The translations under genes and the position numbers were made by a program. This document shows positions 1 through 64,000 of a DNA stretch of 64,000 nt, one piece after another; within the stretch, counting starts at the first letter, position 1, and the number at the start of each line of letters is the position of its first letter. Source of the DNA: Candidatus Micrarchaeota archaeon (GTDB lineage Archaea; Micrarchaeota; Micrarchaeia; Micrarchaeales; CABMGC01); contig JAJZRI010000002.1 in assembly GCA_021802765.1 (NCBI GenBank), positions 27,299 to 91,298 on the forward strand, read 5' to 3'. The notes under the pieces were generated by a model. The model had not been told where the DNA came from and ran no database searches. It worked only from the letters and a program-made list of their open reading frames with translations.

Positions 1-809
1 ATGTCATCACCTACTAAGTCGACCTCAAGTCCGTAAAGCGCAGGATATGCCTTGTCAAGTCTGCAGACCAGATGCACTATGCTTCCTGGTCTTGGACCAT
101 TTCTGGCAATTCCAAAATGTTTCACGTCCTTTATTATTCTTACTCCCACTCCCTCCTTCCTTATCTTGTCGTATTCCAATCTTCCGCTGTCTATTGCTAT
201 GACTGAAGCACCCTTCTTTGCCAAGAAGAGGCTCCATCCTCCCGGTGCAGCTCCTATGTCAATGGCAATCTTAGGCGCTTTAATCCCAAATTCTCTAAAC
301 GCCTCAATTATCTTGAACTCTGCTCTTGACACCTTTTTTTCCTTGTTCTCCCTGAAAGGATCTATGAATCCATGCGGATGAGTTGCAATGTTTATCCTTC
401 CCCAATAGCACTTGCTATCCATTAACACGCAGTAGGCCAGGGTATCTGCAGATTTCAAATCAATGCTGTATCTAAGTCCTTCAAGCTCTTTGCCTATCGC
501 AACTTCTATGTCCTTTGCAGAGTATCCCCTCTTGCAGTTCACGTCAAAGCACTCAAGCCTAAGCGGTTCTTTCTTGTCAAGTCCAAGCCTGTAAAAACCC
601 TTTTTTATCGAATTTATGTATCTTTTCTGGTCTATCTCATATCCTTCTACAAGCGGAAAGTAGCCGTATATGAATGTTGCCCCGTCCAATTCCCTGATCT
701 TCCTGGAACTTATATCGGCTATCATGAGGTTGTGCTGCTCGCTAATTATCCTTGGACTACCCACTTTCCCTAGCTCCTCAAGCGCGCTTTTCCTAAAGCT
801 GTCTGCATA
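1..809 (-). CDS. SAM-dependent RNA methyltransferase, FtsJ/RlmM-like, with N-terminal THUMP-like region (3' end cut by window edge)
   Basis: Own translation of the minus strand. The frame is open from ATG at 807-809 to position 1, and is absent from the ORF track because it runs off the edge. Sequence: MQTALGKARFEELGKVGSPRII...VSRAEFKIIEAFREFGIKAPKIAIDIGAAPGGWSLFLAKKGASVIAIDSG. The 'SRAxxKxxEA' plus 'D[IL]GAAPGGW' SAM motif I is typical of the FtsJ/RlmM family. Confidence 0.6.
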
Positions 810-891
810 CAAAAATAAGTAGATCATGGTAAACTTGCCCTAAAGCGCCTCATGGACTTAATCAGCATTACTAATATGCCTCAAAGGAAAC

Positions 892-900
892 TATTTAAAT
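892..900 (+). promoter_or_regulatory. TATA box (TATTTAAAT) for the 923 gene; spacing implies a leaderless or near-leaderless mRNA
   Basis: TATTTAAAT is centred about 27 nt upstream of ATG 923. The same 9-mer sits about 30 nt upstream of the paralogue at 3055. Confidence 0.5.
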
Positions 901-922
901 AGTGGTGATTTAATATCTATTT

Positions 923-2770
923 ATGCCTTCTTCGAGACAAAAAGCGGTAGCCAAGAACCACAAAGCAAAACCAGGCAATCCTATAGAAAGGGCGCAAACA
1001 TCAATAGAATATCTATCCACATTCTCAATAGCATTGCTGATAATATTAGTAGTGCTCGCCATGATGGGCCTCAACTTCTTCGGAAACAATTCCGTGCAGA
1101 GCCTTGCTTCATCATCATGCTACCTATCAGCAGGGCTTGAGTGTTCTCAGATTGCGATAACAAATAACGGCGTAGCTGCATCTGCTATAATAATATTCAC
1201 GAACAATCTCGGTAGGCAGATAAACTTCCAGAATTCAAACTCGATAGTGGTGACCTCCGGCACAACGCAGAAGTCCTACTATGGCAACTGCTATCCTGCA
1301 AACGCGGTTCCAGGCGCAACAGTGGTATGCAATGTTACCCTCTCAGGCTACTCCCCTTCAATAGGCGAGCAGCTCAGCCCAACATTCCAGCTAAAGTATT
1401 CAGAGTGCATAAGCGGGCAATGCATTGGCTATAATACTTCAGGAAGCGGAATAACGTATGTATCAACAAATATACCTATTTACAAAATCACGCTTTTAAC
1501 AATTCCCTCTGGAGGAACCGTCTCGGTAAACGGCGTCCCATACCTTAGCAACTCCATACTTTACTTCGTAGGTGACATCTCATATTCAATAGATGCACAG
1601 CCGTCATATGGTGGTACATCATTCCAGGGATGGGTAACTCAGGGCGGCGTCATAGCTTCAAATACGCTCAGGTTGTCATCATCAGCCATAGCATCCTCGA
1701 ACGGCATTCTTGAAGCGTCATACATTCCTCCATCTACTTCTACCACTTCATCCACTTCATCCACCACATCCACCACATCCACCACATCAACCTCTACCGG
1801 AACCTCCACATCCACCACATCCACTACAACCGTCGCCGCCACAAACGCAGCTACCAACGCAGCATCAACAGTGACCACCAACGCAGCTACCAACGCAGCA
1901 TCAACAGTGACCACCAACGCAGCTACCAACGCAGCGTCTTCTACTACTGGCTGTTCATCTGGCACTTCGGTCTACGGAAGCGCCAACATAACGCTCGCAA
2001 ACGGCACAACAATCACTGCCAACCGGATAAGCGCAGGTACGATGATACTCTCCTATAATCTAGTCACGCACATGCTGCAACCATCCCTTGTATCTGGAGT
2101 GTATAAGCTCACTGCGAACAATACATACACCTTTAACAACAAGTTGAAGGTGGACGGGAACGAGATAATGCTAATCAACGGCGTGTGGGCCAGAGCCTAC
2201 ACTGCAAAGGTTGGCGATTACCTCTTCGATCCGCTTACCAATGAGCGTGTGACCATAACGGATATCAATGTGACAAACACCGGCGGCAACGTGTACGACC
2301 TGATAGGGTCCCCGGTAAACAACTACATTGCAAACGGATTCCTGATAGACAAGGACACCACCTCAGGAAGTGACAGCTGCATTTCAGTAACCGGAGATTC
2401 AATGATAACACTAGCAAACGGCGCAACCGAGACCGTGAGCAGCGTGCGGCTAGGCACGCTCGTGCTGGGCTATAATCTACTGACAAAGATGCTTGAACCC
2501 ACTGTGGTCATGTCAACAGACTTCCACAACACCACTACAGAATACATAATCAACGGAAACCTGAAGGTCGACGCAGAGGAACAGCTCATAGTAAATGGAA
2601 CAGACGTGCACGCATCAAACCTGAAGATTGGGGATCACCTCTTCAATCCGCTTACAAATCAGAACGTGGTCGTATCCAGTATAAAGATAATCAATGGCAA
2701 CTTCACTCTCTACGACATAAATACTGCGCCTGTTGATGATTACATCGTCAATAGCTATTTGATAACCTAA
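923..2770 (+). CDS. Class III signal peptide (archaeal type IV pilin-like) surface protein: shared N-domain, S/T-rich linker, two C-terminal Hint-like modules
   Basis: N-terminus is a basic leader, then 'AQTSIEYLSTFSIALLIILVVLAMMG' (QxSxEYL plus hydrophobic helix). A B-repeat-like segment reads 'GGTVSVNGVPY...FQGWVTQGG'. The S/T tract covers aa ~270-343. Two ~130-aa modules each begin with Cys (C344, C486). Confidence 0.8.
   Translation: MPSSRQKAVAKNHKAKPGNPIERAQTSIEYLSTFSIALLIILVVLAMMGLNFFGNNSVQSLASSSCYLSAGLECSQIAITNNGVAASAIIIFTNNLGRQINFQNSNSIVVTSGTTQKSYYGNCYPANAVPGATVVCNVTLSGYSPSIGEQLSPTFQLKYSECISGQCIGYNTSGSGITYVSTNIPIYKITLLTIPSGGTVSVNGVPYLSNSILYFVGDISYSIDAQPSYGGTSFQGWVTQGGVIASNTLRLSSSAIASSNGILEASYIPPSTSTTSSTSSTTSTTSTTSTSTGTSTSTTSTTTVAATNAATNAASTVTTNAATNAASTVTTNAATNAASSTTGCSSGTSVYGSANITLANGTTITANRISAGTMILSYNLVTHMLQPSLVSGVYKLTANNTYTFNNKLKVDGNEIMLINGVWARAYTAKVGDYLFDPLTNERVTITDINVTNTGGNVYDLIGSPVNNYIANGFLIDKDTTSGSDSCISVTGDSMITLANGATETVSSVRLGTLVLGYNLLTKMLEPTVVMSTDFHNTTTEYIINGNLKVDAEEQLIVNGTDVHASNLKIGDHLFNPLTNQNVVVSSIKIINGNFTLYDINTAPVDDYIVNSYLIT
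1841..1941 (+). repeat. In-frame 36-bp tandem repeat, about 2.8 copies, encoding (T)TNAATNAASTV
   Basis: Unit accaacgcagctaccaacgcagcatcaacagtgacc is seen at 1841-1876 (1 mismatch), 1877-1912, and partially at 1913-1941. Confidence 0.9.
1952..2353 (+). other. Hint-like module 1 (aa 344-477)
   Basis: Sequence: 'CSSGTSVYGSANITLANGTTI...KVGDYLFDPLTNERV...GNVYDLIGSPVNNYIANGFLIDK'. It resembles intein blocks A and F/G (VYDLxVxxxHNFxANGxxxHN). The block B TxxH position reads D-G-N-E. Confidence 0.55.
2378..2767 (+). other. Hint-like module 2 (aa 486-615)
   Basis: Sequence: 'CISVTGDSMITLANGATET...KIGDHLFNPLTNQNV...FTLYDINTAPVDDYIVNSYLIT*'. It aligns with module 1 over its whole length. Confidence 0.55.
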
Positions 2771-3020
2771 TACATAAAAATTGCAAATGAATCAAAATCA
2801 ATTGCAATTGCACCAATTCGTAATTCCAGTGTTAATTGCAGAAATTCAGACTCGTAGCATAGTAGTGTATGTTAAGCCTGCAATTTTTGAATAATTTTAT
2901 ATGCCGATATAATAATGCCCTAGGAAAATAGCCGCTAAATGACTACATATGTTGAACTTAGGGACAGATATTGGGAATTAGGAAAGAGATAGTTTTCTGA
3001 AAAATTCGATCAAACGAATG

Positions 3021-3029
3021 TATTTAAAT
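3021..3029 (+). promoter_or_regulatory. TATA box (TATTTAAAT) for the 3055 gene
   Basis: Centred about 30 nt upstream of ATG 3055. Confidence 0.5.
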
Positions 3030-3054
3030 CATACTTAACTATTATATTATAACT

Positions 3055-4617
3055 ATGTCCAGAAACATTCGCAAGAAGGAAAAGTTCCAGGCGTCTATAG
3101 AGTATCTCTCAACGTTTTCAATCGCACTTCTCATAATATTAATAATACTTGCAGTGGTTGGCCTTAATCTTTTCGGAAACAATTCCTTGCAGAACCTTGC
3201 CACATCCTCATGTTACTTGTCAGCAGAACTTCAGTGCTCTCAGATAGCCATATCAAACAACGGCATATCTACCTCAGCAATAATAATCTTCACAAATAAT
3301 TTAGGTAGGCAGATAAACTTCCAGAATTCAAACTCGATAGTGGTGACCTCCGGCACAACGCAGAAGTCCTACTATGGCAACTGCTATCCTGCAAACGCGG
3401 TTCCGGGCGCAACAGTGGTATGCAATGTTACCCTCTCAGGCTACTCCCCTTCAATAGGCGAGCAGCTCAGCCCAACATTCCAGCTAAAGTATTCAGAGTG
3501 CATAAGCGGGCAATGCATTGGCTATAATACTTCAGGAAGTGGGATAACCTATGTGGCCCCAAAGATTATTCTCTATCGTGTAAGGCTTCTTACAAGTCCT
3601 GACGGAGGGACGGTATCGGTAAACGGCGTCCCATACCTTAGCAACTCCATACTTTACTTCGTAGGAGACATATCCTATTCAATAGATGCGCAGTCATCTT
3701 ATGGCGGCACGGTATTTCAGGGCTGGATAACACAGGGTGGGGTCGTCGCTTCAAACACACTCAGGTTGTCCTCATCAGCCATAGCATCCTCAAACGGCAC
3801 TCTTGAAGCATCATACATCCCTCCAACCACATCCACTACTTCTACAACCACAAGTACGACTACCTCAACGTCTTCCACAACCACATCCACCACCTCTCCA
3901 ACTACCTCTTCAACCACCACCTCCCCAACCACCTCCCCAACCACCTCCCCAACCACTTCCCCAACCACTTTCCCAACCACTTCCCCAACCACCTCTCCAA
4001 CCACCTCTCCAACCACCTCCCCAACCACTTCCCCAACCACCAGTGCAACCACCTCCATTTCTTCTACAACTTCCATTACAACCACATCCACTTCCGCTAC
4101 AACCACTTCCATTTCATATGACGTATACTTTGTTGGAAGTCCTTCTGCCGGAGGAACTCCTACTGATGCTTCGGGCCAGACAACCTGTGTTGAATCTGCC
4201 GGCGGTGTTTGCGGAATGTATGCAAATACAAATTCTGGATATACCTTCTCACATTGGACCTGCTCCGGTGGGGCGTGCGCCTCCGCCGGTTACTGCGGCA
4301 CATGTTCCATCACGTCTGCCACAATCTACGGGTCATTAACCTTGACTGCATATTACACATCATCTGGAGGCACAACGACTGTTAACGGATGCAGCAGTTC
4401 CGGAGTCATATATGGAACCAACCAATGCAATGGCGCTTACTATGGTTATTGCTCAAGTCTCGGAACATCATACATATATGAGGGCGGCGCAGCAAATGAC
4501 GGTTGCACCGGATCCACACCCAACTTATGCCACACGTGTGGCGCAACTGATGATCTTGGAAACGTGGAAGGAACTTCAAATGATGATGGCGATAGCTGCG
4601 ACTCCTGGTCCTGTTGA
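3055..4617 (+). CDS. Class III signal peptide (pilin-like) surface protein, paralogue of 923..2770, with (TTSP)n linker and Cys-rich C-terminal module
   Basis: Signal region 'KKEKFQASIEYLSTFSIALLIILIILAVVG'. The N-terminal ~265 aa are collinear with the 923 gene. The C-terminus 'GYTFSHWTCSGGACASAGYCGTCSITSATIYGSLTLTAYY' is B-repeat-like, followed by a Cys/Gly/Asp-rich tail. Confidence 0.8.
   Translation: MSRNIRKKEKFQASIEYLSTFSIALLIILIILAVVGLNLFGNNSLQNLATSSCYLSAELQCSQIAISNNGISTSAIIIFTNNLGRQINFQNSNSIVVTSGTTQKSYYGNCYPANAVPGATVVCNVTLSGYSPSIGEQLSPTFQLKYSECISGQCIGYNTSGSGITYVAPKIILYRVRLLTSPDGGTVSVNGVPYLSNSILYFVGDISYSIDAQSSYGGTVFQGWITQGGVVASNTLRLSSSAIASSNGTLEASYIPPTTSTTSTTTSTTTSTSSTTTSTTSPTTSSTTTSPTTSPTTSPTTSPTTFPTTSPTTSPTTSPTTSPTTSPTTSATTSISSTTSITTTSTSATTTSISYDVYFVGSPSAGGTPTDASGQTTCVESAGGVCGMYANTNSGYTFSHWTCSGGACASAGYCGTCSITSATIYGSLTLTAYYTSSGGTTTVNGCSSSGVIYGTNQCNGAYYGYCSSLGTSYIYEGGAANDGCTGSTPNLCHTCGATDDLGNVEGTSNDDGDSCDSWSC
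3925..4040 (+). repeat. In-frame 12-bp tandem repeat (ccaaccacYtcY, about 10 units) encoding (PTTS)n
   Basis: Units read directly at 3925, 3937, 3949, 3961, 3973, 3985, 3997, 4009 and 4021, with a partial unit at 4033. Confidence 0.9.
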
Positions 4618-4636
4618 TAATTAAATAGGGTATAAT

Positions 4637-5494
4637 ATGGATGAAAAGATAAAACTGCTCATAACTGTATTTTCCATAATACTTGTAATTGTAGTAGTCC
4701 TTTTCTTATATTATGCCGATAATGCCACTTCAAAATTAAATGAATCAAATTACTCCATTTCAAATGTCTCAATACACGCAATGCATTCCATAGGCAGCAA
4801 ACCTAATTTCTCAATAGCTTACCTTGAGTATTCGACATATCCTGTATCGACCCAAACCGGCTATTCAAAAAATAATGGCTCATATTATACTACCTACTCT
4901 AAATACATCTATACTAATTATAGTGGATCATTGGTTCTCAACATCGCGTATCTTATCTCGCCTTATTACAATGCGTCAAGGGTATTAACTGGCATGATTG
5001 AAAATACGCTAAGTGGTGATTACATAAGCTGTTCACGCATGGATGCGTACGTCCTAGTAAATTGTACAAACACCCCTCCAAATCTCCCCTATCCCGGCCT
5101 AGAAGGTACTTTCCTCAATTTCCTAAATTTATCATTGCAAAATAGATACTATTACGTCAACGGTACAGTTCATACTTTTGCAAATCTTTCTTCATCCGAA
5201 ACTACTATCTCAAATTCCAGTTTCATTGGATATCCATGCCAGCTTAGCAGATCGCACATATTTGATGCACAATACCCAAGTATAAACGGAACTTCATATA
5301 GATGCATTTCATCTCAATATGGGGTTCCATTGCTCATATTCATAGACCTGCACGATCCGTATTACAACAATGTCGGCGCAGACATAATACTCAATGTATC
5401 TGCAATTTACATAAACCCAAAAGTTAATGAATCGTACTTTAAGATAGTTACAAACAGGACAGAACTATTCCCTCAAAGTATGATCAGTAAATAG
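4637..5494 (+). CDS. Membrane-anchored (N-terminal TM) extracellular protein rich in N-glycosylation sequons; function unknown
   Basis: TM segment 'LLITVFSIILVIVVVLFLYY'. I count 17 N-x-S/T sequons in 285 aa. It starts 19 nt after the preceding stop, so it is probably co-transcribed. Confidence 0.6.
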   Translation: MDEKIKLLITVFSIILVIVVVLFLYYADNATSKLNESNYSISNVSIHAMHSIGSKPNFSIAYLEYSTYPVSTQTGYSKNNGSYYTTYSKYIYTNYSGSLVLNIAYLISPYYNASRVLTGMIENTLSGDYISCSRMDAYVLVNCTNTPPNLPYPGLEGTFLNFLNLSLQNRYYYVNGTVHTFANLSSSETTISNSSFIGYPCQLSRSHIFDAQYPSINGTSYRCISSQYGVPLLIFIDLHDPYYNNVGADIILNVSAIYINPKVNESYFKIVTNRTELFPQSMISK

Positions 5495-5505
5495 GCGTAT
5501 ATTGT

Positions 5506-6204
5506 ATGCCAAGAAACCATCGAAAGGCAAAATCGCCAAACAAACGCAATGCAGTTGGCAAAACGATAGCCTTAGGCAAAAAAATATCAACGGCCGCGTT
5601 TATAATTATATTGGTTGTTGTTCTGTATTACGCTTCATCTGGCGCTGTTCGTAAGTTTAGCCCTACTACAACATCGCCAAAATTCAACAACGTAACACTT
5701 AACATAACTATGAAAGTGGTTAATGACCAGGCCCTGGCCGTTCCGTTCAATTATTACTGGGCTCTTGGCAATTATACTAAAAATATTGTTGCAACACCAG
5801 ATGGAAATTATTCCTACCTAGTAACCATTACATCAATTGGTAATTGGACTACTTTTAAAGGCCTAATGGACCCAAGGAATACCACTCCAGAGCCAAAAAA
5901 TGGTTCCGGAACATTCATTGAAACCTATTCCTTGCAGGTGCCAGGAAACCTAAACCTATCACGTCCGACAACTGGATTTATCGGCACATATAATTTTAAC
6001 GGGTCATTGCAAAACATTCTTGCAGGCATGCCACCAAGCAACATATTTAACTGGCCCGGAGCGTATTTTAGTACCGGCTTTGAGTATGTGAATTTGATTA
6101 ATGTCAACGAGACGTTCATGTATGGCAATCAGACATACAAGTACCATTATACAAATATTAACGGTCAAATAAATGAGACGCACAGTGGAGACATTTTAAC
6201 ATAG
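5506..6204 (+). CDS. Membrane-anchored (N-terminal TM) extracellular protein, sequon-rich; function unknown
   Basis: Basic N-terminus plus 'ISTAAFIIILVVVLYYA' TM. I count 12 N-x-S/T sequons. It starts 11 nt after the preceding stop. Confidence 0.6.
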   Translation: MPRNHRKAKSPNKRNAVGKTIALGKKISTAAFIIILVVVLYYASSGAVRKFSPTTTSPKFNNVTLNITMKVVNDQALAVPFNYYWALGNYTKNIVATPDGNYSYLVTITSIGNWTTFKGLMDPRNTTPEPKNGSGTFIETYSLQVPGNLNLSRPTTGFIGTYNFNGSLQNILAGMPPSNIFNWPGAYFSTGFEYVNLINVNETFMYGNQTYKYHYTNINGQINETHSGDILT

Positions 6205-6220
6205 CTTTATTGCAAAAATG

Positions 6221-6364
6221 TAGGAAGTTGACAAATAGTCACAAAGCGAATAGAACTTTGTTAAGTAACGAATATGCAAAATTACTTTTGAGACGAAAGT
6301 CTTTTAGAATTTTCAAATGTATGAAATAAAATAAGGCCAATTGAGATCAAATGTCAACTTCCTA
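6221..6364. mobile_element. MITE-like non-autonomous element (144 bp) with 13-bp perfect terminal inverted repeats and 6-bp flanking direct repeat
   Basis: TAGGAAGTTGACA at 6221-6233 and TGTCAACTTCCTA at 6352-6364. AAAATG lies immediately outside both ends (6215-6220 and 6365-6370). There is no ORF inside. Confidence 0.5.
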
Positions 6365-6458
6365 AAAATGGCATAGCGCTATCCTTTTAAACTTAACTTG
6401 CCTATCATTATTGTGAATTCATACTCATTATTATAAACCAAGATGGCCAGGTGAGAAT

Positions 6459-6779
6459 ATGTCGGAATCGAATGCTATAGGACACGTCCAAGATGCTGAG
6501 GCAAAGGCAAAAAAACTTGTTGCAGACGCTGAAAAGAGGAAGGCAGAGAAGATCCAGAAGGCCAATGAAAGAGCAAGGCAGATTGTTGATGAGGCAGAGG
6601 CAAGGGCAAAGCCGCTTCGCGACGACGTCATAAAGAGCGCCACAGAGCAGGCCAATGCAGAACGCGAAAAGAGTCTCTTCGAAGCAAGCGCTATGGCAAA
6701 GAAGGTCCAGAAGGAGGAGCTTGGAAAAAACAGGATAAAAGGCATTGCGGAGAAGGTTGTAAGGCAGATATTTAGTTGA
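6459..6779 (+). CDS. atpH: A-type ATP synthase subunit H
   Basis: 106-aa Ala/Glu/Lys-rich coiled-coil protein, first gene of the atpHIKECFABD order. An AGGTGA Shine-Dalgarno sequence lies 5 nt upstream. Confidence 0.75.
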   Translation: MSESNAIGHVQDAEAKAKKLVADAEKRKAEKIQKANERARQIVDEAEARAKPLRDDVIKSATEQANAEREKSLFEASAMAKKVQKEELGKNRIKGIAEKVVRQIFS

Positions 6780-6802
6780 TTTATTTGTTCCATACAGAGC
6801 CG

Positions 6803-8638
6803 ATGCAAAAAGTGAGGATAGTCTCACTAGAGCGGGACAAACCTAAGGTTGTTGCTGCGCTGCACATGCTCGGCGCCATTGACCTGCGGAAGAGCAAGCT
6901 TGAGATATCTGATGACAGATCCGATTCACGCTCTGGTGAACTCTCCGATTATCTGATAAAGGTTACTGGCGCTCTGCAGATGCTAAGTCCACAGCAGATA
7001 AAAACCGAGAAGCACATGTCCGTGGATCACATTATAAAGGAAGTTTCCAAGGCAAAGGTGCTAAACGAAATATATTCCCTTGCAAATGAACGCAAGCTAA
7101 TAGAGGACGACCAGAAAGCCATAGATTATGCACAGCACATAGCGAATGCTCTACACGGAGTCAGGATGGACTTCGCCAGGACGAAGAGCGATTATCTCTC
7201 ATACAGGGCGTTCGAGTCCGATTCAAGGAGTGCAAAGCAGGTCGCAAGCGCCATAAGCAGATCAAAATCCGAAGGCGTAGAGCTGAACATCTCCAAATCA
7301 GGCAAGAACCAGGAGCTAATCCTTCTCGTGGCCGACAAGAAGGCAAGTGTTGATGATCTTCTCAAGGGAATAAAGCTCAATGAACTCGACCTCTCTGCAA
7401 AATACCTTGAGGGAAGCCCCATAGAGGTACTTAAGACACTATCTTCAAGGAGAAAGACTAACGATAGGCGTCTTTCAGTAATAGCTGCAAGGCTCGCGGA
7501 CATAAGCAAGAGTAGCTATTCGCGGCTATCAAACCTCAGGGAGATGCTAGAGATAGAGCTCTCAAGGTCAGAGGTAAGCGGCGGCTTCAAGAGAACAGAC
7601 AACACCTTCGTAGTGGAGGGATGGGTCCAGAAGGAGCGCGTTGAAGAGCTCAAAGAAAGAATATCCAACGTTACGCACAAAAAGGCCTACATCGAGGAGC
7701 TTGAAGGCGATGAGCTTGCTCCTACAGTCACCAAGAGACCCAAGTTCTTACAGCCTTTTGATTACATGGTAAGCTTCTATTCTGTCCAGAGGAGCGATGA
7801 GATAGATCCTACATGGATCTTCATACTCCTGTTCCCTATATTCTACGGCCTCATGGTCACCGACGTCGGTTACGGATTTGCATCGCTGCTGCTTGCAACG
7901 TACATAACGAAGAAGACCGATCCTGACGGCCTGATGTACAATGCAGCCAAGATATGGCAGCTTAATTCCTTCGCCGCAATGTTCTTCGGCTTCCTATCCA
8001 ACCAGTACTTCGGATTCCAGCTTGGGTATTCGACGCCATTTAGCTTCGATTGGCTCAAGAACACACCAGAGATAATAGCAATATCCGTACTATTCGGCGT
8101 ATTGCAGGTGGTGATAGGTCTTGTCATAGGGATAATAAACAGCTACAACCACGGTCACAAGAAGATGGCTTATGCAAGATTCGCCTCAATACTCGTTGTT
8201 CTTCTGGGAACAGTTGCAGTATCAGGAGCATTTTTCGGCGCGTTCAACCCAACAATTACGGATATATCCGCAGCAATCGCTGTAGTATCGCTTATACTTA
8301 CAATAGTCTTCAGCGGAAGCGAAGCCACCGAAGTTACCAACCTGATAACACATCCTCTAAGCTACGCAAGGCTTATGGGGTTCGGCCTTGGAAGCGTCAT
8401 AATTGCGTTTCTTATAGACATGGCATTCACGCCACATATGAGCAGTGGCATTATCGTCTTCACGCTTTACCTAATCATATTTATAGCTTTACACTTCCTT
8501 AATATGGTGCTGTCGATATTCGAGGGGATCGTTCAGGGAATACGGCTCAATTTCGTCGAGTTCTTCTCGAAGTTCTATATAGGAAATGGGGTAAAATTCA
8601 AGCCCTTTAGCTATAGGAGGATTTATACTAAAGAATAA
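6803..8638 (+). CDS. atpI: A-type ATP synthase subunit I (a-subunit homologue)
   Basis: Hydrophilic N-terminal half plus multi-TM C-terminal half, positioned between atpH and atpK. ATG 6803 is preferred over the track's TTG at 6776. Confidence 0.85.
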   Translation: MQKVRIVSLERDKPKVVAALHMLGAIDLRKSKLEISDDRSDSRSGELSDYLIKVTGALQMLSPQQIKTEKHMSVDHIIKEVSKAKVLNEIYSLANERKLIEDDQKAIDYAQHIANALHGVRMDFARTKSDYLSYRAFESDSRSAKQVASAISRSKSEGVELNISKSGKNQELILLVADKKASVDDLLKGIKLNELDLSAKYLEGSPIEVLKTLSSRRKTNDRRLSVIAARLADISKSSYSRLSNLREMLEIELSRSEVSGGFKRTDNTFVVEGWVQKERVEELKERISNVTHKKAYIEELEGDELAPTVTKRPKFLQPFDYMVSFYSVQRSDEIDPTWIFILLFPIFYGLMVTDVGYGFASLLLATYITKKTDPDGLMYNAAKIWQLNSFAAMFFGFLSNQYFGFQLGYSTPFSFDWLKNTPEIIAISVLFGVLQVVIGLVIGIINSYNHGHKKMAYARFASILVVLLGTVAVSGAFFGAFNPTITDISAAIAVVSLILTIVFSGSEATEVTNLITHPLSYARLMGFGLGSVIIAFLIDMAFTPHMSSGIIVFTLYLIIFIALHFLNMVLSIFEGIVQGIRLNFVEFFSKFYIGNGVKFKPFSYRRIYTKE

Positions 8639-8887
8639 ATGGTGAATTATGTGGCAATAGACATGAACGCTGCGATAGCAGCAATAGGTGCCGGAGTTGC
8701 AATAGCGGGCGGAGCAATAGGAACCGGAGTGGCGCAGTCTGGAATAGGGAGCGCAGGTCTCGGATTGATAGCCGAGAAGAAGGAGAATCTTGGTATAGTC
8801 CTCCTCTTCTTCGTCATTCCCGAAACGCTTCTGATATTCGGTTTCGTGATAGCAATCCTGATAATGCTCACCGCAGGCATAGTATAA
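8639..8887 (+). CDS. atpK: A-type ATP synthase subunit K (proteolipid c)
   Basis: 82-aa hairpin. Motif 'GAGVAIAGGAIGTGVAQSGIG', with the conserved carboxylate in 'VIPETL'. Confidence 0.9.
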   Translation: MVNYVAIDMNAAIAAIGAGVAIAGGAIGTGVAQSGIGSAGLGLIAEKKENLGIVLLFFVIPETLLIFGFVIAILIMLTAGIV

Positions 8888-8896
8888 GGGGTAAGC

Positions 8897-9529
8897 ATGT
8901 CCCTAGATGCTATAAAGAAGAGCATTATCAGCGATGCACAGGCCAAGGCCTCTGCCATCGACTCCGAGGCTAGCAGCGAATCAAAGCGCATAGTAAAGGA
9001 GGCCGAAGAGAAAGCAAAAGGCATCCTTTCGCGTGCTGATTCCGAAGCAAAAACCGAGGCAGACCGACTTGTAAAAGAAGCCAGGGCGGGAGCTGAGACC
9101 GAAGCTAATTCAATGATACTGGAGGCAAGAGGCGCTGCAATAGAGCGCGCCCTCAAATCCGTCTCAAGCAGTGTAGAAAAGACAATATCTCACGAATACT
9201 CCAAGAAGCTCTTCGAGAGCGGACTTGCTCAGTTTAGGGAGGTATCAAACTCCACCCCCAAGGTAATGACTAGCAAGAAGAATGCGAACCTGCTCAAGGG
9301 AACAAAGTTTGGGGTAGAATACTCGGAGATCGATGGATTCATCTTCTCAACCGATGATGGAAGGATAAGGCTAAATGCTTCTGTTGACAGTGTGGTGGAG
9401 AAGAGCCTTGACGGGGCAAGGAAGCTCATATCGAAGGAGCTCTTTGGCGGACATACTGCTCCCAAACTGAGGCCGGAAAGGAAGCAGAAGCCGGCTGCGG
9501 CCAAGAAGGGCAAGAAGGGCAAAAAGTGA
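8897..9529 (+). CDS. atpE: A-type ATP synthase subunit E (with Lys-rich C-terminal tail)
   Basis: N-terminal coiled coil, a globular C-terminal part, and operon position. The tail reads 'KQKPAAAKKGKKGKK'. Confidence 0.8.
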   Translation: MSLDAIKKSIISDAQAKASAIDSEASSESKRIVKEAEEKAKGILSRADSEAKTEADRLVKEARAGAETEANSMILEARGAAIERALKSVSSSVEKTISHEYSKKLFESGLAQFREVSNSTPKVMTSKKNANLLKGTKFGVEYSEIDGFIFSTDDGRIRLNASVDSVVEKSLDGARKLISKELFGGHTAPKLRPERKQKPAAAKKGKKGKK

Positions 9530-9533
9530 TTCT

Positions 9534-10604
9534 TTGAAGGCAGGTTATGTTGCTGCAATGCATTACGGCTACTCCAGCGCTAGGGTCAAGGCCATGGAGA
9601 GCAGGCTCATAACCAACAAGATCATGCAGGAAATAATGAATGCCAAGGACGCCAGCAGCATACTCTCCATACTCTTTCAGGGAGACTATAAGAAGGAGCT
9701 TGAGGAGTTTGGCGGCCTGGAGATAAAGGGGGAGCTTATAGACTTCGCGCTAAGCAAGAATCTTGCCAAGAGCGTAGCCAAGCTCGTGCAGATCTCTCCA
9801 ACAACCGAAAGGAAACTTGTGCGCTCGATAGTGGGCAAATGGGATCTATACAACGTCAAGATTGCTATAGAGGCTAAAGACAGAAAGTCGAGCTATGATG
9901 CCATTGCAAGATACCTAATAGACTATGGCATGTATGATGCGGCATTCGTAAGGGACGTGATGCGCGAGGATTCCATAGAAGGGATGTTCAACAAGTTCAT
10001 GATAAATTCCCCGTACAGGGATATCCTCAAGGAGTCGCTGGAATCGTACAAGAAGAGCAAGAACGCCGTCGATGCCGTAGCTGCAATAGACAAGAACTAC
10101 TACAAGGCGCTGGGAGACGTCATAATAGGCTTAAGGGTCATAGACAACAGCTCGGCCAGGATAATAAAGATGGACATAGACATGAAGAACCTGCTTCTCA
10201 TGGTAAAGGCAAAGAGGGCGGGATTAAAGTTCTCAGAGATAAGCGGCAGCATAATTGGCAGCGGCAACATGCCTCCAAATGAGCTCGAGCAGATATACAA
10301 CGGCTCAAAGGACATAGAGTCGATGGTGATGCAGGCAAAGCTCTACGACATGAAAGCCGCAGTTGACGTCTACAAGTCGCAGAAGCTCAAGCACCTGCTC
10401 GTATTTGAGATAGGATTAAGGAATGCGATATTCAACAAGAGCATTAGCCTGCTCAATCACAGCATACTCTCATTCGGCGCGATACTCGCGTACGCCTACA
10501 TGAAGGAGATAGAGATATTCACTCTTAGGGTGCTGATAAACAGCAAGATGTATGGTCTTAGCAAGGAGGAGACCTCAAGGCTGATAGTATGGAAGAACGC
10601 TTAG
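9534..10604 (+). CDS. atpC: A-type ATP synthase subunit C (d-subunit homologue)
   Basis: 'YGYSSARVKAMESRLI' is the typical subunit C N-terminus. The start is uncertain: TTG 9534 or ATG 9558. Confidence 0.85.
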   Translation: MKAGYVAAMHYGYSSARVKAMESRLITNKIMQEIMNAKDASSILSILFQGDYKKELEEFGGLEIKGELIDFALSKNLAKSVAKLVQISPTTERKLVRSIVGKWDLYNVKIAIEAKDRKSSYDAIARYLIDYGMYDAAFVRDVMREDSIEGMFNKFMINSPYRDILKESLESYKKSKNAVDAVAAIDKNYYKALGDVIIGLRVIDNSSARIIKMDIDMKNLLLMVKAKRAGLKFSEISGSIIGSGNMPPNELEQIYNGSKDIESMVMQAKLYDMKAAVDVYKSQKLKHLLVFEIGLRNAIFNKSISLLNHSILSFGAILAYAYMKEIEIFTLRVLINSKMYGLSKEETSRLIVWKNA

Positions 10605-10936
10605 ACAAGGGATACAAGATAGCATACGTGGGCAACAACCTGCTTAGCGTGGGCTTCAAGATCGCCGGGATAACCGAGTCATACGTAGCATCAGACTCTG
10701 CGCAGGCGGAGAGCAGGATGAAGGAGCTCACTACAAGAAGCGACATCGGGATAATAATTATCACATCATCCGTAAGGAAGCTGATAAAGGACAGGAGGCT
10801 CTCCGAGGCAATATCCTCGAGCCTTCTACCTCTTGTGATGGAGATTCCGGAGCTCAACGAGCAGGTGCTTGAGGAGGACACTCTCAGGAATCTGATAATG
10901 CGCGCGATAGGAATAGACATAACAAAGAACGTATGA
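10589..10936 (+). CDS. atpF: A-type ATP synthase subunit F
   Basis: 115 aa, 'KIAYVGNNLLSVGFKIAGI...IGIIIITSSV', plus operon position. Confidence 0.85.
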   Translation: MEERLDKGYKIAYVGNNLLSVGFKIAGITESYVASDSAQAESRMKELTTRSDIGIIIITSSVRKLIKDRRLSEAISSSLLPLVMEIPELNEQVLEEDTLRNLIMRAIGIDITKNV

Positions 10937-10970
10937 TCAGATGAATATTATTGATATTTAAGTGGTTGAT

Positions 10971-12743
10971 ATGGGAAATATTGAAAGAATCTCCGGGCCT
11001 CTTGTCGTAGCAAACGGCATGACGGGCACCAAGATGTATGACGTAGTGAAGGTAGGCGACGCGAAGCTTATAGGAGAGATAATCCAGCTCAAGAAGGATC
11101 GCGCCGTGATCCAGGTGTATGAGGATACGACCGGGCTCAAGCCAGGAGAGGCCGTAGTATCAACAGGAGAGCCCCTCTCAGTCGAGCTCGGTCCTGGCGT
11201 CCTTGGAAACATATACGACGGAATCCAAAGGCCTCTTGAGATACTCGAGGCTAAGAGCGGCGCATTCATCGGGAAGGGATTGACGGCTGATGCGGTAAGC
11301 AGATCAAAGAAATGGAAATTCGTCGCTGAGAAAGGGGTCAAGAACGGAGCGAATGTGAAGCAGGGTCAGATAATAGGGCACGTGCAGGAGACCGAATTCC
11401 TAAAGCACTACATAATGGTTCCTGCGGGAGTCGACGGAAAGATAAGCGGGTTAAAGGACGGCACTTTCAAGGTGGACGATAGGATTGCAACGGTTGAGAA
11501 GGGGGGAAAGAAGACAGAGATCACAATGCTCCAAAAGAGGTCTGTTAGGAGGGCCAATCCATTCACAAGGAAGTTCAGGACAGAGGAGCCTTTGATAACC
11601 GGCCAAAGAGTCATAGACATGCTCTTCCCGATAGCAAAGGGAGGAACCGCTGCAGCTCCTGGGCCATTCGGAAGCGGAAAGACTGTAATACAGCACCAGC
11701 TTGCGAAATGGTCGGATGCGGACATAATAATCTACGTCGGATGCGGTGAGCGAGGAAACGAGATGACCGAAGTCCTTGAGGAGTTCCCTCACCTTAAGGA
11801 TCCTAAGACCGGAAGGCCGCTAATAGAGAGGACAACGCTAATAGCAAATACAAGCAACATGCCTGTGGCCGCAAGAGAGGCCAGTATATATACCGGAATA
11901 ACCATGGCCGAGTACTTCAGGGACATGGGATACAGCGTCGCAATACTTGCTGATTCAACTTCAAGATGGGCCGAGGCAATGAGAGAGATATCTGCAAGGC
12001 TCGAGGAGATGCCTGGAGAGGAAGGATATCCTGCTTATCTGCCAAAGAGGCTTGCAGAATATTATGAGCGTAGCGGCAAGGTTGAATCGCTCGGAGGGAA
12101 GGTCGGATCAATAACAATAGTGGGGGCGGTCTCTCCTGCAGGAGGAGACCTCTCAGAGCCCGTGTCGCAGGGAACTTTAAGAGTCGTGAAGACCTTCTGG
12201 TCCCTTGACGCGTCTCTTGCATACGCAAGGCACTTCCCTTCAATAAACTGGCTCACGAGCTACTCGCTCTACGGCCCTGACCTTGAACCATGGTACGTGA
12301 AGAACTACGGTGAGGAGTTCATCTCCAACAAGGACGAGGTAATGAAGATACTGCAGAAGGAGTCAGAGCTCAAGGACATAGTGCAGCTTGTAGGTGCCGA
12401 GGCTCTTCCGGACGAGGAACGACTTGTACTGGAGATAGGGAGGATGCTCAGGGAGGATTTCCTAAGGCAATCCGCATTCGACGAGATAGATGCATACACA
12501 AGCATGAAGAAACAGATATTCATGATCTCAACGATACTTCACTTCAGGAAGATGGCTCAGGAGGCGATAAAGGTCGGAGTGAACGTTGACAAGATAGGCA
12601 AGCTAAAAGTACGGGAGAGCATCTCAAGAATGAAGGAGACCAAGGAGGATGACGTTGCAAGGGCAGACGCAAGGATAAAGTCGGAGATAGATTCCGAGTT
12701 CAATGCTCTGCTAAAGGAGTACAGGCAGGGTGAAGTGGAGTAG
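10971..12743 (+). CDS. atpA: A-type ATP synthase catalytic subunit A
   Basis: '[14 protein letters not shown]' N-terminus, Walker A 'GPFGSGKTV', and '[13 protein letters not shown]'. There is no intein insertion. ATG 10971 is preferred over GTG 10962. Confidence 0.97.
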
Positions 12744-12751
12744 GTGATATT

Positions 12752-14134
12752 ATGAAATTCGAGATAGAATATAGCACAATAGAGAACGTTGCGGGACCTC
12801 TGGTAGTTGTAGGGAAGATAAGGAATGCACAGTACAACGAAATCGTGAAGATAAAGCTCCAGAACGGAGAAGAGAGGCTCGGACAGGTGCTCGATACCAG
12901 CGATACGCAGGCTGTTGTACAGGTCTTTGGTCCTACTGACGGAATAAACGTCAATAAGACATCCGTAAGTTTTCTTGGAGAGACCTTCAGGGTCGGAGTA
13001 AGCGAGGACATGCTTGGAAGGGTCTTCGACGGACAGGGGAGGCCAAGGGACTCTGGCGCATCGGTAGCTGCTCAGGAGAGCAGGGACATAAATGGTGCCC
13101 CGATAAATCCGGTGGCAAGGGCATCTCCTAGCGATTTCATAGAGACAGGAATATCTGCCATAGACGGCCTGAACACTCTGGTAAGGGGGCAGAAGCTTCC
13201 AATATTCTCGGCATCAGGGCTTCCGCACAACCAGCTTGTCACGCAGATCACAAGGCAGGCCAACGTCAAGAATTCAACTGAGAGCTTCGCAGTTGTATTT
13301 GCAGGAATAGGCATAACCTACGATGACTACAGCTACTTCGTCAGCGAGTTCAGGAAGACCGGCGCGCTTAAGAGGACGGTGGCCTTCATCAACCTTGCAG
13401 ACGATCCGAGCATAGAAAGAATAATTACGCCAAGGCTTGCGCTCACAACGGCAGAATACCTTGCATACGAGAAAGGAATGCACGTTCTGGTGATACTAAC
13501 GGACATGACAAATTACGCCGAGGCTCTCAGGGAGCTCTCAAGCGCAAGGGAAGAGGTGCCTGGAAGGAGAGGATATCCTGGATACATGTACACTGACCTA
13601 GCAAGCCTATACGAGCGTGCGGGCTTGGTGAAGGGAAAGAAGGGAAGCATAACTCAGCTTGATGTGGTAACAATGCCAAGCGACGACGTCACCCATCCGA
13701 TACCTGACCTTACTGGTTACATAACTGAGGGACAGATGTTCCTTAGCAGGGAGCTTGTCAACAAGGGGCTCTATCCAGCGATACAGCCGCAGGGCTCATT
13801 GTCTAGGCTCATGAACAACGGTATAGGAAATGGAAAGACACGTGAGGATCACAGAGGTGTGGCGGACCAGCTATACGGGATGTATGCAAAAGCGCTAGAC
13901 GCAAAAAATCTCAGCGCAATAGTGGGAGCAGAGGCTCTGAGCGAGAGCGACAGGAGATATTTGAAGTTTGGTGACGATTTCGAAAGCAGGTTCCTCAAGC
14001 AGGGCTTCTATGAGCGCAGAACAATAGAGGAGACGCTCAATCTTGGATGGGAGCTTCTTTCGGAAATTCCTGAAGGCGAGCTCACCAGAGTCAAGAAGGA
14101 ATTTATTGAGAAATACTACAAGAAGAAGGCATAA
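12752..14134 (+). CDS. atpB: A-type ATP synthase subunit B
   Basis: '[27 protein letters not shown]' and '[15 protein letters not shown]'. Confidence 0.97.
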
Positions 14135-14136
14135 GG

Positions 14137-14760
14137 ATGGCAAATCTAAACCCGACAAGGCTCAATCTCATAAACCTCAAGAAGAGGATAGTCACTGCTA
14201 GGAAGGGTTATGGGATACTAAAGAGGAAGAGGGAGGTGCTTGTCATAGAGTTTCTCAACCTCCTCAAGCAGTCCAAGGAGAGCAGGTCGGTGCTTAACGA
14301 CTTGGTGCAGCAATCGTACAAGACTGTTACCATAGCCTCCACATACGTGGGAAACTTCGAACTTGAGGATGTGGCCATGCACATGAAGGAGGCAGAGCCC
14401 GTCAAGATACGCATAAAGAACATAATGGGTGTGCGCATACCAGAGATAACAAGGGCGCAAAGGCCGCCACAGATATCATTCTCAGTGCTTCCTTCAAGTC
14501 TTGCTGTTGACGATATAAGCGATACCTTTGTTAGAGCCACCAATTCCATAATAGACGTGGCACAACGCGAACAGGGCCTCAAGCGTCTTGTAATTGAGAT
14601 AGACAAGACAAAGAGGAGAGTCAATGCCCTGGATTATAGGATAATACCTGGGATGATAAAGCAGTCAAAATATATACGCATGCGGCTTGAAGAGATAGAT
14701 AGAGATACATTCAGTGCGCTCAAGCACGTCAAGAAAAAGATCCAGACTGCACACCAGTGA
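14137..14760 (+). CDS. atpD: A-type ATP synthase subunit D
   Basis: 'NPTRLNLINLKKRIVTARKGYGILKRKREVL' and 'RRVNALDYRIIP'. It is the last gene of the operon. Confidence 0.9.
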   Translation: MANLNPTRLNLINLKKRIVTARKGYGILKRKREVLVIEFLNLLKQSKESRSVLNDLVQQSYKTVTIASTYVGNFELEDVAMHMKEAEPVKIRIKNIMGVRIPEITRAQRPPQISFSVLPSSLAVDDISDTFVRATNSIIDVAQREQGLKRLVIEIDKTKRRVNALDYRIIPGMIKQSKYIRMRLEEIDRDTFSALKHVKKKIQTAHQ

Positions 14761-15547
14761 ATCTGCTCTTCTTCTTCGGCTTGAACTTTATCCACGCAAC
14801 TATTCCTGCTACCACTATCGCTGCGAATACCGCATAGTACGCAAGATCGTTCACGGTCTGCCTGCCAGATACTGGCGTGAGAAGGAACGCAGAGAAGTTG
14901 CCTGCAATTCCGTATCCAGAAAGGTTGCTCTCTTGTATTGCCAATGGGGGATAATAAAATTCCCCTGTCACATTTCCGGTGACTGCGTCAACGTACATCC
15001 CATAATAGTTTTGACCCTTTCCAGGCTCATGGCTAACCACTGCCCAAGCAATACTGTAATTTGATTGCGTGCTTGTATTCTGTACGAATAGGCCAACAAG
15101 TCTCGCACTGTCATTGTAAAGGCCGTATCCTTCGCTTATGTTTATTGCATTGTATGCCGAGATTGTTGCAACATAAGGCCCGGCAGGGCCTATATACTTA
15201 ACAATCCTGCTCCCGTTTAATATTACTGTTATCCCAAGCCGTCTTCCTCCAACATTTGACGACTGTGTACCGTTTGCGAAAGGCACACTATAAGAGAAGT
15301 AGACTAGGCTCATGTTGCCATAATACGAGCCTCCGGATAGATTGACATAATGGTCGTAATAACTCTGTCCAAGAACTCTAGATATGTATGTAGCCGCTTG
15401 ATATGCGCTGCTGAGTTTTACTGCTCCAGAATACGATGCGTTTGTGCCGTAGGATATTATGCTTGTATTTTGAGACATCGTGTACTGGGCACTATTCAAG
15501 GAAAGGACCAATGCCAACAGAATGGCATAGGTCAGGAGCTTATCCAT
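14729..15547 (-). CDS. Secreted, sequon-rich protein with C-terminal TM anchor (possible PepSY-like segment)
   Basis: Signal peptide 'MDKLLTYAILLALVLSLNSA'. C-terminus 'LAYYAVFAAIVVAGIVAWIKFKPKKK'. 'YYGMYVDAVTGNVTG' is PepSY-like. The gene is convergent with atpD and overlaps its 3' end by 32 nt. Confidence 0.55.
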   Translation of the reverse strand: MDKLLTYAILLALVLSLNSAQYTMSQNTSIISYGTNASYSGAVKLSSAYQAATYISRVLGQSYYDHYVNLSGGSYYGNMSLVYFSYSVPFANGTQSSNVGGRRLGITVILNGSRIVKYIGPAGPYVATISAYNAINISEGYGLYNDSARLVGLFVQNTSTQSNYSIAWAVVSHEPGKGQNYYGMYVDAVTGNVTGEFYYPPLAIQESNLSGYGIAGNFSAFLLTPVSGRQTVNDLAYYAVFAAIVVAGIVAWIKFKPKKKSRFTGVQSGSFS

Positions 15548-15603
15548 AGCCTACCTATACCATATGTTATTAAGCTATTTTAAATCTATTTATATGGGTC
15601 AGT

Positions 15604-16299
15604 ATGACTAACGCATGCCTTTACAGCGGCGGAAAGGACTCCACACTTGCCCTGCACAAGGTTGTCTCTATGGGCATAAAGATAGACCTGCTCATCACTA
15701 TGATATCGAAGAGCAAGGAGAGCTACATGTTCCATTATCCAAACGTCCAGTATACAAAGCTCCAGGCCGAATCGCTGGGAATAAGGCAAGTATTTGCAAA
15801 GACCGAGGGTAAAAAAGAAGAGGAGCTTGATGATCTTAGGAAGGTTCTAAAGGATAATGATGTGAAGCTTCTTGTGACCGGAGCAACGTACAGCAGGTAT
15901 CAGGGAGACCGCGTAAATAACATTGCAAAAGAGCTTGGGATAGAGCACATGGCACCGCTTTGGCATATAGATCCTGAGGCAGAACTTACTGAGATAGAAC
16001 GCGATTTCAATGCCATAATAACCTCAGTCTCAGCAGAGGGCTTTGACGAGTCTTTCCTTGGCAAGAAAATAGACAACGACATGATCTCAAGACTTAGGGA
16101 GCTTAAGAAAAAGTATGGGATAAACATGCTATTCGAGGGCGGCGAGGCAGAAAGTTTTGTGCTAGATGCGCCTCTATTCACAAAGAAGATAGAGATTAAA
16201 AAATCAAGGACAGAATGGAACGGCAATAGGGGAATGTATCTGATAGAGGAGGCGGAGTTAGCAGATAAGGTCTTTAAGGACACCGACGTCGATCTTTGA
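15604..16299 (+). CDS. PP-loop ATP-binding protein, diphthine-ammonia ligase (Dph6/MJ0570)-like
   Basis: 'ACLYSGGKDSTLAL' PP-loop at the N-terminus. The 231-aa size matches the stand-alone MJ0570 family. Confidence 0.6.
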   Translation: MTNACLYSGGKDSTLALHKVVSMGIKIDLLITMISKSKESYMFHYPNVQYTKLQAESLGIRQVFAKTEGKKEEELDDLRKVLKDNDVKLLVTGATYSRYQGDRVNNIAKELGIEHMAPLWHIDPEAELTEIERDFNAIITSVSAEGFDESFLGKKIDNDMISRLRELKKKYGINMLFEGGEAESFVLDAPLFTKKIEIKKSRTEWNGNRGMYLIEEAELADKVFKDTDVDL

Positions 16300-17097
16300 C
16301 TAATCTCTCCGTATCTCCTTTATCTTTTCTATCAGTGCTCTTGTCTTTGGTAGCTTTCTGTAATCTGCATTATTAAATATATCATCAAATTTTTTATCGG
16401 CATCTTTAGGGAAGTATGTGGCAAGATCCCTTTTGAGTTCCTTTACGCTCATTGAAAGTTCATAGCGGTCCTTAAGGCTTATCTGAATTATGGCCTGAAT
16501 GTCCTTGCTGTCCTTGTCTCCGCGTCCCATCGCAGATTCACGGGCTGCAAGTTTCATTATTAATAGGTGTGGTATCGAGGCAACCAGGAATTCCATTTGT
16601 TCTCCGTTCTCATCGGTAAAGCGCCTGTCCTTACTGTCGCCTATTATGTCCCATATCGGCACGCCTCCTATATCATTTTTAGAGACTCTGCCGTTAACAG
16701 ATGAGACATATCCAGGATAATAAAGGTCTATCTTGATGAAACCGTCTGGCATAGTGCCATCAGTCTCTTTGCTATAATACTTGAGCTTCATTCTTGACGC
16801 AGAGGCAGGATCTCCGTTTATCTCAAATCTTGCTCCAAAAAGCGATGCGTATTCATTCATCGCATCGAATTCAGCTTTAGTTGGTTTGTGGTCAAGCACT
16901 ACATCTATGTCGTGCGAGGGTCTCCAGTGCTGCTTTGTCCATATGTTTACCGCCCTCCCGCCGATTATAACCACAGGAGTCTCCACCGCTGCTCCAACGA
17001 AATCAACAATCTTCTTCACTTCTATTGGAGGTATATTCGACCTACTAACCTCTGCCCTCCTACGGACGCCTCCCTGAGAATCTACTATTCTTGCCAT
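16300..17097 (-). CDS. Predicted nucleotidyltransferase-fold protein (AbiEii/MNT-like pattern)
   Basis: 'VVIIGGRAVNIWTKQHWRPSHDIDVVL' fits the hG[GS]-x(n)-DhDh nucleotidyltransferase motif. No partner gene is evident. Confidence 0.35.
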   Translation of the reverse strand: MARIVDSQGGVRRRAEVSRSNIPPIEVKKIVDFVGAAVETPVVIIGGRAVNIWTKQHWRPSHDIDVVLDHKPTKAEFDAMNEYASLFGARFEINGDPASASRMKLKYYSKETDGTMPDGFIKIDLYYPGYVSSVNGRVSKNDIGGVPIWDIIGDSKDRRFTDENGEQMEFLVASIPHLLIMKLAARESAMGRGDKDSKDIQAIIQISLKDRYELSMSVKELKRDLATYFPKDADKKFDDIFNNADYRKLPKTRALIEKIKEIRRD

Positions 17098-17322
17098 AAA
17101 ACTTTCCTACTTTATATTGGTCCTTTTCTGATATTTAAGTCTTCTTTGGTTTATTCGACTGCAAAGACTGGTTTGACGCGTGTGCTACACGTGGGAAAGG
17201 CGTATATACCACAAAGTGCCTAATATGAGTTGTGAAGGTTTGCGGTGCAGGACGGACAGTTTTGTCTTCCGACGCCGGTGCGGCGATCCGACGTTCCTTC
17301 CCAATGTGCTGCTAGATGGTTT

Positions 17323-18024
17323 TTAGGTTCTGTTTTTGCCCATTATGAACTTATCATAGAGCAGTCCAGCAAGCACTCCGCCTATCAACGGTCCTATCCA
17401 ATATACATACCAGTCTGCAAAGTTTAGCGTTGCAAGTTCTGGTCCGAATGCTCTGGCAGGATTTGCTGCAGCTCCTGTTAGCGGTCCTGCCACAAGTATT
17501 AGCGCAACAAGTGTGAATCCCACCCCAAAGCCCGCAATCTTTGGTGCCCTCTTATCTACAGTTGTACCGAATACAGACATGACAAGAATGAACGTTATTA
17601 TCGCTTCTATTGCAATCCCCTGGACGACGCCTACGTATGGGCTCAATGTTGTGGCTCCAAGGGAGCTTCCTGCAACATACTGCGCAGGCATCATCAAGAG
17701 AAGCAGTATGGCCCCTATTGCCGCACCAGCTAACTGGGCAATAACATATGAAACAGCATCACGTCCCCCTATTCTTTTTGTCACGTACATTGCAGCTGTG
17801 ACTGCGGGATTGATGTGGCCACCAGATATGCCCATCGCAATTGATATTGCAATCCCAAGCGCCAGCCCATGTGCCAGTGCAACAAGCAGTAGCTGCCCAG
17901 ACCCGCCTCCTAGACTGCTAGATACTACTATGGATCCTGCACCTAGAAACACCAGCAGGAAGGTCCCAAGAGCTTCAACGAATAGTTTTTGTGTAAGTTT
18001 ATTTTCTGTCACAGTTCCACCCAT
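17323..18024 (-). CDS. aqpM: Aquaporin / MIP-family channel
   Basis: Two NPA boxes, 'SGGHINPAVT' and 'GAAANPARAFGP', and six TM segments. Confidence 0.9.
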   Translation of the reverse strand: MGGTVTENKLTQKLFVEALGTFLLVFLGAGSIVVSSSLGGGSGQLLLVALAHGLALGIAISIAMGISGGHINPAVTAAMYVTKRIGGRDAVSYVIAQLAGAAIGAILLLLMMPAQYVAGSSLGATTLSPYVGVVQGIAIEAIITFILVMSVFGTTVDKRAPKIAGFGVGFTLVALILVAGPLTGAAANPARAFGPELATLNFADWYVYWIGPLIGGVLAGLLYDKFIMGKNRT

Positions 18025-18512
18025 TACACTACTGAAGCTGCCTTCTTTACGGCCTCATAATCCGGCTCAACTGTGGGATCGTCAGTAACCCACCTGTACG
18101 ATATCTTTCCATCCTTCACAATGAAGACTGCCCTCTTCGCAGCTACATATCCCTTCATACCTGCAAAGTCCTTCAGCGCTATGTCAAATTTCTTCACTGC
18201 TTTCCTTTTGTGATCGCTCAAAATCGTGAAATTTATTCCATTCGCCTCCTTGAAAGCCTTGTTTGCAAACGGGCTATCAACGCTTATTGCTATAACATTC
18301 GCATTCATAGAATTGAAGCTTGACATGCTGTCTCTGAACGTGCACATCTCCTTGGTGCAAACTCCAGTAAATGCACCCGGGAAAAATGCCAGTACAGTGG
18401 TCCTTCCCTTTACCGCTCGTGCGAGTGAAACCTTCTTCAGCTCTGTGTCAAACAACGATGCTCTTGGCATCTCATCTCCAACTTCAATCATATTATCACG
18501 CATAAACTTCAT
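18024..18512 (-). CDS. Thiol peroxidase / peroxiredoxin (AhpC-TSA/redoxin family)
   Basis: 'LAFFPGAFTGVCTKEMCTF' carries the peroxidatic Cys motif. Its start overlaps the malic enzyme stop (ATGA). Confidence 0.8.
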   Translation of the reverse strand: MKFMRDNMIEVGDEMPRASLFDTELKKVSLARAVKGRTTVLAFFPGAFTGVCTKEMCTFRDSMSSFNSMNANVIAISVDSPFANKAFKEANGINFTILSDHKRKAVKKFDIALKDFAGMKGYVAAKRAVFIVKDGKISYRWVTDDPTVEPDYEAVKKAASVV

Positions 18513-19792
18513 TCTTCAAAGCCCACCATGTATCTTCTGGTAGACTTCTCTATCCTGTGATATCTCTTTATCATCCTGCTGGCCTTTGCTTTGGCCTCTG
18601 TGTAAGATATATTATGCCTTGCAAGCTTCTCGGTCACTGCTGCTTCTGCCACGCTTGCAGCTATCTTTGGAATCACCTTCATTGCAAACTCCCTATCAAG
18701 CGTTGTCGGTATTATGAATTCCGGGTCAAGCTTCTTACCTACACTCTTAGCTATTGCTAAAGATGCGTGATGCAGCATACGGTATGTAACCCTCTTTGCC
18801 CTGCAATCAAGAAGTCCGCGCATTATCCCCGGGAAGGCAAGCAGGTTGTTGACCTGATTAGGCATGTCACTCCTTCCAGTGGCCACTATGTATGCGCCTG
18901 CATTTTTGGCTTCCTCATAACTTATCTCCGGCTGCGGATTGGCAAGCGCGAATACTATGGGTTTTTCATGCATAAGCGTTATGTAATCCTTCTTGAAGGC
19001 GCCTCCGGCAGATGCCCCTATTAGAACATCGGCATCTCTCACAACATCCTCAATCCATCCGTCCTTCCCCTCATGGTTTGTGAAATCGGCTATCTCTGCC
19101 TTAAATCCATTCATATCCTTTTCCCTCCCCTTGTATATTGCTCCCTTCTTGTCAAGCACTATAACATTGTTGAAGCCCGAATTGACGAGCTGCATCGTTA
19201 TTCCAAATCCCGCGCTGCCGGCCCCATTTACTACTATTCGCGCATCCTTATTTTTCTTTGCAAGTTTTATCGCATTTATCAGTGCAGCAAGAACCACGAC
19301 TGAGGTTCCCTGCCTATCGTCGTGAAGTATGGGTATGTCGAGCTCTTTTGACAATTGCTGGTATATCCTAAAGCTCTTTGGTGACTCTATATCCTCAAGG
19401 TTTATTCCTCCGAACGGCGGGGCAATTTGTCTGACTAATCGTATTATTTCGGCTTCGTCCTTTGTGTCTATGCATATAGGTATGGCATCCACTGCCCCGA
19501 ATTTCTTGAATAGCACCGCCTTTCCCTCCATTACCGGCATTCCTGCCTTTGGCCCTATATCTCCAAGGCCCAAGACTCGCGTACAGTCAGATATTATTGC
19601 TATGGTGTTTGATTTTGTAGTGTAGTCATAGACTTTGTCCGGATCCTTTCCTATCTCATCGCTGACAAACGATACTCCTGGGGTGTAATAAGTCGATAGA
19701 TCCTCCTTTCCTTCAACGAGAACTCTTGATATTATTTCGGTCTTTCCATGTGCCTTCCTGTGATAATAAAGTATCTTCTCTTTGTCAATCAA
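18509..19792 (-). CDS. NAD(P)-dependent malic enzyme
   Basis: 'LSTYYTPGV', 'VVNGAGSAGFGI' and 'DDRQGTSVVVLA'. TTG start overlaps the upstream stop (TTGA). Confidence 0.85.
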   Translation of the reverse strand: MIDKEKILYYHRKAHGKTEIISRVLVEGKEDLSTYYTPGVSFVSDEIGKDPDKVYDYTTKSNTIAIISDCTRVLGLGDIGPKAGMPVMEGKAVLFKKFGAVDAIPICIDTKDEAEIIRLVRQIAPPFGGINLEDIESPKSFRIYQQLSKELDIPILHDDRQGTSVVVLAALINAIKLAKKNKDARIVVNGAGSAGFGITMQLVNSGFNNVIVLDKKGAIYKGREKDMNGFKAEIADFTNHEGKDGWIEDVVRDADVLIGASAGGAFKKDYITLMHEKPIVFALANPQPEISYEEAKNAGAYIVATGRSDMPNQVNNLLAFPGIMRGLLDCRAKRVTYRMLHHASLAIAKSVGKKLDPEFIIPTTLDREFAMKVIPKIAASVAEAAVTEKLARHNISYTEAKAKASRMIKRYHRIEKSTRRYMVGFEE

Positions 19793-20226
19793 GCACGTCT
19801 CCTCCTATCCTTTTTTCTTACTGGAACCATTACTTTGAATAGTGCAAGTGCCGTAATTATTGTGAATGCCACAAGCACAGGCATTGCTATCTGCCTATAA
19901 TATCCTATTGATGCGTACTGCTCATTCGCAAGTTGTTCTGCTCTCTGAGCGTATATAACTGCAACATTTGGCGAACTTAGATAAAGTGACGAGGCATTTG
20001 ACAGGTAATTGTATGATGCGGAGAGATTGGGTCTGAATATTAGATAGCCGCTCTCGTTTACAAGGTTGACGTACGCATAAGCTTTTGCAATAGTACTGTT
20101 GGCCAGTTCTACGCTATAGTTCTGTTTGGATATCTGTGAAGCATGTGTCATAGATAATAGGAAAGCAAACACTAAAAGTAAAAATGCATACCTCATGCTC
20201 TCATACCTATGAAAATCCGTAAGCAC
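19789..20226 (-). CDS. Small secreted or membrane protein (signal peptide plus C-terminal TM); function unknown
   Basis: 'MRYAFLLLVFAFLLSMTHA' (probable start at the internal Met, top coordinate ~20196). C-terminus 'MPVLVAFTIITALALFKVMVPVRKKDRRRRA'. Confidence 0.5.
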   Translation of the reverse strand: MLTDFHRYESMRYAFLLLVFAFLLSMTHASQISKQNYSVELANSTIAKAYAYVNLVNESGYLIFRPNLSASYNYLSNASSLYLSSPNVAVIYAQRAEQLANEQYASIGYYRQIAMPVLVAFTIITALALFKVMVPVRKKDRRRRA

Positions 20227-20229
20227 AGC

Positions 20230-21249
20230 TTACAGATTTACGTCGATGTTAAGCTCCTTTTTGAGCTCCCTGTATCTGTTCCTTATCGTCACTTCGGTTA
20301 CACCTGCTACGTCGGCGACCTCCTTCTGCGTCCTCCGCTCGCCAACAAGCGCGCCGGCTATATATACTGCTGCTGCAGAAACGCCCGTAGGGCTCCTTCC
20401 GCTTACAAGGCCCTTCTTCATGGCCTGCTTTAGCAGAAGCACCGCCTTCTCCTGCGCGTCTCCGCTCAGCTTGAGCGCCGAGACATACCTTGGAACATAG
20501 CTTGATGGGTCTGTGAGTGGTATCTTGAGATGAAGCTCGTGGGCTATTACTCTAAATGACCTCCCTATCTCCTTCTTAGGAACTCCAGATACCTGCGCTA
20601 TCTCGTCAAGTGTCCTAGGCATTCCTGCATCGCGGCATGTTGCATAAAGCGCCGCATTTACGACGGTTTCAATAGGCCTTCCTCTTATCAGGTTGTTCTT
20701 TACGCATTGCCTATAGAGAAGCGCTGCCTGTTCCCTTATGTTGTCAGGAAGTCCAAGGTAGCTGGCTACCCTGTTTAGCTCCGGAAGCGCAATCAAATAG
20801 TTCCTCTCGCTGGAACTGGCGATGCTCGCCCTCTTGTGCCATTTCCTCATCCTGTAGAGCTGCGCCTGCCTCTTCGACGGCAACTTCGTGCCCCTGATAT
20901 CCTTGTTATACATATCAATTTCAGTGACAAGACCTTTGTTTGGCTTCATGTATTTTATCGGAGCACCTGTTCGCGCACGCGCATTCCTCTGATCGGCGTC
21001 GAATGCCCTCCATTCAGGTCCGCTGTCAGTTACATTCTCCTCTATGATTAGGCCGCAGTTGTTGCAGACGTACTCTCCCTTCTCATTATCGAAGATGATG
21101 TCCGTGCTTCCGCAGCTTGTACATTTCTTTATCTCTCCCCGTATAACCTTAGGTATCTCCAAATGCCTAGGCTCAAACTCGACGCTTTCAGATCCAACTT
21201 CGTCATGACCAGCTTCCGAATCCTTTGAATGTTTGTTTATTTTTGCCAT
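20230..21249 (-). CDS. tfb: Transcription initiation factor B (TFIIB homologue)
   Basis: Zn ribbon 'CTSCGSTDIIFDNEKGEYVCNNCG', two cyclin-fold repeats, and 'GRSPTGVSAAAVYIA'. There is a ~40-aa acidic N-terminal extension. Confidence 0.95.
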   Translation of the reverse strand: MAKINKHSKDSEAGHDEVGSESVEFEPRHLEIPKVIRGEIKKCTSCGSTDIIFDNEKGEYVCNNCGLIIEENVTDSGPEWRAFDADQRNARARTGAPIKYMKPNKGLVTEIDMYNKDIRGTKLPSKRQAQLYRMRKWHKRASIASSSERNYLIALPELNRVASYLGLPDNIREQAALLYRQCVKNNLIRGRPIETVVNAALYATCRDAGMPRTLDEIAQVSGVPKKEIGRSFRVIAHELHLKIPLTDPSSYVPRYVSALKLSGDAQEKAVLLLKQAMKKGLVSGRSPTGVSAAAVYIAGALVGERRTQKEVADVAGVTEVTIRNRYRELKKELNIDVNL

Positions 21250-21313
21250 ATTTATCCCAAAATATCGGTTTTAGTAGTAATCCTTATCAAAATCAGCAAT
21301 AAGATTGTATACA

Positions 21314-21330
21314 ATAAGGTATTTAAATCT
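21314..21330 (-). promoter_or_regulatory. Promoter motif ATAAGGTATTTAAATCT (palindromic ATTTAAAT core) upstream of tfb
   Basis: An identical 17-mer recurs at 34507-34523 upstream of tuf. Only minus-strand genes lie downstream of it here. Confidence 0.5.
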
Positions 21331-21377
21331 ATGTTTTATTATACGTCAGAAGCTCCAATTAGCTTTATAAGGATTTG

Positions 21378-23117
21378 CTAGGTGCTGTTCGTCGGGTTTC
21401 TAGTAATGTAATAGAGCGAGTAGTTGTTTATTCCGTTAGGTGATCTTTCGCTAACTATGAGTCGTGGGTTGTACTTTTGCAGGCCGCTATTGCATGTTGA
21501 GTTTCTAAATTCAGGAGTAGTGCACCAGTATCCTTGGTCAAAGACGAAGCAGCTAAATTTGCTTGCAAATGCCGAAGAATTTATTGTATTGGTCTGCAAA
21601 TAACTTATCTCTATTGCACTTCTGTTCTGTATCACCCAGACATCCGGATCAAACGTGTACACAAGGCAATTGTTAGGCACGAGATGGGCATTCTGGTTTA
21701 CAAAGTTCATATATCCTAGGGCCATTGCTTGCTGTGGCATCCTTGAAGGGCTAACTGTTATTATACTTATTGCATTGTAGAATGGTAGCACCGCAAAAAT
21801 AACAATTAGTGCAATAAATGCCACGTCCTGTATCAGCCTTCTCGCGCCGATGTTCTTTTTCTTATTAAAGTATGCTATGTGGCTTACGAATTCTTCACTG
21901 ATGCTTGCAATGCCAAATCCAGCAAACAGTGCTATTGGTGGGTACAATATGAGCATGAACCTGACATCCACCCCGAAATTTACCGATCCGGCATAAAATG
22001 CATCATAAAGAAGATGAAATGCAACTATCCAAAGTGCGAGCAGAACAAAAGGAAGGCCTTTCTTTGTTCCTTTGTAGAGCATTAGCCCTGCTCCGATGAG
22101 CGCTGCGATAGTGGTGATTATTGAGAAATAAGTTGGATAATAACCCAATACCGTGAATGCGCCAAGGAAGAAATTCACATTTGAAGCGATATTGCACTTT
22201 AGGTTGCTTATAGAAAAGGTGGCATTAGATTGCGCGCCACAAATATATCCGTTGCCATAGTCAGGACTTCTTACTTGGCCAATGACATAGTAAATTTCAG
22301 GAAGTATTATCAAGAAGAAGAGCAGGATTATCAACAGGTCCTTTATGTTATCACTTGCCAATAGCTTTCTAATGCCTTTTTTTAGTCCATTGGTGACCAG
22401 AGAGCTATAAGTTATCACCACGACTATTACCGGAATAAGCAGCATAGCTTCTGCCCTTGAATACACTGCTATACCTAGTGAGAAGAGCATTAATGCAAGT
22501 GACGTGCTGCTTTTGTCCCTATTATAAATTACATATGCGTTGAAAGCAAGCAGTGCCGAAGCCATTAAGAGCATGTTTGGTATCGCCTGTGTTCTGGACC
22601 ATATGAATAATTCTGGAATCAATGCAAAGACTGTTGCGGCTGCTAATCCTGCGCGCTTTCCAAGTAGATACGTACCAAGAGTAAACACCAACACTATTGA
22701 CAATGCGCCCATCATCAAGCTCATCACATATGCTGTCTGTGAGCTTATGCCGAAAAGGAAAAAGAAGATTGCAAGATAGAATGATATTTCAACCGGGTCA
22801 TGATAAATCTGGTATCCTTCGCACCAGTTAAGGTATGCGGTTCCGTACTGGCACCACAGCGCATTTCCGGTATGCATTATGCTTAGGGCTATCTCCTGGT
22901 ATATGGTTTCATCAAAGTAAAGTTGCTCGACGGGGTGCACGTAAAGGGAAGAAAAAACAACGAAGAAGAGCACTACCAGCAGTGCAAGTGATATGTACGC
23001 TTTTGTAGTGTTTTCAAGAAGTCTCTTTACCAGGGTCTTTCTCAGCATAAGGGCACTTACTACGACTCCTAAAAGCAGTGCTACATATGCAATGGTGAAA
23101 AGATACCCTATAATCAT
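21378..23117 (-). CDS. GT-C fold membrane glycosyltransferase (PMT/ArnT-like, GT39/GT83-type)
   Basis: 579 aa with many TM helices. The acidic 'LYFDETIYQE' motif sits in the first extracytoplasmic loop, and there is a soluble C-terminal domain. No WWDYG motif is present, so it is not AglB. Confidence 0.6.
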   Translation of the reverse strand: MIIGYLFTIAYVALLLGVVVSALMLRKTLVKRLLENTTKAYISLALLVVLFFVVFSSLYVHPVEQLYFDETIYQEIALSIMHTGNALWCQYGTAYLNWCEGYQIYHDPVEISFYLAIFFFLFGISSQTAYVMSLMMGALSIVLVFTLGTYLLGKRAGLAAATVFALIPELFIWSRTQAIPNMLLMASALLAFNAYVIYNRDKSSTSLALMLFSLGIAVYSRAEAMLLIPVIVVVITYSSLVTNGLKKGIRKLLASDNIKDLLIILLFFLIILPEIYYVIGQVRSPDYGNGYICGAQSNATFSISNLKCNIASNVNFFLGAFTVLGYYPTYFSIITTIAALIGAGLMLYKGTKKGLPFVLLALWIVAFHLLYDAFYAGSVNFGVDVRFMLILYPPIALFAGFGIASISEEFVSHIAYFNKKKNIGARRLIQDVAFIALIVIFAVLPFYNAISIITVSPSRMPQQAMALGYMNFVNQNAHLVPNNCLVYTFDPDVWVIQNRSAIEISYLQTNTINSSAFASKFSCFVFDQGYWCTTPEFRNSTCNSGLQKYNPRLIVSERSPNGINNYSLYYITRNPTNST

Positions 23118-23215
23118 GATTAGCCTTCTCCCATTAGATATTTAAAATTAGTTTATTGTCAAAGACTGCCATGCGGCTTTATTAATCTGTCTTTGTAATT
23201 TTAAATCGATATTCA

Positions 23216-24289
23216 ATGGTAAATGTCGAGGTAAAATCTCCTTCAAACATAAAAATTTCAGGAGAGCACTCTGTAGTATATGGCGGTCCTTGCCTTTCCG
23301 CAGCCATACCAATATATGCAACAGCGTCTGTGAAGGATTGCAATACTGAAAAATTGGAAATATTCTTAAATGACCTAAGCATGAATGCGTCGTTCGACGC
23401 ATCTGCACTCAGAGCGCTTTATATTGAATATAGCAAAAGAGATGTTACTCCCAAAAAGGTAGGAGATGCTGCACCTACCGATCTTGTCAAATTTGTGGGA
23501 AGTCACAAGGAAATAACAAAGGAGATGCTCCCATACGCCGTCATTGCTTCTAGGTTGCTCGTTGAGCAAGGTGTAAATGTTATAAACAAAGAGATAACAA
23601 TACGCTCAGATGTGCCGATTGGGAAAGGATATGCCAGCAGTGCAGCCTGTGTAACTGCATTTACCGTTGCACTCATTAAATCGACAATGAAAGTACTTGA
23701 TGATTCCACTGTAATAGATATATCCCGCGACGGCGAGCGAATAATCCATCAGATCGAGACTGGCGGCCGACTGGACGTAGGTCCGATATATTTCGGGGGA
23801 TATGTTACATACGATGCAGACAATGGCATAAAGCAACAAAGCATATCAACACCAATAAAAATTGTTATACTGGATGTGGGAGAGAAACCACCCACTGCAG
23901 TGCAATTGGCTAAGGTGCGCAATAGGCGTGCCTTAAACCTGGAAGACACAGATAAGATATTAAGAGAAATTGACGCGTGCGTATTGCGATGCATCTCTGC
24001 TCTTAGAGATGGGGACACAAAAGAGCTCGGAAATCAAATGTCAATAAACCACGAACTGCTGAAAAAACTCGGTGTTTCATCAGATAAGCTGGACCTTGCA
24101 GTATCTCTTTCAGTTTCAAGCGGTGCTTACGGAGCAAAGCTTTGCGGCGGCGGCGGCGGCGGAATCGGCATTGCGCTTGTAAAGGATGATGCCACTGCAA
24201 AGAAGGTCATAGCTGCACTGAAAGAGCACGGGTTTATCGGCTTTGAAACTATTGTGACACTTGACGGTGCAAAGCATTATTTAAAGTAG
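23216..24289 (+). CDS. mvk: Mevalonate kinase
   Basis: GHMP motifs 'KISGEHSVVYGGPCLSAAI', 'PIGKGYASSAA' and 'GAKLCGGGGGG'. Confidence 0.85.
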   Translation: MVNVEVKSPSNIKISGEHSVVYGGPCLSAAIPIYATASVKDCNTEKLEIFLNDLSMNASFDASALRALYIEYSKRDVTPKKVGDAAPTDLVKFVGSHKEITKEMLPYAVIASRLLVEQGVNVINKEITIRSDVPIGKGYASSAACVTAFTVALIKSTMKVLDDSTVIDISRDGERIIHQIETGGRLDVGPIYFGGYVTYDADNGIKQQSISTPIKIVILDVGEKPPTAVQLAKVRNRRALNLEDTDKILREIDACVLRCISALRDGDTKELGNQMSINHELLKKLGVSSDKLDLAVSLSVSSGAYGAKLCGGGGGGIGIALVKDDATAKKVIAALKEHGFIGFETIVTLDGAKHYLK

Positions 24290-24298
24290 AATCAACAT

Positions 24299-25369
24299 GT
24301 GTATACTATGATGGCTTTGGATAAGGTGTTTACCGCGGAAGGCTCCCCAAATATTGCACTGATAAAGTATTGGGGCAAAAGAGACGAACGACTTATTTTG
24401 CCATGCAATTCATCCCTTAGCATAACATTTGATCGCAAGGCCATGCGTACTGTAACCAGTGTGATGTTCTCAAAGAGGCTCAGAAAAGACATATTCTATC
24501 TTGATGGAAAGAAGCAGGATCTAGATGACAAAGACATAAAGGAGAGATTTGCCATAGTTGAGAAGATGAGGCGCATTGCAAAGACCGATGCAAGGGTAGC
24601 AGTAGTATCGCAGAATTACTTTCCAACGGCAAGCGGCCTGGCATCAAGCGCGTCAGGTATAGCTACTTTAGTTTACGTTATAAACAAAGCCCTTGTCTTG
24701 GGCCTGAGTACCAAAGAGATGTCCATAATAGCAAGGCAAGGCAGCGGCAGCGCTTCAAGAAGCCTACTTGGCGGAGTGGTCGTATGGAACAAGGGTAAAA
24801 GGCACGATGGAAAAGACTCCTTCGCCCAGCAATTATTCAAAGAGGACTACTGGCCCGAGCTAATAGACAATATAGTAGTTGTGTCAACGGGCAAAAAGAA
24901 AGTTCCGTCAAGGGCCGGAATGCGCGCTACAGTCAATACAAATCCATTATTCAAGCAAAGAGCCAGTTCAGCGCAAAGCCGATTGGCGGAGATAAAAAAG
25001 GCCTTCAAGGCAAAGGATATATCAAAAGTTGCCGAATGCACAATTGCGGATAGCAACGAAATGCATGCGTTGATGCTCAGCACCATACCTTCAATACGCT
25101 ATCTCAATGCCGCATCATATGCCATAATGGATGCCATAGAAGAGCTTAATGCAATGGAAGGAAAGACGATAGCAGGATATACTTTCGATGCCGGACCTAA
25201 TGCCAACATAATAACAATCAGAAAGTATCAGGGCAAGGTGACTAGGGTTCTGTCGCAACTGGAAAAAAGAGGCATGATTTCGTATGTTAAAACGTCAGGA
25301 CTAGGGGAAGGACCACGCATGCTCCCAGAAAGCAGGTCCTTAATCAAAAAAAGCATGCTGGGCAGATGA
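24299..25369 (+). CDS. mvaD: Diphosphomevalonate decarboxylase family protein
   Basis: 'PNIALIKYWGKRD', 'PTASGLASSASG' and 'YTFDAGPNA' (Asp retained). ATG 24308 is a possible alternative to GTG 24299. Confidence 0.8.
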   Translation: MYTMMALDKVFTAEGSPNIALIKYWGKRDERLILPCNSSLSITFDRKAMRTVTSVMFSKRLRKDIFYLDGKKQDLDDKDIKERFAIVEKMRRIAKTDARVAVVSQNYFPTASGLASSASGIATLVYVINKALVLGLSTKEMSIIARQGSGSASRSLLGGVVVWNKGKRHDGKDSFAQQLFKEDYWPELIDNIVVVSTGKKKVPSRAGMRATVNTNPLFKQRASSAQSRLAEIKKAFKAKDISKVAECTIADSNEMHALMLSTIPSIRYLNAASYAIMDAIEELNAMEGKTIAGYTFDAGPNANIITIRKYQGKVTRVLSQLEKRGMISYVKTSGLGEGPRMLPESRSLIKKSMLGR

Positions 25370-25373
25370 ATTC

Positions 25374-26522
25374 ATGTTAAAAACAATAACCAGGAGAGCT
25401 CCAGGTAAGATTCTATGGCTGGGCGGATATTCGGTGCTTGAGCGTCCAAACATATCCTATGTGACTGCAGTAAACGCTTATGTAACTGCCACCGTAACGC
25501 CAAAAACCGATCAGAGCGTAATCCTTAACGCGCCCCAGCTTGGTCTTTCTGCAAAAGGCACAGTAGACAAACTCACCGGAGTAATCGATATGCAAGTGCC
25601 AAAAGAATTGCTGCTTCTTAAGACTGCGGCAGAGGTTGCGTCCAGGTACTCTTCTTCAAAAGGGGCTGCGATCGGAGGTTTTAGCATAACTACAAATAAT
25701 GACAAACAGTTTGCATACGCAATCTCTGATGGCAAGGTTGTTAAGAGCGGTCTTGGTACAAGCGCAGCCGTTACCGTTGCAGCTGTGGACTCCATTCTGA
25801 ACCTATTTGGAGAGAATCCAAATGAAAATGACTCGCTTCACAAGCTTTCGCAGATATCACATAGCATTGCGACCGGAAAGGTCGGCAGCGGATTTGACAT
25901 AGCAGCTGCAACACATGGAAGCATAACGTATGCCAGATATTCCCCGGAAATAATTAAGGGGTTGTCTTTAGAGTATGGTTCAAATGAACTTAAGGATCTT
26001 GTTAGTAAGAAATGGGACTATTCTATAGAAAAATTGGGCCTTCCGGATAGCCTTAGGATGTCCTTTGCAAATTTTGGCGAGTCAATGATAACCACAAAGG
26101 CGATAGGCAGCGTTTCTGAATTTAAGATAAAAGATCCCGATACATACCTGGATCTGGTTAATGAAATAAACCATGAAAATGTTGCAGCCATAAATGCGCT
26201 AAAGAAGGTTATAAAAAGTGATTACGATTCACTTGAGATATTCCGGGCAGCATTCGAGAGGGGAAGATATCTTACAAAAAAACTGGGCATGTTGAGCCGC
26301 GTTGGCATAGAGCCCGATGATTGCACAGATCTTATAGAAAAAAGCATGAAAAACGGCGCATATGTTGCAAAACTTCCAGGAGCGGGAGGAAAAGATGCCA
26401 TAGCCGCATTCTCACTTGATGCGCGCTCGCAGAATAATCTCATCGAATTCTGGAAGAGTCAAAAGAACTTAAACGCCATAGAAATAAAGGAGGCTATTTT
26501 CGGCACGCTAAAATCCGAATAA
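25374..26522 (+). CDS. Phosphomevalonate kinase (ERG8/GHMP type)
   Basis: 'APGKILWLGGYSVLE', 'KSGLGTSAAVTVA' and 'AKLPGAGGKDAIAA'. Third gene of the MVA operon. Confidence 0.7.
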   Translation: MLKTITRRAPGKILWLGGYSVLERPNISYVTAVNAYVTATVTPKTDQSVILNAPQLGLSAKGTVDKLTGVIDMQVPKELLLLKTAAEVASRYSSSKGAAIGGFSITTNNDKQFAYAISDGKVVKSGLGTSAAVTVAAVDSILNLFGENPNENDSLHKLSQISHSIATGKVGSGFDIAAATHGSITYARYSPEIIKGLSLEYGSNELKDLVSKKWDYSIEKLGLPDSLRMSFANFGESMITTKAIGSVSEFKIKDPDTYLDLVNEINHENVAAINALKKVIKSDYDSLEIFRAAFERGRYLTKKLGMLSRVGIEPDDCTDLIEKSMKNGAYVAKLPGAGGKDAIAAFSLDARSQNNLIEFWKSQKNLNAIEIKEAIFGTLKSE

Positions 26523-26544
26523 GCATCCAAAACATCATTGACAC

Positions 26545-27063
26545 TTATTTCTTATCAATATGCTGCAAGGCTATTGCTATATTTACATCGTCCAATTTAT
26601 TGCTTGCAATAAGTTTTAGCAGATACTTCCGACTTACCTTCACTACCTTAATATCCTCATCATTCTCAAGCTTCTGTTCACCACCCTTTAAGCTAGTTGC
26701 CTTGAAGAAGTGATACTTTGCATCCGAATATCCTAGCATTGGATAACCACTAAGAATATGGCTCATCTTTCCCGCCACAAAGCCAGTCTCTTCGAGCAGC
26801 TCCCTTGCTGCACCGCGTGCAGGCGATTCGCGAGATTTTAGCGTTCCGGACGGCAGTTCAAGCACATATCTGCGCAGTTCCGGCCTATATGAACGTGCCA
26901 GAACTATTTTTCCAGAGTCGGTTATTGGAATAACAAGGACTATGTCATTGTGTCTTATGAATGGCTTTGTTATGTCCCTTCCACGTATACGCACCCTTGC
27001 CTCAATTACATCAAACCTCCTAGTTCTGTATGGGACTGATTCGCCCATGAATTCAACTGCCAT
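26545..27063 (-). CDS. NUDIX hydrolase (ADP-ribose pyrophosphatase-like)
   Basis: Nudix box 'GTLKSRESPARGAARELLEETGF' (Gx5Ex7REUxEExGU). Confidence 0.85.
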   Translation of the reverse strand: MAVEFMGESVPYRTRRFDVIEARVRIRGRDITKPFIRHNDIVLVIPITDSGKIVLARSYRPELRRYVLELPSGTLKSRESPARGAARELLEETGFVAGKMSHILSGYPMLGYSDAKYHFFKATSLKGGEQKLENDEDIKVVKVSRKYLLKLIASNKLDDVNIAIALQHIDKK

Positions 27064-27175
27064 AATACATCTGCACGTTCAAGACTTTTAATTCTTTTTC
27101 CAATGCCTACCAAAACAAATCTGCATATTTTTAAACATTAAGGTGTCATTCTGATATGTTAATTGTGATGGCCGA

Positions 27176-28126
27176 ATGACAGATTCAAAATCAAATCTCT
27201 TAAAAAACCATGTTAAGGACATACGGCTAAAGAAGGCAATGACCGTAAAGGGCCTGATAGATTCGCAGAGGAGCGTCGGCGGATTTTCGGCGCAGCATAT
27301 GATCGATGGAATAGATATACTAAAGTCAATGCTAAATGACAAGCGGTCCTTCAACTTCCTATCGTTCCCTGCGGACATAGTGGCCACCGGGCTGCGCGGC
27401 ATGATTGCCGACTCCGTAAAGTACTTTGATGCAATAGTGACTACTTGCGGAACGCTCGACCACGACATAGCAAAAGCATACGGGGGCAAGTACAGCCTGG
27501 GAAGTTTTGAGGCGGATGATAGGAAACTGCACGAGATGGACATATATCGTCTCGGCAACATATTCATAGGTAGCGAGCAGTACGGACTGGCACTTGAGAG
27601 ATATTTCACGGAGATCATGAATGACATCTACAACTCGAAGGACTACAAGAAGGAATACAGCGCAAGAGAGCTTCTCAGGGAGTTCGGGAAGAGGATGAAG
27701 GATGAGCATTCAATAGTGAGGCAGGCATACCTAAACAACGTCCCGATATATGCTCCAGGCATACTGGATGGGGCGTTCGGAACACAGCTAGCGCTTTTCT
27801 CACAGGATCACGACTTCAAGCTTAATCTCCTTAGGGACGAGCTGGAACTGAGCAATATCTCCTTTGATCACAAAACTACCGGTGCGCTCATGCTCGGAGG
27901 CGGAATAAGCAAGCATCACGTAATATGGTGGAATCAGTTCAAGGGCGGCCTTGACTATGCCGTATACATAACCACGGCATCGCAGTATGATGGCAGCTTG
28001 TCAGGTGCACGCCTGACCGAAGCCGTTTCATGGGGAAAGGTGAAGGAGAAAGCCAAGTACACTACAATAGATGGAGACATAACGATAATACTTCCGATAA
28101 TGTTCTCCTACCTTGAGCTACTATAG
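27176..28126 (+). CDS. dys: Deoxyhypusine synthase
   Basis: 'MLGGGISKHHVIWWNQF' and 'TASQYDGSLSGA', at the typical ~315-aa size. Confidence 0.9.
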   Translation: MTDSKSNLLKNHVKDIRLKKAMTVKGLIDSQRSVGGFSAQHMIDGIDILKSMLNDKRSFNFLSFPADIVATGLRGMIADSVKYFDAIVTTCGTLDHDIAKAYGGKYSLGSFEADDRKLHEMDIYRLGNIFIGSEQYGLALERYFTEIMNDIYNSKDYKKEYSARELLREFGKRMKDEHSIVRQAYLNNVPIYAPGILDGAFGTQLALFSQDHDFKLNLLRDELELSNISFDHKTTGALMLGGGISKHHVIWWNQFKGGLDYAVYITTASQYDGSLSGARLTEAVSWGKVKEKAKYTTIDGDITIILPIMFSYLELL

Positions 28127-28134
28127 TGAACTAG

Positions 28135-29535
28135 ATGAATAATAGGAACATAATATTCATAATGCTCGATACCGTAAGGGCTGACGTTCTAAAGCCCTAT
28201 GGGGGCGTCGCAGACGTGCCCAATATGGGGCGGTTAGCAAGCAATGGCGTAAAATACAACATGGCAATAGCTCCAGGAACTTACACTCTGCCATCGCATC
28301 TGTCCCTTTTCCTCGGAAAGAGGGTAAAAAGCATACCCGAGCTCAGGCGTACCGGAATGAAGTTCAGTGATCTAATGGCGGATCCGTTCCTGAAGAAGTC
28401 AAGATACAATACCAGCAATCTGACGATTGCCCAGGTGATGGAGTACTTCGGATACAAGAGTGCCCTGTTCTCCAACAATCCGTTCTTATCTGAATCGACG
28501 GGTCTTGCAACTGGCTTCTCTCACGTAAGTAATCTGTTTATAGACAATAAGATCAATGCCAACAATGCAAGGGTAAAGACCGTACTGAACCTGATACAGA
28601 ACGATCACACGCGCAGAGGTTTTGTAGATCTTGCCTACAAGATTGCATCCGTCATACCTGACAAGAGGCTTGACAGCATGTATCTCTCAATGAGGAAGAG
28701 GCTAAACAGGCATTTTTCCAGGGAGTATGGCTATTATGATATTGACAAGGGGGCTGACACTACGAACCGGCAGCTAGCAGAATACTTGCGACACAGCAGG
28801 TATGCGAGGAACTTTATCTTTATAAACTACATGGAAGGTCACGAAGGCTATCCTACAAACCTTATCACAAGAGATTACGTCGAACAGGACAAATGGCTCC
28901 ATATGACTGGCAAGGCAAGTCAGGAGGACCTTGGAAAAACAAAGGAGGCTTACATAAAAAGGATAGAATACCTGGACCACAAGATAGGCGAGGCTATAAG
29001 CATGATGGGTAAGGAGGGGGTTTTGGAAGATGCAACGCTGATAATTTCCAGCGACCACGGTCAGGCATTCATGGAACATGGCCATATGTTCCATAACGTG
29101 TATCCGTACAACGAGGTGACACGGGTGCCGCTAATAATAGCTAACTTTAGGAACGGCAGGCAGATGAGGCAGCGCAGGAGGATAGATCACCCATTTAGTC
29201 TCACCGATCTTAATAGGATCATAACTGGAAATGAACCTGATCGTACCAAGCCTGTTTTTTCGGATCATATCGGAATAACAGAGGTATGGGACACCCACCT
29301 GCTGCAATTATTCAGGAAGAGAAGCCCAAATGCCGAAATGATCTACCGCAAAAAGATCGAGGAGGACAAGCATGCAACTGCAATATACAGCGATGGGCAC
29401 AAGCTTATCCATTACTATGGAAAAAAACCTGATGAGCTTTACTCCGTCGATGACCTTGGGGAGTCGTCAAACCTCATAGGCAAGAAAAGGGGTCTAGCCA
29501 TGAAGATCCTCTCCTATGACAAAATTGGTGCTTAA
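28135..29535 (+). CDS. Sulfatase-like (alkaline phosphatase superfamily) hydrolase/transferase
   Basis: 'IIFIMLDTVRAD' and 'IISSDHGQAF'. The nucleophile motif reads 'TYTLPSH' instead of C/S-x-P-S-R. Confidence 0.7.
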   Translation: MNNRNIIFIMLDTVRADVLKPYGGVADVPNMGRLASNGVKYNMAIAPGTYTLPSHLSLFLGKRVKSIPELRRTGMKFSDLMADPFLKKSRYNTSNLTIAQVMEYFGYKSALFSNNPFLSESTGLATGFSHVSNLFIDNKINANNARVKTVLNLIQNDHTRRGFVDLAYKIASVIPDKRLDSMYLSMRKRLNRHFSREYGYYDIDKGADTTNRQLAEYLRHSRYARNFIFINYMEGHEGYPTNLITRDYVEQDKWLHMTGKASQEDLGKTKEAYIKRIEYLDHKIGEAISMMGKEGVLEDATLIISSDHGQAFMEHGHMFHNVYPYNEVTRVPLIIANFRNGRQMRQRRRIDHPFSLTDLNRIITGNEPDRTKPVFSDHIGITEVWDTHLLQLFRKRSPNAEMIYRKKIEEDKHATAIYSDGHKLIHYYGKKPDELYSVDDLGESSNLIGKKRGLAMKILSYDKIGA

Positions 29536-30131
29536 ACTGTTTTTAGTATATCATACACAGTTATTATTCCGACGGCCTTTCCTCTTTCTACTACAATGAC
29601 TCCTCCACTGCTTTCAAGTATTATCTTTAGCCCTGCGATTTCAGCATCTCTATCTATCTGCGGAAGTGATGCTTTCATGACGCTGCCCACGCGCCTGCGC
29701 TTTACCATGTCTGGATTATGCATCGCATCATCGAGAAGATCCTTCTGGTATACTGTCCCGACAACACGTCTGGATCCATCTAACACTGGAAGTTGTGGGA
29801 AATCGTAGTCTTTGAATAGTTCTATCGCATCATACACTGAGGCAGATGGCGTTATCGATATTATGTGCCTGTGCATTATCTCTTTTGCCGTCATCGTTCT
29901 GACCGAAGAAGGTTTGTTTGTGCTGAGCTTGTTCAGGGCGCTTGCAACATAAAACACCGATGCATAACTCGGATTCAGCCTTACCACATCCGTCTCAATC
30001 CTTGCTATAGTGCTCTGGCTCATCCCGCACATCTTGGCCAGCCTCTTCTGGCTTACCTTCATTAAGCGTCTCTGCTCCCTTATTGTTGCAGCAATCTGTT
30101 CAAGCGAACTCACTTCTATCGTCATAATCAT
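29532..30131 (-). CDS. Transcriptional regulator: XRE-type HTH plus tandem CBS domains
   Basis: 'MKVSQKRLAKMCGMSQSTIARIE' HTH, then two CBS repeats ('TAKEIMHRHIISITPSASVYDAIELF', 'RVGSVMKASLPQIDRDAEI...VVERGKAVGIITVYDI'). The start is taken at the internal ATG (30129-30131). The track's TTG extension to 30203 is AT-rich promoter sequence. Confidence 0.75.
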   Translation of the reverse strand: MIMTIEVSSLEQIAATIREQRRLMKVSQKRLAKMCGMSQSTIARIETDVVRLNPSYASVFYVASALNKLSTNKPSSVRTMTAKEIMHRHIISITPSASVYDAIELFKDYDFPQLPVLDGSRRVVGTVYQKDLLDDAMHNPDMVKRRRVGSVMKASLPQIDRDAEIAGLKIILESSGGVIVVERGKAVGIITVYDILKTV

Positions 30132-30180
30132 TACCAATAGTAATTTTATGCATATAATGATTATATATCTATTTATATTG
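30131..30180 (+). promoter_or_regulatory. Conserved promoter/operator module, copy 1 (upstream of PLP enzyme gene, overlapping the HTH-CBS gene 5' region)
   Basis: ttaccaatagtaattttatgcatataatgattatatatctatttatattg aligns with 31431-31481. By my count about 42 of 51 columns match, including an exact 12-mer gtaattttatgc and an exact 10-mer atttatattg. Confidence 0.5.
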
Positions 30181-30215
30181 ACTACCCACAAAAATACCTG
30201 CAACAGAGTGATACC

Positions 30216-31418
30216 ATGCCGCGCAGAAGATTCCAGCGAGACAAATCTGCTGTTCCATCATTTTCATCTGGAGCAGAAGTGGAGGATAGCTACAGGATGA
30301 GACGTGACATCCGTGGTTTTGACACTCAAATAGCATCCAAAGAGGAGAAGGCTATTAAGATGCGGGATCTCTACCCAAGGGACGGGTTCAAAGCTCTTAC
30401 GAGACTGGAGAAAAAGTTAGGGAATATAATTGGTGTAGATCCGGGAAGGCTTCTTGCATATCCTTCAGGAATGTCGGCAGTTGTGGCGGCGATAGAATCC
30501 GCACACCTGACTGCAGGCAGCAAGATACTCCTTGGACAGGATCATTACACAGAAATAGCAAGGTACGTTGATGATCACTTAAGGCCTCGGGGCGTGGAGG
30601 TGGCACGTGTAGATTCCGGAAACTCAAAAGATATCCATGACAGCATAGTTGCTCATAGCCCCGACGTGATTTTCTTTGAGACGGTGGCAAATGGCACTTC
30701 AATGCCAGTACTTGACATAGACGACCTTCTGTCATCTGTGTCAAATGGAAAAGGAAAGATGCCGCTCATAATATTGGACAATACTCTTTCAACTCCGACC
30801 AACATACCTGCTTCGAAGTTCTTTGCCGGCCGATCAACAAGAATAATTGTTGTTGAGAGTGGGACAAAGTCTTATGCCATGAATTCAGAGACTCTCGGCA
30901 TACTCTATACAAATGACAAGGTGCTTTGGACACAGCTTTTTAGTTCAAGGATAACCGTAGGATACACTCCGACACCGTCATCAATAGACCGGATATCAAA
31001 GCATCTTCCAGAATCTTCATGGTCATTCGATAGCCGTAACAACCGCATCTTCAAGAATACTCTCAGACTCGCCGAGCATTGCCTAGCCGCAGCCGCAGAG
31101 AACTCCAACCTCACAGTGGTGCATCCAAATCTTCATAATCATCCAAATAGCACGCTATCCAACTCAATAAATCAATCGGGAGTGACTCCGGTGTTCTACA
31201 TAAATAATGGCTTGAACCAGTACGAGCTGGTAGATAAACTCTTTGAAAATCCCATCATAAAGGGGTATTGCAAGATAAGCCAGAGCTTTGGATTTGACGA
31301 AACGCGCATATATCCGTATTACGGCAACACATTCGTGAGATTCGCTGCGGGAACTGAGAGCAATAAGAAGGTGGAGGAAATAGGGCTTGCAATCTATTCA
31401 GTATTGAGGAAGCAGTAG
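30216..31418 (+). CDS. Cys/Met-metabolism PLP-dependent enzyme family protein (cystathionine gamma-synthase/lyase-like, divergent)
   Basis: 'IIVVESGTKSYAMNSE' is the S-x-T-K PLP-lysine motif. 'YPSGMSAVVAAIE' and the ~400-aa size also fit. Confidence 0.6.
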   Translation: MPRRRFQRDKSAVPSFSSGAEVEDSYRMRRDIRGFDTQIASKEEKAIKMRDLYPRDGFKALTRLEKKLGNIIGVDPGRLLAYPSGMSAVVAAIESAHLTAGSKILLGQDHYTEIARYVDDHLRPRGVEVARVDSGNSKDIHDSIVAHSPDVIFFETVANGTSMPVLDIDDLLSSVSNGKGKMPLIILDNTLSTPTNIPASKFFAGRSTRIIVVESGTKSYAMNSETLGILYTNDKVLWTQLFSSRITVGYTPTPSSIDRISKHLPESSWSFDSRNNRIFKNTLRLAEHCLAAAAENSNLTVVHPNLHNHPNSTLSNSINQSGVTPVFYINNGLNQYELVDKLFENPIIKGYCKISQSFGFDETRIYPYYGNTFVRFAAGTESNKKVEEIGLAIYSVLRKQ

Positions 31419-31430
31419 ATCAGCGATAGA

Positions 31431-31481
31431 TTACTAATGGTAATTTTATGCGCGATAATAATTATCTGTCCATTTATATTG
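31431..31481 (+). promoter_or_regulatory. Conserved promoter/operator module, copy 2 (upstream of SAM synthetase gene)
   Basis: ttactaatggtaattttatgcgcgataataattatctgtccatttatattg ends 29 nt before ATG 31510. Confidence 0.5.
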
Positions 31482-31509
31482 TTTGATTTGCACTATTTTG
31501 TTATATTAG

Positions 31510-32733
31510 ATGGTTAAAATGTCCAGGAACATATCTGTAAATAGGCTCAGCGGGACCCCAGTCTCGCAGCAGAAAGTAGAATACGTGGAAAGGAAGGGGA
31601 TAGGGCATCCAGACAGCCTTATAGATGGGATATGCGATGCAACAAGTCATGCGCTCAGCAGGGAGTATCTCGAAAGATGCGATAACACAATACTTCATCA
31701 CAATGTGGACAAGGGGCTGATAATCGGCGGCGCATCGCAGGCGCGCTTTGGATACGGCAAGATAACAAAGAAGATAGAGGTTATAGTGGCTGGTAGGGCG
31801 ACGGACAGGTACAGGGGGGTCAAGATAGATGTTAATGATATAGCCAAGGAAGTTGCAATGAAGTATCTCAAGGAGAATACGCGGTTCCTTGATGTCAACA
31901 ATGAGGTTACGTTCGTATCAAAGATTGCAAGGGGCAGTGCTGATCTCACAGACGTATTCATAAGGAATTCCAAGAACAATGATGTGCCGCTGGCCAATGA
32001 TACCTCGTTTGGGATAGGTTTCGCGCCATTCACAGACATCGAAAAGCTTGTTCTGGAGACCGAGAGGTACCTAAATAGCAGGGCTTACAAGGCCATTCTG
32101 CCATCTGTAGGAGAAGACATAAAGGTCATGGGATTTAGAAACGGAGATGAGATAACCCTTACGATAGCCATAGCCTTTGTGGCAAAACTTGTCAAGAATC
32201 TTGACATATATCTGTCATACAAGGAGAAGGTTAGAAAGGACGTTCTCAGGTTTGCCGCAAAGCTGGTTGACAAGAAGGTGAACGTATTTGTGAACACCGC
32301 CGATCCGGAGGACAGCGACGCAGTGTATCTGACAAAGACTGGCCTTAGCTGTGAGGCTGGGGATGACGGTTCAGTAGGCAGGGGAAACAGGGTTAACGGG
32401 CTCATAACCCCATTTAGGCCGATGAGCCTTGAGGCCGCAGCAGGAAAGAATCCGATAAACCACATAGGCAAGATCTACAATATACTTGCTACAGAGATAG
32501 CAAATGATGTGGTGAAGAATTACCCATCAATAATAGAGTGCAATCTTGCAATAATGTCACAGATAGGCAAGAAGATAGACCAGCCGCTCAACCTCAACCT
32601 TGAGATAGCAACTGGCAAAGGCGAGAACTTCGATAATATAAAGAGCAAGGCAAAGTACATTGCAGATGGCAGGCTCGAGAAGATAGGGGACTTCACAATA
32701 GACATATCCCTAGGCAAGTACAAGACCTTCTAA
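31510..32733 (+). CDS. metK: Archaeal-type S-adenosylmethionine synthetase
   Basis: 'VERKGIGHPDSLIDGICD' and 'GLSCEAGDDGSVGRGNRVNGLITP', at the ~405-aa size typical of archaeal MAT. Confidence 0.9.
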   Translation: MVKMSRNISVNRLSGTPVSQQKVEYVERKGIGHPDSLIDGICDATSHALSREYLERCDNTILHHNVDKGLIIGGASQARFGYGKITKKIEVIVAGRATDRYRGVKIDVNDIAKEVAMKYLKENTRFLDVNNEVTFVSKIARGSADLTDVFIRNSKNNDVPLANDTSFGIGFAPFTDIEKLVLETERYLNSRAYKAILPSVGEDIKVMGFRNGDEITLTIAIAFVAKLVKNLDIYLSYKEKVRKDVLRFAAKLVDKKVNVFVNTADPEDSDAVYLTKTGLSCEAGDDGSVGRGNRVNGLITPFRPMSLEAAAGKNPINHIGKIYNILATEIANDVVKNYPSIIECNLAIMSQIGKKIDQPLNLNLEIATGKGENFDNIKSKAKYIADGRLEKIGDFTIDISLGKYKTF

Positions 32734-32827
32734 GTTCGTTGCACGTCTTGTCTTGGCCGTCAGAAAGGGCAGCATAAATCTATAGAGTTAGCCTTAGCTA
32801 AGTGGTACTTTGATTGCCAAGCAGGAA

Positions 32828-33133
32828 TCAGGAGAGCGACATCTCGATCTGGACCGTGTCTGGCACAGGTATTCTCATTACCTGCCTGAGAGCCTGATCG
32901 CTTCCGTCTATCTCTACAATCAGCTTGTGGATTCTCATCTCCCATCTTTCGTATGTGTGGGAGCCGTCTCCACAAGGAGTCTTCCTTACGGTGACCTTGT
33001 ATCTCCTTGTGGGAAGAGGAACTGGACCCTTGAACTTTATGTTTATGGCCTTGGCAATCTCAACGATCTGCCCAGCTATTCCATGGGCGTCCTTTACGTT
33101 CCTGCTTATTATCTTGATTCTGGCTATAGGCAA
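32828..33133 (-). CDS. rps10: 30S ribosomal protein S10 (uS10)
   Basis: 'ARIKIISRNVKDAHGIAGQIVEIAK...KGPVPLPTRR'. It lies directly downstream of tuf, as in most archaea. Confidence 0.95.
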   Translation of the reverse strand: MPIARIKIISRNVKDAHGIAGQIVEIAKAINIKFKGPVPLPTRRYKVTVRKTPCGDGSHTYERWEMRIHKLIVEIDGSDQALRQVMRIPVPDTVQIEMSLS

Positions 33134-33137
33134 TAAA

Positions 33138-34409
33138 TCACTGCTTCTTTACCAGGTCAAGAACGACTCCTGCTGCGACAGTCTGTCCCATATCCCTTAT
33201 GGCAAACCTGCCAAGAGGTGGGAAGTCTGAGAACTTCTCAATGCACGTAGGCTTGAGAGGTTTTATCTTGACTATTGCAACATCACCGTTCTTTATGAAC
33301 TCTGGGTTCTTCTGGAGAGTCTGGCCCGTCTTAGGATCCTTTTTCTCCACTATCTCGGTGATTGTGCATGCCACCTGCGCGGTGTGCACGTGGAACACAG
33401 GGGTGTATCCAGGGGCTATTGCAGTTGGGTGGTTTATTACCACTATCTGCGCGGTGAACTCCGCAGCTACTGTAGGTGGGTCGTTTGAAGGTCCTATTAC
33501 GTCTCCTTTTCTAACGTCCTTCTTGTCAACACCCTTTATGTTGAATCCTACATTGTCCCCAGGCTGCGCCTGCTGCATCTGCTGGTGGTGCATTTCTATG
33601 GACTTTACCTCAGTCTTTACGCCTGCAGGCATTATAATTATTGAATCACCTACCTTCATGACTCCTGTCTCAACCCTTCCTACTGGAACGGTTCCGAATC
33701 CTGATATGCTGTAAGCATCCTGGACCGGAAGTCTTAGCGGCTTGTTCACTGGTTTTTCAGGCACTGTTAGTGTGTCGAGAGCCTCGAGCAGCGTCGGTCC
33801 GTTGTACCATGAAAGCTTGGCGGATTTTGCAGCCACATTGTCTCCTTCAAGTGCTGAATACGGAACGAAAAGTATCTTTGAAACGTCGAATCCTACTGTC
33901 TTGAGCAGCTCAGATACCTTGTTCTTTGCGTCATCGAACTTTGCCCTGTCGAATCCTATTGCGTCTACCTTGTTGAGACCAACTATTATCTGTTTTATTC
34001 CTAGAACTCTTGCAAGGTATGCGTGCTCTCTTGTCTGTGACTGCACTCCATCTGGTGCCGATACCACAAGAACGGCAGCGTCTGCCTGGCTTGCTCCTGT
34101 AATCATGTTCTTTACGAAGTCCCGGTGTCCAGGCGCGTCGATTATTGTGAAGTAGTACTTAGGGGTCTGGAAGTCACGGTGCATAATGTCGATAGTGATT
34201 CCTCTCTCCCTCTCCTCCTTGAGCTGGTCCATGACGAATGCAAACTCGAATGACGGCCTGTTGTATTTTGCTACTTCGTCCTTGAGCTTCTTCATGTCCT
34301 GTTCAGTTACTGCCTTTGTTTCGTAAAGCAGCCTTCCTACTGACGTCGACTTTCCGTGGTCTATATGACCTATGAAAATCAAATTCATGTGTGGTTTTTC
34401 GCTTACCAT
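33138..34409 (-). CDS. tuf: Translation elongation factor 1-alpha
   Basis: G1 'GHIDHGKST', G3 'DAPGHRDF' and G4 'NKVD'. 423 aa. Confidence 0.98.
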
Positions 34410-34506
34410 TTAGTTCACCAAATATTTCAATATACTTTATCAGGTCAACGATTTTCTACTTAAGTAAAGTAGGATTTGACGATGATAAACAGTTATGATA
34501 TACTAG

Positions 34507-34523
34507 ATAAGGTATTTAAATCT
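34507..34523 (-). promoter_or_regulatory. Promoter motif ATAAGGTATTTAAATCT upstream of the tuf-rps10 operon
   Basis: Exact copy of the 17-mer at 21314-21330. The flanks are also similar (tatac[at]a..ataagg). Confidence 0.5.
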
Positions 34524-34672
34524 TTGCACTGCTTTAAGAGGCAGATATGGGTCTGGCCTGTCAGGCTGCTTAAACCGCCAAAGTGCGTATATATCAGAAT
34601 GTTCTAGGCAAAAACGGCAGTAATCCGTATATATGAGAAAAACCATAGTTTTATTGCTAAAAGGGTGGTAAT

Positions 34673-35503
34673 GTGATTAGGAAGAACAGCATGCCAAAAA
34701 GGGTTGCGGAAAGCATTAACGGTGCTACCCACGAATTTGCAAGGGATCGGAAGGCTGGAAATGAAGAGATAATTGCAAGAATAACGCCCATCGTAAGTTC
34801 GTTGTCCACAAAAGCCGGCGTGAAAATGCCAAAACTTGGAGTTCACGAAGGCAGTAATGCATCTGCTTACTATAATCGCATATCTGTTGGTAGGGCGCTT
34901 GCAAGTGTCGCAAACGACAAGCAGCTTGAGGGGGTGTTGGCGCATGAGCTTGGCCACGTAATTCATGGCGACTCGTCATTAAGCAAGGATGTGCATGTCT
35001 TCAAGGCTGCAGCGAAAATAACCGTGCCAGTGTTTGTATGGCTCATGGAGAGTCCTGCTCATTTCTCATCATTTAGCAGCTTCGTCGGGCACGATTATAA
35101 GGCCATATCTGCAGCCATTGCTACAAAACTTGTATTTGATAAGGTAGCTACTGCAGCATATTCATTTACGATAAGAAAGCAGGAGCGCAGGGCTGACGCA
35201 TTTGCTGCAAGGCTTGTTGGGTCAGAGACCGCGATAAGCGGGCTTATAAGGAACAGTTCACAGATGAGGGACATAAGCTATGACCTCAAAAAGGCGCTAA
35301 AGCCCAGGCCAAGCGTATCAGAGTTCATTCTCAATACGAAGACTAGGCTTACTGACTACAATGAAGACCCTAAAAACCTGATAAAGGACATGAGGGGGGC
35401 TTATTGGAGGCTGCGCTCAAGCATAGATTATCTCATATACAGTACCCATCCAAGCCTGAATAGTAGGATAAAAAGAATGTCAAGGCAAGGTGACTTAAGC
35501 TAA
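34673..35503 (+). CDS. M48-family zinc metalloprotease (HtpX/Ste24-like)
   Basis: 'LAHELGHVIHGD' HExxH motif. GTG 34673 is preceded by GGGTGG. ATG 34691 is the alternative start. Confidence 0.65.
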   Translation: MIRKNSMPKRVAESINGATHEFARDRKAGNEEIIARITPIVSSLSTKAGVKMPKLGVHEGSNASAYYNRISVGRALASVANDKQLEGVLAHELGHVIHGDSSLSKDVHVFKAAAKITVPVFVWLMESPAHFSSFSSFVGHDYKAISAAIATKLVFDKVATAAYSFTIRKQERRADAFAARLVGSETAISGLIRNSSQMRDISYDLKKALKPRPSVSEFILNTKTRLTDYNEDPKNLIKDMRGAYWRLRSSIDYLIYSTHPSLNSRIKRMSRQGDLS

Positions 35504-35745
35504 ATTCTCATCTTACTGTCAAGGCATGCTGTAGTCCTAGTCCATGCAGATGCGTATGGGATTCCTACATGCGTTCCTGAATGTCTGTTTCAAGAGTAGT
35601 CAAGTACATCTCCATTCAGAGGCCACCATCCTACATGATTTTGCAGGCCGAACGGAGCACCTCCTATCTCCTCAAGATAAAATTTGCCCATTGCATTTGT
35701 ATTTAGGGTTGCATTATAGAGCTTGAAGCGCATGTTGAGTTGCAT
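35500..35745 (-). pseudogene. Remnant of the C-terminal part of a LamG-type pilin-like gene (paralogue of 61259..62149) with an in-frame TGA
   Basis: Own translation: 'MRFKLYNATLNTNAMGKFYLEEIGGAPFGLQNHVGWWPLNGDVLDYS*NRHSGTHVGIPYASAWTRTTA'. Paralogue: 'LQIYNTSLSSGEISALYQEGIGGVPVDPTHIAGWWPLNGNAQDYSGNSHNGQLTGISWNGTWTSGYTA'. The stop at 35590-35592 aligns with a Gly in the paralogue. There is no N-terminal part upstream. Confidence 0.5.
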
Positions 35746-35810
35746 AAAACGCCCTATCAATTGGGCGTCTAGGCTCAGCCATTTAAAATTTCACCAACGT
35801 CAACCGGCGG

Positions 35811-35948
35811 TTACTTTCCATCCCTAAGGAGCTTCTCTATCTGTTGCATATCGTCTTCAGTGAGGCCGTAGATCTTCACAGGAATCTTTACGGGCTCCCG
35901 CTTGATATGCTCTATTTTTATGCGCTTAGGCTTTTTCATTTCTGCCAT
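35811..35948 (-). CDS. Possible small basic protein (45 aa); function unknown
   Basis: Own translation: MAEMKKPKRIKIEHIKREPVKIPVKIYGLTEDDMQQIEKLLRDGK. It falls below the ORF-track cutoff and has no recognisable motif. Confidence 0.25.
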   Translation of the reverse strand: MAEMKKPKRIKIEHIKREPVKIPVKIYGLTEDDMQQIEKLLRDGK

Positions 35949-36048
35949 GAACTAAACCTTACCTTCAGGTTCTTTATAGGTTTTCTCCAATTTATTGCAG
36001 GTCGAATTATCTAGCAGTCAAAGGTAATTCTGTGCAGCAAAACAAGAT

Positions 36049-36120
36049 AGCTCCAGCCAGATTCGAACTGGCGTCAACGGGTTCAGAGCCCGTTATCCTT
36101 GACCACTAGACGATGGAGCT
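36049..36120 (-). tRNA. tRNA-Gln (anticodon CUG)
   Basis: Folded by hand. Acceptor AGCTCCA/TGGAGCT (7 bp). Anticodon stem ACGGG/CCCGT with loop CTCTGAA. T-arm GCCAG-TTCGAAT-CTGGC. D-loop AGTGGTCAA. No encoded CCA. A TATA-like atttattaaaat lies about 25-37 nt upstream. Confidence 0.92.
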
Positions 36121-36161
36121 TTGACAGCTTTAATAAGCGATGAGCATTTTAATAAATCTAC

Positions 36162-36899
36162 TTGCATATTATATCTGATTCAATGCCTCCTTACATACGC
36201 GCAACTATGGTCTCCAGCGAGATATCGGATATGATCGTTGCAGACCTCGCACTGACCGTCGCATTTACAATAATATTCACTGGAGGGCTGTCGTCTTTCA
36301 ACATACTAACATTCGTATCCTTTCTTCCAATAGCATTCGTTGCAGTTTCTCTCTCGTTCATACTCCACGAATATATGCACAAAAAGGTGGCGCAAAGATT
36401 CGGGGCCATGGCCGCATTCAAGAAGTGGGACTCTGGCATAATAATAACCCTGCTCTCATCCGTTTTTGGTTTCCTGATCGGCCTTCCGGGAGCCACGATG
36501 ATATATTCAAACACCTTCACAATCGAGGAGGAAGGCTATGTGTCGCTTGCAGGACCGCTGACAAACTTTGTGATCTTCCTTGTATTCTTCCTGATAGAGA
36601 TATTTTTGGGTGCTAGTCTAAGCCCTTATCTCCTTAGCATGGTGGGCTTCACAATGTTCATAAGCGTCTGGTTGGCGTTCTTCAACATGCTCCCAGTATA
36701 TCCTCTTGATGGAAGCAAGGTTCTGCGGTGGAACAAGACCGTGTATGTGATATGCGTATTGCTGATTTTCGTCTTCCTCTATGTTGCGGCCACGCAGGTA
36801 TTTGGTATCCAGGCCTTATCGCTCGTGATGTCCATGGTATTTGCATTTGCAATAGCCCTGGTCTTCTCTTTCATGTTCGGCCTTAGGAGGATCTTCTGA
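36162..36899 (+). CDS. M50-family site-2 protease (membrane zinc metalloprotease)
   Basis: 'ILHEYMHKKVAQ' (HExxH) and 'FFNMLPVYPLDGSKV' (NxxPxxxLDG), in a multi-TM protein. ATG 36183 is a plausible true start instead of TTG 36162. Confidence 0.85.
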   Translation: MHIISDSMPPYIRATMVSSEISDMIVADLALTVAFTIIFTGGLSSFNILTFVSFLPIAFVAVSLSFILHEYMHKKVAQRFGAMAAFKKWDSGIIITLLSSVFGFLIGLPGATMIYSNTFTIEEEGYVSLAGPLTNFVIFLVFFLIEIFLGASLSPYLLSMVGFTMFISVWLAFFNMLPVYPLDGSKVLRWNKTVYVICVLLIFVFLYVAATQVFGIQALSLVMSMVFAFAIALVFSFMFGLRRIF

Positions 36900-39740
36900 T
36901 CAGGATAAGATGTCAATGCTTGGTCGCAGAGGTGCAGCGTTTGCGGACCTTTGCGAAGTAGATTTTGATTCAACCTCCACGGTCACCGGACAGCCTAGCA
37001 TGGATGACAGATAACCCTTTGATTCATCAAGCAGCCTGTACTCGTCCTCCTGCGTCGATGACACGCTGCGAAGAGTGTTCACCTTCTTTGCAAGCTGCTG
37101 CGCATACTTTACCGCCTTCTCCTTGCCAGATGCGTCTAGTCCGAATTCCGCCGTTCCATTCTCTGCATTAAGCTTTCCCATAAGGTCCCCAACGTTCTTG
37201 CTCTTGCATAGCTCGTTTAGCATCTTCCTCTTCCAGTCATCGGCAACTATCAGTTTTATCGCCTTTGCCTTCTTAGCGGATTTTGTCATTAGCGCAGTTA
37301 TCTGCTTGGAATCTGCTATTATGCTTTCAAGGAGCTCTTCCTCCCCTTCCACTTTATCGCTTATCATAGACTCATCGGGCGTAGGCCACTTCTCAACAGA
37401 TGCAAGGGTGGTGTTCCCCATAAGGTGCCATAGCTCCTCGGAGACGTGCGGCGCTATGGGAGACATCATCAGCACTATGTTTGATATGTAATCTCTTACA
37501 ACTATGCCGTTAGGCTCGCCTCTTGACAGGTACTTCTTGAGTTCAAGAACCGAATCATATATGACTCCAGTACTCATCCCCCTTAGCTCCAGCCGTTCGA
37601 CCTGCGATGTTGCAGTCTTTATCTTCCTGTTGAGTTTTGAGTACATCCAGTAGTCCATGTGCCTAAGCTCACCGCTCTCCATAGCATCTATCTTCGAGGC
37701 TATCTCATAGAGGTACCTAAACCTCTCATCCACGCCCCGTGCGGACACCTCGCTGAACTCCGAATCGCTAAAGAGGTCTGCGCTGGCTATCACAAGCGTT
37801 CTTATTACGTCTGTGCCATATTTTTCAACTCCGTCAACGAGGGGGACTATATTTCCTATGCTCTTGCTCATCTTCTCACCTTCGCTTAGCACATTGCCGT
37901 TGACCACTATCTGCTTGGGCCAGTTTGCCTTTCCAAATATTGCTGCGTGGTTGAAAATGTACATTGTAAGATGATTGAATATCAGATCCGCACCAGAGTG
38001 CCTCGACATGTTTCTATACCAGTAATCAAACGACTCCTTGCACCTCTTCACCACCTGGAAGTCTATTCCCGTTGAGTCTGCGACCAAGCCAAGGTCTCCC
38101 TTTCCAAGGAAGATGTAATCAAAAAGCTCTGGCTTTAGCTTTTCAATTTCGACGTCCCTAAGCATGTTTGACACAGTGTAGAAAGACATGTATATTGTGG
38201 AGTCGGAGAGCGATTCGATTATCTTCTCTTTTTCCAGAGGGAAGGGCGTACCAAGTCCCTGCGCCCTTGCAACTGCCCTGAGGTCTATCCAGTCTATCGC
38301 TGCTTCGAAGGTCTTCCTTAACTTTTCTGGAAGCACATTTATCCCGGAGAATGCCTCTTTTGCAAGTGCTTTCCATTCAGGATTTCCGTAGTTTAGGAAC
38401 CATTGGTCGTCAACCACCTTTACCACGACATCATATCCGCACCTGCACTTCACCGGGGCATTTGCAAGTATGTAAAGTTCGAACGCCTTTTTGCTTGCCA
38501 CGAGCTCCTTTGATATCTTCTCCCGCGCCTCAGGCTCGCTCATTCCCTTGTAACCTTCAATTATCATCTTTCCATAATGTGACTCATCTTTGTACTGCTG
38601 CTTTGTTGCCTTCTCAAGAGTCTCGTCCTCGCTTCCTTCGGTCTCAAACATCCTTATGTACTTCTCTGCAGGTATATCTGCTACTTTACTTTCAGTTAAC
38701 GGTTCCTTTTCCGGTATCTCGAGCACCACTATCGGCTTTATCTCAGTTGCCACTCCTGCAGCCTTGTTCTTCTCCACTGCCATGTAGTCAAACGGCGCAT
38801 GCGCGGGAACGCTCATAACCACGCCCGTGCCAAACCCCTCCTTTACGAAGAATCCGTTCAGAAGAGGTATTATAATATCAGTTAGCGGATTCCTGCATTT
38901 CTTGTCAAGCAACTCGTATCCTTTAAGCTCCTCGCCCACTTGCTCAATATTTAGCTGGTACTTAAGGTTGGCAGCAGCCTGCTTCGAGATGTAGTATGTG
39001 CCTTCACCGTTTATCTTGCACGCTATGTAATCGGAATTCCTGTTCACGAAGAGGTTTGTCACCCCGAATACTGTCTCCGGCCTGAACGTCGTGCATATGA
39101 AATATGCATCTTCCCCTTCAACCTTGAACTTTATCGTCGTCTCCTTCTCTATGTCTGGCTCGGCGTCCTTCTTCGTGTCATGCATGCCCACGGCCTGGTT
39201 CTCGTTCGGGCACCATCCGACCGGATGCTTGCCCTTGACTATGTATCCTTTTCTGTTTAGTATCCCGAACTGCCACTCGACGAACTTGCTAAAGAACGGA
39301 TCGGTCGAGACGAACTTCCTCCTCCAGTCAACGCTCAATCCTGCCCTGTGCATCCCGGTCTCTATTTCCTTGACGAAGTAGCTTGCAATGTACTTCGGAT
39401 CCGTCATCTGCGCTATCTCCTGGTCGGCTATGTGGAAGAGCTTTAGCTCCGAGACGAGCTCCGTGTCGCCGTTCCTAAGCCTCTTGGCAAATGCCAGTAT
39501 GGGGGTGCCTGTCGCATGGAATGCCATCGGGAAGAGAACATTGAATCCGCGCATCCTCTTGTACCTTGCAAGCACGTCAGCCGTTCCATAGGTGCGGACA
39601 TGGCCTATGTGTAATGGTGCGTTGACGTATGGGAAGGCCACAGTAACAAGATAGGACTCCTTTCCATTAACGTCACTCTCGAAGATCCTGGCGTCCTGCC
39701 ATGCCTTCTGCCACTTGCCGTCTATCTCCTTGTAATCCAT
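36900..39740 (-). CDS. leuS: Leucyl-tRNA synthetase (archaeal type)
   Basis: 'PYVNAPLHIGHVRTY' (HIGH) and 'GEKMSKSIGN' (KMSKS). 946 aa. Confidence 0.97.
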   Translation of the reverse strand: MDYKEIDGKWQKAWQDARIFESDVNGKESYLVTVAFPYVNAPLHIGHVRTYGTADVLARYKRMRGFNVLFPMAFHATGTPILAFAKRLRNGDTELVSELKLFHIADQEIAQMTDPKYIASYFVKEIETGMHRAGLSVDWRRKFVSTDPFFSKFVEWQFGILNRKGYIVKGKHPVGWCPNENQAVGMHDTKKDAEPDIEKETTIKFKVEGEDAYFICTTFRPETVFGVTNLFVNRNSDYIACKINGEGTYYISKQAAANLKYQLNIEQVGEELKGYELLDKKCRNPLTDIIIPLLNGFFVKEGFGTGVVMSVPAHAPFDYMAVEKNKAAGVATEIKPIVVLEIPEKEPLTESKVADIPAEKYIRMFETEGSEDETLEKATKQQYKDESHYGKMIIEGYKGMSEPEAREKISKELVASKKAFELYILANAPVKCRCGYDVVVKVVDDQWFLNYGNPEWKALAKEAFSGINVLPEKLRKTFEAAIDWIDLRAVARAQGLGTPFPLEKEKIIESLSDSTIYMSFYTVSNMLRDVEIEKLKPELFDYIFLGKGDLGLVADSTGIDFQVVKRCKESFDYWYRNMSRHSGADLIFNHLTMYIFNHAAIFGKANWPKQIVVNGNVLSEGEKMSKSIGNIVPLVDGVEKYGTDVIRTLVIASADLFSDSEFSEVSARGVDERFRYLYEIASKIDAMESGELRHMDYWMYSKLNRKIKTATSQVERLELRGMSTGVIYDSVLELKKYLSRGEPNGIVVRDYISNIVLMMSPIAPHVSEELWHLMGNTTLASVEKWPTPDESMISDKVEGEEELLESIIADSKQITALMTKSAKKAKAIKLIVADDWKRKMLNELCKSKNVGDLMGKLNAENGTAEFGLDASGKEKAVKYAQQLAKKVNTLRSVSSTQEDEYRLLDESKGYLSSMLGCPVTVEVESKSTSQRSANAAPLRPSIDILS

Positions 39741-39800
39741 CCAATCAGCGAAGAAACATTAAACATTTATGATGCACAATATAAATCCTTATCAGCTCTG

Positions 39801-40934
39801 TCATTTTAGATTCAGTTTTGAGAACAACGCCTTATAGAACCCCCTTATCTCGGACTTGGAGTACATGGCCAGGTTCTTCCTGTTGAATATGTATCTGTCC
39901 GGATTCTTGCTGTTTGCTATCTCTACGAGCCTTTTCGGTATCTGGCTTTCGCTTGCAACAACGCACATCTCGCTTACCTCCCGGGGTATTGGCGTGTCGC
40001 TTGGCAGAACCACCGGCGTACCCAGTGCGACGCTCTCTATGGCAATTATCCCAAGTCCTTCCCTTTCCGACATGTGCAGTACCGCGCAGGCCTTGCGAAT
40101 CTTCCGATATAGCTCAATGTTGTCCTTATAAAAATCGACAACTCGGATCTTGCCATCCATTCTTATCTCCTTTATCATGTCCTCTACTGTCCTCTTCTCA
40201 GGGCCTTTGCCTATTATCAGTCCGCGTATAGAATTATCGTGCAGGTATGCGGATCTTAGCGCTATTAGCCACCTATCAAGCCTCTTCTCCTTTATCATCC
40301 GTCCGGAGAAGAGAACGAGCTTAGACTTTGCCACTTTCTCCTTCCTTATCTTTCCTATCACACCGTCATCCAGATTCGGTGCGAATACGGATATTCTTGG
40401 CTTTCTGATCCCTAAGTTTTCCAATTTCTTTGTCGTCGTGCTGGATATTGTTATGTAGTGATCTGCACCTTTTATCGCTCTTACTGAATATGGATAGGCA
40501 AGGCTCCCTGCAACCCTTCCGATGTACTTTATCCAGTAATCCCTGTCCCACACTTCAGCAACCTCGACTATGAGTTTTGCATTAACTCTCTTGCAATACT
40601 TCTTGAGCGCAGCAAGGTGGACTATAGGGAACGCGTTTGTTATTACTATATCGAAATCATAATCGTACATCCTCTTTAATGAATTTGCATATGCAATTGC
40701 TTCCCTTATCGACCTTCTTCCATGCCTGTATATCTTAGACTGCTCTGTTCTGTGCATTGCGTGGTAGTGTATCCCGTGATAGGTGAATTCCTCCCCTTTC
40801 ATCCCCTCCCATCTAGTAGTGAAATAGTGCACTTCATGGTCCTTGGCAAGTTGCTCTGCTTCGTTGTAGTTCATTGACTCTATGCCGCCGACGTGCCACG
40901 GGTAAGGGACATCATATACGAATGCTATCTTCAT
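39801..40934 (-). CDS. Glycosyltransferase, GT4 (group 1) family
   Basis: 'HMSEREGLGIIAIESVALGTPVV' (E-x7-E) and a GT-B size of 377 aa. Confidence 0.8.
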   Translation of the reverse strand: MKIAFVYDVPYPWHVGGIESMNYNEAEQLAKDHEVHYFTTRWEGMKGEEFTYHGIHYHAMHRTEQSKIYRHGRRSIREAIAYANSLKRMYDYDFDIVITNAFPIVHLAALKKYCKRVNAKLIVEVAEVWDRDYWIKYIGRVAGSLAYPYSVRAIKGADHYITISSTTTKKLENLGIRKPRISVFAPNLDDGVIGKIRKEKVAKSKLVLFSGRMIKEKRLDRWLIALRSAYLHDNSIRGLIIGKGPEKRTVEDMIKEIRMDGKIRVVDFYKDNIELYRKIRKACAVLHMSEREGLGIIAIESVALGTPVVLPSDTPIPREVSEMCVVASESQIPKRLVEIANSKNPDRYIFNRKNLAMYSKSEIRGFYKALFSKLNLK

Positions 40935-42643
40935 CGTCTCCCCTTCTTCGCCTTCTTGTTCTCAATGAAATAATTTCCCATGAACATGTACCTTGAGTTG
41001 GTCTTCTTTAGCGTGTCAAGCGCGTCCTCCGGAGATGCAACTATCGGCATTCCGTGTATGTTGAAGCTGGTGTTGAGCACCACGCCGTATCCGCTCCTCT
41101 TCTTCACGCTCTTAAGAAGCTCCCTATACGCCTTGTTCTCGCTACCAACCATCTGTGGCCTTGCCGTCATGTCAACGTGCACTACGGACTTCATCACCTC
41201 CCTTGCCGACTCCTTTACTCTGTATCCCATTGTCATGAACCTATCGCTTCCTTTTACGTCCTCAAGTAGCCTGCTTGCCTCCTCTTCAAGCATCGATGGC
41301 GCGAAAGGCTGGTACCATTCGCGCTGCTTTACATAAGTGTTGAGCTTGTCCTTGACGCTCTCAGAGCTTGAATTGCCCACTATGCTTCTGTCTCCCAGTG
41401 CGCGTGGTCCGTACTCCATCCTTCCCTGGAACCAGAGCAGATAGTCGTTTGACTCTATTATCTCTGCCGCATGGCCAGCCACATTATCCTCCCTATCGAA
41501 CGAAACGTCCTTTTCTTTTTTTAGTATCTTCAATACGTGCTCATTATCGTATTCTTCTCCAAGGTACGAGTCCGGGAACTGGTAATGCGACGTTCCATTT
41601 TCCAGATAGTTGGCATGGAGCGCAGCCCCAAGAGCTATGCCTCCGTCGCCCATATGTGGGAAGATATACCATCCCTTAAGCTTTTCAAGTGCGCGTATTT
41701 TCATGTTTGCCTTTATGTTAGACATTATTCCTCCTGCAAATGAGACGTCTCCAATGCCATACTCATCTATTGCATTTGATACGAACTCCGTGATGATATT
41801 CTCGAGCAGTTGCTGGGCCATGTATGCGAACTGTTCCCTGGGGATACCCCATGCCATCCTGCTTAGGATGTCATACTGGTTTATCGGGCCGTACTTGGCC
41901 TTTATCCCGACTCCGACAACGCTAAAGAAGTCCTTTAGCTTGTTCTTTGAGAACGGGAACGGGAACGAGTAATCAGCCATTGCCATTATCTTTCCCTCAT
42001 CCTCAAGCTCTCGCATTCCTATGATGTTCGTTACCTGTTCGTAGAATATCCCTATCGAGTCCCCTCCAGGAATCTCTACCTTCCTTGTCATTTCCCCTCC
42101 TTCAAGAGTGCTTACGGACCCGGACAGGCCGTCTCCTATCCCGTCAAGTGTTATCACAAGCTGGTCTTTCATTCCCGAGGTGAATGCGGCTGTCGCTGCA
42201 TGCGCGCGATGATGATCTATAGATACCAATTTGACATCATTAAAGCCGACCTTCTCAAGTTCTTTAGAGACTTCGTATCTACTAATCTCATCGCAGAAAG
42301 GGAGCGGGCCCACAGTGGTCATAGCGTACTTTGTATAATGCATCAGACTCTCAAGCCTTGGCCTTAGCATCTTCCTCCTCCTGAACCGATAGTATGCCTC
42401 CTTCTGCATAGGAAATACCCGCGATATGGTTTTGGAGAGGTCAGTAGTAGGGAATGCGACCATGTCCACGTCAGAAGGCCGTATGCCCTCGAACGAGAGG
42501 GCTGCAGATATGGAGTTGCGGGGGAAGTCTATCTCCAGCTTCCTCTTCGTGTACCTTTCCTCATTGGATGCGAATATTATCTTATTGTCCTTCACAAGAG
42601 CGGCTCCGGAATCGTGACCGTCCCAAACACCAAGAATATACAT
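40931..42643 (-). CDS. Carbamoyltransferase (NodU/CmcH/TobZ family)
   Basis: 'MYILGVWDGHDSGAALV' and 'VVLNTSFNIHGMPIV'. The start is taken at the internal Met. The track's extension to 42712 overlaps the upstream gene. Confidence 0.8.
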   Translation of the reverse strand: MYILGVWDGHDSGAALVKDNKIIFASNEERYTKRKLEIDFPRNSISAALSFEGIRPSDVDMVAFPTTDLSKTISRVFPMQKEAYYRFRRRKMLRPRLESLMHYTKYAMTTVGPLPFCDEISRYEVSKELEKVGFNDVKLVSIDHHRAHAATAAFTSGMKDQLVITLDGIGDGLSGSVSTLEGGEMTRKVEIPGGDSIGIFYEQVTNIIGMRELEDEGKIMAMADYSFPFPFSKNKLKDFFSVVGVGIKAKYGPINQYDILSRMAWGIPREQFAYMAQQLLENIITEFVSNAIDEYGIGDVSFAGGIMSNIKANMKIRALEKLKGWYIFPHMGDGGIALGAALHANYLENGTSHYQFPDSYLGEEYDNEHVLKILKKEKDVSFDREDNVAGHAAEIIESNDYLLWFQGRMEYGPRALGDRSIVGNSSSESVKDKLNTYVKQREWYQPFAPSMLEEEASRLLEDVKGSDRFMTMGYRVKESAREVMKSVVHVDMTARPQMVGSENKAYRELLKSVKKRSGYGVVLNTSFNIHGMPIVASPEDALDTLKKTNSRYMFMGNYFIENKKAKKGRR

Positions 42644-42651
42644 ATGACCAC

Positions 42652-43713
42652 TTAAACAATCAGGCTCCAGATATTTCCGACAAGCGTCTGATAAGCTTCG
42701 CATGCGGTCCATGCTCCCGGCTCCTTGCCCTGCGCTATAAGCTTCCTTACCTCCTCGGCTTCGCTATTGTGCCATATCTTGGATAGGTCATAATCCGTCT
42801 CTCTTATGCTTCCTATCTTCCTGTTCCACATTATCGATGGAAAAACGTTTCCGTAGCTGTCCATGAACAGCGAGGCGTCAAGGCTCCGTCCGCGCATCGG
42901 TGAGTTGCCGGTCTTTATGTAGTACCCAAGCCTCTTTAGGAATGCATTTTCAACTATAGGTATGGCTCCTATTTCAGGTCTTCTTGCTTTTAGGAACTGG
43001 TCCAGTTCGCCTACGAATCCTGCAGCATCTGGCCTGAGCTGCATGTCCGAATTCTTGTAATAAGTGTCTGATGTCTGTCCTACATTCACGTGAAAGTTGT
43101 TGGCAGTGACCCATGGGAGCTCCTTTTGAACCTGGGCTATGGTCTCCATAAGCTTCCCTTCGTTGTACTTGCTCATCGTGTACCCGAAGACGAAGAAGAG
43201 ATTACGGTATCTTGACTGCATCTCCTTAAGTCGCTTTGCCATTCCCATAACCCTGTCAAAATTCCCAGGTATGCCTCTTATCTTATCATGCAGCTCGCGA
43301 TAGCCATCCAGGCTCAGGGTTATTGAGACCTTCGGTATGCCTAGCTGTAGTATGGATTCTATTCTTCCCGCAACCATGTCGGGGTTGCATAGGGAATTTG
43401 TCGGCATTGTCACTATGTAAAGATCCTTGGAGTTATCCTTGAAGGCCTTTACTATGTCAACAATGTCGCTTCTCAGGAATGGTTCGCCTCCTGTTATTTC
43501 TACCCACTTGAAATAGTTGTTCTTCTGGGCGAATGCAGTTATCTCTCGCAGGTCGAGCTCTCCTGTCGGCTTTATCTGCCATATATTGCAGGTCAGGCAG
43601 CGCGACTGGCAAGAGTAGGTTATCGAAAAGGTGAGCTTGTAGGGCCGGTCAAGACGCGCAAAATTGCTCCTAAGCGCGGTCAAGCCAAGTCCTGCCAGCT
43701 TTACAGAGTCCAT
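42652..43713 (-). CDS. Radical SAM enzyme (SPASM-like C-terminal region lacking most Cys ligands)
   Basis: 'ITYSCQSRCLTCNIW' (CxxxCxxC) and 'EITGGEPFL'. The C-terminus 'LFMDSYGNVFPSIMWNRKIGSIRE...IWHS' is SPASM-shaped, but Ser occupies the Cys positions. Confidence 0.75.
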   Translation of the reverse strand: MDSVKLAGLGLTALRSNFARLDRPYKLTFSITYSCQSRCLTCNIWQIKPTGELDLREITAFAQKNNYFKWVEITGGEPFLRSDIVDIVKAFKDNSKDLYIVTMPTNSLCNPDMVAGRIESILQLGIPKVSITLSLDGYRELHDKIRGIPGNFDRVMGMAKRLKEMQSRYRNLFFVFGYTMSKYNEGKLMETIAQVQKELPWVTANNFHVNVGQTSDTYYKNSDMQLRPDAAGFVGELDQFLKARRPEIGAIPIVENAFLKRLGYYIKTGNSPMRGRSLDASLFMDSYGNVFPSIMWNRKIGSIRETDYDLSKIWHNSEAEEVRKLIAQGKEPGAWTACEAYQTLVGNIWSLIV

Positions 43714-43782
43714 CTATTATCCCCAGATATCTCTAATTTGATATTGATATATTATTATATGTTAGGGAATAACTTATACAAG

Positions 43783-43790
43783 TAATTTAT
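43783..43790 (+). promoter_or_regulatory. TATA box (TAATTTAT) for the 43811 gene
   Basis: Centred about 24 nt upstream of ATG 43811. Confidence 0.4.
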
Positions 43791-43810
43791 GCAAAAGGTG
43801 CATCAAAAGT

Positions 43811-46387
43811 ATGCTTGCAGGATCAGCAAAATCACAATCAGCGCTTGAATTCCTTAGCGGATACATATGGGCATTCATCATAATCGCAATAATCTTAAGT
43901 GTGATCTATTATCTTCTTGCAATCCCTAGCGCTATAACTTCAACAAGCTGCAGCTTGACCAGCGGAGTTGACTGCAAAGGTCTAATAGTAGGGTCGAAAG
44001 CAGGTACCACCCAATTCGATGCCGTAATAGTAAACGCACAGCAATATGATTTTGTGGGGCCGACAAGCCTCATATTCAATGTTTCTGGATATGGCAATGT
44101 TACAGCAATATGCTCTCCAGCCAACGTAATATCTGGCGGCACGACAATATGCAGCGGATCAATCAGTGCCAACATCGTGCAATCATCTATAATAAGAGGC
44201 CTAATAAAGGTGACTACTGGCGTCTGTCTGTCCGGTAATGTGAATAAGTGCACTGCCATTGCCCCTACAACTTATATTGGCAACTTTTCATCGCAGGTTG
44301 GCGCTTATACAAACAACAATCTACCAGTAAATTTGGCACTTTACGTGGCTTCTTCTTCAACATCTGCAGGTACTCAGGATCTTATCACAGCAAACATAAA
44401 AATATTCAGCCTGCCAGCGTCAAGCTCGGGAATTACATTCAGTACGAACGTTCCTTCCTACGTTACCATCTCTCCGGAATACGTATTGACAAATTCAAAT
44501 GGGAATGCAACTGCGGAGTTCACTGCAACTGCAGGTGGCACTTACAATATAATTGCCACTTATGGCAATTATGTTGCATCTAATACAATAATCGTATCAA
44601 GTCCGACTACTACGGTGTCTCAATGCTATTCCCTAACATTGGCAGATACCTCTGGCGGGGCGAGTGTATCTGCATCTCCATCCAATTCCGCAGGATGTTC
44701 CCCTGGAAGCTACTCTGCAGGGGCCGTTATAACTCTAACTGCAACGCCTTCTTCAGGAAATGCATTCACCAGCTGGTCAGGTACATATCAGAGCACTTCG
44801 AATCCGTGGTCCTACTCAATGCCATCCAGTGCTGCAACTGAAACTGCAAATTATAACATCTGCTATCAGCTCACGCTTACTGATGGATCAGGAGGTTCAA
44901 GTGTGGTTGCTTCCCCATCAAACTCAGCAGGATGCTCTTCGGGAAGTTACTTCTCTGGTACTGCAATAACTCTTACAGCAACTCCTGCTTCAGGATACAT
45001 CTTCTCCAGCTGGACTGGAACGTCATCCTCATCATCAAATCCATGGTCGTATTCAATGCCTGCCAGCACCGCAACTGAGACTGCAAACTACGCGCAGTGC
45101 TACCAACTCACGCTTACTGATGGATCAGGAGGTTCAAGTGTGGTTGCTTCCCCATCAAACTCAGCAGGATGCTCTTCGGGAAGTTACTTCTCTGGTACTG
45201 CAATAACTCTTACAGCAACTCCTGCTTCAGGATACATCTTCTCCAGCTGGACTGGAACGTCATCCTCATCATCAAATCCATGGTCGTATTCAATGCCTGC
45301 CAGCACCGCAACTGAGACTGCAAACTACGCGCAGTGCTACCAACTCACACTTACTGATGGAACAGGAGGTTCAAGTGTGTCCGCCTCCCCATCAAACTCC
45401 ATAGGCTGCTCTTCAGGATATTATATCTCAGGAGCGGCAGTAACTCTTACAGCAACTCCTGCTTCAGGATACATCTTCTCCAGCTGGACTGGAACGTCAT
45501 CCTCATCATCAAATCCATGGTCGTATTCAATGCCTGCCAGCACCGCAACAGAGACTGCAAACTACGCCTCTTCATGTACTGGAACAAATACACTTACTGT
45601 TACTAGTTATCTATCTCTAACAGCATCAGCGTCGACTACTGTTAGCTATACTATGTATGGTGGCGGCGGTGGTGGAAACTACGCTGGATATGGAACAAGC
45701 AGTACGGGAGGAAGCTACAGTACAGGAAGTTTTGCTATAACTAGTGGTCAAACCTTAACAGTATATGCTGGTGGCGGCGGAGGAGGTGCAAGTAGTGATG
45801 AGGGTGGTGGAGGTGGCGGCGGAGGCAGCGGATATTATGGTGGAGGTGGCGGCGCAGGATGCGGATATCCTGCAGGTGGCGGAGGCGGAGGTTCGTCAGC
45901 TGTTTTGGTCAGCGGGTCGGTAACAGCATGCGCAAATGGTGGTACTGGTGCAAGTGATACTACTTATGGCGCGTATGGCGGCTCCGGAGCAACTTGCTCT
46001 GCTGGTGGCTCAGGAGGAACAGGGGGCGGAAACTGCGGCTCATATCCTGGATATGCCGGAGGTCTGAATTTTGGCGGTAATGGCAATCCTGCAAGCTGGA
46101 CTGCTGGTTACGGCGGTTCCGGCGGAGGCGGAGGTACTGGCGGTTCAAGTTGCGGCGGAGGCGGTGGCGGAGGATACGGAGCAGGCGGAGGAGGCGGATC
46201 ATTTTGTAACGGCGGAGGCGCAGGTGGCAGCAGCGGTGGTAATGGAGGTAACAACGGCGGCGGGTATGGTGGCGGTGTAGGTGGAGATAGCGGCACAGGA
46301 GGTGCAAGTACAACTACTTCTGGTTCAGGTGGAGGGAATGGCGGCAGTGTAACTCTTAGCTGGCCAGGATCATCATGCCCTATCTAA
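43811..46387 (+). CDS. Large class III signal peptide (pilin-like) surface protein: N-domain, four B-repeat domains, Gly-dominated C-terminal domain
   Basis: Signal region 'AKSQSALEFLSGYIWAFIIIAIILSVIYYLLA'. Four 79-aa repeats read 'CYQLTLTDGSGGSSV.ASPSNS.GCSSGSY.SG.A.TLTATPASGYIFSSWTGT...TETANY' (divergent InlB B-repeat pattern). The last ~270 aa are runs of G with S/A/Y/T/C. Confidence 0.8.
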   Translation: MLAGSAKSQSALEFLSGYIWAFIIIAIILSVIYYLLAIPSAITSTSCSLTSGVDCKGLIVGSKAGTTQFDAVIVNAQQYDFVGPTSLIFNVSGYGNVTAICSPANVISGGTTICSGSISANIVQSSIIRGLIKVTTGVCLSGNVNKCTAIAPTTYIGNFSSQVGAYTNNNLPVNLALYVASSSTSAGTQDLITANIKIFSLPASSSGITFSTNVPSYVTISPEYVLTNSNGNATAEFTATAGGTYNIIATYGNYVASNTIIVSSPTTTVSQCYSLTLADTSGGASVSASPSNSAGCSPGSYSAGAVITLTATPSSGNAFTSWSGTYQSTSNPWSYSMPSSAATETANYNICYQLTLTDGSGGSSVVASPSNSAGCSSGSYFSGTAITLTATPASGYIFSSWTGTSSSSSNPWSYSMPASTATETANYAQCYQLTLTDGSGGSSVVASPSNSAGCSSGSYFSGTAITLTATPASGYIFSSWTGTSSSSSNPWSYSMPASTATETANYAQCYQLTLTDGTGGSSVSASPSNSIGCSSGYYISGAAVTLTATPASGYIFSSWTGTSSSSSNPWSYSMPASTATETANYASSCTGTNTLTVTSYLSLTASASTTVSYTMYGGGGGGNYAGYGTSSTGGSYSTGSFAITSGQTLTVYAGGGGGGASSDEGGGGGGGGSGYYGGGGGAGCGYPAGGGGGGSSAVLVSGSVTACANGGTGASDTTYGAYGGSGATCSAGGSGGTGGGNCGSYPGYAGGLNFGGNGNPASWTAGYGGSGGGGGTGGSSCGGGGGGGYGAGGGGGSFCNGGGAGGSSGGNGGNNGGGYGGGVGGDSGTGGASTTTSGSGGGNGGSVTLSWPGSSCPI
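44624..45571 (+). repeat. Four in-frame 237-bp tandem repeats (units at 44624, 44861, 45098, 45335)
   Basis: All unit starts are in frame with ATG 43811. By direct comparison, units 2 and 3 differ at 2 of 237 nt. Unit 4 shares its 3' half identically. Confidence 0.9.
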
Positions 46388-46544
46388 TCTCGGTACTATA
46401 TAGTCAATCATGAATTAATGCAAATGCCCAGGACCTTCCTACATCCTAGTTCTACATGTGCGGTTTCATGAATGCCGATTCGCGTATTTCCTTGCTATAA
46501 CTTGCTACGACTCGACTTTTGCAGCCGCCTAATTTCTGCTTGTA

Positions 46545-46564
46545 TTTTTTTGATTTATTTTATA
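46545..46564 (+). terminator. Oligo-T tract (T7 then gatttatttt), candidate archaeal terminator for the 43811 gene
   Basis: The sequence tatttttttgatttatttta lies about 160 nt after the stop codon. Confidence 0.35.
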
Positions 46565-46672
46565 TTGAAAAGCCTAAATCCTTTACTTGAGAGACCTTTT
46601 AGGTTACATCGATGGCGTCTTTTGAGGTGGTCTTAATAGGTTTTGTGACCTATTTGATGATGCGCCATTTGC

Positions 46673-47602
46673 TTAGATTCCAACAAGAAGAGGAAGCTGC
46701 GCCGAAATCTTTTTTGCAGACTCTAAAAGCGCAGCTTTTTCTTCATCCGAAAGCGCCATTACCACTATTTTTTCCACACCCTTATTGCCAAGAACAACCG
46801 GCACTCCAAGGAACAATCCGCTCAAGCCGTACTCCCCTTCCAGGTATGCAGAGCATGGCATTATTTTCTTTTTGTCATTGAGTATCGAGTCCACCATGCT
46901 CACAACAGACGATGCAGGCGCATAGTATGCGCTCGATCCCTCGAGTTTTATTATCTCTGCGCCGCCGTCCCTTGCGCGCTCCACAATTCTCTTAAGCTTC
47001 TCTTTTTCTATGAGCTTCTCAACTGGAAATCCATTCACCGTTGTCGCGGAGAGTATTGCGACCATCGAATCGCCATGGCTGCCAAGTATCATAGTCTTGA
47101 CCTCCTTCGGAGTTACTTTGAGCTCCTCTGATATGAATGTGGTCAGTCTTGCGGAGTCTAGCATCCCTGCCATGCCTATTATCCTTCCTTTCTCAAATCC
47201 GGTCTTTTGCCTCATGAGATATGCCATGGCATCTAGAGGATTGCTCACCATTATGACTATGCTGCTTGGCGCATACTGCTTTATTTTTTCTGCAACTGCT
47301 GCAATTATCTGCGCGTTGGTCTTCAAGAGGTCGTCGCGCGTCATTCCCTCCTTCCTCTGCGCTCCGGCCGTCACGACAACTATATCGCTCCCTGCGATCT
47401 GAGAGTAATCTCCAGTCCCGACAACACTCGAGTCGCTCCCTTCGACGGGAGTGCTCTGCTTTATGTCCAATGCGACTCCCTGCGCAAGACCCTCCGTCCT
47501 GTTTACAAGCACTACATCTGCCAATCCCTTAAGTGCAAGCAGCTGCGCTGTCGTCGAACCTACCTTGCCTGCTCCTATCACGCTTACTTTCTTGTGAGAC
47601 AT
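46673..47602 (-). CDS. mdh: Malate dehydrogenase (LDH-like MDH family)
   Basis: 'MSHKKVSVIGAGKVGSTTA' Rossmann N-terminus and 'VVVTAGAQRKEGMTRDDL'. The start is at the internal ATG (47600-47602). The track's extension to 47776 overlaps gltA. Confidence 0.9.
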   Translation of the reverse strand: MSHKKVSVIGAGKVGSTTAQLLALKGLADVVLVNRTEGLAQGVALDIKQSTPVEGSDSSVVGTGDYSQIAGSDIVVVTAGAQRKEGMTRDDLLKTNAQIIAAVAEKIKQYAPSSIVIMVSNPLDAMAYLMRQKTGFEKGRIIGMAGMLDSARLTTFISEELKVTPKEVKTMILGSHGDSMVAILSATTVNGFPVEKLIEKEKLKRIVERARDGGAEIIKLEGSSAYYAPASSVVSMVDSILNDKKKIMPCSAYLEGEYGLSGLFLGVPVVLGNKGVEKIVVMALSDEEKAALLESAKKISAQLPLLVGI

Positions 47603-47723
47603 ACCAATCAGATATATCTGGCAGGAAATATATTTAACATTGACATTGGGCCTTTTATAGAAATATAACCGAATCCGGGATGCACAATTAAATTCTTTCT
47701 TAGCATATTCTATATGTGGGATT

Positions 47724-48881
47724 ATGGTGGAAGCAGAGAAGCCGCATATAAGCAGCGGCCTTGAAGGGGTGTACATAGCCGAAAGTTCGATATGTAAGGT
47801 GGACGGACAGAATGGAAGGCTCTATTATCGGGGCTATTCGATAGATGTGCTTTCGAGTAACTCTAATTTCGCAGAGGTCTGCTACCTGCTGCTTAATGGG
47901 AAGCTCCCAAGCAGCGCAGAGTTTAGCGATTTCAACAGGCAGCTTGTCGAGGCAAGGGATCTTCCAGAAGGCGTTGTGAATATAATCAAGGAAATGTCTA
48001 AAAAGTCCCATCCAATGGATATTCTTAGGACGGCTGTCTCCTCACTCTCTGCTTATGACGCAGAGACTGCAGATCAGTCGCCAGAGGCCAATTTGCGTAA
48101 GAGCATTAGGATAATCTCTAAGATGTCGAGCATAGTAGCAACGATTGGCAGGATAAATGCGGGTGGAAGCTATGTTGCTCCGGACAAATCCCTTTCACAC
48201 GAGGAGAACTTTTTGTACATGCTCAACGCAAAGAAGCCGGACAAAAGGCAGGTGGACATAATGCGCGACATGTTCATAATACACGCAGAGCACAGTTCCA
48301 ACGCATCGACATTCGGCACAATGGTCGCAGGTTCAACGCTTGCCGACATATACTCTGCAATAACATCTGGAATATCAGTATTGAAAGGACCTCTGCACGG
48401 CGGCGCAGATGAGGCGGCGCTTCGGATGATGAAGGCCATAGGAAGCCCGGACAATACCGAAGCGTACATAGATAGCGCACTTGCAGGAAAGCAGAAGATA
48501 ATGGGATTCGGGCACAGAGTCTACAAGGCTTACGATCCGCGTGCAAAGATAATCAAGGCATATCTTGAATCGCTTCAGCTCGATGCCAGTGCCGAGGTAA
48601 AGACATACACCGCAATAGCCCTACGGTCGGAGAAGATGATGGTCGAAAAACTGAGCCAGTCGCACGGAATATGGCCCAACGTCGACTTCTTTGCAGGTCC
48701 GGTTTACGTTGCCGCAGGAATACCTCCGGAGCTCTTCACTCCGATATTCGCCGCAAGCAGGTCTCCTGGATGGTGCGCACACATGCTCGAGTACTGGAAG
48801 AACAACAAGCTCTTTAGGCCCCTAGAGGTCTACACCGGGCAGCTGGATCTGCAGTACGTGCCAATAGAAAAGAGGCAGTGA
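47724..48881 (+). CDS. gltA: Citrate synthase
   Basis: Signature 'GFGHRVYKAYDPRA' and 'LHGGA'. Confidence 0.95.
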   Translation: MVEAEKPHISSGLEGVYIAESSICKVDGQNGRLYYRGYSIDVLSSNSNFAEVCYLLLNGKLPSSAEFSDFNRQLVEARDLPEGVVNIIKEMSKKSHPMDILRTAVSSLSAYDAETADQSPEANLRKSIRIISKMSSIVATIGRINAGGSYVAPDKSLSHEENFLYMLNAKKPDKRQVDIMRDMFIIHAEHSSNASTFGTMVAGSTLADIYSAITSGISVLKGPLHGGADEAALRMMKAIGSPDNTEAYIDSALAGKQKIMGFGHRVYKAYDPRAKIIKAYLESLQLDASAEVKTYTAIALRSEKMMVEKLSQSHGIWPNVDFFAGPVYVAAGIPPELFTPIFAASRSPGWCAHMLEYWKNNKLFRPLEVYTGQLDLQYVPIEKRQ

Positions 48882-51679
48882 GTCTTTACATGGATTGGAA
48901 ATCCCTCAAATCATCGGTCTTCTCAGAATTCAGGTCAGCCGATGGAAGTGCAATATCCTACTATTCTCTACCAAAGCTCGAAGGAATGGGATACAAGATA
49001 TCAAGGCTCCCATTCTCGATAAGGGTAGTGCTAGAATCGCTCCTTAGGAATCTTGACGGGACGGAGGTTACTCTTGATGACGTGGAGCTTCTTTCAGGAT
49101 GGAATCCGAAGGATCCTTCGGACAGGGACGTGCCCTTCAAGGTCTCAAGGGTTCTAATGCAGGACTTTACCGGGGTGCCAGCCATAGTGGATCTTGCAGC
49201 AATGCGCGAGTATCTCACCACGATGGGAGAGGACGCGCAGAAGATAAAGCCCGTGATACCTGTCGACCTTGTAATAGACCACTCAGTTCAGGTCGATTCT
49301 TTCAATCTTCCAAGTTCGCTTCAAATAAATCAGGAGAAGGAGATGCAGAGGAATCGGGAGAGATATGCACTTCTCAAGTGGGCCGACAGCGCATTCCAAG
49401 GTTTTAGGGTATTCCCGCCGTCCGCGGGAATATGCCACCAGGTCAATCTCGAATATCTGGCAACGTGCGTGACAGTCTCGGATATCAACGGCAAGAAGAT
49501 AGCCTTCCCAGACACTCTTGTAGGCACTGATTCGCATACTACTATGGTTGACAGTCTGGGCATAGTGGGATTTGGCGTGGGAGGAATAGAAGCCGAGGCC
49601 GCTTTGCTTGGGCAATCCGTTGCACTCACCACCCCAAAAGTTCTTGGCGTGAAGTTAACCGGATCGCTGCGGGACGGGATAACTGCTACGGACTTTGCGC
49701 TCACGCTTACTAAAATATTAAGGAACAACGGAGTTGTCAACATGTTCGTCGAATTCTTTGGCGAGGGTCTGGAATCGCTATCTCTTCCAGATCGGGCAAC
49801 ACTCTCCAACATGTGCCCCGAATATGGTGCAACTATAGCCATCTTCCCTCCTGACGAGGATACTTTCAGGTACATGGAGATGACCGGAAGGAAGAAGGAG
49901 GCAATTGAAGTTGCGAGAAGATACTACCTGGAGCAGGGAATGCTAAACATAGACTATAGCAAGGTAGAATACAGTGACACAATTACCGTTGATTTAAGCA
50001 GCATAGTGCCATGCGTTTCAGGGCCAAGCCAGCCAAAGCAGGAGATCCCGCTTCCAAGCGTAAGATCCAACTTCATGGACACATTCCTGAAAAATGACAG
50101 TTCAGCCCAGGTCCTTGATGAACTCACACGAAATGATTATAATCGCCTGGCTTCTGAAAGCGCCGCTGCCGGGCCAAACAATGTCAAAATCTCCCATCAC
50201 AAGGATATAAAGAAGGCACATCTTAGGTATGATGACGGATATGAAACTGACCTATCCGATGGCGATGTGGTCATATCCTCGATAACCAGCTGCACCAATA
50301 CCAGCAATCCAGAGGTAATGATAGGGGCAGGGATACTGGCAAAGAAAGCGCTGGAGAAGGGACTTAAGGTCGATACGCGCAAGGTCAAGACAAGCCTCGG
50401 CCCAGGCTCAAGGGTCGTGATGAGGTATCTTGAACGCGCAGGACTTGTCGAACCGCTTGCAAGGCTAGGCTATGGGCTTGTAGGCTACGGCTGCATAACA
50501 TGCATAGGAAACAGCGGGCCGCTGATAGACAAGCAAAGCGATGCTATAAATGGCAACGACCTTGTTGTTGCATCAGTGCTGTCGGGCAACAGGAACTACG
50601 AGGCCAGGATACACCGCGACGTGCGTGCAAATTACCTAATGTCCCCACCAATGCTCATAGCGTTCGCGATAGCTGGAAGCGTCCTCAAAGACCTCTCATC
50701 CGAGCCTCTTGGCAGGGATTTAAGCGGCAATGACGTCTATCTAAAGGACATCTGGCCGACAAATGCAGAGGTATCTGAGGCGATAAAGAGGTCGGTAAGC
50801 ATAGATCTTTTTGAAAGCGAGTACGGACACGGCATAGAAAATGTCAATCCGTATTGGAGCAGGCTATCATCGCCTACCGGCAGCATGTATGCCTGGGACA
50901 TGGAGAGTACCTACATACGCCTGCCGCCCTTCTTTGACCACTTCAATCCATCAGAAAAAAGGAAGATAATGCCAATTAAAGAGGCAAGGGTGCTTGCGGC
51001 TTTTGGTGATTCGATATCTACTGATCACATCTCTCCGGCCGGTGCAATAGGAAAGGACAGCCCTGCAGGCAAGTATCTCCTGCAGCACAATGTGGCTCAG
51101 GCGGACTTCAACACCTATGGCACCAGGAGGGGCAATCATGAAGTGATGATGCGCGGAACGTTTGCAAATAACAGGATAAAGAACAGGATCATGAATGGTA
51201 AGGAAGGTGGTTATACCCTGCACTATCCTGACATGAAGGAGATGACAATATACGATGCTGCGATGCTTTACAAAGGCGAATCTGTACCTCTGGTTGTAAT
51301 AGCCGGCAGTGAGTACGGCTCGGGGAGCTCTAGGGACTGGGCTGCAAAGGGCCCGATGTTACTTGGCGTGAAGGCAGTAGTTGCTAAGGGATACGAAAGG
51401 ATACATAGGAGCAACCTCATAGGTATGGGTGTTATTCCTCTCCAGTTCGCACAAGGCGAGGACGCCGACACGCTAAAGATAGACTTCAGTAAAACAATAG
51501 ACATAGAGATCAAGGAGGGTATGTCCCCAAGGGATAAGGTAAGGATGAGCTACACCAGAGCAGATGGCAAGCCCGGAGAAGCGATTTTGATAAGCAGGAT
51601 AGACACCACTCTGGAGCTTGATTATTATGAGTCTGGAGGAATATTGAATCATGTAATAAAGAAGATAATTGGCAAGTGA
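48878..51679 (+). CDS. acn: Aconitate hydratase (AcnA/IRP type)
   Basis: 'GTDSHTTM', 'SCTNTSNP' and 'CITCIGNSG' cluster ligand motifs. 930 aa. The start is GTG 48878 (overlapping the gltA stop) or ATG 48890. Confidence 0.95.
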   Translation: MSLYMDWKSLKSSVFSEFRSADGSAISYYSLPKLEGMGYKISRLPFSIRVVLESLLRNLDGTEVTLDDVELLSGWNPKDPSDRDVPFKVSRVLMQDFTGVPAIVDLAAMREYLTTMGEDAQKIKPVIPVDLVIDHSVQVDSFNLPSSLQINQEKEMQRNRERYALLKWADSAFQGFRVFPPSAGICHQVNLEYLATCVTVSDINGKKIAFPDTLVGTDSHTTMVDSLGIVGFGVGGIEAEAALLGQSVALTTPKVLGVKLTGSLRDGITATDFALTLTKILRNNGVVNMFVEFFGEGLESLSLPDRATLSNMCPEYGATIAIFPPDEDTFRYMEMTGRKKEAIEVARRYYLEQGMLNIDYSKVEYSDTITVDLSSIVPCVSGPSQPKQEIPLPSVRSNFMDTFLKNDSSAQVLDELTRNDYNRLASESAAAGPNNVKISHHKDIKKAHLRYDDGYETDLSDGDVVISSITSCTNTSNPEVMIGAGILAKKALEKGLKVDTRKVKTSLGPGSRVVMRYLERAGLVEPLARLGYGLVGYGCITCIGNSGPLIDKQSDAINGNDLVVASVLSGNRNYEARIHRDVRANYLMSPPMLIAFAIAGSVLKDLSSEPLGRDLSGNDVYLKDIWPTNAEVSEAIKRSVSIDLFESEYGHGIENVNPYWSRLSSPTGSMYAWDMESTYIRLPPFFDHFNPSEKRKIMPIKEARVLAAFGDSISTDHISPAGAIGKDSPAGKYLLQHNVAQADFNTYGTRRGNHEVMMRGTFANNRIKNRIMNGKEGGYTLHYPDMKEMTIYDAAMLYKGESVPLVVIAGSEYGSGSSRDWAAKGPMLLGVKAVVAKGYERIHRSNLIGMGVIPLQFAQGEDADTLKIDFSKTIDIEIKEGMSPRDKVRMSYTRADGKPGEAILISRIDTTLELDYYESGGILNHVIKKIIGK

Positions 51680-51683
51680 TACT

Positions 51684-52706
51684 ATGACAAAGAAGAATTC
51701 ATGGAAAGTTGCAATACTTCCAGGCGATGGGACCGGACCAGAGCTTATCGACGCTGCAATGATCGTACTCGATGAGGTAAGAAAGAAGTTCAAGATAGAC
51801 ATAAAAACAGAGTTTGGCGAGGCCGGGCTCAACTGTATAGATAGGTACGGAACCAATCTCCCAGAAAAGACCGTAGAGATACTCAAGAGATCCGACTGCG
51901 TCATAAAAGGACCTATGACTACGCCGGAAGGCGCAGGTTCCCAGGTCAGCGCCGCGGTAAAGATACGCAAGATGTTCGAGTTGTACGCAAACGTAAGGCC
52001 TGCAAAGACTATGCCTGGAGTGAGCAGCCTAAAACCTGGCATAGACCTTGTCATAGTCAGAGAGAACACCGAAGGGATGTACTCGGGGCTTGACTTCATG
52101 GTGAGCAAGGACACTGCAATAGGGATAAGGGTCATAACACGGGAAGGGAGCAGAAGGATAGGCAAGTTCGCGCTTGACCTTGCAATGAAGAGGAAGAGGC
52201 ACCTGACCATAGTGCACAAGGGCAATGTGCTAAAGGTGTCAGATGCTCTACTCAAAGACACAATAATGGAAGTAGCTAAAGGCTACAAAAGCGTTGAAGT
52301 TGACGATGCACACGTAGACGCCATGGCACAATGGCTCATCAAGAATCCTGAGAAATACGATGTCATAGTGACTGAGAATCTCTTTGGAGACATACTCTCT
52401 GACGAATCCTCAATGATAGTTGGAGGGATAGGAACTGGTCCCTCAGCCAATATCGGCAACGGCTATGCGATGTTTGAGCCGATTCACGGGTCAGCTCCAA
52501 AATACGCAGGAACTGGAAAAGCAAATCCGGTGGCGACCATAATGTCCATGAAGATGATGTTTGAATGGATGGGTTACGATAATGCCGCGCAGTCAATAGA
52601 AAATGCAGTGATAGGCTCAATAAAGAAGGGCGTCAAGACTGCAGATCTCGGTGGAAAAAGCAACTGCACAGAAGTTGCAAGAGCAATAGCCCTCGGAATA
52701 AAATAA
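51684..52706 (+). CDS. icd: Isocitrate dehydrogenase (isocitrate/isopropylmalate dehydrogenase family)
   Basis: 'VAILPGDGTGPE', 'NLFGDILSDE' and 'HGSAPKYAG'. The substrate assignment comes from operon context with gltA-acn. Confidence 0.7.
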   Translation: MTKKNSWKVAILPGDGTGPELIDAAMIVLDEVRKKFKIDIKTEFGEAGLNCIDRYGTNLPEKTVEILKRSDCVIKGPMTTPEGAGSQVSAAVKIRKMFELYANVRPAKTMPGVSSLKPGIDLVIVRENTEGMYSGLDFMVSKDTAIGIRVITREGSRRIGKFALDLAMKRKRHLTIVHKGNVLKVSDALLKDTIMEVAKGYKSVEVDDAHVDAMAQWLIKNPEKYDVIVTENLFGDILSDESSMIVGGIGTGPSANIGNGYAMFEPIHGSAPKYAGTGKANPVATIMSMKMMFEWMGYDNAAQSIENAVIGSIKKGVKTADLGGKSNCTEVARAIALGIK

Positions 52707-52871
52707 TATTTATTTGATCTGCCAGATGCAATCTCGCAAACCCCTTAACTCCTGATTTTCTGGCCAGTAGTCATTTTAAACCTTGCGCCTTGCCCTTACT
52801 CTTACCGCTGCCTTTAAGAACAACAGATGCCAAATACCAATCAGAGGGTTGGGGAATCCTTTAGTGCTTTT

Positions 52872-52910
52872 GGGAGCGCAGTCGCACTTCCACTGCTCCC
52901 GCTTCTTTTT
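52872..52910 (+). terminator. Hairpin plus T5 tract downstream of icd
   Basis: GGGAGCGCAGT...ACTGCTCCC forms a 9-bp stem with a 2-nt bulge and a 9-nt loop. It is followed by gcttcttttt. Confidence 0.3.
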
Positions 52911-52950
52911 AATTCCTTTCTACCGATTAGTTTTAAGGCGAGGCCAGAAA

Positions 52951-54108
52951 ATGATAGAATTCCTAGGATTGGCAGTTGCGGCACTGGCTCTTTGCATTGC
53001 AAGCATAATCTCGCTCAAGCTCAAGGTACCTCCTCTCATAGTATTCCTTCTAATAGGGATGGTTGTAGGGACCCTTGGATATCTTCAGGACAATGCATCT
53101 ATAGCGTTCATAGGCGGATTGGGCAGCGTCATGCTTCTTTTTGCAATAGGTACTGAATTCTCAATATACAAGCTCTTCAAAACCGGTTTCTTTAGGGAGA
53201 TACAAGCTGCTTTAATAGAGCTCCTCCTGTCCTTTGCCATCCTCTATATGATATTCTCAATCTGGTTTGATCCTACCACGGCAATGATAATAGCATTGGC
53301 GTTCTCGATAACGAGTACGGGAATATCCCTAAAGCTTCTTCAGGAACTGGGCCTTACAAAGAAGTTTGACATACACCTAATAGTAAAGATAAGCGTAATA
53401 GAGGATCTTATAACCGTCCTGGTGTTTGCCATAATCAGCTCGATATCCGTGTCATCGGGCAGCCCCATCAACGCGGTGATAATATCCTTCTTCGTTTCCA
53501 TCTTTCTGTTCATAATTGCATACTACCTATTCTCGGCCTTCCTGGATCGATTCCTATTCAGATTCGACATAAAGGAGGAGGACATTCTCATGCTCGCGCT
53601 AGGTACCCTGCTCTTGTTCGTATCCATAGCAAGCGCGCTTGGACTTTCTGCATCCTTCGGCGCATACATAGCCGGCAGCGTGGTCAGCGTGTGGAAGGAA
53701 AAGTGGGCTGCCCTTGAAAATGATATGCGCAAATTCTCCTACATATTCATATCCTTCTTCTTCCTAAGCGTAGGGCTTGAAGTAAATTTGGCAAACGTCA
53801 ATGTGTCAATGCTCTTCTTGATACTTGCAATAATTCTTGTAGTAAAATTTGCAGGACTCTTCGTTGGCACGCAGGTGGCGTTCAGGAGCTATAGGACATC
53901 ATTCTTTACCTCTCTTGGCATGCTCTCGCGCGGCGAGCTTTCGCTTATAATAGCCAGTGCGGCAGTCACGTCAGGCATAATCTCCCAGTATTTCCTTACT
54001 ATAACTGCGCTAGCCGTTCTTTTATCCGTGGTGATATCAGCAATACTCCTCAGATTCTCATCAGACATCTACTATGTCCTGAGGATAAAGCTGCCCATGC
54101 ACATGTGA
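52951..54108 (+). CDS. Cation/proton antiporter (CPA2/Kef-type, membrane domain only)
   Basis: 'MIEFLGLAVAALALCIASIISLKLKVPPLIVFLLIGMVVG' is the typical N-terminus, followed by ~12 TM segments. The start is at the internal ATG. The track's extension from 52783 is non-coding. Confidence 0.75.
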   Translation: MIEFLGLAVAALALCIASIISLKLKVPPLIVFLLIGMVVGTLGYLQDNASIAFIGGLGSVMLLFAIGTEFSIYKLFKTGFFREIQAALIELLLSFAILYMIFSIWFDPTTAMIIALAFSITSTGISLKLLQELGLTKKFDIHLIVKISVIEDLITVLVFAIISSISVSSGSPINAVIISFFVSIFLFIIAYYLFSAFLDRFLFRFDIKEEDILMLALGTLLLFVSIASALGLSASFGAYIAGSVVSVWKEKWAALENDMRKFSYIFISFFFLSVGLEVNLANVNVSMLFLILAIILVVKFAGLFVGTQVAFRSYRTSFFTSLGMLSRGELSLIIASAAVTSGIISQYFLTITALAVLLSVVISAILLRFSSDIYYVLRIKLPMHM

Positions 54109-54183
54109 AGAAGGTATCACCCGATTATAAAAATCTTCAGCTGGTTTAAAAATATTCTTTGCCAATATGTATCTAGTGATTAC

Positions 54184-54798
54184 GTGGTATTCATTGACAA
54201 TCTGGCGTACTCGCTATTTGCCATAAGCGTAGCGGGATTTCTTTTGCTGTACACTTTCGCATCGATGTATCTTGCGTACAGGAAGAGAAGCAAGGACTAC
54301 AGCACATATCTAAAAGGAGGAAGCATTCCCCTTGCCATAGTTGGAGCATATCTTGTTGTCATGGGCCTTTGGGGTCAGTTCGTTTGGCCTCTACCAGGGA
54401 GCTACAACATACTATTCTATGACCCATTTGTCTCATTCGGGCTCATAATGCTCGCATTCGCCGCCGCAGCAAGGATGGGCGGAAAGATGGAGTATGCAGG
54501 TTTCATGGCTCTGCTATTTGGCGTAATGGTCATAATCTACGGAATACAGGGATATGGGATAGGGCTCACTCAGGAGCCCATAGCGCTCCTTGCAATGTAC
54601 TTCTTCTACGGAGTAGCCGCAATATTTGCGTTCCCGGTCTCACTTATAGCAGATAGAATGCCTGGCCTCAAGCCTGGTTTCTGGAAGGGCTGGTACGTGA
54701 TGCTCGGCATCTTCTTCGTATCGCTCCTTATCGCAAGCCTTCTTGCAGGATACATAGGGGCGCTGGCTATCCCGGCGCACCTGCTCAGTGCGCCTTGA
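54184..54798 (+). CDS. Multi-pass membrane protein; function unknown
   Basis: 204 aa with about 6 hydrophobic helices. GTG start. Confidence 0.5.
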   Translation: MVFIDNLAYSLFAISVAGFLLLYTFASMYLAYRKRSKDYSTYLKGGSIPLAIVGAYLVVMGLWGQFVWPLPGSYNILFYDPFVSFGLIMLAFAAAARMGGKMEYAGFMALLFGVMVIIYGIQGYGIGLTQEPIALLAMYFFYGVAAIFAFPVSLIADRMPGLKPGFWKGWYVMLGIFFVSLLIASLLAGYIGALAIPAHLLSAP

Positions 54799-54915
54799 TA
54801 AGACGCACTGCGCAATAGGTCAGGTGTATCTTAGTGCCGCTCGCGCCTAGTCACAAATATATTAGTGATTGGTGCTAAGATAGTGGCTCTTTGCCCGGCC
54901 CACAAAGGTTGTATC

Positions 54916-56625
54916 ATGCCCGCATCAATGCTAAAATTCTCGGAAGATGACAATGGAATAGAGCTCGAGTCTTTTAGCGATGATGAAGCAAAGAACCTTG
55001 AGCGCGTCATCACAAACACCAAAAGCAACATATTCGCATGGAGGCTCGGGGAGGATCTCACTCCCGAGCAGGTCGGCGCGCTTCTCTCAAGGTACAGCAG
55101 GACCGTGCTCACAGGAAAGCGCCTCTTCCTAAAGGAATTCCTGCCAAACAAGAGCCGCGGTAGGGAGTTCTTCGAATCGTGGCTCATAGATTACGGCGAT
55201 GATTCCATACAGGAGATGGCCGGAGGTCTGCCGATGTCCTGCGAGTTCGTCTCCAATCTTGCGGTAAAGGAGATAGAGGACAATCGCATGGGCTCATACA
55301 TCGAGAAGTCGTCGCGCTACGTGTTCTTCGACAAGAAGCTGCCCAATGGGGAGTACATGTTCTACAAGGATCCCGACATACTCTCCTCGCGCTTCGGAGA
55401 CGAATATCTCTCGCTGATGCACTCCTTGTTCGATTCGTACACTGGCAATCTGCAAAGGATGTCGGATTACATAAAGTCCGAGAACCCGTTTGATAATCAA
55501 TCATTTCGTATCGGCGACATATCCGTAAAGGCATCCGAACTAACAGATGAGATGTCAGAGAAGTACGGGATAAGCGTTGAAGATCTTAAGAAGTCGTATG
55601 ACAACGCCGTGAAGGCCAATGCACTTGACTTCATGCGCGACTATCTACCGATGGCGACCCTTACGCATGTTGGTGTGAGTGCAAACGCCAGAGTATACGA
55701 TGGTATGATAAACAAGATGCTGGCATCCCCTCTTGCAGAATCAAGATGGGTAGCAAAGAGCATGCTCGCGGAGCTCAACAAGCTTGTTCCCTCTCTTACA
55801 AAGAGGATAGGCGAGAAGCACGGATCCGACTACCGCGACTTCCTCTCTTCAAGAAGCAAGGAGATAAGGGAGCATCTGAGCTGGTTCGAGACCCAACCGA
55901 TCAAGTCCCAAAACTCCGTGGACCTGATAGAGTATGCCGGCAAGGGCGCTGCCAATCCGGACCTTGAAGCACAGATAATGCTCTCAGGGGCAATACTATA
56001 CCGATTCCTTGATGGGATATCATTCACAGACGCGCTCGATAAGGCAGCAAAGATAAAGCAGGAGGAGCGACTTGAGATAATAAGAAAGTATACTGGAGTG
56101 AGGGGCAATCGGCGTCACCGAGTAGGAAGGGCCTTTGAGAATCTAGATTACCTCTTTGATCTCAAGGGAAGGATAGGGATATACCGCGATTTGCAAAGGC
56201 ACAGGATCGGCACGCAGGAGAGGCAGAACTTCACCACTATCCTTGGATATGACACAAGAAAGGAGTTTGATGCGATAGGGATATCTGATGATTACAAGAG
56301 CAAGATGGCGCAGGTAGCCGATCTCTACACCAAGCTCAATGAGACGCTGCCATATCAGGCGCAGTATGTTGTCACCTATGGCTTCTATACGCGGTGGTAT
56401 TATCGGGCGAATGCAAGGCAGCTCTTCCACTTCTGCGAATTAAGATCAACTCCAAGCGGCCATCCTGATTACAGGAAGATCGCGCAGGACATGTACACGA
56501 AAGTCAGGGAGATGCATCCGACAGTAGCCTCGTACATGAATTTTGTAAACATGGATGACAAGCAGCTTGGAAGGCTCGAATCTGAGATAAGGATAGCTGT
56601 TAAGAGAAAGGCGCTTTCCGTATAA
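54916..56625 (+). CDS. thyX: FAD-dependent thymidylate synthase ThyX, tandem two-domain (fused pseudo-dimer) form
   Basis: First half: 'NRMGSYIEKSSRYV' (S..S.RY present, RHR absent) and 'LPMATLTHVGVSANARVYDGMINKM'. Second half: 'LQRHRIGTQERQNF' (RHR present) and 'RANARQLFHFCELRSTPSGHPDYRKIAQDM'. Confidence 0.7.
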   Translation: MPASMLKFSEDDNGIELESFSDDEAKNLERVITNTKSNIFAWRLGEDLTPEQVGALLSRYSRTVLTGKRLFLKEFLPNKSRGREFFESWLIDYGDDSIQEMAGGLPMSCEFVSNLAVKEIEDNRMGSYIEKSSRYVFFDKKLPNGEYMFYKDPDILSSRFGDEYLSLMHSLFDSYTGNLQRMSDYIKSENPFDNQSFRIGDISVKASELTDEMSEKYGISVEDLKKSYDNAVKANALDFMRDYLPMATLTHVGVSANARVYDGMINKMLASPLAESRWVAKSMLAELNKLVPSLTKRIGEKHGSDYRDFLSSRSKEIREHLSWFETQPIKSQNSVDLIEYAGKGAANPDLEAQIMLSGAILYRFLDGISFTDALDKAAKIKQEERLEIIRKYTGVRGNRRHRVGRAFENLDYLFDLKGRIGIYRDLQRHRIGTQERQNFTTILGYDTRKEFDAIGISDDYKSKMAQVADLYTKLNETLPYQAQYVVTYGFYTRWYYRANARQLFHFCELRSTPSGHPDYRKIAQDMYTKVREMHPTVASYMNFVNMDDKQLGRLESEIRIAVKRKALSV

Positions 56626-56632
56626 TTAGGCA

Positions 56633-57979
56633 TTACATCTCGAATCCTTGATAGAGCGGGAAGGATCCGCACAGAGAAAGCACATCTGATCGTATCTCCT
56701 TTATCCTTGCATTGTCCTTTATCCTAGCCCTAAACTCCCTTATGGATGCAAGGCGCTCTTCCTTCTCTTCCGGCATGCGCATCCCCTTTATCTCCATTAT
56801 CGCATCCGATATCATCCTCCCTATCCTTCTCATCTCTCCCTCCTTCATTCCCCGTGTGGTGAGCGCTGGCGTTCCAAGTCTAATGCCGCTGGGATAGAAT
56901 GGCGATGAAGGCTCGCCCGGTATTGTGTTCTTGTTGACTGTTATTCCCGCGCGTTCAAGCGCCTCCTGGGCGAAGATCCCAAGCCCATTCCCAAAGGGCG
57001 TGAGGTCTATTAATATCATATGGTTGTCTGTTCCTCCGGTAACTACCTTTATTCCGTTTGCCGCAAGCGCATCGGCAAGAGTACGGGAGTTGCTTACTAT
57101 CTGCCTTGCATACTCCTTGAACTCGGGCCTTGAGGCCTCCATGAGCGCCACGGCTATGCCTGCGGTCGTATGGTCATGCGGCCCTCCCTGCATCCCCGGA
57201 AAGACTGCCTTGTCAATCTTATCTGCAAGCTCCGGATCCTTTGCCAGCCCCTTCTCGGTTACCATGATCATCGCTCCACGCGGACCCCTTAATGTCTTGT
57301 GGGTGGTCGTGGTGACTACGTGCGCGTAATCTACAGGGCTCTTGTGCACTCCCCCGGCAACGAGCCCGGCTATGTGCGATATGTCCGCTACAAGGTATGC
57401 ACCATTCTTGTCTGCTATCTTTGCAAACTCCTCGAATGGAAACTCCCGAGTATATGCCGTTGCGCCAACCCATATCATCCTCGGCCTTCTCTCCTCTGCA
57501 AGCGCAGCAACTTCGACAAGGTCTATGTATCCGTCAGCCTTGACATGATACGGCACGCTGTTAAACAGCTGTCCGGTAGCGCTAGTCTTCCATCCATGCG
57601 TAAGATGTCCTCCGTCCGTGAGGTTCATCCCCATTATCGTATCCCCGACCCTGCAAAGGGCAAGCGAGACCGCAAGGTTTGCAGGAGAGCCAGAGTATGG
57701 CTGCACGTTTACGTGCGGCACCTTGAAGAGGGACTTCGCGCGGCTTATCGCAAGGCGCTCTATGTCATCTATGTATTCGTTCCCACCATAGTAGCGCCTT
57801 CCGGCGTATCCTTCGGAATATTTGTTGGTCAGCACCGATCCGCACGCCTGAATGACAGCCATGCTCGTGAAGTTCTCCGAGGGTATCATCTCCAGTCCGT
57901 CGCGCTGCCTTGAAAGCTCTTCTTTTATGTACTCATAAGTATCCGGATCGTCCTTCTTAAGTTCCCCAAACCACTCCAT
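56633..57979 (-). CDS. glyA: Serine hydroxymethyltransferase
   Basis: 'VVTTTTHKTLRGPRG' carries the PLP lysine, and 'MIPSENFTS' is present. ATG at 57977-57979 is preferred over the TTG at 57991. Confidence 0.95.
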   Translation of the reverse strand: MEWFGELKKDDPDTYEYIKEELSRQRDGLEMIPSENFTSMAVIQACGSVLTNKYSEGYAGRRYYGGNEYIDDIERLAISRAKSLFKVPHVNVQPYSGSPANLAVSLALCRVGDTIMGMNLTDGGHLTHGWKTSATGQLFNSVPYHVKADGYIDLVEVAALAEERRPRMIWVGATAYTREFPFEEFAKIADKNGAYLVADISHIAGLVAGGVHKSPVDYAHVVTTTTHKTLRGPRGAMIMVTEKGLAKDPELADKIDKAVFPGMQGGPHDHTTAGIAVALMEASRPEFKEYARQIVSNSRTLADALAANGIKVVTGGTDNHMILIDLTPFGNGLGIFAQEALERAGITVNKNTIPGEPSSPFYPSGIRLGTPALTTRGMKEGEMRRIGRMISDAIMEIKGMRMPEEKEERLASIREFRARIKDNARIKEIRSDVLSLCGSFPLYQGFEM

Positions 57980-58049
57980 TGCAACTCCCAACTTTAATAA
58001 GTCTAATCACAATTTATATATTACTGCGCCTAAGCGCAGAGCCGATAGC

Positions 58050-58952
58050 ATGAAGATAGGATTGATACGACCCTACGAGATAGAATACAACAACCAGGAC
58101 ATAATAGACCTTGACAAGGCAATCAAGTCCCTTGGCCATGTCCCAAAGAGGGTCTACATAGACAAGATAGGCGTGAGCATGGACCGGGGAAGGATAGACG
58201 TGACGCACATGGTCTCAAAGAACAGGCCGCAGAGCCTTGGGATAGACTGCGCGTTCCTCAGGCACCTTGGCATAATAAAGGACTATGAGCAGTTTGGCAG
58301 CAGGCTCTGGTCCGTGAGGGCCATAGAGCAGTCCGGCACGCTTGTGATGAACAACCTTATGAGCTGGCTGATGGCAAGCGACAAGCTCGCATCGCTTAGC
58401 ACCCTTGCAAAAGAGGGCCTTCCGGTGCCGCACACCTTCGTCACCGAGGACATGTTCAGCGCTTACCGGGAGATGAAGGATGAGAAGGAGGTGGTCATAA
58501 AGCCTATAAGAGGGTCGATGGGCTTTGGGGTCTTTCGCGCAAGCGACCCGGACGTCGCAATGCACATCTTTAGCTACTTCACCAACCTTAGCAAGCCGAT
58601 GTATCTTCAAAGGTACATGGAGAAGAAGGGAGGGGGCGATTACAGGGTCATAGTAATCGGTGGACGCGCTATAGGCGCAGAGTTCAGGAAGGGAAAGGAT
58701 TGGAAGTCCAACGTGGCCCAGGGTGCGATTCCAAGGAAGGCAAGGATGGATGACGAGATGGAGGAGATAGCGATAAAGGCCACAGAGGTGCTGGGCCTTG
58801 AGTATGCAGGCATAGACATAGCCGACACACGGGAGGGATACATGATACTCGAGACCAATCCCACCATATCCTGGCAGGGCTTCAAGAAGGCTACAAAGAT
58901 AAACGTGGCAATGAGGCTCGTAGAGCACATGGTCAAGAGGGCAAGGGAGTGA
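58050..58952 (+). CDS. ATP-grasp ligase, RimK family (alpha-L-glutamate ligase-like)
   Basis: 'VVIKPIRGSMGFGV', 'YLQRYMEKKGGGDYRVIVIGG' and 'GIDIADTREGYMILETN'. Confidence 0.7.
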   Translation: MKIGLIRPYEIEYNNQDIIDLDKAIKSLGHVPKRVYIDKIGVSMDRGRIDVTHMVSKNRPQSLGIDCAFLRHLGIIKDYEQFGSRLWSVRAIEQSGTLVMNNLMSWLMASDKLASLSTLAKEGLPVPHTFVTEDMFSAYREMKDEKEVVIKPIRGSMGFGVFRASDPDVAMHIFSYFTNLSKPMYLQRYMEKKGGGDYRVIVIGGRAIGAEFRKGKDWKSNVAQGAIPRKARMDDEMEEIAIKATEVLGLEYAGIDIADTREGYMILETNPTISWQGFKKATKINVAMRLVEHMVKRARE

Positions 58953-58953
58953 A

Positions 58954-59427
58954 ATGGCAAGCGTATCGATAGTAGTTGCAATGGCAAGGAACAGGGTCAT
59001 TGCAAGCGGCGATAAGATACCTTGGGACGTGAAGGAGGATAGGGAGCTATTTAGGGATCTTGTAAAGGGAAAGACCGCAATAATGGGCCATAGGACATTT
59101 GACCTGATGAAGCCAAACCTTCCAGGAAGGCACAACGTTGTGGTTAGCAGCTCCGATATAAGCTATGGCGGGATTGTCTCATGCAGGAATATCGCCGATG
59201 CCATAGGCTTCGCGCAGGGATATGGCGATGACATATTTGTGATAGGCGGCGCGAGCATCTATGCGCAGGCAATAGGGCTTGTCGACCATATGCACATCTC
59301 GTACATAGACGGGGAATACACTGGCGACAAGCTCTTTCCTGAGTTCAGCGAGAAGGATTGGGATGTCGAGAGTAGGCAGAGATTTGCAGGCTTCGAATAC
59401 GTTGTATACTCAAGAAAGCGCAAGTGA
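58954..59427 (+). CDS. folA: Dihydrofolate reductase
   Basis: 'SIVVAMARNRVIASGDKIPW', 'IMGHRTFD', 'VIGGASIYAQA' and 'LFPEF'. Confidence 0.85.
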   Translation: MASVSIVVAMARNRVIASGDKIPWDVKEDRELFRDLVKGKTAIMGHRTFDLMKPNLPGRHNVVVSSSDISYGGIVSCRNIADAIGFAQGYGDDIFVIGGASIYAQAIGLVDHMHISYIDGEYTGDKLFPEFSEKDWDVESRQRFAGFEYVVYSRKRK

Positions 59428-59487
59428 TCGCATCGCCAAAATCCGCCATTATTAAAATTTTAAGGTCCATAATATTCAAGTGAATAA

Positions 59488-60342
59488 TTGATAACTGCAA
59501 TCTACCTCGCATTTCTGGCTATACTCGGTCTTGCAGCCGGATTTGTAGGATCAATCACAGGGCTTGGAGGCGGAGTCGTACTCATACCGGCGCTGACACT
59601 TCTCTTGGGCATGCCAATAGAGTACGCGGCAGGGGCAAGCCTAATCTCCACGATAGCGACCTCTAGCGGAGCTGCCAGCGCCTATGTGAAGGACAGGCTG
59701 GCAAACATAAGGATAGGGATGTCACTTGAGATAGCTACGACGCTAGGTGCGATAGTCGGCTCCCTGGCAGCTGCGCTAATCTACACGCATCATCTAGAGC
59801 AGGTAATATTCATCCTCTTTGGTCTCGTGCTCCTCTCATCCACATATCCAACGTTCAGGGAGCTAAAGAAGATAAAAAGGGGCAGGATGAATCGGGATTG
59901 GTCAACGGACTTCTTCAACCTGCATGGAAAGTATTACGACTCTGCAACGAAGAGCTACGTGAGCTATTCTGGATATAGGTGGCCCTTTGGCGAAGGCGTG
60001 ATGCTGGTCGCAGGAGTAATATCCGGACTTCTTGGGATAGGATCCGGAGCGCTTAAGGTGATAGGGATGGACTGGGGCATGAAGCTCCCAATAAAGGTGA
60101 CCACGTCCACGAGCAACTTCATGATAGGCGTAACCGCGGCTGCAGGCAGCGCAATCTACTGGGTTATGGGATACATACAGCCCCTGCTTCTGGCTCCCAT
60201 ACTTGTGGGCATCCTTGCAGGCTCCTACTTGGGCTCGAAGATGCTGCCCGAGATGAAGGGAAGGCATGTGCGCGGCTTCTTCCTTGTCGTGCTTGTGCTG
60301 CTGGGGATAGAGATGATTCTTAGGGGGGTGGGCATTGCATGA
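59488..60342 (+). CDS. TauE/SafE (TSUP, DUF81) family anion exporter
   Basis: 'GSITGLGGGVVLIPALTLLLG' and a second-half 'GLLGIGSGALKV' repeat. About 8 TM segments. Confidence 0.75.
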   Translation: MITAIYLAFLAILGLAAGFVGSITGLGGGVVLIPALTLLLGMPIEYAAGASLISTIATSSGAASAYVKDRLANIRIGMSLEIATTLGAIVGSLAAALIYTHHLEQVIFILFGLVLLSSTYPTFRELKKIKRGRMNRDWSTDFFNLHGKYYDSATKSYVSYSGYRWPFGEGVMLVAGVISGLLGIGSGALKVIGMDWGMKLPIKVTTSTSNFMIGVTAAAGSAIYWVMGYIQPLLLAPILVGILAGSYLGSKMLPEMKGRHVRGFFLVVLVLLGIEMILRGVGIA

Positions 60343-60701
60343 GCAGATTTGAGGACATCATAGCACTTGGCCTGCGCCTTGGCGTCTCGCTAAGCATACT
60401 ATTCATACTCATCGGCCTGCTGCTGCTCTATGCTTACACTCCAAGCGGCATAGACTTCTCAAATTTCACCACACGCAGCATAAGCGTCATGGGCATACTC
60501 TACGGCCTGCCCAGATTCGACGGCATGAGCTTCATCCTTCTTGGAATAGTAGTCCTGATAGCAACGCCCGTCTTTAGGGTATTGCTATCCGTATTCCATT
60601 TTGCAGAGGAAAAGGACTGGCTGTACGTTGCAATCACCCTGATAGTTCTCATAGACCTCCTTATAGCCCTTCTAGTAATACCCCACCTTGTTGCCGGATA
60701 A
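60339..60701 (+). CDS. Small membrane protein, DUF1634-like partner of TauE
   Basis: 120 aa with 3-4 TM segments. Its start overlaps the TauE stop (ATGA). The family call is from memory of the frequent DUF81-DUF1634 pairing. Confidence 0.4.
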   Translation: MSRFEDIIALGLRLGVSLSILFILIGLLLLYAYTPSGIDFSNFTTRSISVMGILYGLPRFDGMSFILLGIVVLIATPVFRVLLSVFHFAEEKDWLYVAITLIVLIDLLIALLVIPHLVAG

Positions 60702-60795
60702 TTGCCGCATGTCATCTAAAAACAAAAATAATGGCGCAAGATATCTTGCTAATCGGGCATACCTTCTTTGCACAGCTAAGGGTTATCTATTAGGT

Positions 60796-60821
60796 GGCTG
60801 CAGGAATAATCTCCTGCAGCC
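60796..60821. terminator. Perfect 10-bp stem hairpin between the convergent DUF1634-like and csp genes
   Basis: GGCTGCAGGA-ataatc-TCCTGCAGCC. No flanking U-tract on either strand. Confidence 0.3.
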
Positions 60822-60845
60822 AAAGTCTATTATAGATCTAAGTGC

Positions 60846-61037
60846 TTATGCTTTCCTTACGTTCTTTGCGCGCGTTCCGCGGTCTCCCTGCTCTACTTCA
60901 TACTCTACAGAGTCGCCTACTGCTATCGTTGCGCCGCCTTCTACTGAAGTCTGGTGGAAATACGTGTCCTTGCCATCTTCTCCTGTTATGAATCCAAAGC
61001 CTCTTTCGGCATTGAACATTTTTACTCTTCCTTTCAT
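60846..61037 (-). CDS. cspA: Cold-shock domain protein (CspA family)
   Basis: 'MKGRVKMFNAERGFGFITGEDGKDTYFHQTSV' carries RNP1 (GFGFI) and an RNP2-like motif. 63 aa. Confidence 0.9.
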   Translation of the reverse strand: MKGRVKMFNAERGFGFITGEDGKDTYFHQTSVEGGATIAVGDSVEYEVEQGDRGTRAKNVRKA

Positions 61038-61258
61038 TCTATCACATTATCTGATTTATATTAGACAGTGGGTATATAATAACCCTATTATTTTGCATGA
61101 ACTATATAGATATTCTTGTCGCATTCGGTATCATGGCCCCAAACGAATGAGTTTGGTAATTACAAATCAACAGATGTTAATCTTAGATGTGAGCAGCACA
61201 ATTCCATGAGCGCTGTGATACGGCGCATTCTTTTAAGCTTTTTATCAGATAAGAGTGT

Positions 61259-62149
61259 ATGCGCTTTGGGCAGCAAGCAGCGATGGAATACCTGATGACC
61301 TATGGTTGGGCCATCCTTATAGTAGCCATAGTGATAGTTGCCCTCTTCCAGCTCGGGATGTTCAATAACTCAAACCTTACTCCCCACGCAACTCCTGGCG
61401 CCTGCCAAGTAGTGCACAGCGCCGCAGGAAGCAGTCTCGCCGGCCAATGCAACAATGAAATTCCGCAATTCGTAGCGCAGTTCAACGGCCAAGGTGGCGA
61501 CATTGAGATAACTCCGTTCACATGGTCGTACTCTTCCACTATAAGTATGTGGGTCGATATAGCATCAACATCCGGTCAGAGTGCAAACCAGGTCCTAGTC
61601 TACACCTATGGTTTAAGTGGTTTTGGTGGCTGTATCAAGGACCTTGGAATATACACTGGAAACATATTTGGATATTATTACCAAACCAATCCAATGAGCA
61701 CGCAGTTTTCTATCAATAACTGGCACTTAATCACAGTAGAGGATAATTCCGCAGCAAATACGCAGTATTTCTATGTGGATGGGATGCTAGCTGGCTCTTC
61801 GAGCGGAGGTGTGACCTTCCCTTCAGGAGGCGGCACATATGGCTCTTTGTATAACATATACTTGGGATTCCCAACAGGTTCAAATAGTTGTGACCCATAC
61901 AGCACCTACTGGGCGCCTCTGGATGGTTATGTATCGAATCTACAGATATACAACACTTCTCTATCGTCAGGTGAGATTTCAGCCCTGTATCAGGAAGGCA
62001 TAGGCGGTGTGCCGGTGGATCCTACCCATATAGCTGGCTGGTGGCCTCTCAATGGCAATGCGCAGGATTATTCTGGCAATAGCCATAACGGACAACTCAC
62101 AGGAATCTCATGGAACGGCACATGGACCTCTGGATACACTGCTCCATGA
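61259..62149 (+). CDS. Class III signal peptide (pilin-like) protein with LamG/ConA-like domain
   Basis: Signal region 'MRFGQQAAMEYLMTYGWAILIVAIVIVALF'. LamG_3-type pattern 'ISMWV...WHLITVED..NTQYFYVDGML...LDGYVSNLQIYNTSLSSGEISALY'. It ends with 'GWWPLNGNAQDYSGNSHNG', the usual beginning of a further LamG repeat. Confidence 0.8.
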   Translation: MRFGQQAAMEYLMTYGWAILIVAIVIVALFQLGMFNNSNLTPHATPGACQVVHSAAGSSLAGQCNNEIPQFVAQFNGQGGDIEITPFTWSYSSTISMWVDIASTSGQSANQVLVYTYGLSGFGGCIKDLGIYTGNIFGYYYQTNPMSTQFSINNWHLITVEDNSAANTQYFYVDGMLAGSSSGGVTFPSGGGTYGSLYNIYLGFPTGSNSCDPYSTYWAPLDGYVSNLQIYNTSLSSGEISALYQEGIGGVPVDPTHIAGWWPLNGNAQDYSGNSHNGQLTGISWNGTWTSGYTAP

Positions 62150-62154
62150 ATGTA

Positions 62155-62316
62155 CATTCTTTTAAACTTTTTATCAGATAAGGGCACACGTGTTTTGGGC
62201 AGCAGCCATACAGAGTATGGTTGGGAGCATGCCAGGTGCACAGGAACGCGGCGGCAGCAACGGGTAGCTACGATTCCATCAATATACACTGTTGCAACAT
62301 GCCAACTTATGTTTGA
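62155..62316 (+). pseudogene. Decayed tandem copy of the promoter and 5' end of the 61259 gene
   Basis: cattcttttaaactttttatcagataag (62155-) matches cattcttttaagctttttatcagataag (61226-). The start codon is ATG>ACG. '..FGQQ' is retained, the hydrophobic helix is deleted, and 'GACQVH' (paralogue 'GACQVVH') follows. A stop is reached at 62314-62316. Confidence 0.45.
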
Positions 62317-62392
62317 CTTATAAAGTTTTCTTGCAATCAGATATTGCAGGCAGCATCGGCCTTGTAAGTTGAAGGTCTGGCAAGTTGATATC

Positions 62393-64000
62393 ATGGTCCA
62401 TTACAAATGGGTTGCACTTTCCAATACCACCCTGGGCATACTGATGGCCTCGATAAACAGCAACATAATACTAATAGCCATGCCTGCAATATTTAGAGGA
62501 ATAGGCCTCAATCCCCTTGCGCCTGACTCATTTCAGTATCTGCTATGGCTGCTATTCGGATACAGCATAGTCACATCAACCTTGTTGGTCACTTTTGGCA
62601 GGATATCAGACATGTTCGGACGGGTTAAACTCTACAATCTGGGATTTGCAATATTTACCATAGGTTCTATACTCCTGTTCCTCACGCCAAGTACAGGCGC
62701 GCTTGGAGCAGAGGAGCTTATACTATTTAGAATAGTGCAGGGGATAGGCGGCGCCTTCCTCTTTGCCAATAGCGCTGCAATAATCACCGACGCGTTTTCG
62801 CACAAGGAGCGGGGCCTGGCACTTGGCATTAATCAGGTAGCCATGCTGGTCGGCTCATTGCTTGGAATAATACTTGGTGGAGTGCTTGCCGTAGTTGACT
62901 GGAGGGCAGTGTTTCTCGTAAGCGTGCCTTTTGGAATAATAGGGACCATCTGGTCATATATCAAGCTCAGGGAGCTTGGCGTAACAGAGAAGCATCCAAA
63001 GATAGACCTAATTGGAAATGCGACATTTGCAATAGGGCTGACCGTGCTCCTTGTTGGAGTCACCTATGCGCTGCTTCCTTATGGGAGCGATCCTACGGGA
63101 TGGAGCAGCCCGCTTATCCTGGCCACGATGCTAATCGGCCTGGTGCTTATAGGCATGTTCGTTGTGGTTGAGAGCAAGGTCAAGGCGCCGATGTTTAAGC
63201 TTGAGCTGTTTCGGATAAGGATGTTTGCAGCCGCCAATGTTGCAGGAGTAATGGGCGCTATTGCAAGGGGAGGTGCCATGCTTATGCTCATAATATTTCT
63301 GCAGGGTATATGGCTGCCGCTGCACGGCGTCAACTATGAAAATACTCCATTCTGGTCTGGCATATATATGGTACCAATGCTGCTTGGTTTTGTTATCATG
63401 GGACCGCTAAGCGGATGGCTCTCAGACCGGCACGGGGCAAGAGTTCTTGCAAGCCTTGGCATGGTGATAAGTGCCGCAGGACTTCTCATGCTCACTATGC
63501 TGCCTTACAACTTTGCATACATAAACTTTGCCGTCATAATATTTATTGTGGGTATTGGGGGTGGCATGTTCTCAGCCCCAAACACTGCGTCGATAATGAA
63601 CTCTGTTCCTCCGCAGGACAGAGGAGCCGCCTCGGGAATGCGTGCCACGCTCCAGAATGTTGGAAGCACTGTGAGCATAGCGATATTTTTTACCATAGTG
63701 ATAATAAGCTTAAGCAGCAGCCTTCCTACTGAACTCACAAGTGCCCTTAATGCAGCAGGCGCGCCGCAACTCTCTGCCGTAGTCTCTAGGATACCTCCAA
63801 CAACTGCATTGTTCGCAGCATTCCTTGGCTACAATCCAATGAAGACGCTTCTATCGGCTGCTCCAGCAAATGCCACTGCGTCACTAAGTAACAAGACTAC
63901 AGCATACATAGAGAGCAATACTTGGTTCCCAAATGCCATAGCAAAGCCATTCCTTGGCGCCCTGTCAACGGCATTTTACATAGGCGCCATACTCTCGATA
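62393..64000 (+). CDS. MFS transporter, DHA2 (EmrB/QacA-like) family (3' end cut by window edge)
   Basis: Own translation, open from ATG 62393 to the window end (536 codons): '[36 protein letters not shown]...[17 protein letters not shown]...[23 protein letters not shown]'. Absent from the ORF track because no stop is reached. Confidence 0.85.

Follow-up and report, generated by a model that had tools for sequence, protein, structure and literature searches.

What might two adjacent archaeal genes do whose products begin alike and end in different domains, and which are followed at close spacing by two small membrane-protein genes? The question is raised by four open reading frames on the forward strand of a 64,000-nucleotide stretch of a Candidatus Micrarchaeota contig (the window). 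Gene 1 (923–2770; 615 aa) encodes a class III-like signal/anchor, a six-Cys head, a linker of Ser/Thr and TNAA repeats, and two C-terminal Hint domains. In gene 2 (3055–4617; 520 aa), the same head is joined through a TTSP-repeat linker to a divergent B-repeat and an eight-Cys knob with a terminal Cys. After 19 nt comes p3 (4637–5494; 285 aa, four conserved Cys), and after a further 11 nt p4 (5506–6204; 232 aa, no Cys). All four frames and both gaps agree with the original prediction. An ATPase operon begins directly 3′ of the locus. We consider it somewhat better than an even bet that the locus serves cell-surface contact in an acidophilic, ultrasmall, host-dependent DPANN archaeon and encodes a stalked adhesin for such contact whose specificity module can be exchanged. 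All 13 genome loci and the named homologues are from Micrarchaeota, one of them labeled Marsarchaeota.

A TATA-box-like element, TATTTAAAT, lies at 892–900, 22 nt before the gene 1 ATG, and again at 3021–3029, 25 nt before the gene 2 ATG. The window contains five copies compared to 0.87 expected, and the element probably functions as a promoter; its spacing at gene 1 is compatible with a leaderless transcript. The predicted shared promoter spacing is therefore similar at the two genes but not identical.

BLASTP of the two proteins aligned residues 9–268 of the gene 1 product with residues 1–255 of the gene 2 product at 83% identity over 260 aa (E = 1e-143) and gave no significant match beyond this shared head, in line with the predicted 265 or so collinear N-terminal residues followed by complete divergence. 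The heads span 980–1732 (aa 20–270) in gene 1 and 3055–3819 (aa 1–255) in gene 2. Their N-termini read ERA|QTSIEYL (Q+1 at 995–997) and KF|QASIEYL (F|QASIEYL at 3088–3108), respectively, and a hydrophobic stretch follows in both. In the AF2 head model (pLDDT 80), this stretch forms a helix of 30 residues (aa ~24–53 of gene 1), which precedes two β-sandwich domains; six Cys residues are invariant in the head alignment. The Q+1, S+3, and E+5 residues and the long helix that follows them resemble the DUF361 motif, QXSXEXXXL, which has Q at +1 and is cleaved by EppA (PMC2910488). These features uphold part of the claim of a class III signal peptide, but no class III model of Pfam or NCBIfam gave a match. 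Cleavage is uncertain because the residue at −1 varies across the family (A, F, I, S, L, D, E, or G), where Gly or Ala is usual in class III signals.

The description of these proteins as pilin-like holds for the N-terminal motif and helix but not for the fold or the gene neighborhood. The head model matched no pilin or archaellin structure, yielding only weak Ig-like matches (TM about 0.2), and the scanned window ORFs, only about a quarter of which were Pfam-tested, included no prepilin peptidase, assembly ATPase, or TadC. Only a third paralogue, located elsewhere, lies close to a T2SSE ATPase. Large class III-signal proteins annotated as "adhesin or minor pilin" have been predicted in archaeal type IV pilus loci (PMC4858521), and Streptococcus sanguinis PilB exemplifies a modular type IV pilin and pilus-tip adhesin (PMC8179133). 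Like the modular pilins, the proteins studied here combine a class III-type N-terminus, Glu at +5, and a hydrophobic helix with a structural module, onto which a functional module with a presumed role in adhesion is grafted C-terminally. They differ in having a head that is not recognizable as a pilin fold, no assembly genes at the locus, and a long Ser/Thr repeat stalk between head and tip; no Hint or Cys-knob tip is described for pilins in the literature searched.

The similarity of the two heads is in part a product of concerted evolution. A 240-nt tract of gene 1 (1211–1450) is 99% identical to positions 3304–3543 of gene 2, whereas its counterpart in locus L001 shows only 83% identity between the paralogues. 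The tract in gene 2 of the window is closer to gene 1 orthologues, which marks gene 1 as the donor, and the near-identity is attributable to recent gene conversion. Paralogue heads are 87–88% identical within a genome versus 44% between genomes. Gene conversion holds the two heads alike, and the constant head of the original prediction is constant in this qualified sense.

The head belongs to a modular family, in which it is fused to B-repeats, β-propellers, Gly-rich modules, Cys-rich modules, or Hint tails. Beyond the heads, both proteins continue into S/T(P)-rich tandem repeats, as predicted. The gene 1 linker (1733–1966; aa 271–348) contains a 36-nt unit repeated 2.7 times at 1839–1935, and its copy number differs between strains, with P0001 shorter by 12 aa (one unit). 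The gene 2 linker contains a 12-nt unit repeated 13.8 times at 3889–4056. It leads into a divergent InlB-type B-repeat-like module (4138–4356; aa 362–434), to which an independent HMM, trained exclusively on repeats that Pfam recognizes in other proteins, aligned end to end with 15.9 bits (24.4 bits for the alternative allele described below). This lends modest support to the predicted B-repeat-like module, although Pfam PF18998 did not match the gene 2 tail. The last module (4357–4614; aa 435–520) is the predicted Cys/Gly/Asp-rich knob, with eight conserved Cys, an LCHxCG motif, and a C-terminal W-x-C; a PDB profile search returned no relative of it.

Comparison across related genomes revealed that the gene 2 linker and tail, p3, and p4 form a polymorphic cassette of ~2.4 kb (3838–6204). 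In L019, L020, and L021 it is replaced by a second, type II haplotype. The left flanks of L019 and L001 are 96.4% identical up to gene 2 codon ~261, and the gene 2 heads of the window and L019 are 91% identical. The right flanks of L019 and L022, which begin 20 nt upstream of the last gene's stop codon, share 99.1% DNA identity, and the atpH and atpI genes of the two loci show a dS of 0.03–0.04 with 99–100% amino acid identity. L001 and L022 overlap at 100% identity and thus carry the same haplotype. Between the flanks, the DNA of L019 could not be aligned with that of L001 or L022. The window (type I) and L019 (type II) proteins are 55% identical in the gene 2 tail, 37% in p3, and 44–47% in p4. 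The predicted cassette swapping is thus borne out for gene 2, with everything from the head/linker junction to the stop of the 232-aa gene replaced; far from being fixed in homologous loci, the gene 2 C-terminus exists in two deeply diverged forms in strains with flanks 96–99% identical. These results show cassette exchange between near-identical strains by homologous recombination. The predicted variable tails need one amendment: the haplotypes, of which there are at least two, are old, homologous versions of one module, i.e., diverged alleles of the same parts and not unrelated cassettes.

A skeptical reading would treat these as fast-evolving surface proteins that form no functional unit, with the replacement going back either to one neutral introgression or to chimeric assembly or binning, and the proteins being N-anchored glycoproteins (S-layer-associated or matrix) and not pilins. 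Only two haplotypes were found, equivalent to a single inferred exchange, and the head model lacks a pilin match. Many Micrarchaeota proteins combine this type of N-terminus with assorted adhesive domains, and the window itself has two more (43811–46387 and 61259–62149). We nevertheless judge this reading unlikely. Each haplotype occurs independently in at least three assemblies with contig overlaps that are 100% identical (L019/L020/L021 and L001/L022/L023; L024 also carries an identical p4 protein), and contigs run through both junctions, which argues against chimeras. The breakpoints also match module boundaries, namely the head/linker junction and the stop codon of p4, and distant genomes show this gene arrangement again, their small genes spaced at about 5–31 nt.

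The two small genes travel with the gene 2 tail. As predicted, p3 and p4 each have a single N-terminal hydrophobic anchor and contain 17 and 12 N-x-S/T sequons, respectively, where composition predicts 5.2 and 4.6; when scored in this way, just 3 of the 57 window ORFs combine an N-terminal anchor with sequon richness. Within haplotype I, the dN/dS values are 0.11 for p3 and 0.15 for p4, with dS equal to that of the flanks, and both are real genes under purifying selection within the haplotype. They are conserved with the locus, co-vary with the gene 2 tail, and share conserved motif cores between haplotypes, although physical linkage alone could account for the co-variation. Both proteins are predicted to face outward and to be glycosylated. 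In the cultivated Micrarchaeon A_DKE, the surface protein is glycosylated and N-glycosylation genes are expressed. A comparable arrangement is seen at L007, L016, L017, and L018, where a gene ending in Hint domains is followed at 5–22 nt by two to three N-anchored proteins with 3.3–6 sequons per 100 aa; three of these four loci also have a PMT_2 glycosyltransferase gene in the vicinity. No homology was detectable between p3 or p4 and the small proteins of the other Hint loci.

The layout also recalls polymorphic toxin/immunity systems such as CdiA-CT/CdiI, Rhs, and MafB, with the gene 2 knob as a delivered effector and p3 and p4 as membrane immunity proteins. In both cases a conserved N-terminal body gives way abruptly to a variable C-terminus, which is exchanged together with adjoining downstream genes between close strains, here in near-identical backgrounds; in addition, the nearest canonical relatives of the gene 1 Hint domains are "polymorphic toxin-type HINT" proteins. 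This interpretation is nonetheless quite improbable. Searches of Pfam, NCBIfam, PADLOC, PHROGs, and the PDB by profile identified no toxin or defense match, and in the gene 2 tail no toxin, nuclease, deaminase, or pore-former domain, which bears out the caution of the original prediction on this point. The Hint domains belong not to gene 2 but to gene 1, where they close the protein and leave no segment to be released. There is no array of orphan tip or immunity modules, the ATPase operon following the locus directly, and the alternative cassettes are homologous alleles. Finally, the downstream proteins are predicted extracytoplasmic glycoproteins with motif cores kept between haplotypes.

The tail of gene 1 behaves differently. 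In Hint domain 1 (1967–2350; aa 349–476), Ser349 occupies the nucleophile position, Asp411-x-x-Glu414 stands where block B normally has T-x-x-H, and Asp476 substitutes for the penultimate His; Hint domain 2 (2384–2767; aa 488–615) has Ser488 and Asp550-x-x-Glu553, and the protein terminates at its last strand (YLIT). The two modules are 41.5% identical. Their profile matches the BIL2 domain 6y75 (E = 3e-9), the C. thermocellum BIL 2lwy, and the DnaX intein, Pfam evidence likewise points to Hint, and the top Foldseek matches of the AF2 model (pLDDT 82.5) are BIL2, the DnaB mini-intein, 2lwy (TM 0.84), and the Hedgehog Hint domain. The two Hint-like modules of the original prediction are thus true Hint folds. 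The gene 1 tail is not a variable cassette, as it is better conserved across genomes (68–78% identity) than the head (44–55%).

Both domains belong to a Micrarchaeota clade with Ser1, DxxE for TxxH, and no terminal His-Asn. In a set of 312 domains drawn from the 150 nearest cluster representatives, the C/T/H (about 150 domains) and S/D/E (39 domains) combinations are tightly correlated alternatives, such that Cys, Thr-x-x-His, and His are replaced jointly by Ser, Asp-x-x-Glu, and Asp or Thr. The gene 1 domains cannot splice because they lack the terminal Asn. The block-B His is regarded as central to the acyl shift, and its absence raises the possibility that the twin modules are catalytically dead binding or structural tip domains, making gene 1 a second adhesin for a different, conserved ligand. 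Replacement of the block-B Thr and His and of the terminal His-Asn fits such a role, as does the high conservation expected of a binding surface. We regard it as possible but doubtful, since position 1 (Ser or Cys), Asp66, and Glu69 belong to the handful of columns that hardly or never vary in a clade otherwise only 30–50% identical, which is not random drift, and the replacements co-occur as a set, the pattern to be expected of a maintained active site. Most likely, the domains retain the N-to-O acyl shift at Ser349 and Ser488, which would cut the gene 1 protein at the end of its stalk or transfer it to another nucleophile.

The closest known counterparts of these modules are BIL and pretoxin HINT domains (PF07591; 2lwy; Tetrahymena BUBL BIL2, 6y75/6tmm), which share the Hint fold (TM 0.73–0.84; profile E = 3e-9), occur in variable, secreted, non-conserved proteins, have a C-terminus that is not splicing-competent, and are frequently found in tandem. 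BILs sit in hypervariable regions and show autocleavage (PMC7765530). The gene 1 clade differs in its Ser for Cys1, Asp-x-x-Glu for Thr-x-x-His, and Asp or Thr for the penultimate His, in its invariable location at the extreme C-terminus with no cargo behind, and in its carrier, an archaeal, class III-anchored protein.

Taken as a contact adhesin system, the locus may work as follows. Both paralogues would be exported and anchored through their type-IV-pilin-like (class III) N-terminus, and so would be held in the membrane or built into a pilus-like fiber. Each would present, in order, a disulfide-stabilized β-sandwich head, a Ser/Thr-rich and probably glycosylated stalk, and a distal tip. In gene 1 the tip would be the conserved pair of Hint domains. 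The gene 2 tip, with its B-repeat and eight-Cys knob, would form one specificity module with p3 and p4, with which it is probably co-transcribed. The recombination breakpoints fall within its low-complexity linker and at the 3′ end of p4. Module exchange would presumably alter the partner surface recognized, be it that of a host or a sister cell; alternatively, it may allow escape from a virus for which the module serves as receptor. Adhesion and cell–cell contact, the conservative reading of the original prediction, is retained here as the best interpretation by inference. A tip and two small membrane glycoprotein genes that are swapped between near-identical strains are candidates for mediating strain-specific cell contact.

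In the Sulfolobales, Ups pili and surface glycans provide species-specific recognition (PMC7064770). As described there, an archaeal type IV pilin-type protein has a variable region that sets which partner cells are bound, and glycosylated surface proteins take part in recognition; both features are putative at the locus studied here. In the Ups system, the variable segment is part of a small major pilin and the ligand is the S-layer glycan, whereas here, judging from sequence, it is the knob at the far end of a large stalked protein that varies, and two dedicated, predicted membrane glycoproteins are inherited along with it. Several related MAGs have names that match acid-mine sampling sites of the literature, and the literature on such sites describes pili-like contacts with Thermoplasmatales.

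The four open reading frames of the locus were confirmed at their predicted positions, all on the + strand: gene 1 (923-2770, 615 aa, encoding p1), gene 2 (3055-4617, 520 aa, encoding p2), and the genes for p3 (4637-5494, 285 aa) and p4 (5506-6204, 232 aa). An FtsJ-type methyltransferase gene on the - strand lies upstream, and an A-type ATPase operon begins downstream at 6459. The short gaps of 19 nt and 11 nt that precede the p3 and p4 genes also proved correct, and gene 2 and the two small genes are probably co-transcribed. The original prediction had placed a common promoter motif at the same distance from genes 1 and 2. The motif, TATTTAAAT, is indeed present before both (five copies in the window against 0.87 expected), but it lies 22 nt from the start codon of gene 1 and 25 nt from that of gene 2. 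A 144-nt insertion (6221-6364) with perfect 13-nt terminal inverted repeats (TAGGAAGTTGACA) occupies the p4-atpH spacer and is missing from the same site in the related contigs L019 and L022, which together give it a MITE-like look. Its predicted fold has a z of -4.1; it is present in a single copy within the window and has no Rfam match, an Rfam search of positions 1-7000 having returned none.

Proteins p1 and p2 share 83% identity across 260 residues (E 1e-143) and show no relationship beyond them, in keeping with the predicted N-terminal module, here called the head, followed by full divergence. Within this region, a 240-nt tract (1211-1450 in gene 1, 3304-3543 in gene 2) is 99% identical against a background of ~77%. 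Because the same tract is only 83% identical between the paralogues of L001, a related contig, and because the window gene 2 tract groups with gene-1 orthologues, these data point to recent conversion of gene 2 by gene 1. Head identity between paralogues is 87-88% inside one genome (the window and L007 alike) but 44% between these two genomes, whose twin-Hint tails are 68-77% identical. L007 likewise carries a tandem pair, consisting of a Cys-ended paralogue and then a twin-Hint paralogue. Linker repeat number varies as well, the homologue P0001 being one 12-residue unit shorter.

We examined the class III signal peptide proposed for both proteins against the DUF361 motif QXSXEXXXL, in which Q is the +1 residue of the EppA cleavage site (PMC2910488). 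The N-termini read ERA/QTSIEYLST (p1) and KF/QASIEYLST (p2), where the slash marks the predicted cleavage site. Q+1, S+3, and E+5 are present in both, but position +9 is Thr rather than Leu, with a Leu at +7, and the -1 residue (Ala in p1, Phe in p2) is variable across the head family. Hydropathy maxima in these N-termini reach 2.6-2.9. An AF2 model of the head (14-sequence alignment, pLDDT 80) has an N-terminal helix of 30 residues and, after it, two beta-sandwich domains, and the helix (model residues 5-34) is hydrophobic and directly follows the predicted cleavage site; six Cys are invariant in the head alignment. When the model was compared with the PDB in Foldseek, the only matches were weak ones to tandem Ig structures, and archaeal pilins and archaellins were absent. 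Class III models in Pfam and NCBIfam gave no match, even with the N-termini alone, a negative that carries little weight since a textbook-like MEYLMTYGWAIL N-terminus in the window is missed too. With neither a fold match nor a curated-model match, we use "pilin-like" in the sense of the N-terminal motif and helix, which suggest class III processing and possibly incorporation into a pilus. The window ORFs scanned include no A24 prepilin peptidase and no pilus assembly genes (ATPase, TadC). A B-repeat assigned to the head was discarded, as it came from a circular HMM that included the query sequences and was not reproduced by an independent one.

Comparison of related genomes revealed that the second half of the locus exists in two versions. 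Haplotype I, that of the window, is also found in L001, L003, L022, L023, and L024 at ~88-90% nucleotide identity. The contigs L019, L020, and L021 are syntenic with it but carry a second haplotype, in which the end of the twin-Hint gene (30/32 residues identical) is followed by the intergenic region, a 592-aa gene 2, genes of 300 aa and 227 aa, and atpH-atpD. Between the window and L019, amino-acid identity is 91% for the gene 2 head and 81-100% for the ATPase genes, compared with 55% for the gene 2 tail, 37% for p3, and 44-47% for p4; in the last three, dS is saturated and dN is 0.41-0.68. The left flank of L019 is 96.4% DNA-identical to that of the haplotype-I contig L001 up to about codon 261 of gene 2, and its right flank is 99.1% identical to that of L022, also haplotype I, beginning 20 nt ahead of the final gene's stop codon, while the ~2.4 kb between them shows no DNA alignment at all. 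Relative to L022, atpH and atpI of L019 have a dS of 0.03-0.04. Both haplotypes were recovered in several independent assemblies, with contig overlaps that are 100% identical.

The two versions of this cassette (the gene 2 linker and tail with p3 and p4) retain the same Cys patterns and several motif blocks, indicating that they are homologous, that is, old alleles exchanged by recombination rather than unrelated cassettes. Comparison within haplotype I gives a dN/dS of 0.11-0.15 for the tail, p3, and p4, which marks purifying selection, at a dS equal to that of the flanks. The predicted pattern of a variable tail on a constant head is borne out by gene 2 together with the small genes, but gene 1 does not follow it. 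A tip and two partner glycoproteins that differ between near-identical strains are the expected signature of a specificity determinant or of a selected virus receptor. Against this stands the alternative that the alleles were introgressed neutrally, or that these are surface proteins other than pilins; we consider it rather improbable.

The gene 2 linker is a TTSP repeat (12 nt x 13.8), and the module that follows was predicted to be B-repeat-like. An independent HMM, made from 18 repeats that Pfam recognizes in other proteins, matches aa 362-434 over its full length with 15.9 bits, and the type II allele (that of L019-L021) scores 24.4 bits with the same HMM, but Pfam's own model, PF18998 (Flg_new_2), gives no match to the gene 2 tail at E <= 0.5. 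The module is at best a tentative, divergent InlB-type B-repeat. The predicted Cys-rich module was confirmed; it is an 86-residue knob that has eight conserved Cys, contains an LCHxCG motif, and ends in a Cys, and its profile finds no PDB relative. The L-C-H-x-C-G stretch (4527-4544, aa 491-496) is invariant in both haplotypes and in L005, a more distant locus, and its CxxC with His resembles redox-active or metal-binding motifs.

Both p3 and p4 have one N-terminal hydrophobic anchor and are rich in N-x-S/T sequons, which a recount confirmed at 17 and 12, approximately three times the compositional expectation, suggesting that they are membrane glycoproteins. Only 3 of 57 window ORFs combine an N-terminal anchor with such sequon richness. 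A search of 5.8 billion proteins yielded one cluster for p3 (93% identity), and p4 has four. At four other Micrarchaeota loci, two or three small genes lie 5-22 nt behind a Hint-ending gene (L007 5184-7637; L016 2068-3733; L017 7410-8879; L018 10371-12616). Their products have a single anchor and 3.3-6 sequons per 100 aa and fall into two recurring families that in Micrarchaeota always come after a Hint-ending gene, the first of 240-312 aa and often with a Q/N/E-rich cytoplasmic N-terminus and the second of 186-243 aa, neither of which matches any Pfam family. Homology of p3 and p4 to these proteins was considered and rejected, as phmmer gave E-values of only 0.002-0.02 in a tiny database and hhalign (single sequence and profiles) a probability below 7%, so that the likeness is positional only. 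The S-layer protein of Micrarchaeum harzensis is unlike these, being another protein, of 101 kDa. A PMT_2 glycosyltransferase gene (GT-C, Dol-P-Man protein mannosyltransferase-like) is nearby in three of the four other Hint loci (L007 7650-9458; L017 9014-10669; L018 13807-15522), and such enzymes could be candidate O-glycosylators of the S/T linkers. In the window, a PMT_2 gene of this type (21378-23117, -) lies 15 kb from the locus.

The exchange of a variable C-terminus together with downstream genes, while an N-terminal body is shared, gives the locus the formal layout of a polymorphic toxin/immunity system. We nevertheless regard this explanation as very unlikely, since no toxin or immunity domain was matched in Pfam, NCBIfam, PADLOC, PHROGs, or a PDB profile search, the Hint domains are wrongly placed for such a system, p3 and p4 are sequon-rich with a predicted extracytoplasmic location, and no orphan cassettes precede the ATPase operon. 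A single PADLOC match lies in the low-complexity linker, where it means little, and all PHROGs matches were below threshold (E ~0.08) and to families whose function is not known. The locus shows a C-terminal cassette being exchanged along with the genes behind it in a setting other than the bacterial toxin/immunity systems from which such exchange is mostly known.

The two C-terminal modules of p1, which are 41.5% identical to one another, were borne out as Hint domains by profile search and fold comparison. A scan of the four proteins with Pfam and NCBIfam gave only a sub-threshold Intein_splicing match (E 0.17), and Pfam PT-HINT weakly matches 7 of the 12 members of our Hint-module profile. 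This 12-sequence profile matches the Tetrahymena BIL2 domain 6y75 (E 3e-9), the Clostridium thermocellum BIL 2lwy, and the DnaX mini-intein 7cfv. The AF2 model (pLDDT 82.5) retrieves BIL2 6tmm in Foldseek (E 7e-9), superimposes on 2lwy with a TM of 0.84 and an rmsd of 1.7 A, and also resembles DnaB mini-inteins and the Hedgehog Hint domain 1at0. In the alignment, the first residue of each domain (Ser349, Ser488) falls on the catalytic position, where 6y75 carries its C1A mutation. The last residues are ...FLIDKD in Hint 1 and ...YLIT-stop in Hint 2; as neither has the terminal His-Asn followed by a Cys/Ser/Thr extein residue, splicing is excluded, and these are not inteins but domains capable of N-side cleavage at most.

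The block B Thr-x-x-His motif is absent, and an invariant Asp-x-x-Glu (D411/E414 and D550/E553) is found instead, raising the alternative that the domains are catalytically dead. To place this pattern, an exhaustive profile search was used, which returned 6006 cluster representatives at E <= 1e-3; the best 150 were analyzed, giving 312 domains. Most of these 150 carry 2-4 tandem Hint copies, and half end <=15 residues from the C-terminus. The nucleophile column of the 312 domains holds Cys in 204 and Ser in 39. Two tightly correlated alternatives emerge, Cys/Thr/His (~150) versus Ser (or Cys)/Asp/Glu with a terminal Asp or Thr (39). Named members of the Asp/Glu set are Micrarchaeota; among the canonical relatives, one that bears a name is an Omnitrophota protein called "polymorphic toxin-type HINT". 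Position 1, Asp66, and Glu69 are among very few (nearly) invariant columns in a clade that is otherwise 30-50% identical, which we read as a maintained site and not as decay; loss of catalysis is possible but, in our judgment, less likely than not. Ser-Glu-Asp sedolisin proteases use carboxylates where histidine would serve. The Hint chemistry could by analogy be a carboxylate-assisted N-to-O acyl shift, plausibly suited to very low pH. The locus defines a Micrarchaeota Hint clade in which Ser/Asp/Glu replaces Cys/Thr/His; a literature search found no paper joining Micrarchaeota and Hint domains. If active, these domains would extend Hint chemistry to very low pH and might serve as acid-triggered self-cleaving tags.

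Overall, we lean slightly toward a stalked surface contact apparatus in which one paralogue carries an exchangeable specificity module and the other a conserved, probably self-processing Hint pair. Its parts would be a pilin-like anchor, a disulfide-stabilized head, a probably glycosylated stalk, and distal tips. The data establish the architecture, the Hint fold with its residue pattern, the polymorphism of the cassette, purifying selection, and gene conversion; class III processing, incorporation into a pilus, glycosylation, activity of the Hint domains, co-transcription, and a role in adhesion are inferred. The gene 2 paralogue would present a specificity module co-inherited with two membrane glycoproteins, and the conserved Hint pair of the gene 1 paralogue would process itself. 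Modular type IV pilin-like adhesins, BIL/PT-HINT domains, and C-terminal cassette exchange are known kinds, and their combination here is of unreported form and lineage. Little is known of how DPANN archaea locate and attach to their hosts, and the locus supplies specific candidates that can be put to the test.

A bolder version, to which we give only a small chance of being right, is that the cassette is a self-contained lock-and-key recognition set and the gene 1 Hint pair an acid-adapted autoprocessing enzyme. The disulfide knob at the tip of the gene 2 stalk would then bind the co-inherited p3 and p4, which would be displayed by sister cells or form a co-receptor complex for the host, and one recombination event at the linker would be enough to change the contact specificity of a strain. 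The Ser/Asp-x-x-Glu pair, with carboxylates replacing histidine as in sedolisins, would act at the pH of acid mine drainage, cleaving the adhesin or transferring it covalently. Such a recognition set, if real, would be an archaeal counterpart, free of toxins, of the loci for kin or partner recognition.

Homologues of gene 1 are metagenomic, and the named ones are from Candidatus Micrarchaeota. A scan of species-representative genomes with a 7-sequence head alignment (the 14-sequence one had too few conserved stretches) located 13 loci, all in Micrarchaeota except one labeled Marsarchaeota; a metagenome scan with the gene 2 head yielded two distant loci only. Several MAGs among the head loci are named FK or FK_Sedi, matching acid-mine-drainage sampling sites, and the literature on those sites describes pili-like contacts of these cells with Thermoplasmatales hosts (PMC5864196). 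Across the family, proteins of 354-1072 aa fuse the head to B-repeats (PF18998), beta-propeller-like repeats, Gly-rich modules, Cys-rich ends, or one to two Hint modules.

In the more distant genome of L005 (head 54% identical), a single gene (9974-12433) follows the FtsJ gene and encodes an 819-aa protein in which the head is combined with three B-repeats and the Cys knob of gene 2 (56% identical); the contig stops there. Non-Hint paralogues terminate in Cys in window gene 2 (4612-4614), L005, the homologous protein P0009, L007 gene A, and L004, with the final residues WSC, WAC, VDC, DTC, and IIC. In most Hint paralogues, a Cys lies 1-5 residues ahead of the predicted Hint cleavage site, so both types would show a near-terminal Cys after cleavage. 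A third head paralogue (L002 6629-11071; L004 5986-10088), similar to the homologue P0005 and 356-404 aa long with a short tail, lies two genes downstream of a T2SSE-type ATPase gene, beside a ribosomal protein cluster. L004 and the syntenic locus L003 belong to the same MAG, and this ATPase is the sole link seen to possible pilus assembly genes. Elsewhere in the window, an 858-aa protein (43811-46387, +) combines a class III-like N-terminus (SQSALEFL...) with four PF18998 B-repeats and a Big_1 domain, and a 296-aa LamG/ConA-like protein (61259-62149, +) also begins with a class III-like N-terminus (QQAAMEYLMTYGWAIL...). The genome appears to be rich in pilin-type-anchored adhesin-like proteins.

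What the first reader, a model, noticed from the sequence alone, without database searches (positions are those of the whole stretch)
29532..32733. Shared ~50-bp upstream element on a Cys/Met PLP-enzyme gene and the SAM synthetase gene, adjacent to an HTH-CBS regulator
Seen in the sequence:
- 30131-30180 and 31431-31481 align at about 42 of 51 positions by my count. This includes the exact 12-mer GTAATTTTATGC and the exact 10-mer ATTTATATTG.
- They share the architecture: distal box, about 18 nt, TATA-like box, 29-36 nt, ATG.
- Copy 1 also overlaps the 5' end and probable transcription start region of the divergent HTH(XRE)+2xCBS gene.

Established knowledge: CBS pairs commonly bind adenosyl ligands, including SAM.

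Inference: the HTH-CBS protein may be a SAM- or adenosyl-ligand-responsive regulator. It would act on both genes and on itself through the distal box.

Caveats:
- The region is AT-rich.
- Related strings occur upstream of other genes ('GTAATTTATGC' at ~43782 and 'taattttatatgcc' at ~2893). Part of the match may be generic promoter sequence.
Basis: partly seen in the sequence, partly recalled or inferred. Interest (0 to 1): 0.55.

Follow-up and report, generated by a model that had tools for sequence, protein, structure and literature searches.

The report
Conserved operator controlling archaeal SAM synthetase
In this tiny symbiotic archaeon (Micrarchaeota), the same roughly 50-bp control region, built around the palindrome ATTAC-N5-GTAAT, sits in front of the SAM-synthetase gene and a neighbouring sulfur-amino-acid enzyme gene. 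It lies next to a DNA-binding protein with a small-molecule-sensing domain, and the arrangement is conserved across the phylum, so it is probably a previously undescribed feedback switch for the cell's main methyl donor.

Summary
- 30130-30180 and 31430-31481 match at 43 of 52 aligned columns.
- This is by far the best match among 1378 pairs of upstream regions in the window (score 32.5, next best 17). It lies about 12 SD above dinucleotide shuffles.

**What it is.**
- The core is a 15-bp palindrome, ATTAC-YANYR-GTAAT (O1), followed by TTTATGC, a TATA box for the regulator (box A) and a TATA box for the downstream gene (box B).
- In 25 of 27 informative Micrarchaeota species genomes, the HTH(XRE)+CBS regulator gene is divergently adjacent to the archaeal SAM-synthetase gene (MAT).
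- O1 lies 0-12 nt from the regulator's start codon in 26 of 28.
- The PLP-enzyme gene is a patchy addition. It is either co-transcribed behind MAT or inserted between the regulator and MAT with a second copy of the control region.
- In that second copy O1 and box B are kept, but the regulator's TATA core has decayed.

**Best reading.** The regulator binds O1 as a dimer, autoregulates, and controls MAT and the PLP gene in response to an adenosyl ligand, most plausibly SAM.

**Not shown.** Ligand, sign of regulation and binding itself are inferred. I found no published description. I rate it a new variant of a known kind, of moderate interest.

The parts
29532..30125 (-). Regulator gene (REG), 197 aa: N-terminal XRE-type HTH, a short linker, then a C-terminal CBS pair (Bateman module).
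   Evidence: - Pfam HTH_3 at 37 bits and CBS at 66.8 bits.
- AF2 model has pLDDT 86.9, with four helices in residues 8-68 and two beta-alpha-beta-beta-alpha units in residues 80-196.
- PDB sequence and fold matches cover residues 79-195 only.
- The start at 30125 is supported by homologues of 193-204 aa that align from residue 1.
30130..30144 (.). O1 copy 1: palindrome ATTAC-caata-GTAAT, 4 nt from the REG start codon. Proposed binding site for a REG dimer.
   Evidence: - Exact match.
- Arms are nearly invariant in 34 aligned sites from more than 30 species, while the spacer varies as YANYR.
30145..30151 (.). Extension TTTATGC directly after O1. It is conserved in both copies and is the left part of a weaker second palindrome (WTTAT-N5-RTAAT) in some species.
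   Evidence: - TT at positions +16/+17 in 27 and 33 of 34 sites.
- Tandem second palindrome in L003, L004, L012, L044 and L175.
30154..30169 (-). Box A (ATAATGATTATATATC): inferred TATA box of REG, reading on the minus strand. It places the REG transcription start at about 30137, the centre of O1.
   Evidence: - It lies a fixed 15-16 nt from O1 in all species, with the T at +32 invariant in 34 of 34 sites.
- It is present in L025, where the upstream gene is co-directional, so it cannot serve a divergent gene there.
- Its TATA core has decayed in every copy 2.
30170..30180 (+). Box B copy 1 (TATTTATATTG): inferred TATA box of the PLP gene, starting 45 nt before the ATG.
   Evidence: - Part of the exact shared 10-mer.
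- Other genes with short leaders in this window have TATA-like boxes starting at -42 to -47.
30216..31418 (+). Divergent member of the Cys/Met-metabolism PLP-dependent enzyme family, 400 aa. Specific reaction unassigned.
   Evidence: - Pfam PF01053 at 70.6 bits.
- All NCBIfam equivalogs fall far below their cut-offs.
- The PLP-lysine motif SGTK aligns to STTK of 5x5h.
- Homologues at 35-41% identity in CPR bacteria overlap a PALP-enzyme gene.
31430..31444 (.). O1 copy 2: palindrome ATTAC-taatg-GTAAT, 11 nt after the PLP stop codon and upstream of MAT.
   Evidence: - Exact match.
- Retained in L001, L044 and L175/L176 at the same place, although no regulator gene is adjacent.
31445..31451 (.). 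Extension TTTATGC, copy 2.
31455..31469 (.). Box A remnant (ATAATAATTATCTGT). The TATA core is lost.
   Evidence: The same decay, AATTATCTG, is seen in L001 copy 2. AATTAGTCG is seen in L044 and L175 copy 2.
31471..31481 (+). Box B copy 2 (CATTTATATTG): inferred TATA box of MAT.
   Evidence: - Exact shared 10-mer.
- Conserved in L001 copy 2.
- It starts 47 nt before ATG 31519.
31510..32733 (+). Archaeal-type S-adenosylmethionine synthetase (MAT). The real start is probably the second ATG at 31519.
   Evidence: - Pfam PF01941 at 521 bits.
- NCBIfam NF003366 at 464.8 bits, above its cut-off of 435.
- Homologues start M-x-(R/K)-N-I-S.

Best explanation
The roughly 50-bp element is the control region of a small, phylum-wide regulatory unit in Micrarchaeota: an autoregulated one-component transcription factor (XRE-type HTH plus a CBS/Bateman sensor) and its target, the SAM-synthetase gene.

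**Proposed mechanism**
- A regulator dimer binds the 15-bp palindrome ATTAC-YANYR-GTAAT (O1). The two 5-bp arms are centred 10 bp apart, one helical turn.
- O1 lies between the regulator's own TATA box (box A) and its start codon, centred on the predicted transcription start. Occupancy should therefore block RNA polymerase recruitment, giving autorepression.
- The same site lies about 25 nt upstream of the TATA box (box B) of the divergent gene. From there the regulator can either activate or, together with the weaker adjacent site, repress.
- Ancestrally the divergent gene is MAT.
- In the window's lineage a Cys/Met-family PLP-enzyme gene sits between the regulator and MAT, and the O1-box B module is present twice. 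The PLP gene and MAT each get the same input.
- The Bateman module senses an adenosyl metabolite, most plausibly SAM, closing a feedback loop on SAM synthesis.

**What is shown and what is inferred**
- Shown: the repeat, the palindrome, its conservation and position, the synteny and the duplication pattern.
- Inferred: that the regulator, and not another protein, binds O1; the transcription start sites; the sign of regulation at MAT and the PLP gene; and the ligand.
For: **Repeat significance.** Score 32.5 against a next best of 17 in 1378 pairs. z is about 12 against shuffles.

**Specificity**
- Exact O1 occurs twice in the window and nowhere else. About 0.09 exact matches are expected from base composition (my own calculation).
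- In 321 kb of Micrarchaeota DNA, exact O1 occurs only beside the REG start or at copy 2.

**Phylogenetic footprint**
- In 34 sites the arms read A34 T34 T33 A32 C28 and G29 T34 A34 A34 T34. The central spacer base is free.
- Two sites carry the symmetric variant ATTAT...ATAAT.

**Position.** O1 is 0-12 nt from the REG start codon in 26 of 28 species with the 5' region available.

**Synteny.** REG and MAT are divergently adjacent in 25 of 27 informative genomes.

**Recognition helix.** S36, Q37 and R42 are invariant, and S38, T39 and A41 are at least 90% conserved, across 63 homologues down to 40% identity. This matches the invariant operator.

**Natural dissection of the control region**
- Two clades that are separate on the REG tree carry REG<>PLP->MAT: window+L001 and L044/L175/L176.
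- In both, copy 2 keeps exact O1, WTTATGC and box B but has lost the box A TATA core.
- In L025 box A precedes REG with no divergent gene present.

**Age of the copies.** Between the window and L001, four-fold degenerate sites are only 34-56% identical, yet the O1 arms, the extension and the TATA cores are 100% identical in both copies.

**Co-regulation of the PLP gene reached in other ways.** MAT->PLP with 16-50 bp gaps in L019 and L046/L047, and MAT->small ORF->PLP in L174.

**Further SAM-related neighbour.** A SAM_HAT_C (DUF62)-like gene follows MAT in L044, L009 and L003 (weak scores).

**Sensor type**
- The CBS2 motif G-I-I-T-V-Y-D has G186, I187 and D192 invariant and T189 at least 90% conserved. 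This is the G-h-h-T-x-x-D ribose-binding pattern of adenosyl-ligand sites (established knowledge).
- Bateman modules that sense SAM are known in prokaryotes, for example M. tuberculosis cystathionine beta-synthase (PMC9232105).

**Not an RNA element.** No Rfam family matches in 29400-33200. The O1 hairpin is worth only -0.4 to -1.5 kcal/mol.
Against: - There are no binding, expression or transcription-start data. Every functional step is inferred.
- The ligand is unidentified. The Bateman module matches AMP/ADP/ATP binders (AcuB) as well as SAM binders.
- The residue equivalent to human CBS D444, a SAM contact, is Pro in REG.
- In the more distant clades the distance from O1 to the likely MAT TATA box and start codon varies (about 45-110 nt). 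Direct control of MAT from O1 is less certain there than autoregulation.
- A 42%-identical PLP homologue encoded elsewhere (L171-173) has no O1. A 33%-identical HTH-CBS homologue (L170) is not next to MAT and has no O1.
- No regulon member outside the locus could be found or excluded. The only collection-wide motif scan was swamped by chance hits.
- Within each genome the two copies share lineage-specific details, so gene conversion may contribute to their similarity.
Confidence: 0.62

Rival explanations
1. Same operator and regulator, but the Bateman module senses adenine nucleotides (ATP, ADP, AMP or energy charge) rather than SAM. MAT, which consumes a whole ATP per turnover, would then be tuned to energy state, as the B. 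subtilis repressor CcpN (HTH plus two CBS domains) is modulated by ATP/ADP.
For: - The best structural and sequence matches of the sensor include AcuB with AMP/ADP/ATP/Ap4A, MJ1225 and other nucleotide binders.
- NCBIfam gives a weak CcpN hit.
- The D444 equivalent of human CBS is not conserved.
Against: - The only conserved targets are MAT, a Cys/Met PLP enzyme and, in some lineages, a SAM-hydrolase-like gene. That is a SAM and methionine theme, not an energy theme.
- No ATP-synthase or central-metabolism gene in the window carries O1.
Confidence: 0.22
2. Copy 2 is a passive by-product of how the PLP gene was inserted (duplication of the regulator-MAT intergenic region) and has no regulatory role. 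Only copy 1 is functional.
For: - The PLP gene is flanked by direct repeats of the ancestral intergenic region.
- Within each genome the two copies share lineage-specific details. Recent duplication or gene conversion would explain that.
Against: - Between the window and L001 neutral sites are near saturation (34-56% identity at four-fold sites), yet copy 2 keeps the O1 arms, the extension and box B at 100% while the spacer and flanks differ.
- Decay in copy 2 is selective. Only the box A TATA core is lost, and this happened in two separate clades.
Confidence: 0.06
3. O1 is bound by a different transcription factor, or is a core-promoter or initiator element of the regulator gene. The HTH-CBS protein would then have other targets.
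For: There is no direct evidence that REG binds O1. O1 is centred on the predicted REG transcription start, so part of its conservation could reflect promoter function.
Against: - O1 is found at no other promoter in more than 320 kb.
- It is a two-fold symmetric site with a free central base, typical of HTH dimers.
- It is retained in copy 2, where there is no REG promoter.
- The REG recognition helix is invariant in parallel with the site.
Confidence: 0.07
4. The similarity is generic AT-rich archaeal promoter sequence (BRE/TATA), or an RNA-level element such as a hairpin terminator after the PLP gene or a leader structure.
For: - The region is 26% GC.
- In copy 2, O1 followed by TTTTAT superficially resembles a hairpin plus T-tract after the PLP stop codon.
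Against: - No other pair of upstream regions in the window comes close.
- The hairpin is worth only -0.4 to -1.5 kcal/mol, with z between -0.25 and -1.6.
- No Rfam family matches.
- In most species nothing lies upstream to terminate.
Confidence: 0.03

Closest known systems
CcpN (Bacillus subtilis repressor of gluconeogenic genes; HTH plus two CBS domains)
   Same: - One-component transcription factor with an N-terminal DNA-binding domain fused to a Bateman module that binds adenosyl ligands.
- It represses by binding at or near promoters.
   Different: - Not an orthologue. The NCBIfam CcpN model scores 27.4 bits against a cut-off of 260 and matches the CBS region only.
- Different domain of life, different targets and different operator.
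- CcpN responds to ATP/ADP (my knowledge, not checked in a paper here).
MetJ (E. coli methionine repressor, SAM as co-repressor); SahR and SamR (proteobacterial SAH/SAM-linked regulators; PMC4239095, PMC3228920)
   Same: - Same logic: a transcription factor that senses a methyl-cycle metabolite and controls metK and methionine-metabolism genes.
- Usually autoregulated.
   Different: - Unrelated folds: MetJ is ribbon-helix-helix and SahR/SamR are ArsR-type. Their operators differ.
- All are bacterial.
- Pfam finds only HTH_3, HTH_31 and CBS in REG.
SAM riboswitches upstream of bacterial metK
   Same: Feedback control of SAM synthetase by SAM.
   Different: - RNA-based.
- No Rfam match anywhere near the locus.
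- The conserved element here lies upstream of the TATA box, so it is not in the MAT transcript.
Archaeal dual regulators whose effect depends on site position relative to BRE/TATA (TrmBL1/Tgr of Thermococcales, Ptr2, Lrp-type factors)
   Same: - A site downstream of the TATA box, over the transcription start, predicts repression. A site upstream of the TATA box predicts activation.
- O1 has the first geometry for REG and the second for MAT and the PLP gene.
   Different: - Different protein families.
- The rule is recalled from the literature and was not tested here.
HhpR of Pyrococcus yayanosii (four CBS domains, transcriptional activator; PMC11705074)
   Same: An archaeal CBS-domain protein acting in transcription. 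That paper also notes uncharacterised HTH+CBS proteins in Thermococcaceae.
   Different: - HhpR has no HTH and responds to pressure.
- The NCBIfam HhpR model scores 34 bits against a cut-off of 520.
SAM-sensing Bateman modules of cystathionine beta-synthase (human, PDB 4uuu; M. tuberculosis, PMC9232105)
   Same: - Same sensor fold.
- The G-h-h-T-x-x-D motif and the F and Q positions of the SAM cleft align.
   Different: - There the module regulates an enzyme, not a DNA-binding domain.
- D444 of human CBS aligns to Pro in REG.

Membership tests
XRE-family (HTH_3, PF01381) transcription regulators | HTH_3 domain above Pfam's gathering score | tested here: met
   37 bits against a cut-off of 23, residues 15-65. 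The AF2 model has four helices in residues 8-68.
XRE-family (HTH_3, PF01381) transcription regulators | Binds a two-fold symmetric operator as a dimer | not testable with these tools
   A suitable 15-bp palindrome with arms one helical turn apart lies next to the gene in 26 of 28 species. Binding itself is not shown.
CBS-pair (Bateman) domain proteins | Two tandem CBS motifs forming one module | tested here: met
   - Pfam CBS at 66.8 bits.
- PDB sequence matches span residues 79-195 of Bateman modules.
- Foldseek gives TM about 0.8 on the target, rmsd 2.0-2.6 Å over 121-128 columns.
CBS-pair (Bateman) domain proteins | Binds an adenosyl ligand (AMP, ATP, SAM and others) | not testable with these tools
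   The motif G186-I-I-T189-V-Y-D192 is conserved: G186, I187 and D192 are invariant and T189 is at least 90% conserved. Ligand identity cannot be read from sequence or fold.
CcpN family (NF053704) | Score at or above the NCBIfam equivalog cut-off | tested here: not met
   27.4 bits against a cut-off of 260, matching the CBS region only.
Known SAM/SAH-responsive regulators (MetJ, SahR, SamR) and SAM riboswitches | Homology to MetJ or ArsR-type domains, or an Rfam SAM-riboswitch match near MAT | tested here: not met
   Pfam reports only HTH_3, HTH_31 and CBS. Rfam finds nothing in 29400-33200 at E up to 1.
Autoregulated divergent regulator-target pair (comparative-genomics criterion for a regulon) | Conserved site in the shared intergenic region across diverged genomes, absent elsewhere | tested here: met
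   25 of 27 genomes show the synteny and 26 of 28 carry the site. No exact site occurs elsewhere in 321 kb.
Cys/Met-metabolism PLP-dependent enzymes (PF01053) | Domain above the gathering score, with the Schiff-base lysine | tested here: met
   70.6 bits against a cut-off of 27. The K of SGTK aligns with the K of STTK in 5x5h.
Specific CGL, CGS, CBL or MGL equivalogs | Score at or above any NCBIfam equivalog cut-off | tested here: not met
   The best is 72.5 bits against a cut-off of 440. The specific reaction is unassigned.
Archaeal-type methionine adenosyltransferase (PF01941 / NF003366) | Score above the family cut-off | tested here: met
   521 bits in Pfam. NF003366 scores 464.8 bits against a cut-off of 435.

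The most novel reading that the evidence does not exclude
The HTH-CBS protein is a SAM-sensing transcription factor.
- It would be the first SAM-responsive transcription factor described in Archaea.
- It would be the first case of a Bateman module coupling SAM levels to DNA binding.
- From a single palindrome it would repress its own gene and activate (or co-repress) the SAM-synthetase gene.
- Its operator-promoter module would have been copied, possibly twice independently, to bring a sulfur-amino-acid enzyme under the same control.
Probability: 0.35. Interest if true: 0.72.

Novelty: new variant of a known kind. Interest (0 to 1): 0.58.

Why it matters
- How archaea keep SAM levels in check is essentially unknown. 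They lack the SAM riboswitches and the MetJ/SahR-type factors that do this in bacteria.
- Here a dedicated regulator, a precisely defined 15-bp operator and an obvious target are conserved across a whole phylum of genome-reduced symbiotic archaea that retain few regulators. That suggests SAM homeostasis matters to them.
- The hypothesis is directly testable with one purified 197-aa protein and a 30-bp DNA duplex.
- The duplicated module is also a clean natural example of how a gene is recruited into a regulon by copying an operator-promoter cassette. Selective decay reveals which sub-elements serve which gene.

Tried and rejected
**Collection-wide motif scan.** I scanned metagenome contigs with ATTACYRNYRGTAATWTTATG to find regulon members outside the locus.
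- 79 of the 80 returned loci were chance matches, mostly inside AT-rich coding sequence.
- Only L087 was a true regulator-MAT locus.

**Bare count of the palindrome.** At 1 mismatch or fewer, the count of ATTAC-N5-GTAAT in the window is not significant on its own (2 found, 1.8 expected). The significance comes from exactness, position, flanks and cross-species conservation.

**Ligand from structure.** The AF2 model plus Foldseek against the PDB matched only the Bateman half, with both nucleotide- and SAM-bound relatives. An alignment to the human CBS regulatory domain was ambiguous.

**Wider family.**
- One distant homologue (33% identity, L170) is not next to MAT and has no O1. The association may therefore be limited to the Micrarchaeota orthologues; n = 1.
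- A PLP homologue outside the locus (L171-173) has no O1.

**Literature.** Searches for COG3620, XRE+CBS, Micrarchaeota plus SAM, and archaeal methionine or SAM regulators found no description of this system.

**Rejected readings.**
- RNA element.
- Generic promoter similarity.
- Second palindrome ATAAT-N1-ATTAT in box A as a second operator of the same dimer. The arm spacing is incompatible with O1, and the block decays where no regulator gene follows.

Full report
**Setting**

The window is archaeal. It carries an archaeal-type SAM synthetase, EF-1alpha, ribosomal protein S10, deoxyhypusine synthase, TFB and A-type ATPase subunits. GC content is 46.8%.

Homologues of the regulator come almost only from Candidatus Micrarchaeota (DPANN) genomes.

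Gene order at the locus:
- sulfatase-like gene, 28135-29535 (+)
- regulator REG, 29532-30125 (-)
- PLP enzyme, 30216-31418 (+)
- MAT, 31510/31519-32733 (+)
- S10 and EF-1alpha (-)

REG has HTH_3 (37 bits) and CBS (66.8 bits). The PLP enzyme is a weak PF01053 member (70.6 bits). MAT is unambiguous at 521 bits.

**Observation**

The two copies are 30130-30180 and 31430-31481, with 43 identities in 52 columns. The repeat finder recovers both halves.

- I aligned the 100 nt upstream of each of 53 called ORFs against each other. This pair scores 32.5, the runner-up 17, and the mean is 8.3 with SD 1.8 over 1378 pairs.
- Dinucleotide shuffles of the two 26%-GC intergenic regions give z = 11.6-12.4.

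**Anatomy**

The left end of each copy is a perfect palindrome: ATTAC-caata-GTAAT and ATTAC-taatg-GTAAT (O1). Exact ATTAC-N5-GTAAT occurs nowhere else in the 64 kb.

The count at 1 mismatch or fewer is not significant by itself (1.8 expected). About 0.09 exact copies are expected from base composition (my calculation).

After O1 come three blocks:
- TTTATGC.
- An AT-rich block, ATAAT-N-ATTATATA (box A).
- TATTTATATTG (box B), 35-37 nt before the start codon of the downstream gene.

**Relatives**

A scan of one genome per species (GTDB) with a regulator profile returned 31 Micrarchaeota loci. tblastn with the window's proteins shows REG divergently adjacent to MAT in 25 of the 27 loci where this can be judged.

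- The exceptions are L016 and L025. L021 is cut by a contig end.
- The usual flanks are also conserved: sulfatase-like and DHS genes on one side, S10 and EF-1alpha on the other.
- O1 with 1 mismatch or fewer lies 0-12 nt from the REG start codon in 26 of 28 loci that include the 5' region. L005 and L009 have degenerate versions, and L009's is the symmetric variant ATTAT...ATAAT.
- In 321 kb of Micrarchaeota sequence no exact O1 occurs anywhere else. The handful of 1-mismatch hits are mostly one conserved coding position in the DHS gene.

A 34-site alignment anchored on O1 gives:
- left arm A34 T34 T33 A32 C28
- spacer Y, A32, N, Y, R
- right arm G29 T34 A34 A34 T34
- TT at +16/+17
- box A at a fixed +27 to +38, with an invariant T at +32

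The REG recognition helix is correspondingly conserved. S36, Q37 and R42 are invariant, and S38, T39 and A41 are at least 90% conserved, in 63 homologues down to 40% identity.

**The PLP gene is a variable passenger**

It lies between REG and MAT only in these lineages:
- the window and L001 (REG 82% identical)
- a second clade, L044, L175 and L176 (REG 54% identical), which is separate on a neighbour-joining tree of REG

In other lineages it follows MAT:
- L019 and L046/L047, with gaps of 16-50 bp, so presumably one transcript
- L174, with a small ORF in between

Wherever the PLP gene is in this locus, it shares MAT's control, either by operon or by a second copy of the control region.

A more distant homologue elsewhere in another genome (42% identity, L171-173) has no O1.

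**The duplication dissects the control region**

- In both PLP-between clades, copy 1 (next to REG) has an intact box A (ATTATATAT).
- Copy 2 (after the PLP stop codon, before MAT) keeps exact O1, WTTATGC and box B. It has lost the TATA core of box A: AATTATCTG in the window and L001, AATTAGTCG in L044 and L175.
- In L025 the gene upstream of REG is co-directional, yet box A is still there at the usual distance.
- Box A is therefore best read as REG's own TATA box, and box B as the TATA box of the downstream gene.

In archaea the TATA box is centred about 26-27 nt upstream of the start site (established knowledge). This fits the window, where apparently leaderless genes have TATA-like boxes starting at -29 to -32.

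On that rule:
- The REG start falls at about 30137, the centre of O1.
- Box B starts at -45 (PLP gene) and -47 (MAT, counting from ATG 31519). That matches other short-leader genes in the window, at -42 to -47.
- O1 therefore ends about 25 nt upstream of box B.

**Selection or recency?**

Between the window and L001, four-fold degenerate sites are 34% (REG), 44% (PLP) and 56% (MAT) identical, which is close to saturation. In both copies the O1 arms, the TTTATGC extension and the TATA cores are identical, while the O1 spacer and the flanks differ.

That is purifying selection on specific blocks, not recent duplication.

Within a genome the two copies share lineage-specific details: TTTATGC and ATTTATATTG in the window, ATTATG and TATATAA in L044. 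So independent duplication or some gene conversion cannot be excluded. Either way the module is maintained.

**Protein**

- The AF2 model (pLDDT 86.9) shows a four-helix HTH domain, a low-confidence linker at residues 70-74 and a Bateman module.
- PDB sequence and fold searches match only the Bateman half. I found no solved structure with this architecture.
- Matches include nucleotide-bound AcuB and the SAM-bound human CBS regulatory domain, so the ligand cannot be assigned.
- The motif G-I-I-T-V-Y-D fits the ribose-binding pattern of adenosyl sites.
This is inconclusive.

**Mechanism proposed**

- A REG dimer binds O1.
- At its own promoter the site covers the transcription start, which predicts autorepression.
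- At MAT and the PLP gene the site is upstream of the TATA box. In several archaeal systems this is the activator position.
- Alternatively, cooperative occupancy of the weaker adjacent palindrome (WTTAT-N5-RTAAT) could reach the promoter and repress. That palindrome is clear in L003, L004, L012, L044 and L175.
- The Bateman module would switch DNA binding in response to an adenosyl metabolite.

SAM is the most economical candidate for three reasons:
- The one universal target is SAM synthetase.
- The recruited passenger is a Cys/Met-family enzyme.
- In three lineages a SAM_HAT_C (DUF62, SAM hydrolase-like) gene follows MAT. Its scores are weak, at 19-26 bits.

My confidence by step:

| Step | Confidence |
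|---|---|
| REG binds O1 and autoregulates | about 0.8 |
| O1 also controls MAT and the PLP gene in the window's clade | about 0.7 |
| The ligand is SAM or a close derivative | about 0.4-0.45 |
| Sign of regulation at MAT | open |

**What the PLP enzyme may do**

- It keeps the Schiff-base lysine but reaches no NCBIfam equivalog cut-off.
- Its nearest relatives outside Micrarchaeota are in CPR bacteria. In one CPR context the gene overlaps a 490-aa PALP-enzyme gene.
- That would fit a transsulfuration pair (cystathionine beta-synthase-like plus gamma-lyase-like). This is a lead, not an assignment.

**Comparison and novelty**

- Functionally the system resembles MetJ, SahR or riboswitch control of metK in bacteria (PMC4239095, PMC3228920). 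Architecturally it resembles CcpN.
- It is a member of none of these.
- HTH+CBS proteins in archaea have been noticed but not characterised (PMC11705074).
- Six literature searches found no description of this regulator, its operator or its link to MAT.
- I rate it a new variant of a known kind: an autoregulated one-component regulator with a divergent target. The sensor-target combination is new, and it would be the first candidate SAM-homeostasis regulator in archaea.

**Limits**

- Everything functional is inferred.
- The regulon outside the locus is unknown, because the motif scan of metagenomes failed.
- The association may not extend beyond Micrarchaeota.

Noticed in passing
L044:4214-5068; L009:2784-3686 (-); L003:2797-3432 (-): In three Micrarchaeota lineages a gene with a weak SAM_HAT_C (DUF62, SAM hydroxide adenosyltransferase) match follows MAT on the same strand, 18 nt after its stop codon in L044. 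Scores are 26.1, 23.7 and 19 bits against a cut-off of 25.5. A SAM-cleaving enzyme co-transcribed with SAM synthetase would be odd and fits a SAM-centred locus. The window lacks this gene.
   Followed up: partly
L048:3542-6137; L049:66-2667: The closest non-Micrarchaeota relatives of the PLP enzyme (35-41% identity) are in CPR bacteria. In one such context the gene overlaps by 14 nt a 490-aa PALP-fold enzyme gene. This may be a minimal transsulfuration pair shared between DPANN and CPR symbionts.
   Followed up: partly
L016:4699-5000, compared with L010 and L015: - In L010 and L015 the order is REG<>MAT->GT4 glycosyltransferase.
- In L016 the same GT4 gene sits about 300 nt from REG with no MAT between, which looks like a MAT deletion. 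O1 and box A are retained.
- The same MAG (DAHXKV01) has a second contig (L020) with a different REG<>MAT pair, so it holds either two paralogous units or a mixed bin.
   Followed up: partly
L010 (DATJMH010000012.1) and protein P0038: This contig and protein are labelled Candidatus Saccharimonadales (a CPR bacterium). The contig carries the archaeal-type MAT next to REG with O1, so it is probably a mis-binned Micrarchaeota contig.
   Followed up: no
window 31510 vs 31519; window 30125 vs 30131: Start codons are ambiguous.
- MAT has ATGs at 31510 and 31519. Homologues and the TATA distance favour 31519.
- REG has ATGs at 30125 and 30131. The public gene call (P0001, 199 aa) uses 30131, which overlaps O1. 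Homologues favour 30125.
   Followed up: partly
window 923-6204: Four consecutive same-strand ORFs of 615, 520, 285 and 232 aa have no Pfam match at E up to 1e-5. They lie just upstream of the A-type ATPase operon.
   Followed up: no
window 16300-17097 (-): An ORF with a weak AbiEii (type IV toxin-antitoxin nucleotidyltransferase) match, 26.8 bits, lies next to the diphthamide synthase gene.
   Followed up: no
window 42713-43810 and 35504-36182: Two long non-coding gaps of 1098 and 679 nt. The second holds the window's only tRNA gene (tRNA-Gln, 36048-36120, minus strand). Rfam finds nothing in the first.
   Followed up: partly
window 29532-29535: The convergent sulfatase-like gene and REG overlap by 4 nt at their 3' ends. 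The sulfatase-like and DHS genes flank REG in most close relatives.
   Followed up: no

What the first reader, a model, noticed from the sequence alone, without database searches (positions are those of the whole stretch)
43811..46387. 858-aa pilin-like protein with near-identical 237-bp domain repeats and a ~270-aa glycine-dominated tail
Seen in the sequence:
- After a class III signal peptide and an N-domain come four in-frame 237-bp units.
- Each unit encodes a 'G..[AV].TLTATPASGYIFSSWTG' B-repeat-type domain.
- Units 2 and 3 differ at only 2 nt, which indicates very recent expansion or concerted evolution.
- The protein ends in a long run of GGGG/GGS/GYG segments with scattered Cys and short beta-like islands ('FAITSGQTLTVYAGGGGGG', 'SAVLVSGSVTACANGG').

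Inference: this gives a fibre-like reach plus a glycine-rich terminal module, possibly a beta-helix or flexible adhesive tip.

Note that near-identical repeats are also an assembly risk.
Basis: partly seen in the sequence, partly recalled or inferred. Interest (0 to 1): 0.55.

Follow-up and report, generated by a model that had tools for sequence, protein, structure and literature searches.

The report
Pilin-anchored stalked adhesin with glycine-rich tip
A real gene of a tiny symbiotic archaeon (Micrarchaeota) encodes a surface protein with a pilus-type anchor, a stalk of near-identical repeats and a tip that belongs to the same glycine-rich domain family as human ALK/LTK receptors and phage tail fibres; the tip differs sharply between otherwise almost identical strains, which makes it a candidate host-recognition molecule.

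Summary
ORF 43811-46387(+) encodes 858 aa. It has a class-III-type N-terminus, two beta domains, four in-frame 237-nt Flg_new_2 (InlB B-repeat) units and a 272-aa tail that is 41.5% glycine. Units 2 and 3 differ at 2 nt.

The tail is not an orphan, a beta-helix or a floppy linker. It is a divergent member of the ALK/LTK-type glycine-rich domain (GRD) superfamily (PF12810/PF21722), which is also common in phage tail fibres. Direct Pfam scans miss it. A profile of the tails links it to the family through intermediate sequences and fold matches.

The same GRD subfamily also sits on other archaeal pilin-like proteins and on bacterial N_methyl pilins.

Two further findings:
- The repeat number is unreliable. 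Assemblies of essentially the same strain show 4, 3 or 2 units, or break inside the repeats.
- In syntenic orthologues at about 95-97% nucleotide identity, the N-part is 96-99% identical but the GRD only 57-58%. The tip behaves as a swappable cassette.

Best reading: a modular type IV pilin-like adhesin of a Micrarchaeota archaeon, with a variable-length stalk and a hypervariable receptor-binding tip. It is a new variant of a known kind, of moderate interest.

The parts
43811..43834 (+). Leader peptide of a class III (prepilin-type) signal peptide, aa 1-8 MLAGSAKS. The predicted cleavage is after S8, before Q9.
   Evidence: The sequence is seen directly. Q9 and E13 are invariant, and S10 and A11 nearly so, in alignment A5 of divergent relatives. 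Cleavage itself is inferred, not shown.
43835..43924 (+). Hydrophobic N-terminal alpha-helix of the mature protein (aa 9-38), with Glu at mature position +5. This is the assembly and anchor helix typical of type IV pilins.
   Evidence: The AF2 model has a helix at residues 11-36. E13 is invariant.
43943..44308 (+). First all-beta globular domain (aa 45-166), the pilin 'head'. It has six conserved Cys: C47, C55, C101, C114, C139, C147.
   Evidence: AF2 gives strands at 45-165 in a model with mean pLDDT 80. The Cys and P103 are conserved in A5. The two pilin-like ORFs at 923 and 3055 in this window share this domain type.
44327..44599 (+). Ig-like domain (aa 173-263) resembling Big_1.
   Evidence: The Pfam Big_1 match scores 22-25 bits, below the 34.9-bit cut-off. 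The AF2 beta-sandwich covers 173-263. The top Foldseek PDB hits for the model of aa 1-268 (this domain plus the beta head before it) are the intimin D00-D0 tandem Ig domains, E 5.8e-8.
44624..44860 (+). B-repeat unit 1 (Flg_new_2). It is diverged from the other units (81-86 nt differences).
44861..45097 (+). B-repeat unit 2 (Flg_new_2).
45098..45334 (+). B-repeat unit 3. It is the product of a very recent duplication: its head (TGCTACCAA) matches unit 4 and its body is identical to unit 2. It is absent from the other assemblies of the same strain.
   Evidence: L004 lacks exactly this unit.
45335..45568 (+). B-repeat unit 4 (Flg_new_2; 25-27 nt differences from units 2 and 3). Two Logan contigs of the same strain end inside it, at window position 45520.
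45569..46384 (+). C-terminal glycine-rich domain (aa 587-858), a divergent member of the ALK/LTK GRD superfamily. Conserved glycine blocks alternate with variable segments. The C-terminal motif GGSVTLSWPGSSCPI is conserved, as are a Cys at the start of the domain and a Cys near its end.
45673..46328 (+). Strain-variable cassette inside the tail. blastn alignment to orthologous loci L005, L006 and L008 is lost here, while both flanks stay at 95-97% identity. Identity already falls (78-84% nt) from about 45331. The left edge is 45673 against L008 and about 45860 against L005/L006.

Best explanation
The gene encodes a modular type IV pilin-like surface adhesin of a Micrarchaeota (DPANN) archaeon.

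Proposed mechanism (steps 1, 2, 4 and 5 are inferred):
1. The short charged leader is removed by a prepilin peptidase before Q9.
2. The hydrophobic N-terminal helix, with Glu at +5, anchors the protein in the membrane. It probably also inserts it into, or at the tip of, a type IV pilus.
3. A beta 'head' domain, an Ig-like domain and a stalk of B-repeat (beta-grasp type) units project the C-terminal domain away from the cell. The domain order is shown.
4. The stalk changes length by unequal crossing-over between units that are nearly identical at the DNA level.
5. The tip is an ALK/LTK-type glycine-rich domain. Its conserved glycine blocks build the scaffold and its variable segments form the binding surface. 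Whole tip cassettes are exchanged between strains by recombination in the conserved flanks, which changes what the cell sticks to. The likely target is the surface of a host archaeon.
For: Domain architecture:
- The ORF and its repeats are confirmed.
- AF2 of aa 1-268 gives a helix at 11-36 followed by two beta domains, mean pLDDT 80.
- Q9 and E13 are invariant in divergent relatives.

The tail is a GRD:
- The tail profile (A1) finds 229 proteins at E<=1e-3 among 1.84 billion.
- Of 88 of these hits scanned against Pfam, 24 are PF12810 ALK_LTK_GRD (best 4.4e-50), 5 are PF21722 and 5 carry the bacterial pilin N_methyl motif.
- A widened profile that includes the window tail hits PDB ALK (5.7e-9), LTK (1.9e-7, over 222 profile positions) and SCD-2 (3.3e-6).
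- 16 of the 17 Foldseek PDB matches of the AF2 tail model are GRD proteins: Bxb1 tail tip, ALK, LTK and the Pam3 fibre.
- The search of predicted viral structures gives 22 hits at E<=1e-3, mostly glycine-rich-domain or tail-fibre proteins.
- Homologue P0099 has the same architecture and passes the PF21722 cut-off directly.

The module recurs on pilin N-termini:
- Archaeal examples are P0121-P0124, P0128, P0140 and others. Bacterial examples are P0132-P0134, P0198 and P0256.
- Other modular pilin-like genes lie in the same window, including one with a LamG module.

Length variation: 4, 3 and 2 units occur in assemblies of one strain. Their hybrid units are those expected from unequal crossing-over.

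Tip hypervariability:
- P0003 is 99% identical to the window protein in the N-part and 58% in the tail. P0005 is 96% and 57%.
- DNA alignment is lost only inside the tail.
- Conserved glycine blocks alternate with variable segments. This is the organisation of phage gp38 adhesins (PMC3157838).

Organism and biology:
- The two loci retrieved from the genome collection are both Micrarchaeota MAGs.
- A cultured member of this phylum carries two type IV pilus systems and a prepilin peptidase, and lives attached to Thermoplasmatales hosts (PMC5498576).
Against: - No Pfam or NCBIfam pilin model matches the N-terminus.
- No prepilin peptidase, assembly ATPase or platform gene lies in the 64-kb window or next to the homologues examined.
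- Foldseek of the N-terminal model returns only generic tandem-Ig hits and no solved pilin.
- Direct hmmscan, phmmer and hhalign of the tail against Pfam, PDB or P0099 give nothing, so the GRD assignment is transitive.
- The tail model is only moderately confident (pLDDT 65; residues 182-251 are poor) and the TM-scores to ALK are low, about 0.26.
- No binding partner, expression or localisation data exist.
- The differences in repeat number could be assembly artefacts rather than biology.
Confidence: 0.55

Rival explanations
1. A cell-surface fibrillar adhesin or envelope protein that is not a pilus subunit. In this reading the class-III-like N-terminus serves only as a secretion signal and single-helix membrane anchor, as in the archaeal sugar-binding proteins that carry prepilin-type signals. 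The stalk and the GRD tip work directly from the cell surface.
For: The gene is monocistronic among housekeeping genes and no pilus genes are nearby, here or at the homologous loci. The protein is very large for a pilin at 858 aa. No pilin family model matches. The divergently transcribed upstream genes, conserved at the orthologous loci where the contig reaches them, encode a radical SAM enzyme, a carbamoyltransferase and a glycosyltransferase, which suggests envelope or glycan biology.
Against: Q at +1 and E at +5 are invariant across very divergent relatives, which points to selection on prepilin-type processing and helix packing rather than a plain anchor. The same GRD subfamily is fused to bona fide bacterial N_methyl pilin N-termini. 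Archaeal pilin genes are often scattered away from the machinery (general knowledge; PMC4858521 is a census).
Confidence: 0.3
2. A matrix or self-association protein. In this reading the glycine-rich tip mediates homophilic contacts (glycine-rich PPII bundles binding each other) for aggregation or biofilm formation rather than recognition of another organism.
For: Polyglycine-II surfaces can associate with glycine-rich segments (modelling discussed in PMC13243192). Micrarchaeota grow in biofilms (general knowledge). Only 26 of the 858 residues are charged, which suits an acid-stable structural protein.
Against: Sharp allelic replacement of the tip between near-identical strains is more typical of recognition of a variable partner than of self-adhesion. 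The solved GRDs, in ALK/LTK and in phage fibres, bind heterologous ligands or receptors.
Confidence: 0.1
3. The feature is largely an assembly artefact: a chimeric or mis-joined ORF created by collapsing or expanding repeats and low-complexity glycine codons in a metagenome assembly.
For: The same strain is assembled with 4, 3 or 2 units. Two contigs end at window position 45520 inside unit 4. The exact 242-nt repeat is longer than typical short reads.
Against: The N-part, the tail and both flanks are reproduced at 99-100% identity in independent assemblies from different sources. The reading frame is intact in all versions. The unit 2 to unit 3 junction has sequence that cannot be made by joining other parts of a 3-unit gene. 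More distant orthologues keep the architecture. Only the unit count is in doubt.
Confidence: 0.03

Closest known systems
Modular type IV pilins of bacteria (e.g. Streptococcus sanguinis PilB with a vWA module and PilC with a lectin module; Raynaud et al. 2021, PMC8179133)
   Same: A class III signal peptide and a small pilin module carry a grafted functional module that mediates adhesion. A LamG/concanavalin-type modular pilin-like gene also lies in this window (61259-62149), paralleling PilC.
   Different: This protein is archaeal, and that survey covered only bacterial IPR012902 proteins. Here a long stalk (an Ig-like domain plus 2-4 B-repeats) sits between the pilin part and the module. The module is a glycine-rich domain, which is not among the architectures that paper highlights. 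Incorporation into a pilus is untested here.
ALK/LTK glycine-rich domain (PF12810) and the related phage and bacterial 'glycine-rich domain' (PF21722); structures 7LRZ, 7N00, 7NX0/7NX1, Bxb1 tail tip 9D93, Pam3 fibre 7YPX
   Same: The order of conserved blocks is the same: a beta strand followed by a GGGGG run, a second strand pair followed by GGGGG, GGGGxGYxGGGGG, GGGGGSSAI..G.L..A.GG.GG, GGGGGGYGGGGGG, and a final beta strand. Profile matches reach PDB ALK, LTK and SCD-2. Fold matches are almost exclusively to GRD proteins.
   Different: The tail is too divergent to reach either Pfam model directly. Most members of its subfamily (59 of 88 scanned) also escape both models. The subfamily has its own hallmarks: a Cys before the first strand, the motif SGYYGGGGG, and a C-terminal GGSVTL(S/T)W....C(P)(I/L/F). 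It is attached to pilin N-termini rather than to kinases or virion proteins.
Phage T-even/S16 gp38 tail-fibre adhesins (glycine-rich motifs separating hypervariable segments; PMC3157838)
   Same: Conserved glycine-rich motifs form a core, hypervariable segments lie between them, and a small motif is conserved at the extreme C-terminus. Specificity cassettes are exchanged by recombination in the conserved parts. Here the conserved and variable blocks and the allelic replacement bounded by conserved flanks show the same logic.
   Different: This is a cellular gene, not a phage gene. The fold matches are to the ALK type of GRD rather than to S16 gp38, which is absent from the Foldseek list. Receptor binding is not demonstrated.
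Periscope proteins and fibrillar adhesins of bacteria (variable-length stalks of DNA-identical tandem repeats; PMC8201768, PMC9704523, PMC9210967)
   Same: The stalk consists of tandem domains that are nearly identical at the DNA level and carries a distal binding domain. Unit number differs between genomes. Flg_new-type domains are already known as stalk domains (PMC9210967).
   Different: The anchor is a pilin-type N-terminal helix, not an LPXTG or other C-terminal anchor, so the polarity is reversed and the binding domain is C-terminal. The organism is an archaeon. The length variation seen here cannot yet be separated from assembly error.

Membership tests
Divergent InlB B-repeat (Pfam PF18998 Flg_new_2) | Match to the family HMM above the gathering score (23.6 bits) | tested here: met
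   The match scores 133 bits, E 3.6e-39, in four stretches, one per 237-nt unit. TIGR02543 matches only weakly: 17.3 bits against a cut-off of 20.95.
ALK/LTK-type glycine-rich domain superfamily (PF12810 / PF21722) | Direct match of the tail to either Pfam model above the gathering score | tested here: not met
   The tail alone matches no family at E<=10, and phmmer against PDB finds none. Composition-bias filtering is the likely cause, but the test as run failed.
ALK/LTK-type glycine-rich domain superfamily (PF12810 / PF21722) | Homology demonstrable by profile through intermediate sequences | tested here: met
   Profile A1 finds 229 hits at E<=1e-3. Of 88 hits scanned, 24 are PF12810 and 5 are PF21722. 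Widened profile A4 matches PDB ALK at 5.7e-9, LTK at 1.9e-7 and SCD-2 at 3.3e-6. The architecture twin P0099 passes PF21722 with 29.2 bits against a 24.3-bit cut-off.
ALK/LTK-type glycine-rich domain superfamily (PF12810 / PF21722) | Fold: a beta-sandwich carrying a lattice of polyglycine-II helices | tested here: inconclusive
Type IV pilin / class III signal peptide protein (archaeal) | Short charged leader, a small residue at -1, a conserved +1 residue, Glu at +5, then about 20-25 hydrophobic residues | tested here: met
   The sequence is MLAGSAKS|QSALEFLSGYIWAFIIIAIILSVIYYLLAI. Q9 and E13 are invariant in A2 and A5.
Type IV pilin / class III signal peptide protein (archaeal) | N-terminal extended alpha-helix followed by a beta-rich globular domain | tested here: met
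   AF2 gives a helix at 11-36 and then an all-beta domain at 45-165, in a model with mean pLDDT 80. Foldseek finds no solved pilin, only generic Ig tandems, so the head is consistent with a pilin but not diagnostic.
Type IV pilin / class III signal peptide protein (archaeal) | Match to a curated pilin N-terminal model (for example Pfam or NCBIfam archaeal pilin or N_methyl models) | tested here: not met
   No such family is reported for the full protein or for the first 65 aa.
Type IV pilin / class III signal peptide protein (archaeal) | Prepilin peptidase and pilus assembly genes in the genome; processing and incorporation into a filament | not testable with these tools
   Only 64 kb of the genome is available and it holds none of these genes. 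A cultured Micrarchaeon has two type IV pilus loci and one FlaK-like peptidase (PMC5498576).
Bacterial Ig-like domain group 1 (PF02369 Big_1) | HMM match above the gathering score (34.9 bits) | tested here: not met
   The match scores 22.1-25.5 bits. Structurally, the model of aa 1-268 gives intimin D00-D0 Ig domains as its best matches, E 5.8e-8. The domain is therefore Ig-like and Big_1-like, but is not filed as a member.
Periscope-type variable-length surface proteins | Tandem repeats nearly identical at the DNA level | tested here: met
   Units 2 and 3 differ at 2 nt of 237, with a 242-nt exact run.
Periscope-type variable-length surface proteins | Repeat number varies between strains or within populations | tested here: inconclusive
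   Assemblies that are 99-100% identical show 4, 3 or 2 units, and strains at about 95-97% identity show 2 or 3 units. All are metagenome assemblies and two contigs break in the repeats, so collapse cannot be excluded.

The most novel reading that the evidence does not exclude
GRD-tipped pilins may be a family, so far undescribed, that spans archaea (DPANN) and bacteria. In episymbiotic Micrarchaeota they would act as the host-recognition device. The pilus-anchored stalk would set the reach. A hypervariable glycine-rich tip, exchanged between strains as a cassette by recombination in conserved glycine and flank motifs, would set host specificity. That would be a cellular counterpart of phage gp38/GRD tail-fibre adhesins, and possibly evolutionarily connected to them.
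Probability: 0.25. Interest if true: 0.7.

Novelty: new variant of a known kind. Interest (0 to 1): 0.48.

Why it matters
How DPANN archaea find and hold their hosts is largely unknown at the molecular level. This gene gives a concrete, testable candidate: a surface protein with a pilus-type anchor, an adjustable stalk and a tip from a domain family that binds ligands in animal receptors and host receptors in phages. The tip also varies between strains in the way specificity determinants do.

The finding also shows that a sizeable subfamily of the ALK/LTK glycine-rich domain escapes the current Pfam models and is repeatedly fused to pilin N-termini in both archaea and bacteria.

In practical terms, the repeat number of this gene in metagenome-assembled genomes should not be trusted.

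Tried and rejected
Searches that found nothing or could not run:
- Direct Pfam scan of the tail at E<=10: nothing.
- phmmer of the tail against PDB: nothing.
- hmmsearch of the 11-tail profile against PDB: only a chance monobody hit.
- hhalign of the tail profile against the PF21722-positive tail of P0099: probability 0.9%, no support. The GRD link had to be made through the exhaustive profile search instead.
- Foldseek of the N-terminal model gave only generic Ig tandems and no pilin.
- Pfam on the first 65-70 aa of this and two other pilin-like ORFs of the window (the fourth was scanned only as a full protein): no pilin family.
- The homology search with aa 1-268 returned only two close fragments.
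- The exact look-up of P0001's contig was not on record, and the cluster look-up gave no names or organism. The organism is therefore inferred only from the two Micrarchaeota MAG titles retrieved.

Ideas considered and rejected:
- Silent tail cassettes in the window, of the pilS type: none. The tail profile matches only the gene itself in the six-frame translation.
- Diversity-generating retroelement mutagenesis as the source of tail variation: the alleles differ by indels and at about 42% of residues, not by site-specific substitutions.
- A prophage tail fibre: the gene sits among housekeeping genes in conserved synteny and has a pilin-type N-terminus.
- The minus-strand and out-of-frame ORFs inside the Gly-rich region (for example 46108-46296): by-products of GGN codon runs.
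Full report
**1. The observation**

The ORF 43811-46387 (+) is present and encodes 858 aa. The repeat finder gives four copies of a 237-nt unit in register and in frame (44624, 44861, 45098, 45335). TRF reports the same period. My own comparison shows that units 2 and 3 differ at 2 nt, at offsets 5 and 8, both synonymous. An exact 242-nt run with period 237 (44870-45111) means the duplication is in effect perfect.

The head of unit 3 (TGCTACCAA) is that of unit 4, while its body is that of unit 2. This is what unequal crossing-over between units 2 and 4 would produce. Unit 1 is old, with 81-86 nt differences from the others.

Pfam assigns all four units to PF18998 Flg_new_2 (133 bits). The tail (aa 587-858) is 41.5% Gly and has 8 Cys. 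The whole protein has only 26 charged residues.

**2. The gene is real and conserved, but the unit count is not secure**

The gene recurs at the same locus wherever the contigs reach that far. A radical SAM gene, a carbamoyltransferase gene and a glycosyltransferase gene lie upstream on the opposite strand. Malate dehydrogenase and TCA-cycle genes lie downstream. This holds in independent assemblies.

Assemblies of essentially the same strain disagree on the repeats:

| Assembly | Identity to window | Repeat region |
|---|---|---|
| L004 | 99.5-99.8% over 22 kb | lacks exactly unit 3 |
| L012, L013 | about 99.1-99.98%; N-part and tail proteins identical | two units, the second a unit-2/unit-4 hybrid |
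| L014, L015 (Logan contigs) | 100% | both stop at window position 45520, inside unit 4 |

The forms are the reciprocal products expected from unequal crossing-over, so real length polymorphism is equally possible. Only long reads can decide.

**3. The N-terminal part**

The N-terminus MLAGSAKS|QSALEFLSGYIWAFIIIAIILSVIYYLLAI has the layout of a class III signal peptide. In alignments with relatives as low as 21-25% identical, Q9, E13, C47, C55, C101, P103, C114 and C139 are invariant.

AF2 of aa 1-268 (mean pLDDT 80) gives a helix at 11-36, an all-beta domain at 45-165 and an Ig-like sandwich at 173-263. Foldseek returns tandem Ig domains, with intimin D00-D0 best at 5.8e-8, and no solved pilin. 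No curated pilin model matches. The pilin assignment therefore rests on the motif, its conservation and the helix-plus-beta layout. It is plausible but unproven.

Three further ORFs with the same kind of N-terminus lie in the window. One of them carries a Laminin_G_3 module.

**4. The tail**

Direct scans fail. I aligned eleven tails from homologues (A1). The alignment shows a fixed order of blocks:
- C..T.TSY, then a strand, then YGGGGG
- GSF....G..L.VYAGGGGGG
- GGGGSGYYGGGGG
- GGGGGSSAIL..G....A.GG.GG
- GGGGGGGYGGGGGG
- GGSVTLSWPGSSCPI

The links from this profile to the GRD family are as follows.
- The profile, run exhaustively against 1.84 billion representatives, finds 229 proteins at E<=1e-3 and 56 at E<=1e-10.
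- Of the 88 shortest hits scanned in Pfam, 24 are PF12810 ALK_LTK_GRD (best 4.4e-50), 5 are PF21722 Gly_rich_2 and 5 carry the bacterial pilin N_methyl motif.
- A widened alignment that keeps the window tail as first sequence (A4) matches the PDB sequences of human ALK (5.7e-9), LTK (1.9e-7, covering profile positions 14-235) and C. elegans SCD-2 (3.3e-6).
- The AF2 model of the tail (pLDDT 65, pTM 0.71) gives 17 Foldseek PDB matches. Sixteen of them are GRD proteins: the mycobacteriophage Bxb1 tail tip, ALK, LTK and the cyanophage Pam3 fibre.
- In the library of predicted viral structures it gives 22 hits at E<=1e-3, mostly 'glycine-rich domain-containing protein', tail-fibre or virion proteins.
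- A homologue with the same architecture (P0099) passes PF21722 directly.

I conclude that the tail is a divergent GRD. In solved structures this domain is a beta-sandwich bearing polyglycine-II helices (literature summarised in PMC13243192). I could not inspect PGII geometry, and TM-scores are low, so the fold itself remains 'inconclusive' by my tests.

**5. Distribution and modularity**

The same GRD subfamily, with its conserved C-terminal motif and terminal Cys, occurs in several settings:
- directly on archaeal pilin-like N-termini without B-repeats (P0121-P0124, P0128, P0140 and others);
- behind 1-4 B-repeats on at least three different pilin head types (P0008/P0009, P0013, P0017, P0024, P0050);
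- on bacterial proteins with N_methyl prepilin motifs (P0132-P0134, P0198, P0256). One of these lies on a clearly bacterial contig.

P0010 keeps the head and B-repeats of P0008/P0009 but has a different, non-glycine C-terminal domain. This is module shuffling of the kind described for bacterial modular pilins (PMC8179133). The two loci found in the genome collection are both Candidatus Micrarchaeota MAGs. The window itself carries archaeal housekeeping genes.

**6. Strain-level hypervariability of the tip**

Orthologues at the same locus whose flanks are 95-97% identical in DNA differ sharply in the tail.

| Orthologue | Head | Ig-like | Units 1-2 | Last unit | Tail |
|---|---|---|---|---|---|
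| P0003 | 173/175 | 95/96 | 79/79 each | 72/78 | 58% |
| P0005 | 168/175 | 92/96 | 77/79, 78/79 | 69/78 | 57% |
| P0004 | 168/175 | 91/96 | 73/79, 75/79 | has only 2 units | 88% (same tail type) |

In blastn the alignment stops inside the tail, at 45673 (L008) or 45860 (L005/L006), and resumes at 46328-46330, 57-59 nt before the stop codon.

Within the tail, the conserved glycine blocks and the two ends are kept. The segments at about tail residues 36-52, 74-82, 96-103, 111-180 and 211-254 vary. This is the organisation of phage gp38 adhesins: glycine-rich motifs, hypervariable segments, a conserved C-terminal extremity, and recombination in the conserved parts (PMC3157838). No silent cassette lies in the window.

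**7. Mechanism proposed**

Shown: the domain order, the family of the repeats, the family of the tail (transitively), the recent duplication, and the allelic replacement of the tip.

Inferred:
- cleavage before Q9 and anchoring or assembly through the N-terminal helix;
- projection of the GRD by the stalk;
- change of stalk length by unequal crossing-over, as in Periscope proteins (PMC8201768);
- binding of a partner surface by the variable segments of the GRD.

Micrarchaeota live attached to Thermoplasmatales. A cultured member has two type IV pilus systems and many surface adhesin-like proteins (PMC5498576). The most likely partner is therefore a host cell.

**8. Rivals**

- A non-pilus membrane-anchored adhesin (0.3).
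- A self-association or matrix protein (0.1).
- An assembly artefact (0.03; only the unit count is at risk).

**9. Novelty and score**

Every domain belongs to a known family, and the logic (modular pilin, fibrillar adhesin, variable tip) is known from bacteria and phages.

Three things are new. The first is the combination: an archaeal pilin-type anchor, a B-repeat stalk and a GRD tip. The second is a GRD subfamily that escapes the Pfam models and is fused to pilin N-termini in both domains of life. The third is the cassette-like variation of the tip between strains.

I rate it a new variant of a known kind, with interest about 0.48.

Noticed in passing
window 923-2770 (+) and 3055-4617 (+): Two tandem paralogous ORFs (615 and 520 aa) have class-III-type N-termini (RAQTSIEYLSTFSIALLIIL and KFQASIEYLSTFSIALLIIL) and the same Cys-containing beta head. 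Both have long Thr/Ser/Pro-rich linkers. The first ends in two repeats that look like Hint/intein-type domains, but Pfam Intein_splicing matches only at E 0.17. The second ends in a Cys-rich segment. Two small membrane-protein ORFs follow at 4637-5494 and 5506-6204.
   Followed up: partly
window 61259-62149 (+): A 296-aa ORF with the N-terminus GQQAAMEYLMTYGWAILIVAIV carries a Laminin_G_3 (concanavalin-like lectin) module (31.4 bits against a 27.6-bit cut-off). This is another modular pilin-like gene, paralleling S. sanguinis PilC and the LamG expansion reported in Micrarchaeota.
   Followed up: partly
proteins P0132, P0133, P0134, P0198, P0256; locus L009 8001-9023: Bacterial proteins with N_methyl prepilin motifs (GFSLAELMIVMLVLTIILA) carry the same GRD subfamily, including the C-terminal GGSVTL.Y....C(P)F motif. 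L009 is a bacterial contig with def, fmt, obg, sepF and flagellar rod genes. The module therefore occurs in both archaea and bacteria.
   Followed up: partly
protein P0010 compared with P0008/P0009 (locus L003 10001-12556): P0010 has the same pilin head and four B-repeats as P0008/P0009 but a different, non-glycine C-terminal domain of about 190 aa. This is an example of tip-module replacement on a constant stalk.
   Followed up: no
window 39801-43713 (-), and the same genes in L004, L005, L007, L012, L013: A glycosyltransferase (GT4), a carbamoyltransferase and a radical SAM gene are transcribed divergently from the pilin-like gene. They keep this position at the orthologous loci, although the first gene of L007 has no Pfam hit on record. 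They might modify the protein or the envelope, but this was not tested.
   Followed up: no
window 43811-46387, whole protein: Charged residues are extremely scarce (D 11, E 8, K 6, R 1, H 0 of 858). The protein has 22 Cys in a regular pattern, two per B-repeat and six in the head. This suggests a disulfide-stabilised protein adapted to an acidic exterior.
   Followed up: no
window 46108-46296 (-), 45960-46313 (-), 46071-46280 (+): The ORF listing output shows Pro-rich and Arg/Leu-rich ORFs on the other strand and in other frames of the glycine-rich region. They are by-products of GGN codon runs, not genes.
   Followed up: yes
window 46673-47776 (-): The mechanical ORF for malate dehydrogenase is 367 aa. 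In all related assemblies the called gene is 309 aa, starting at MSHKKVSVIGAG. The intergenic gap downstream of the pilin-like gene is therefore about 285 nt and contains T-rich stretches.
   Followed up: partly
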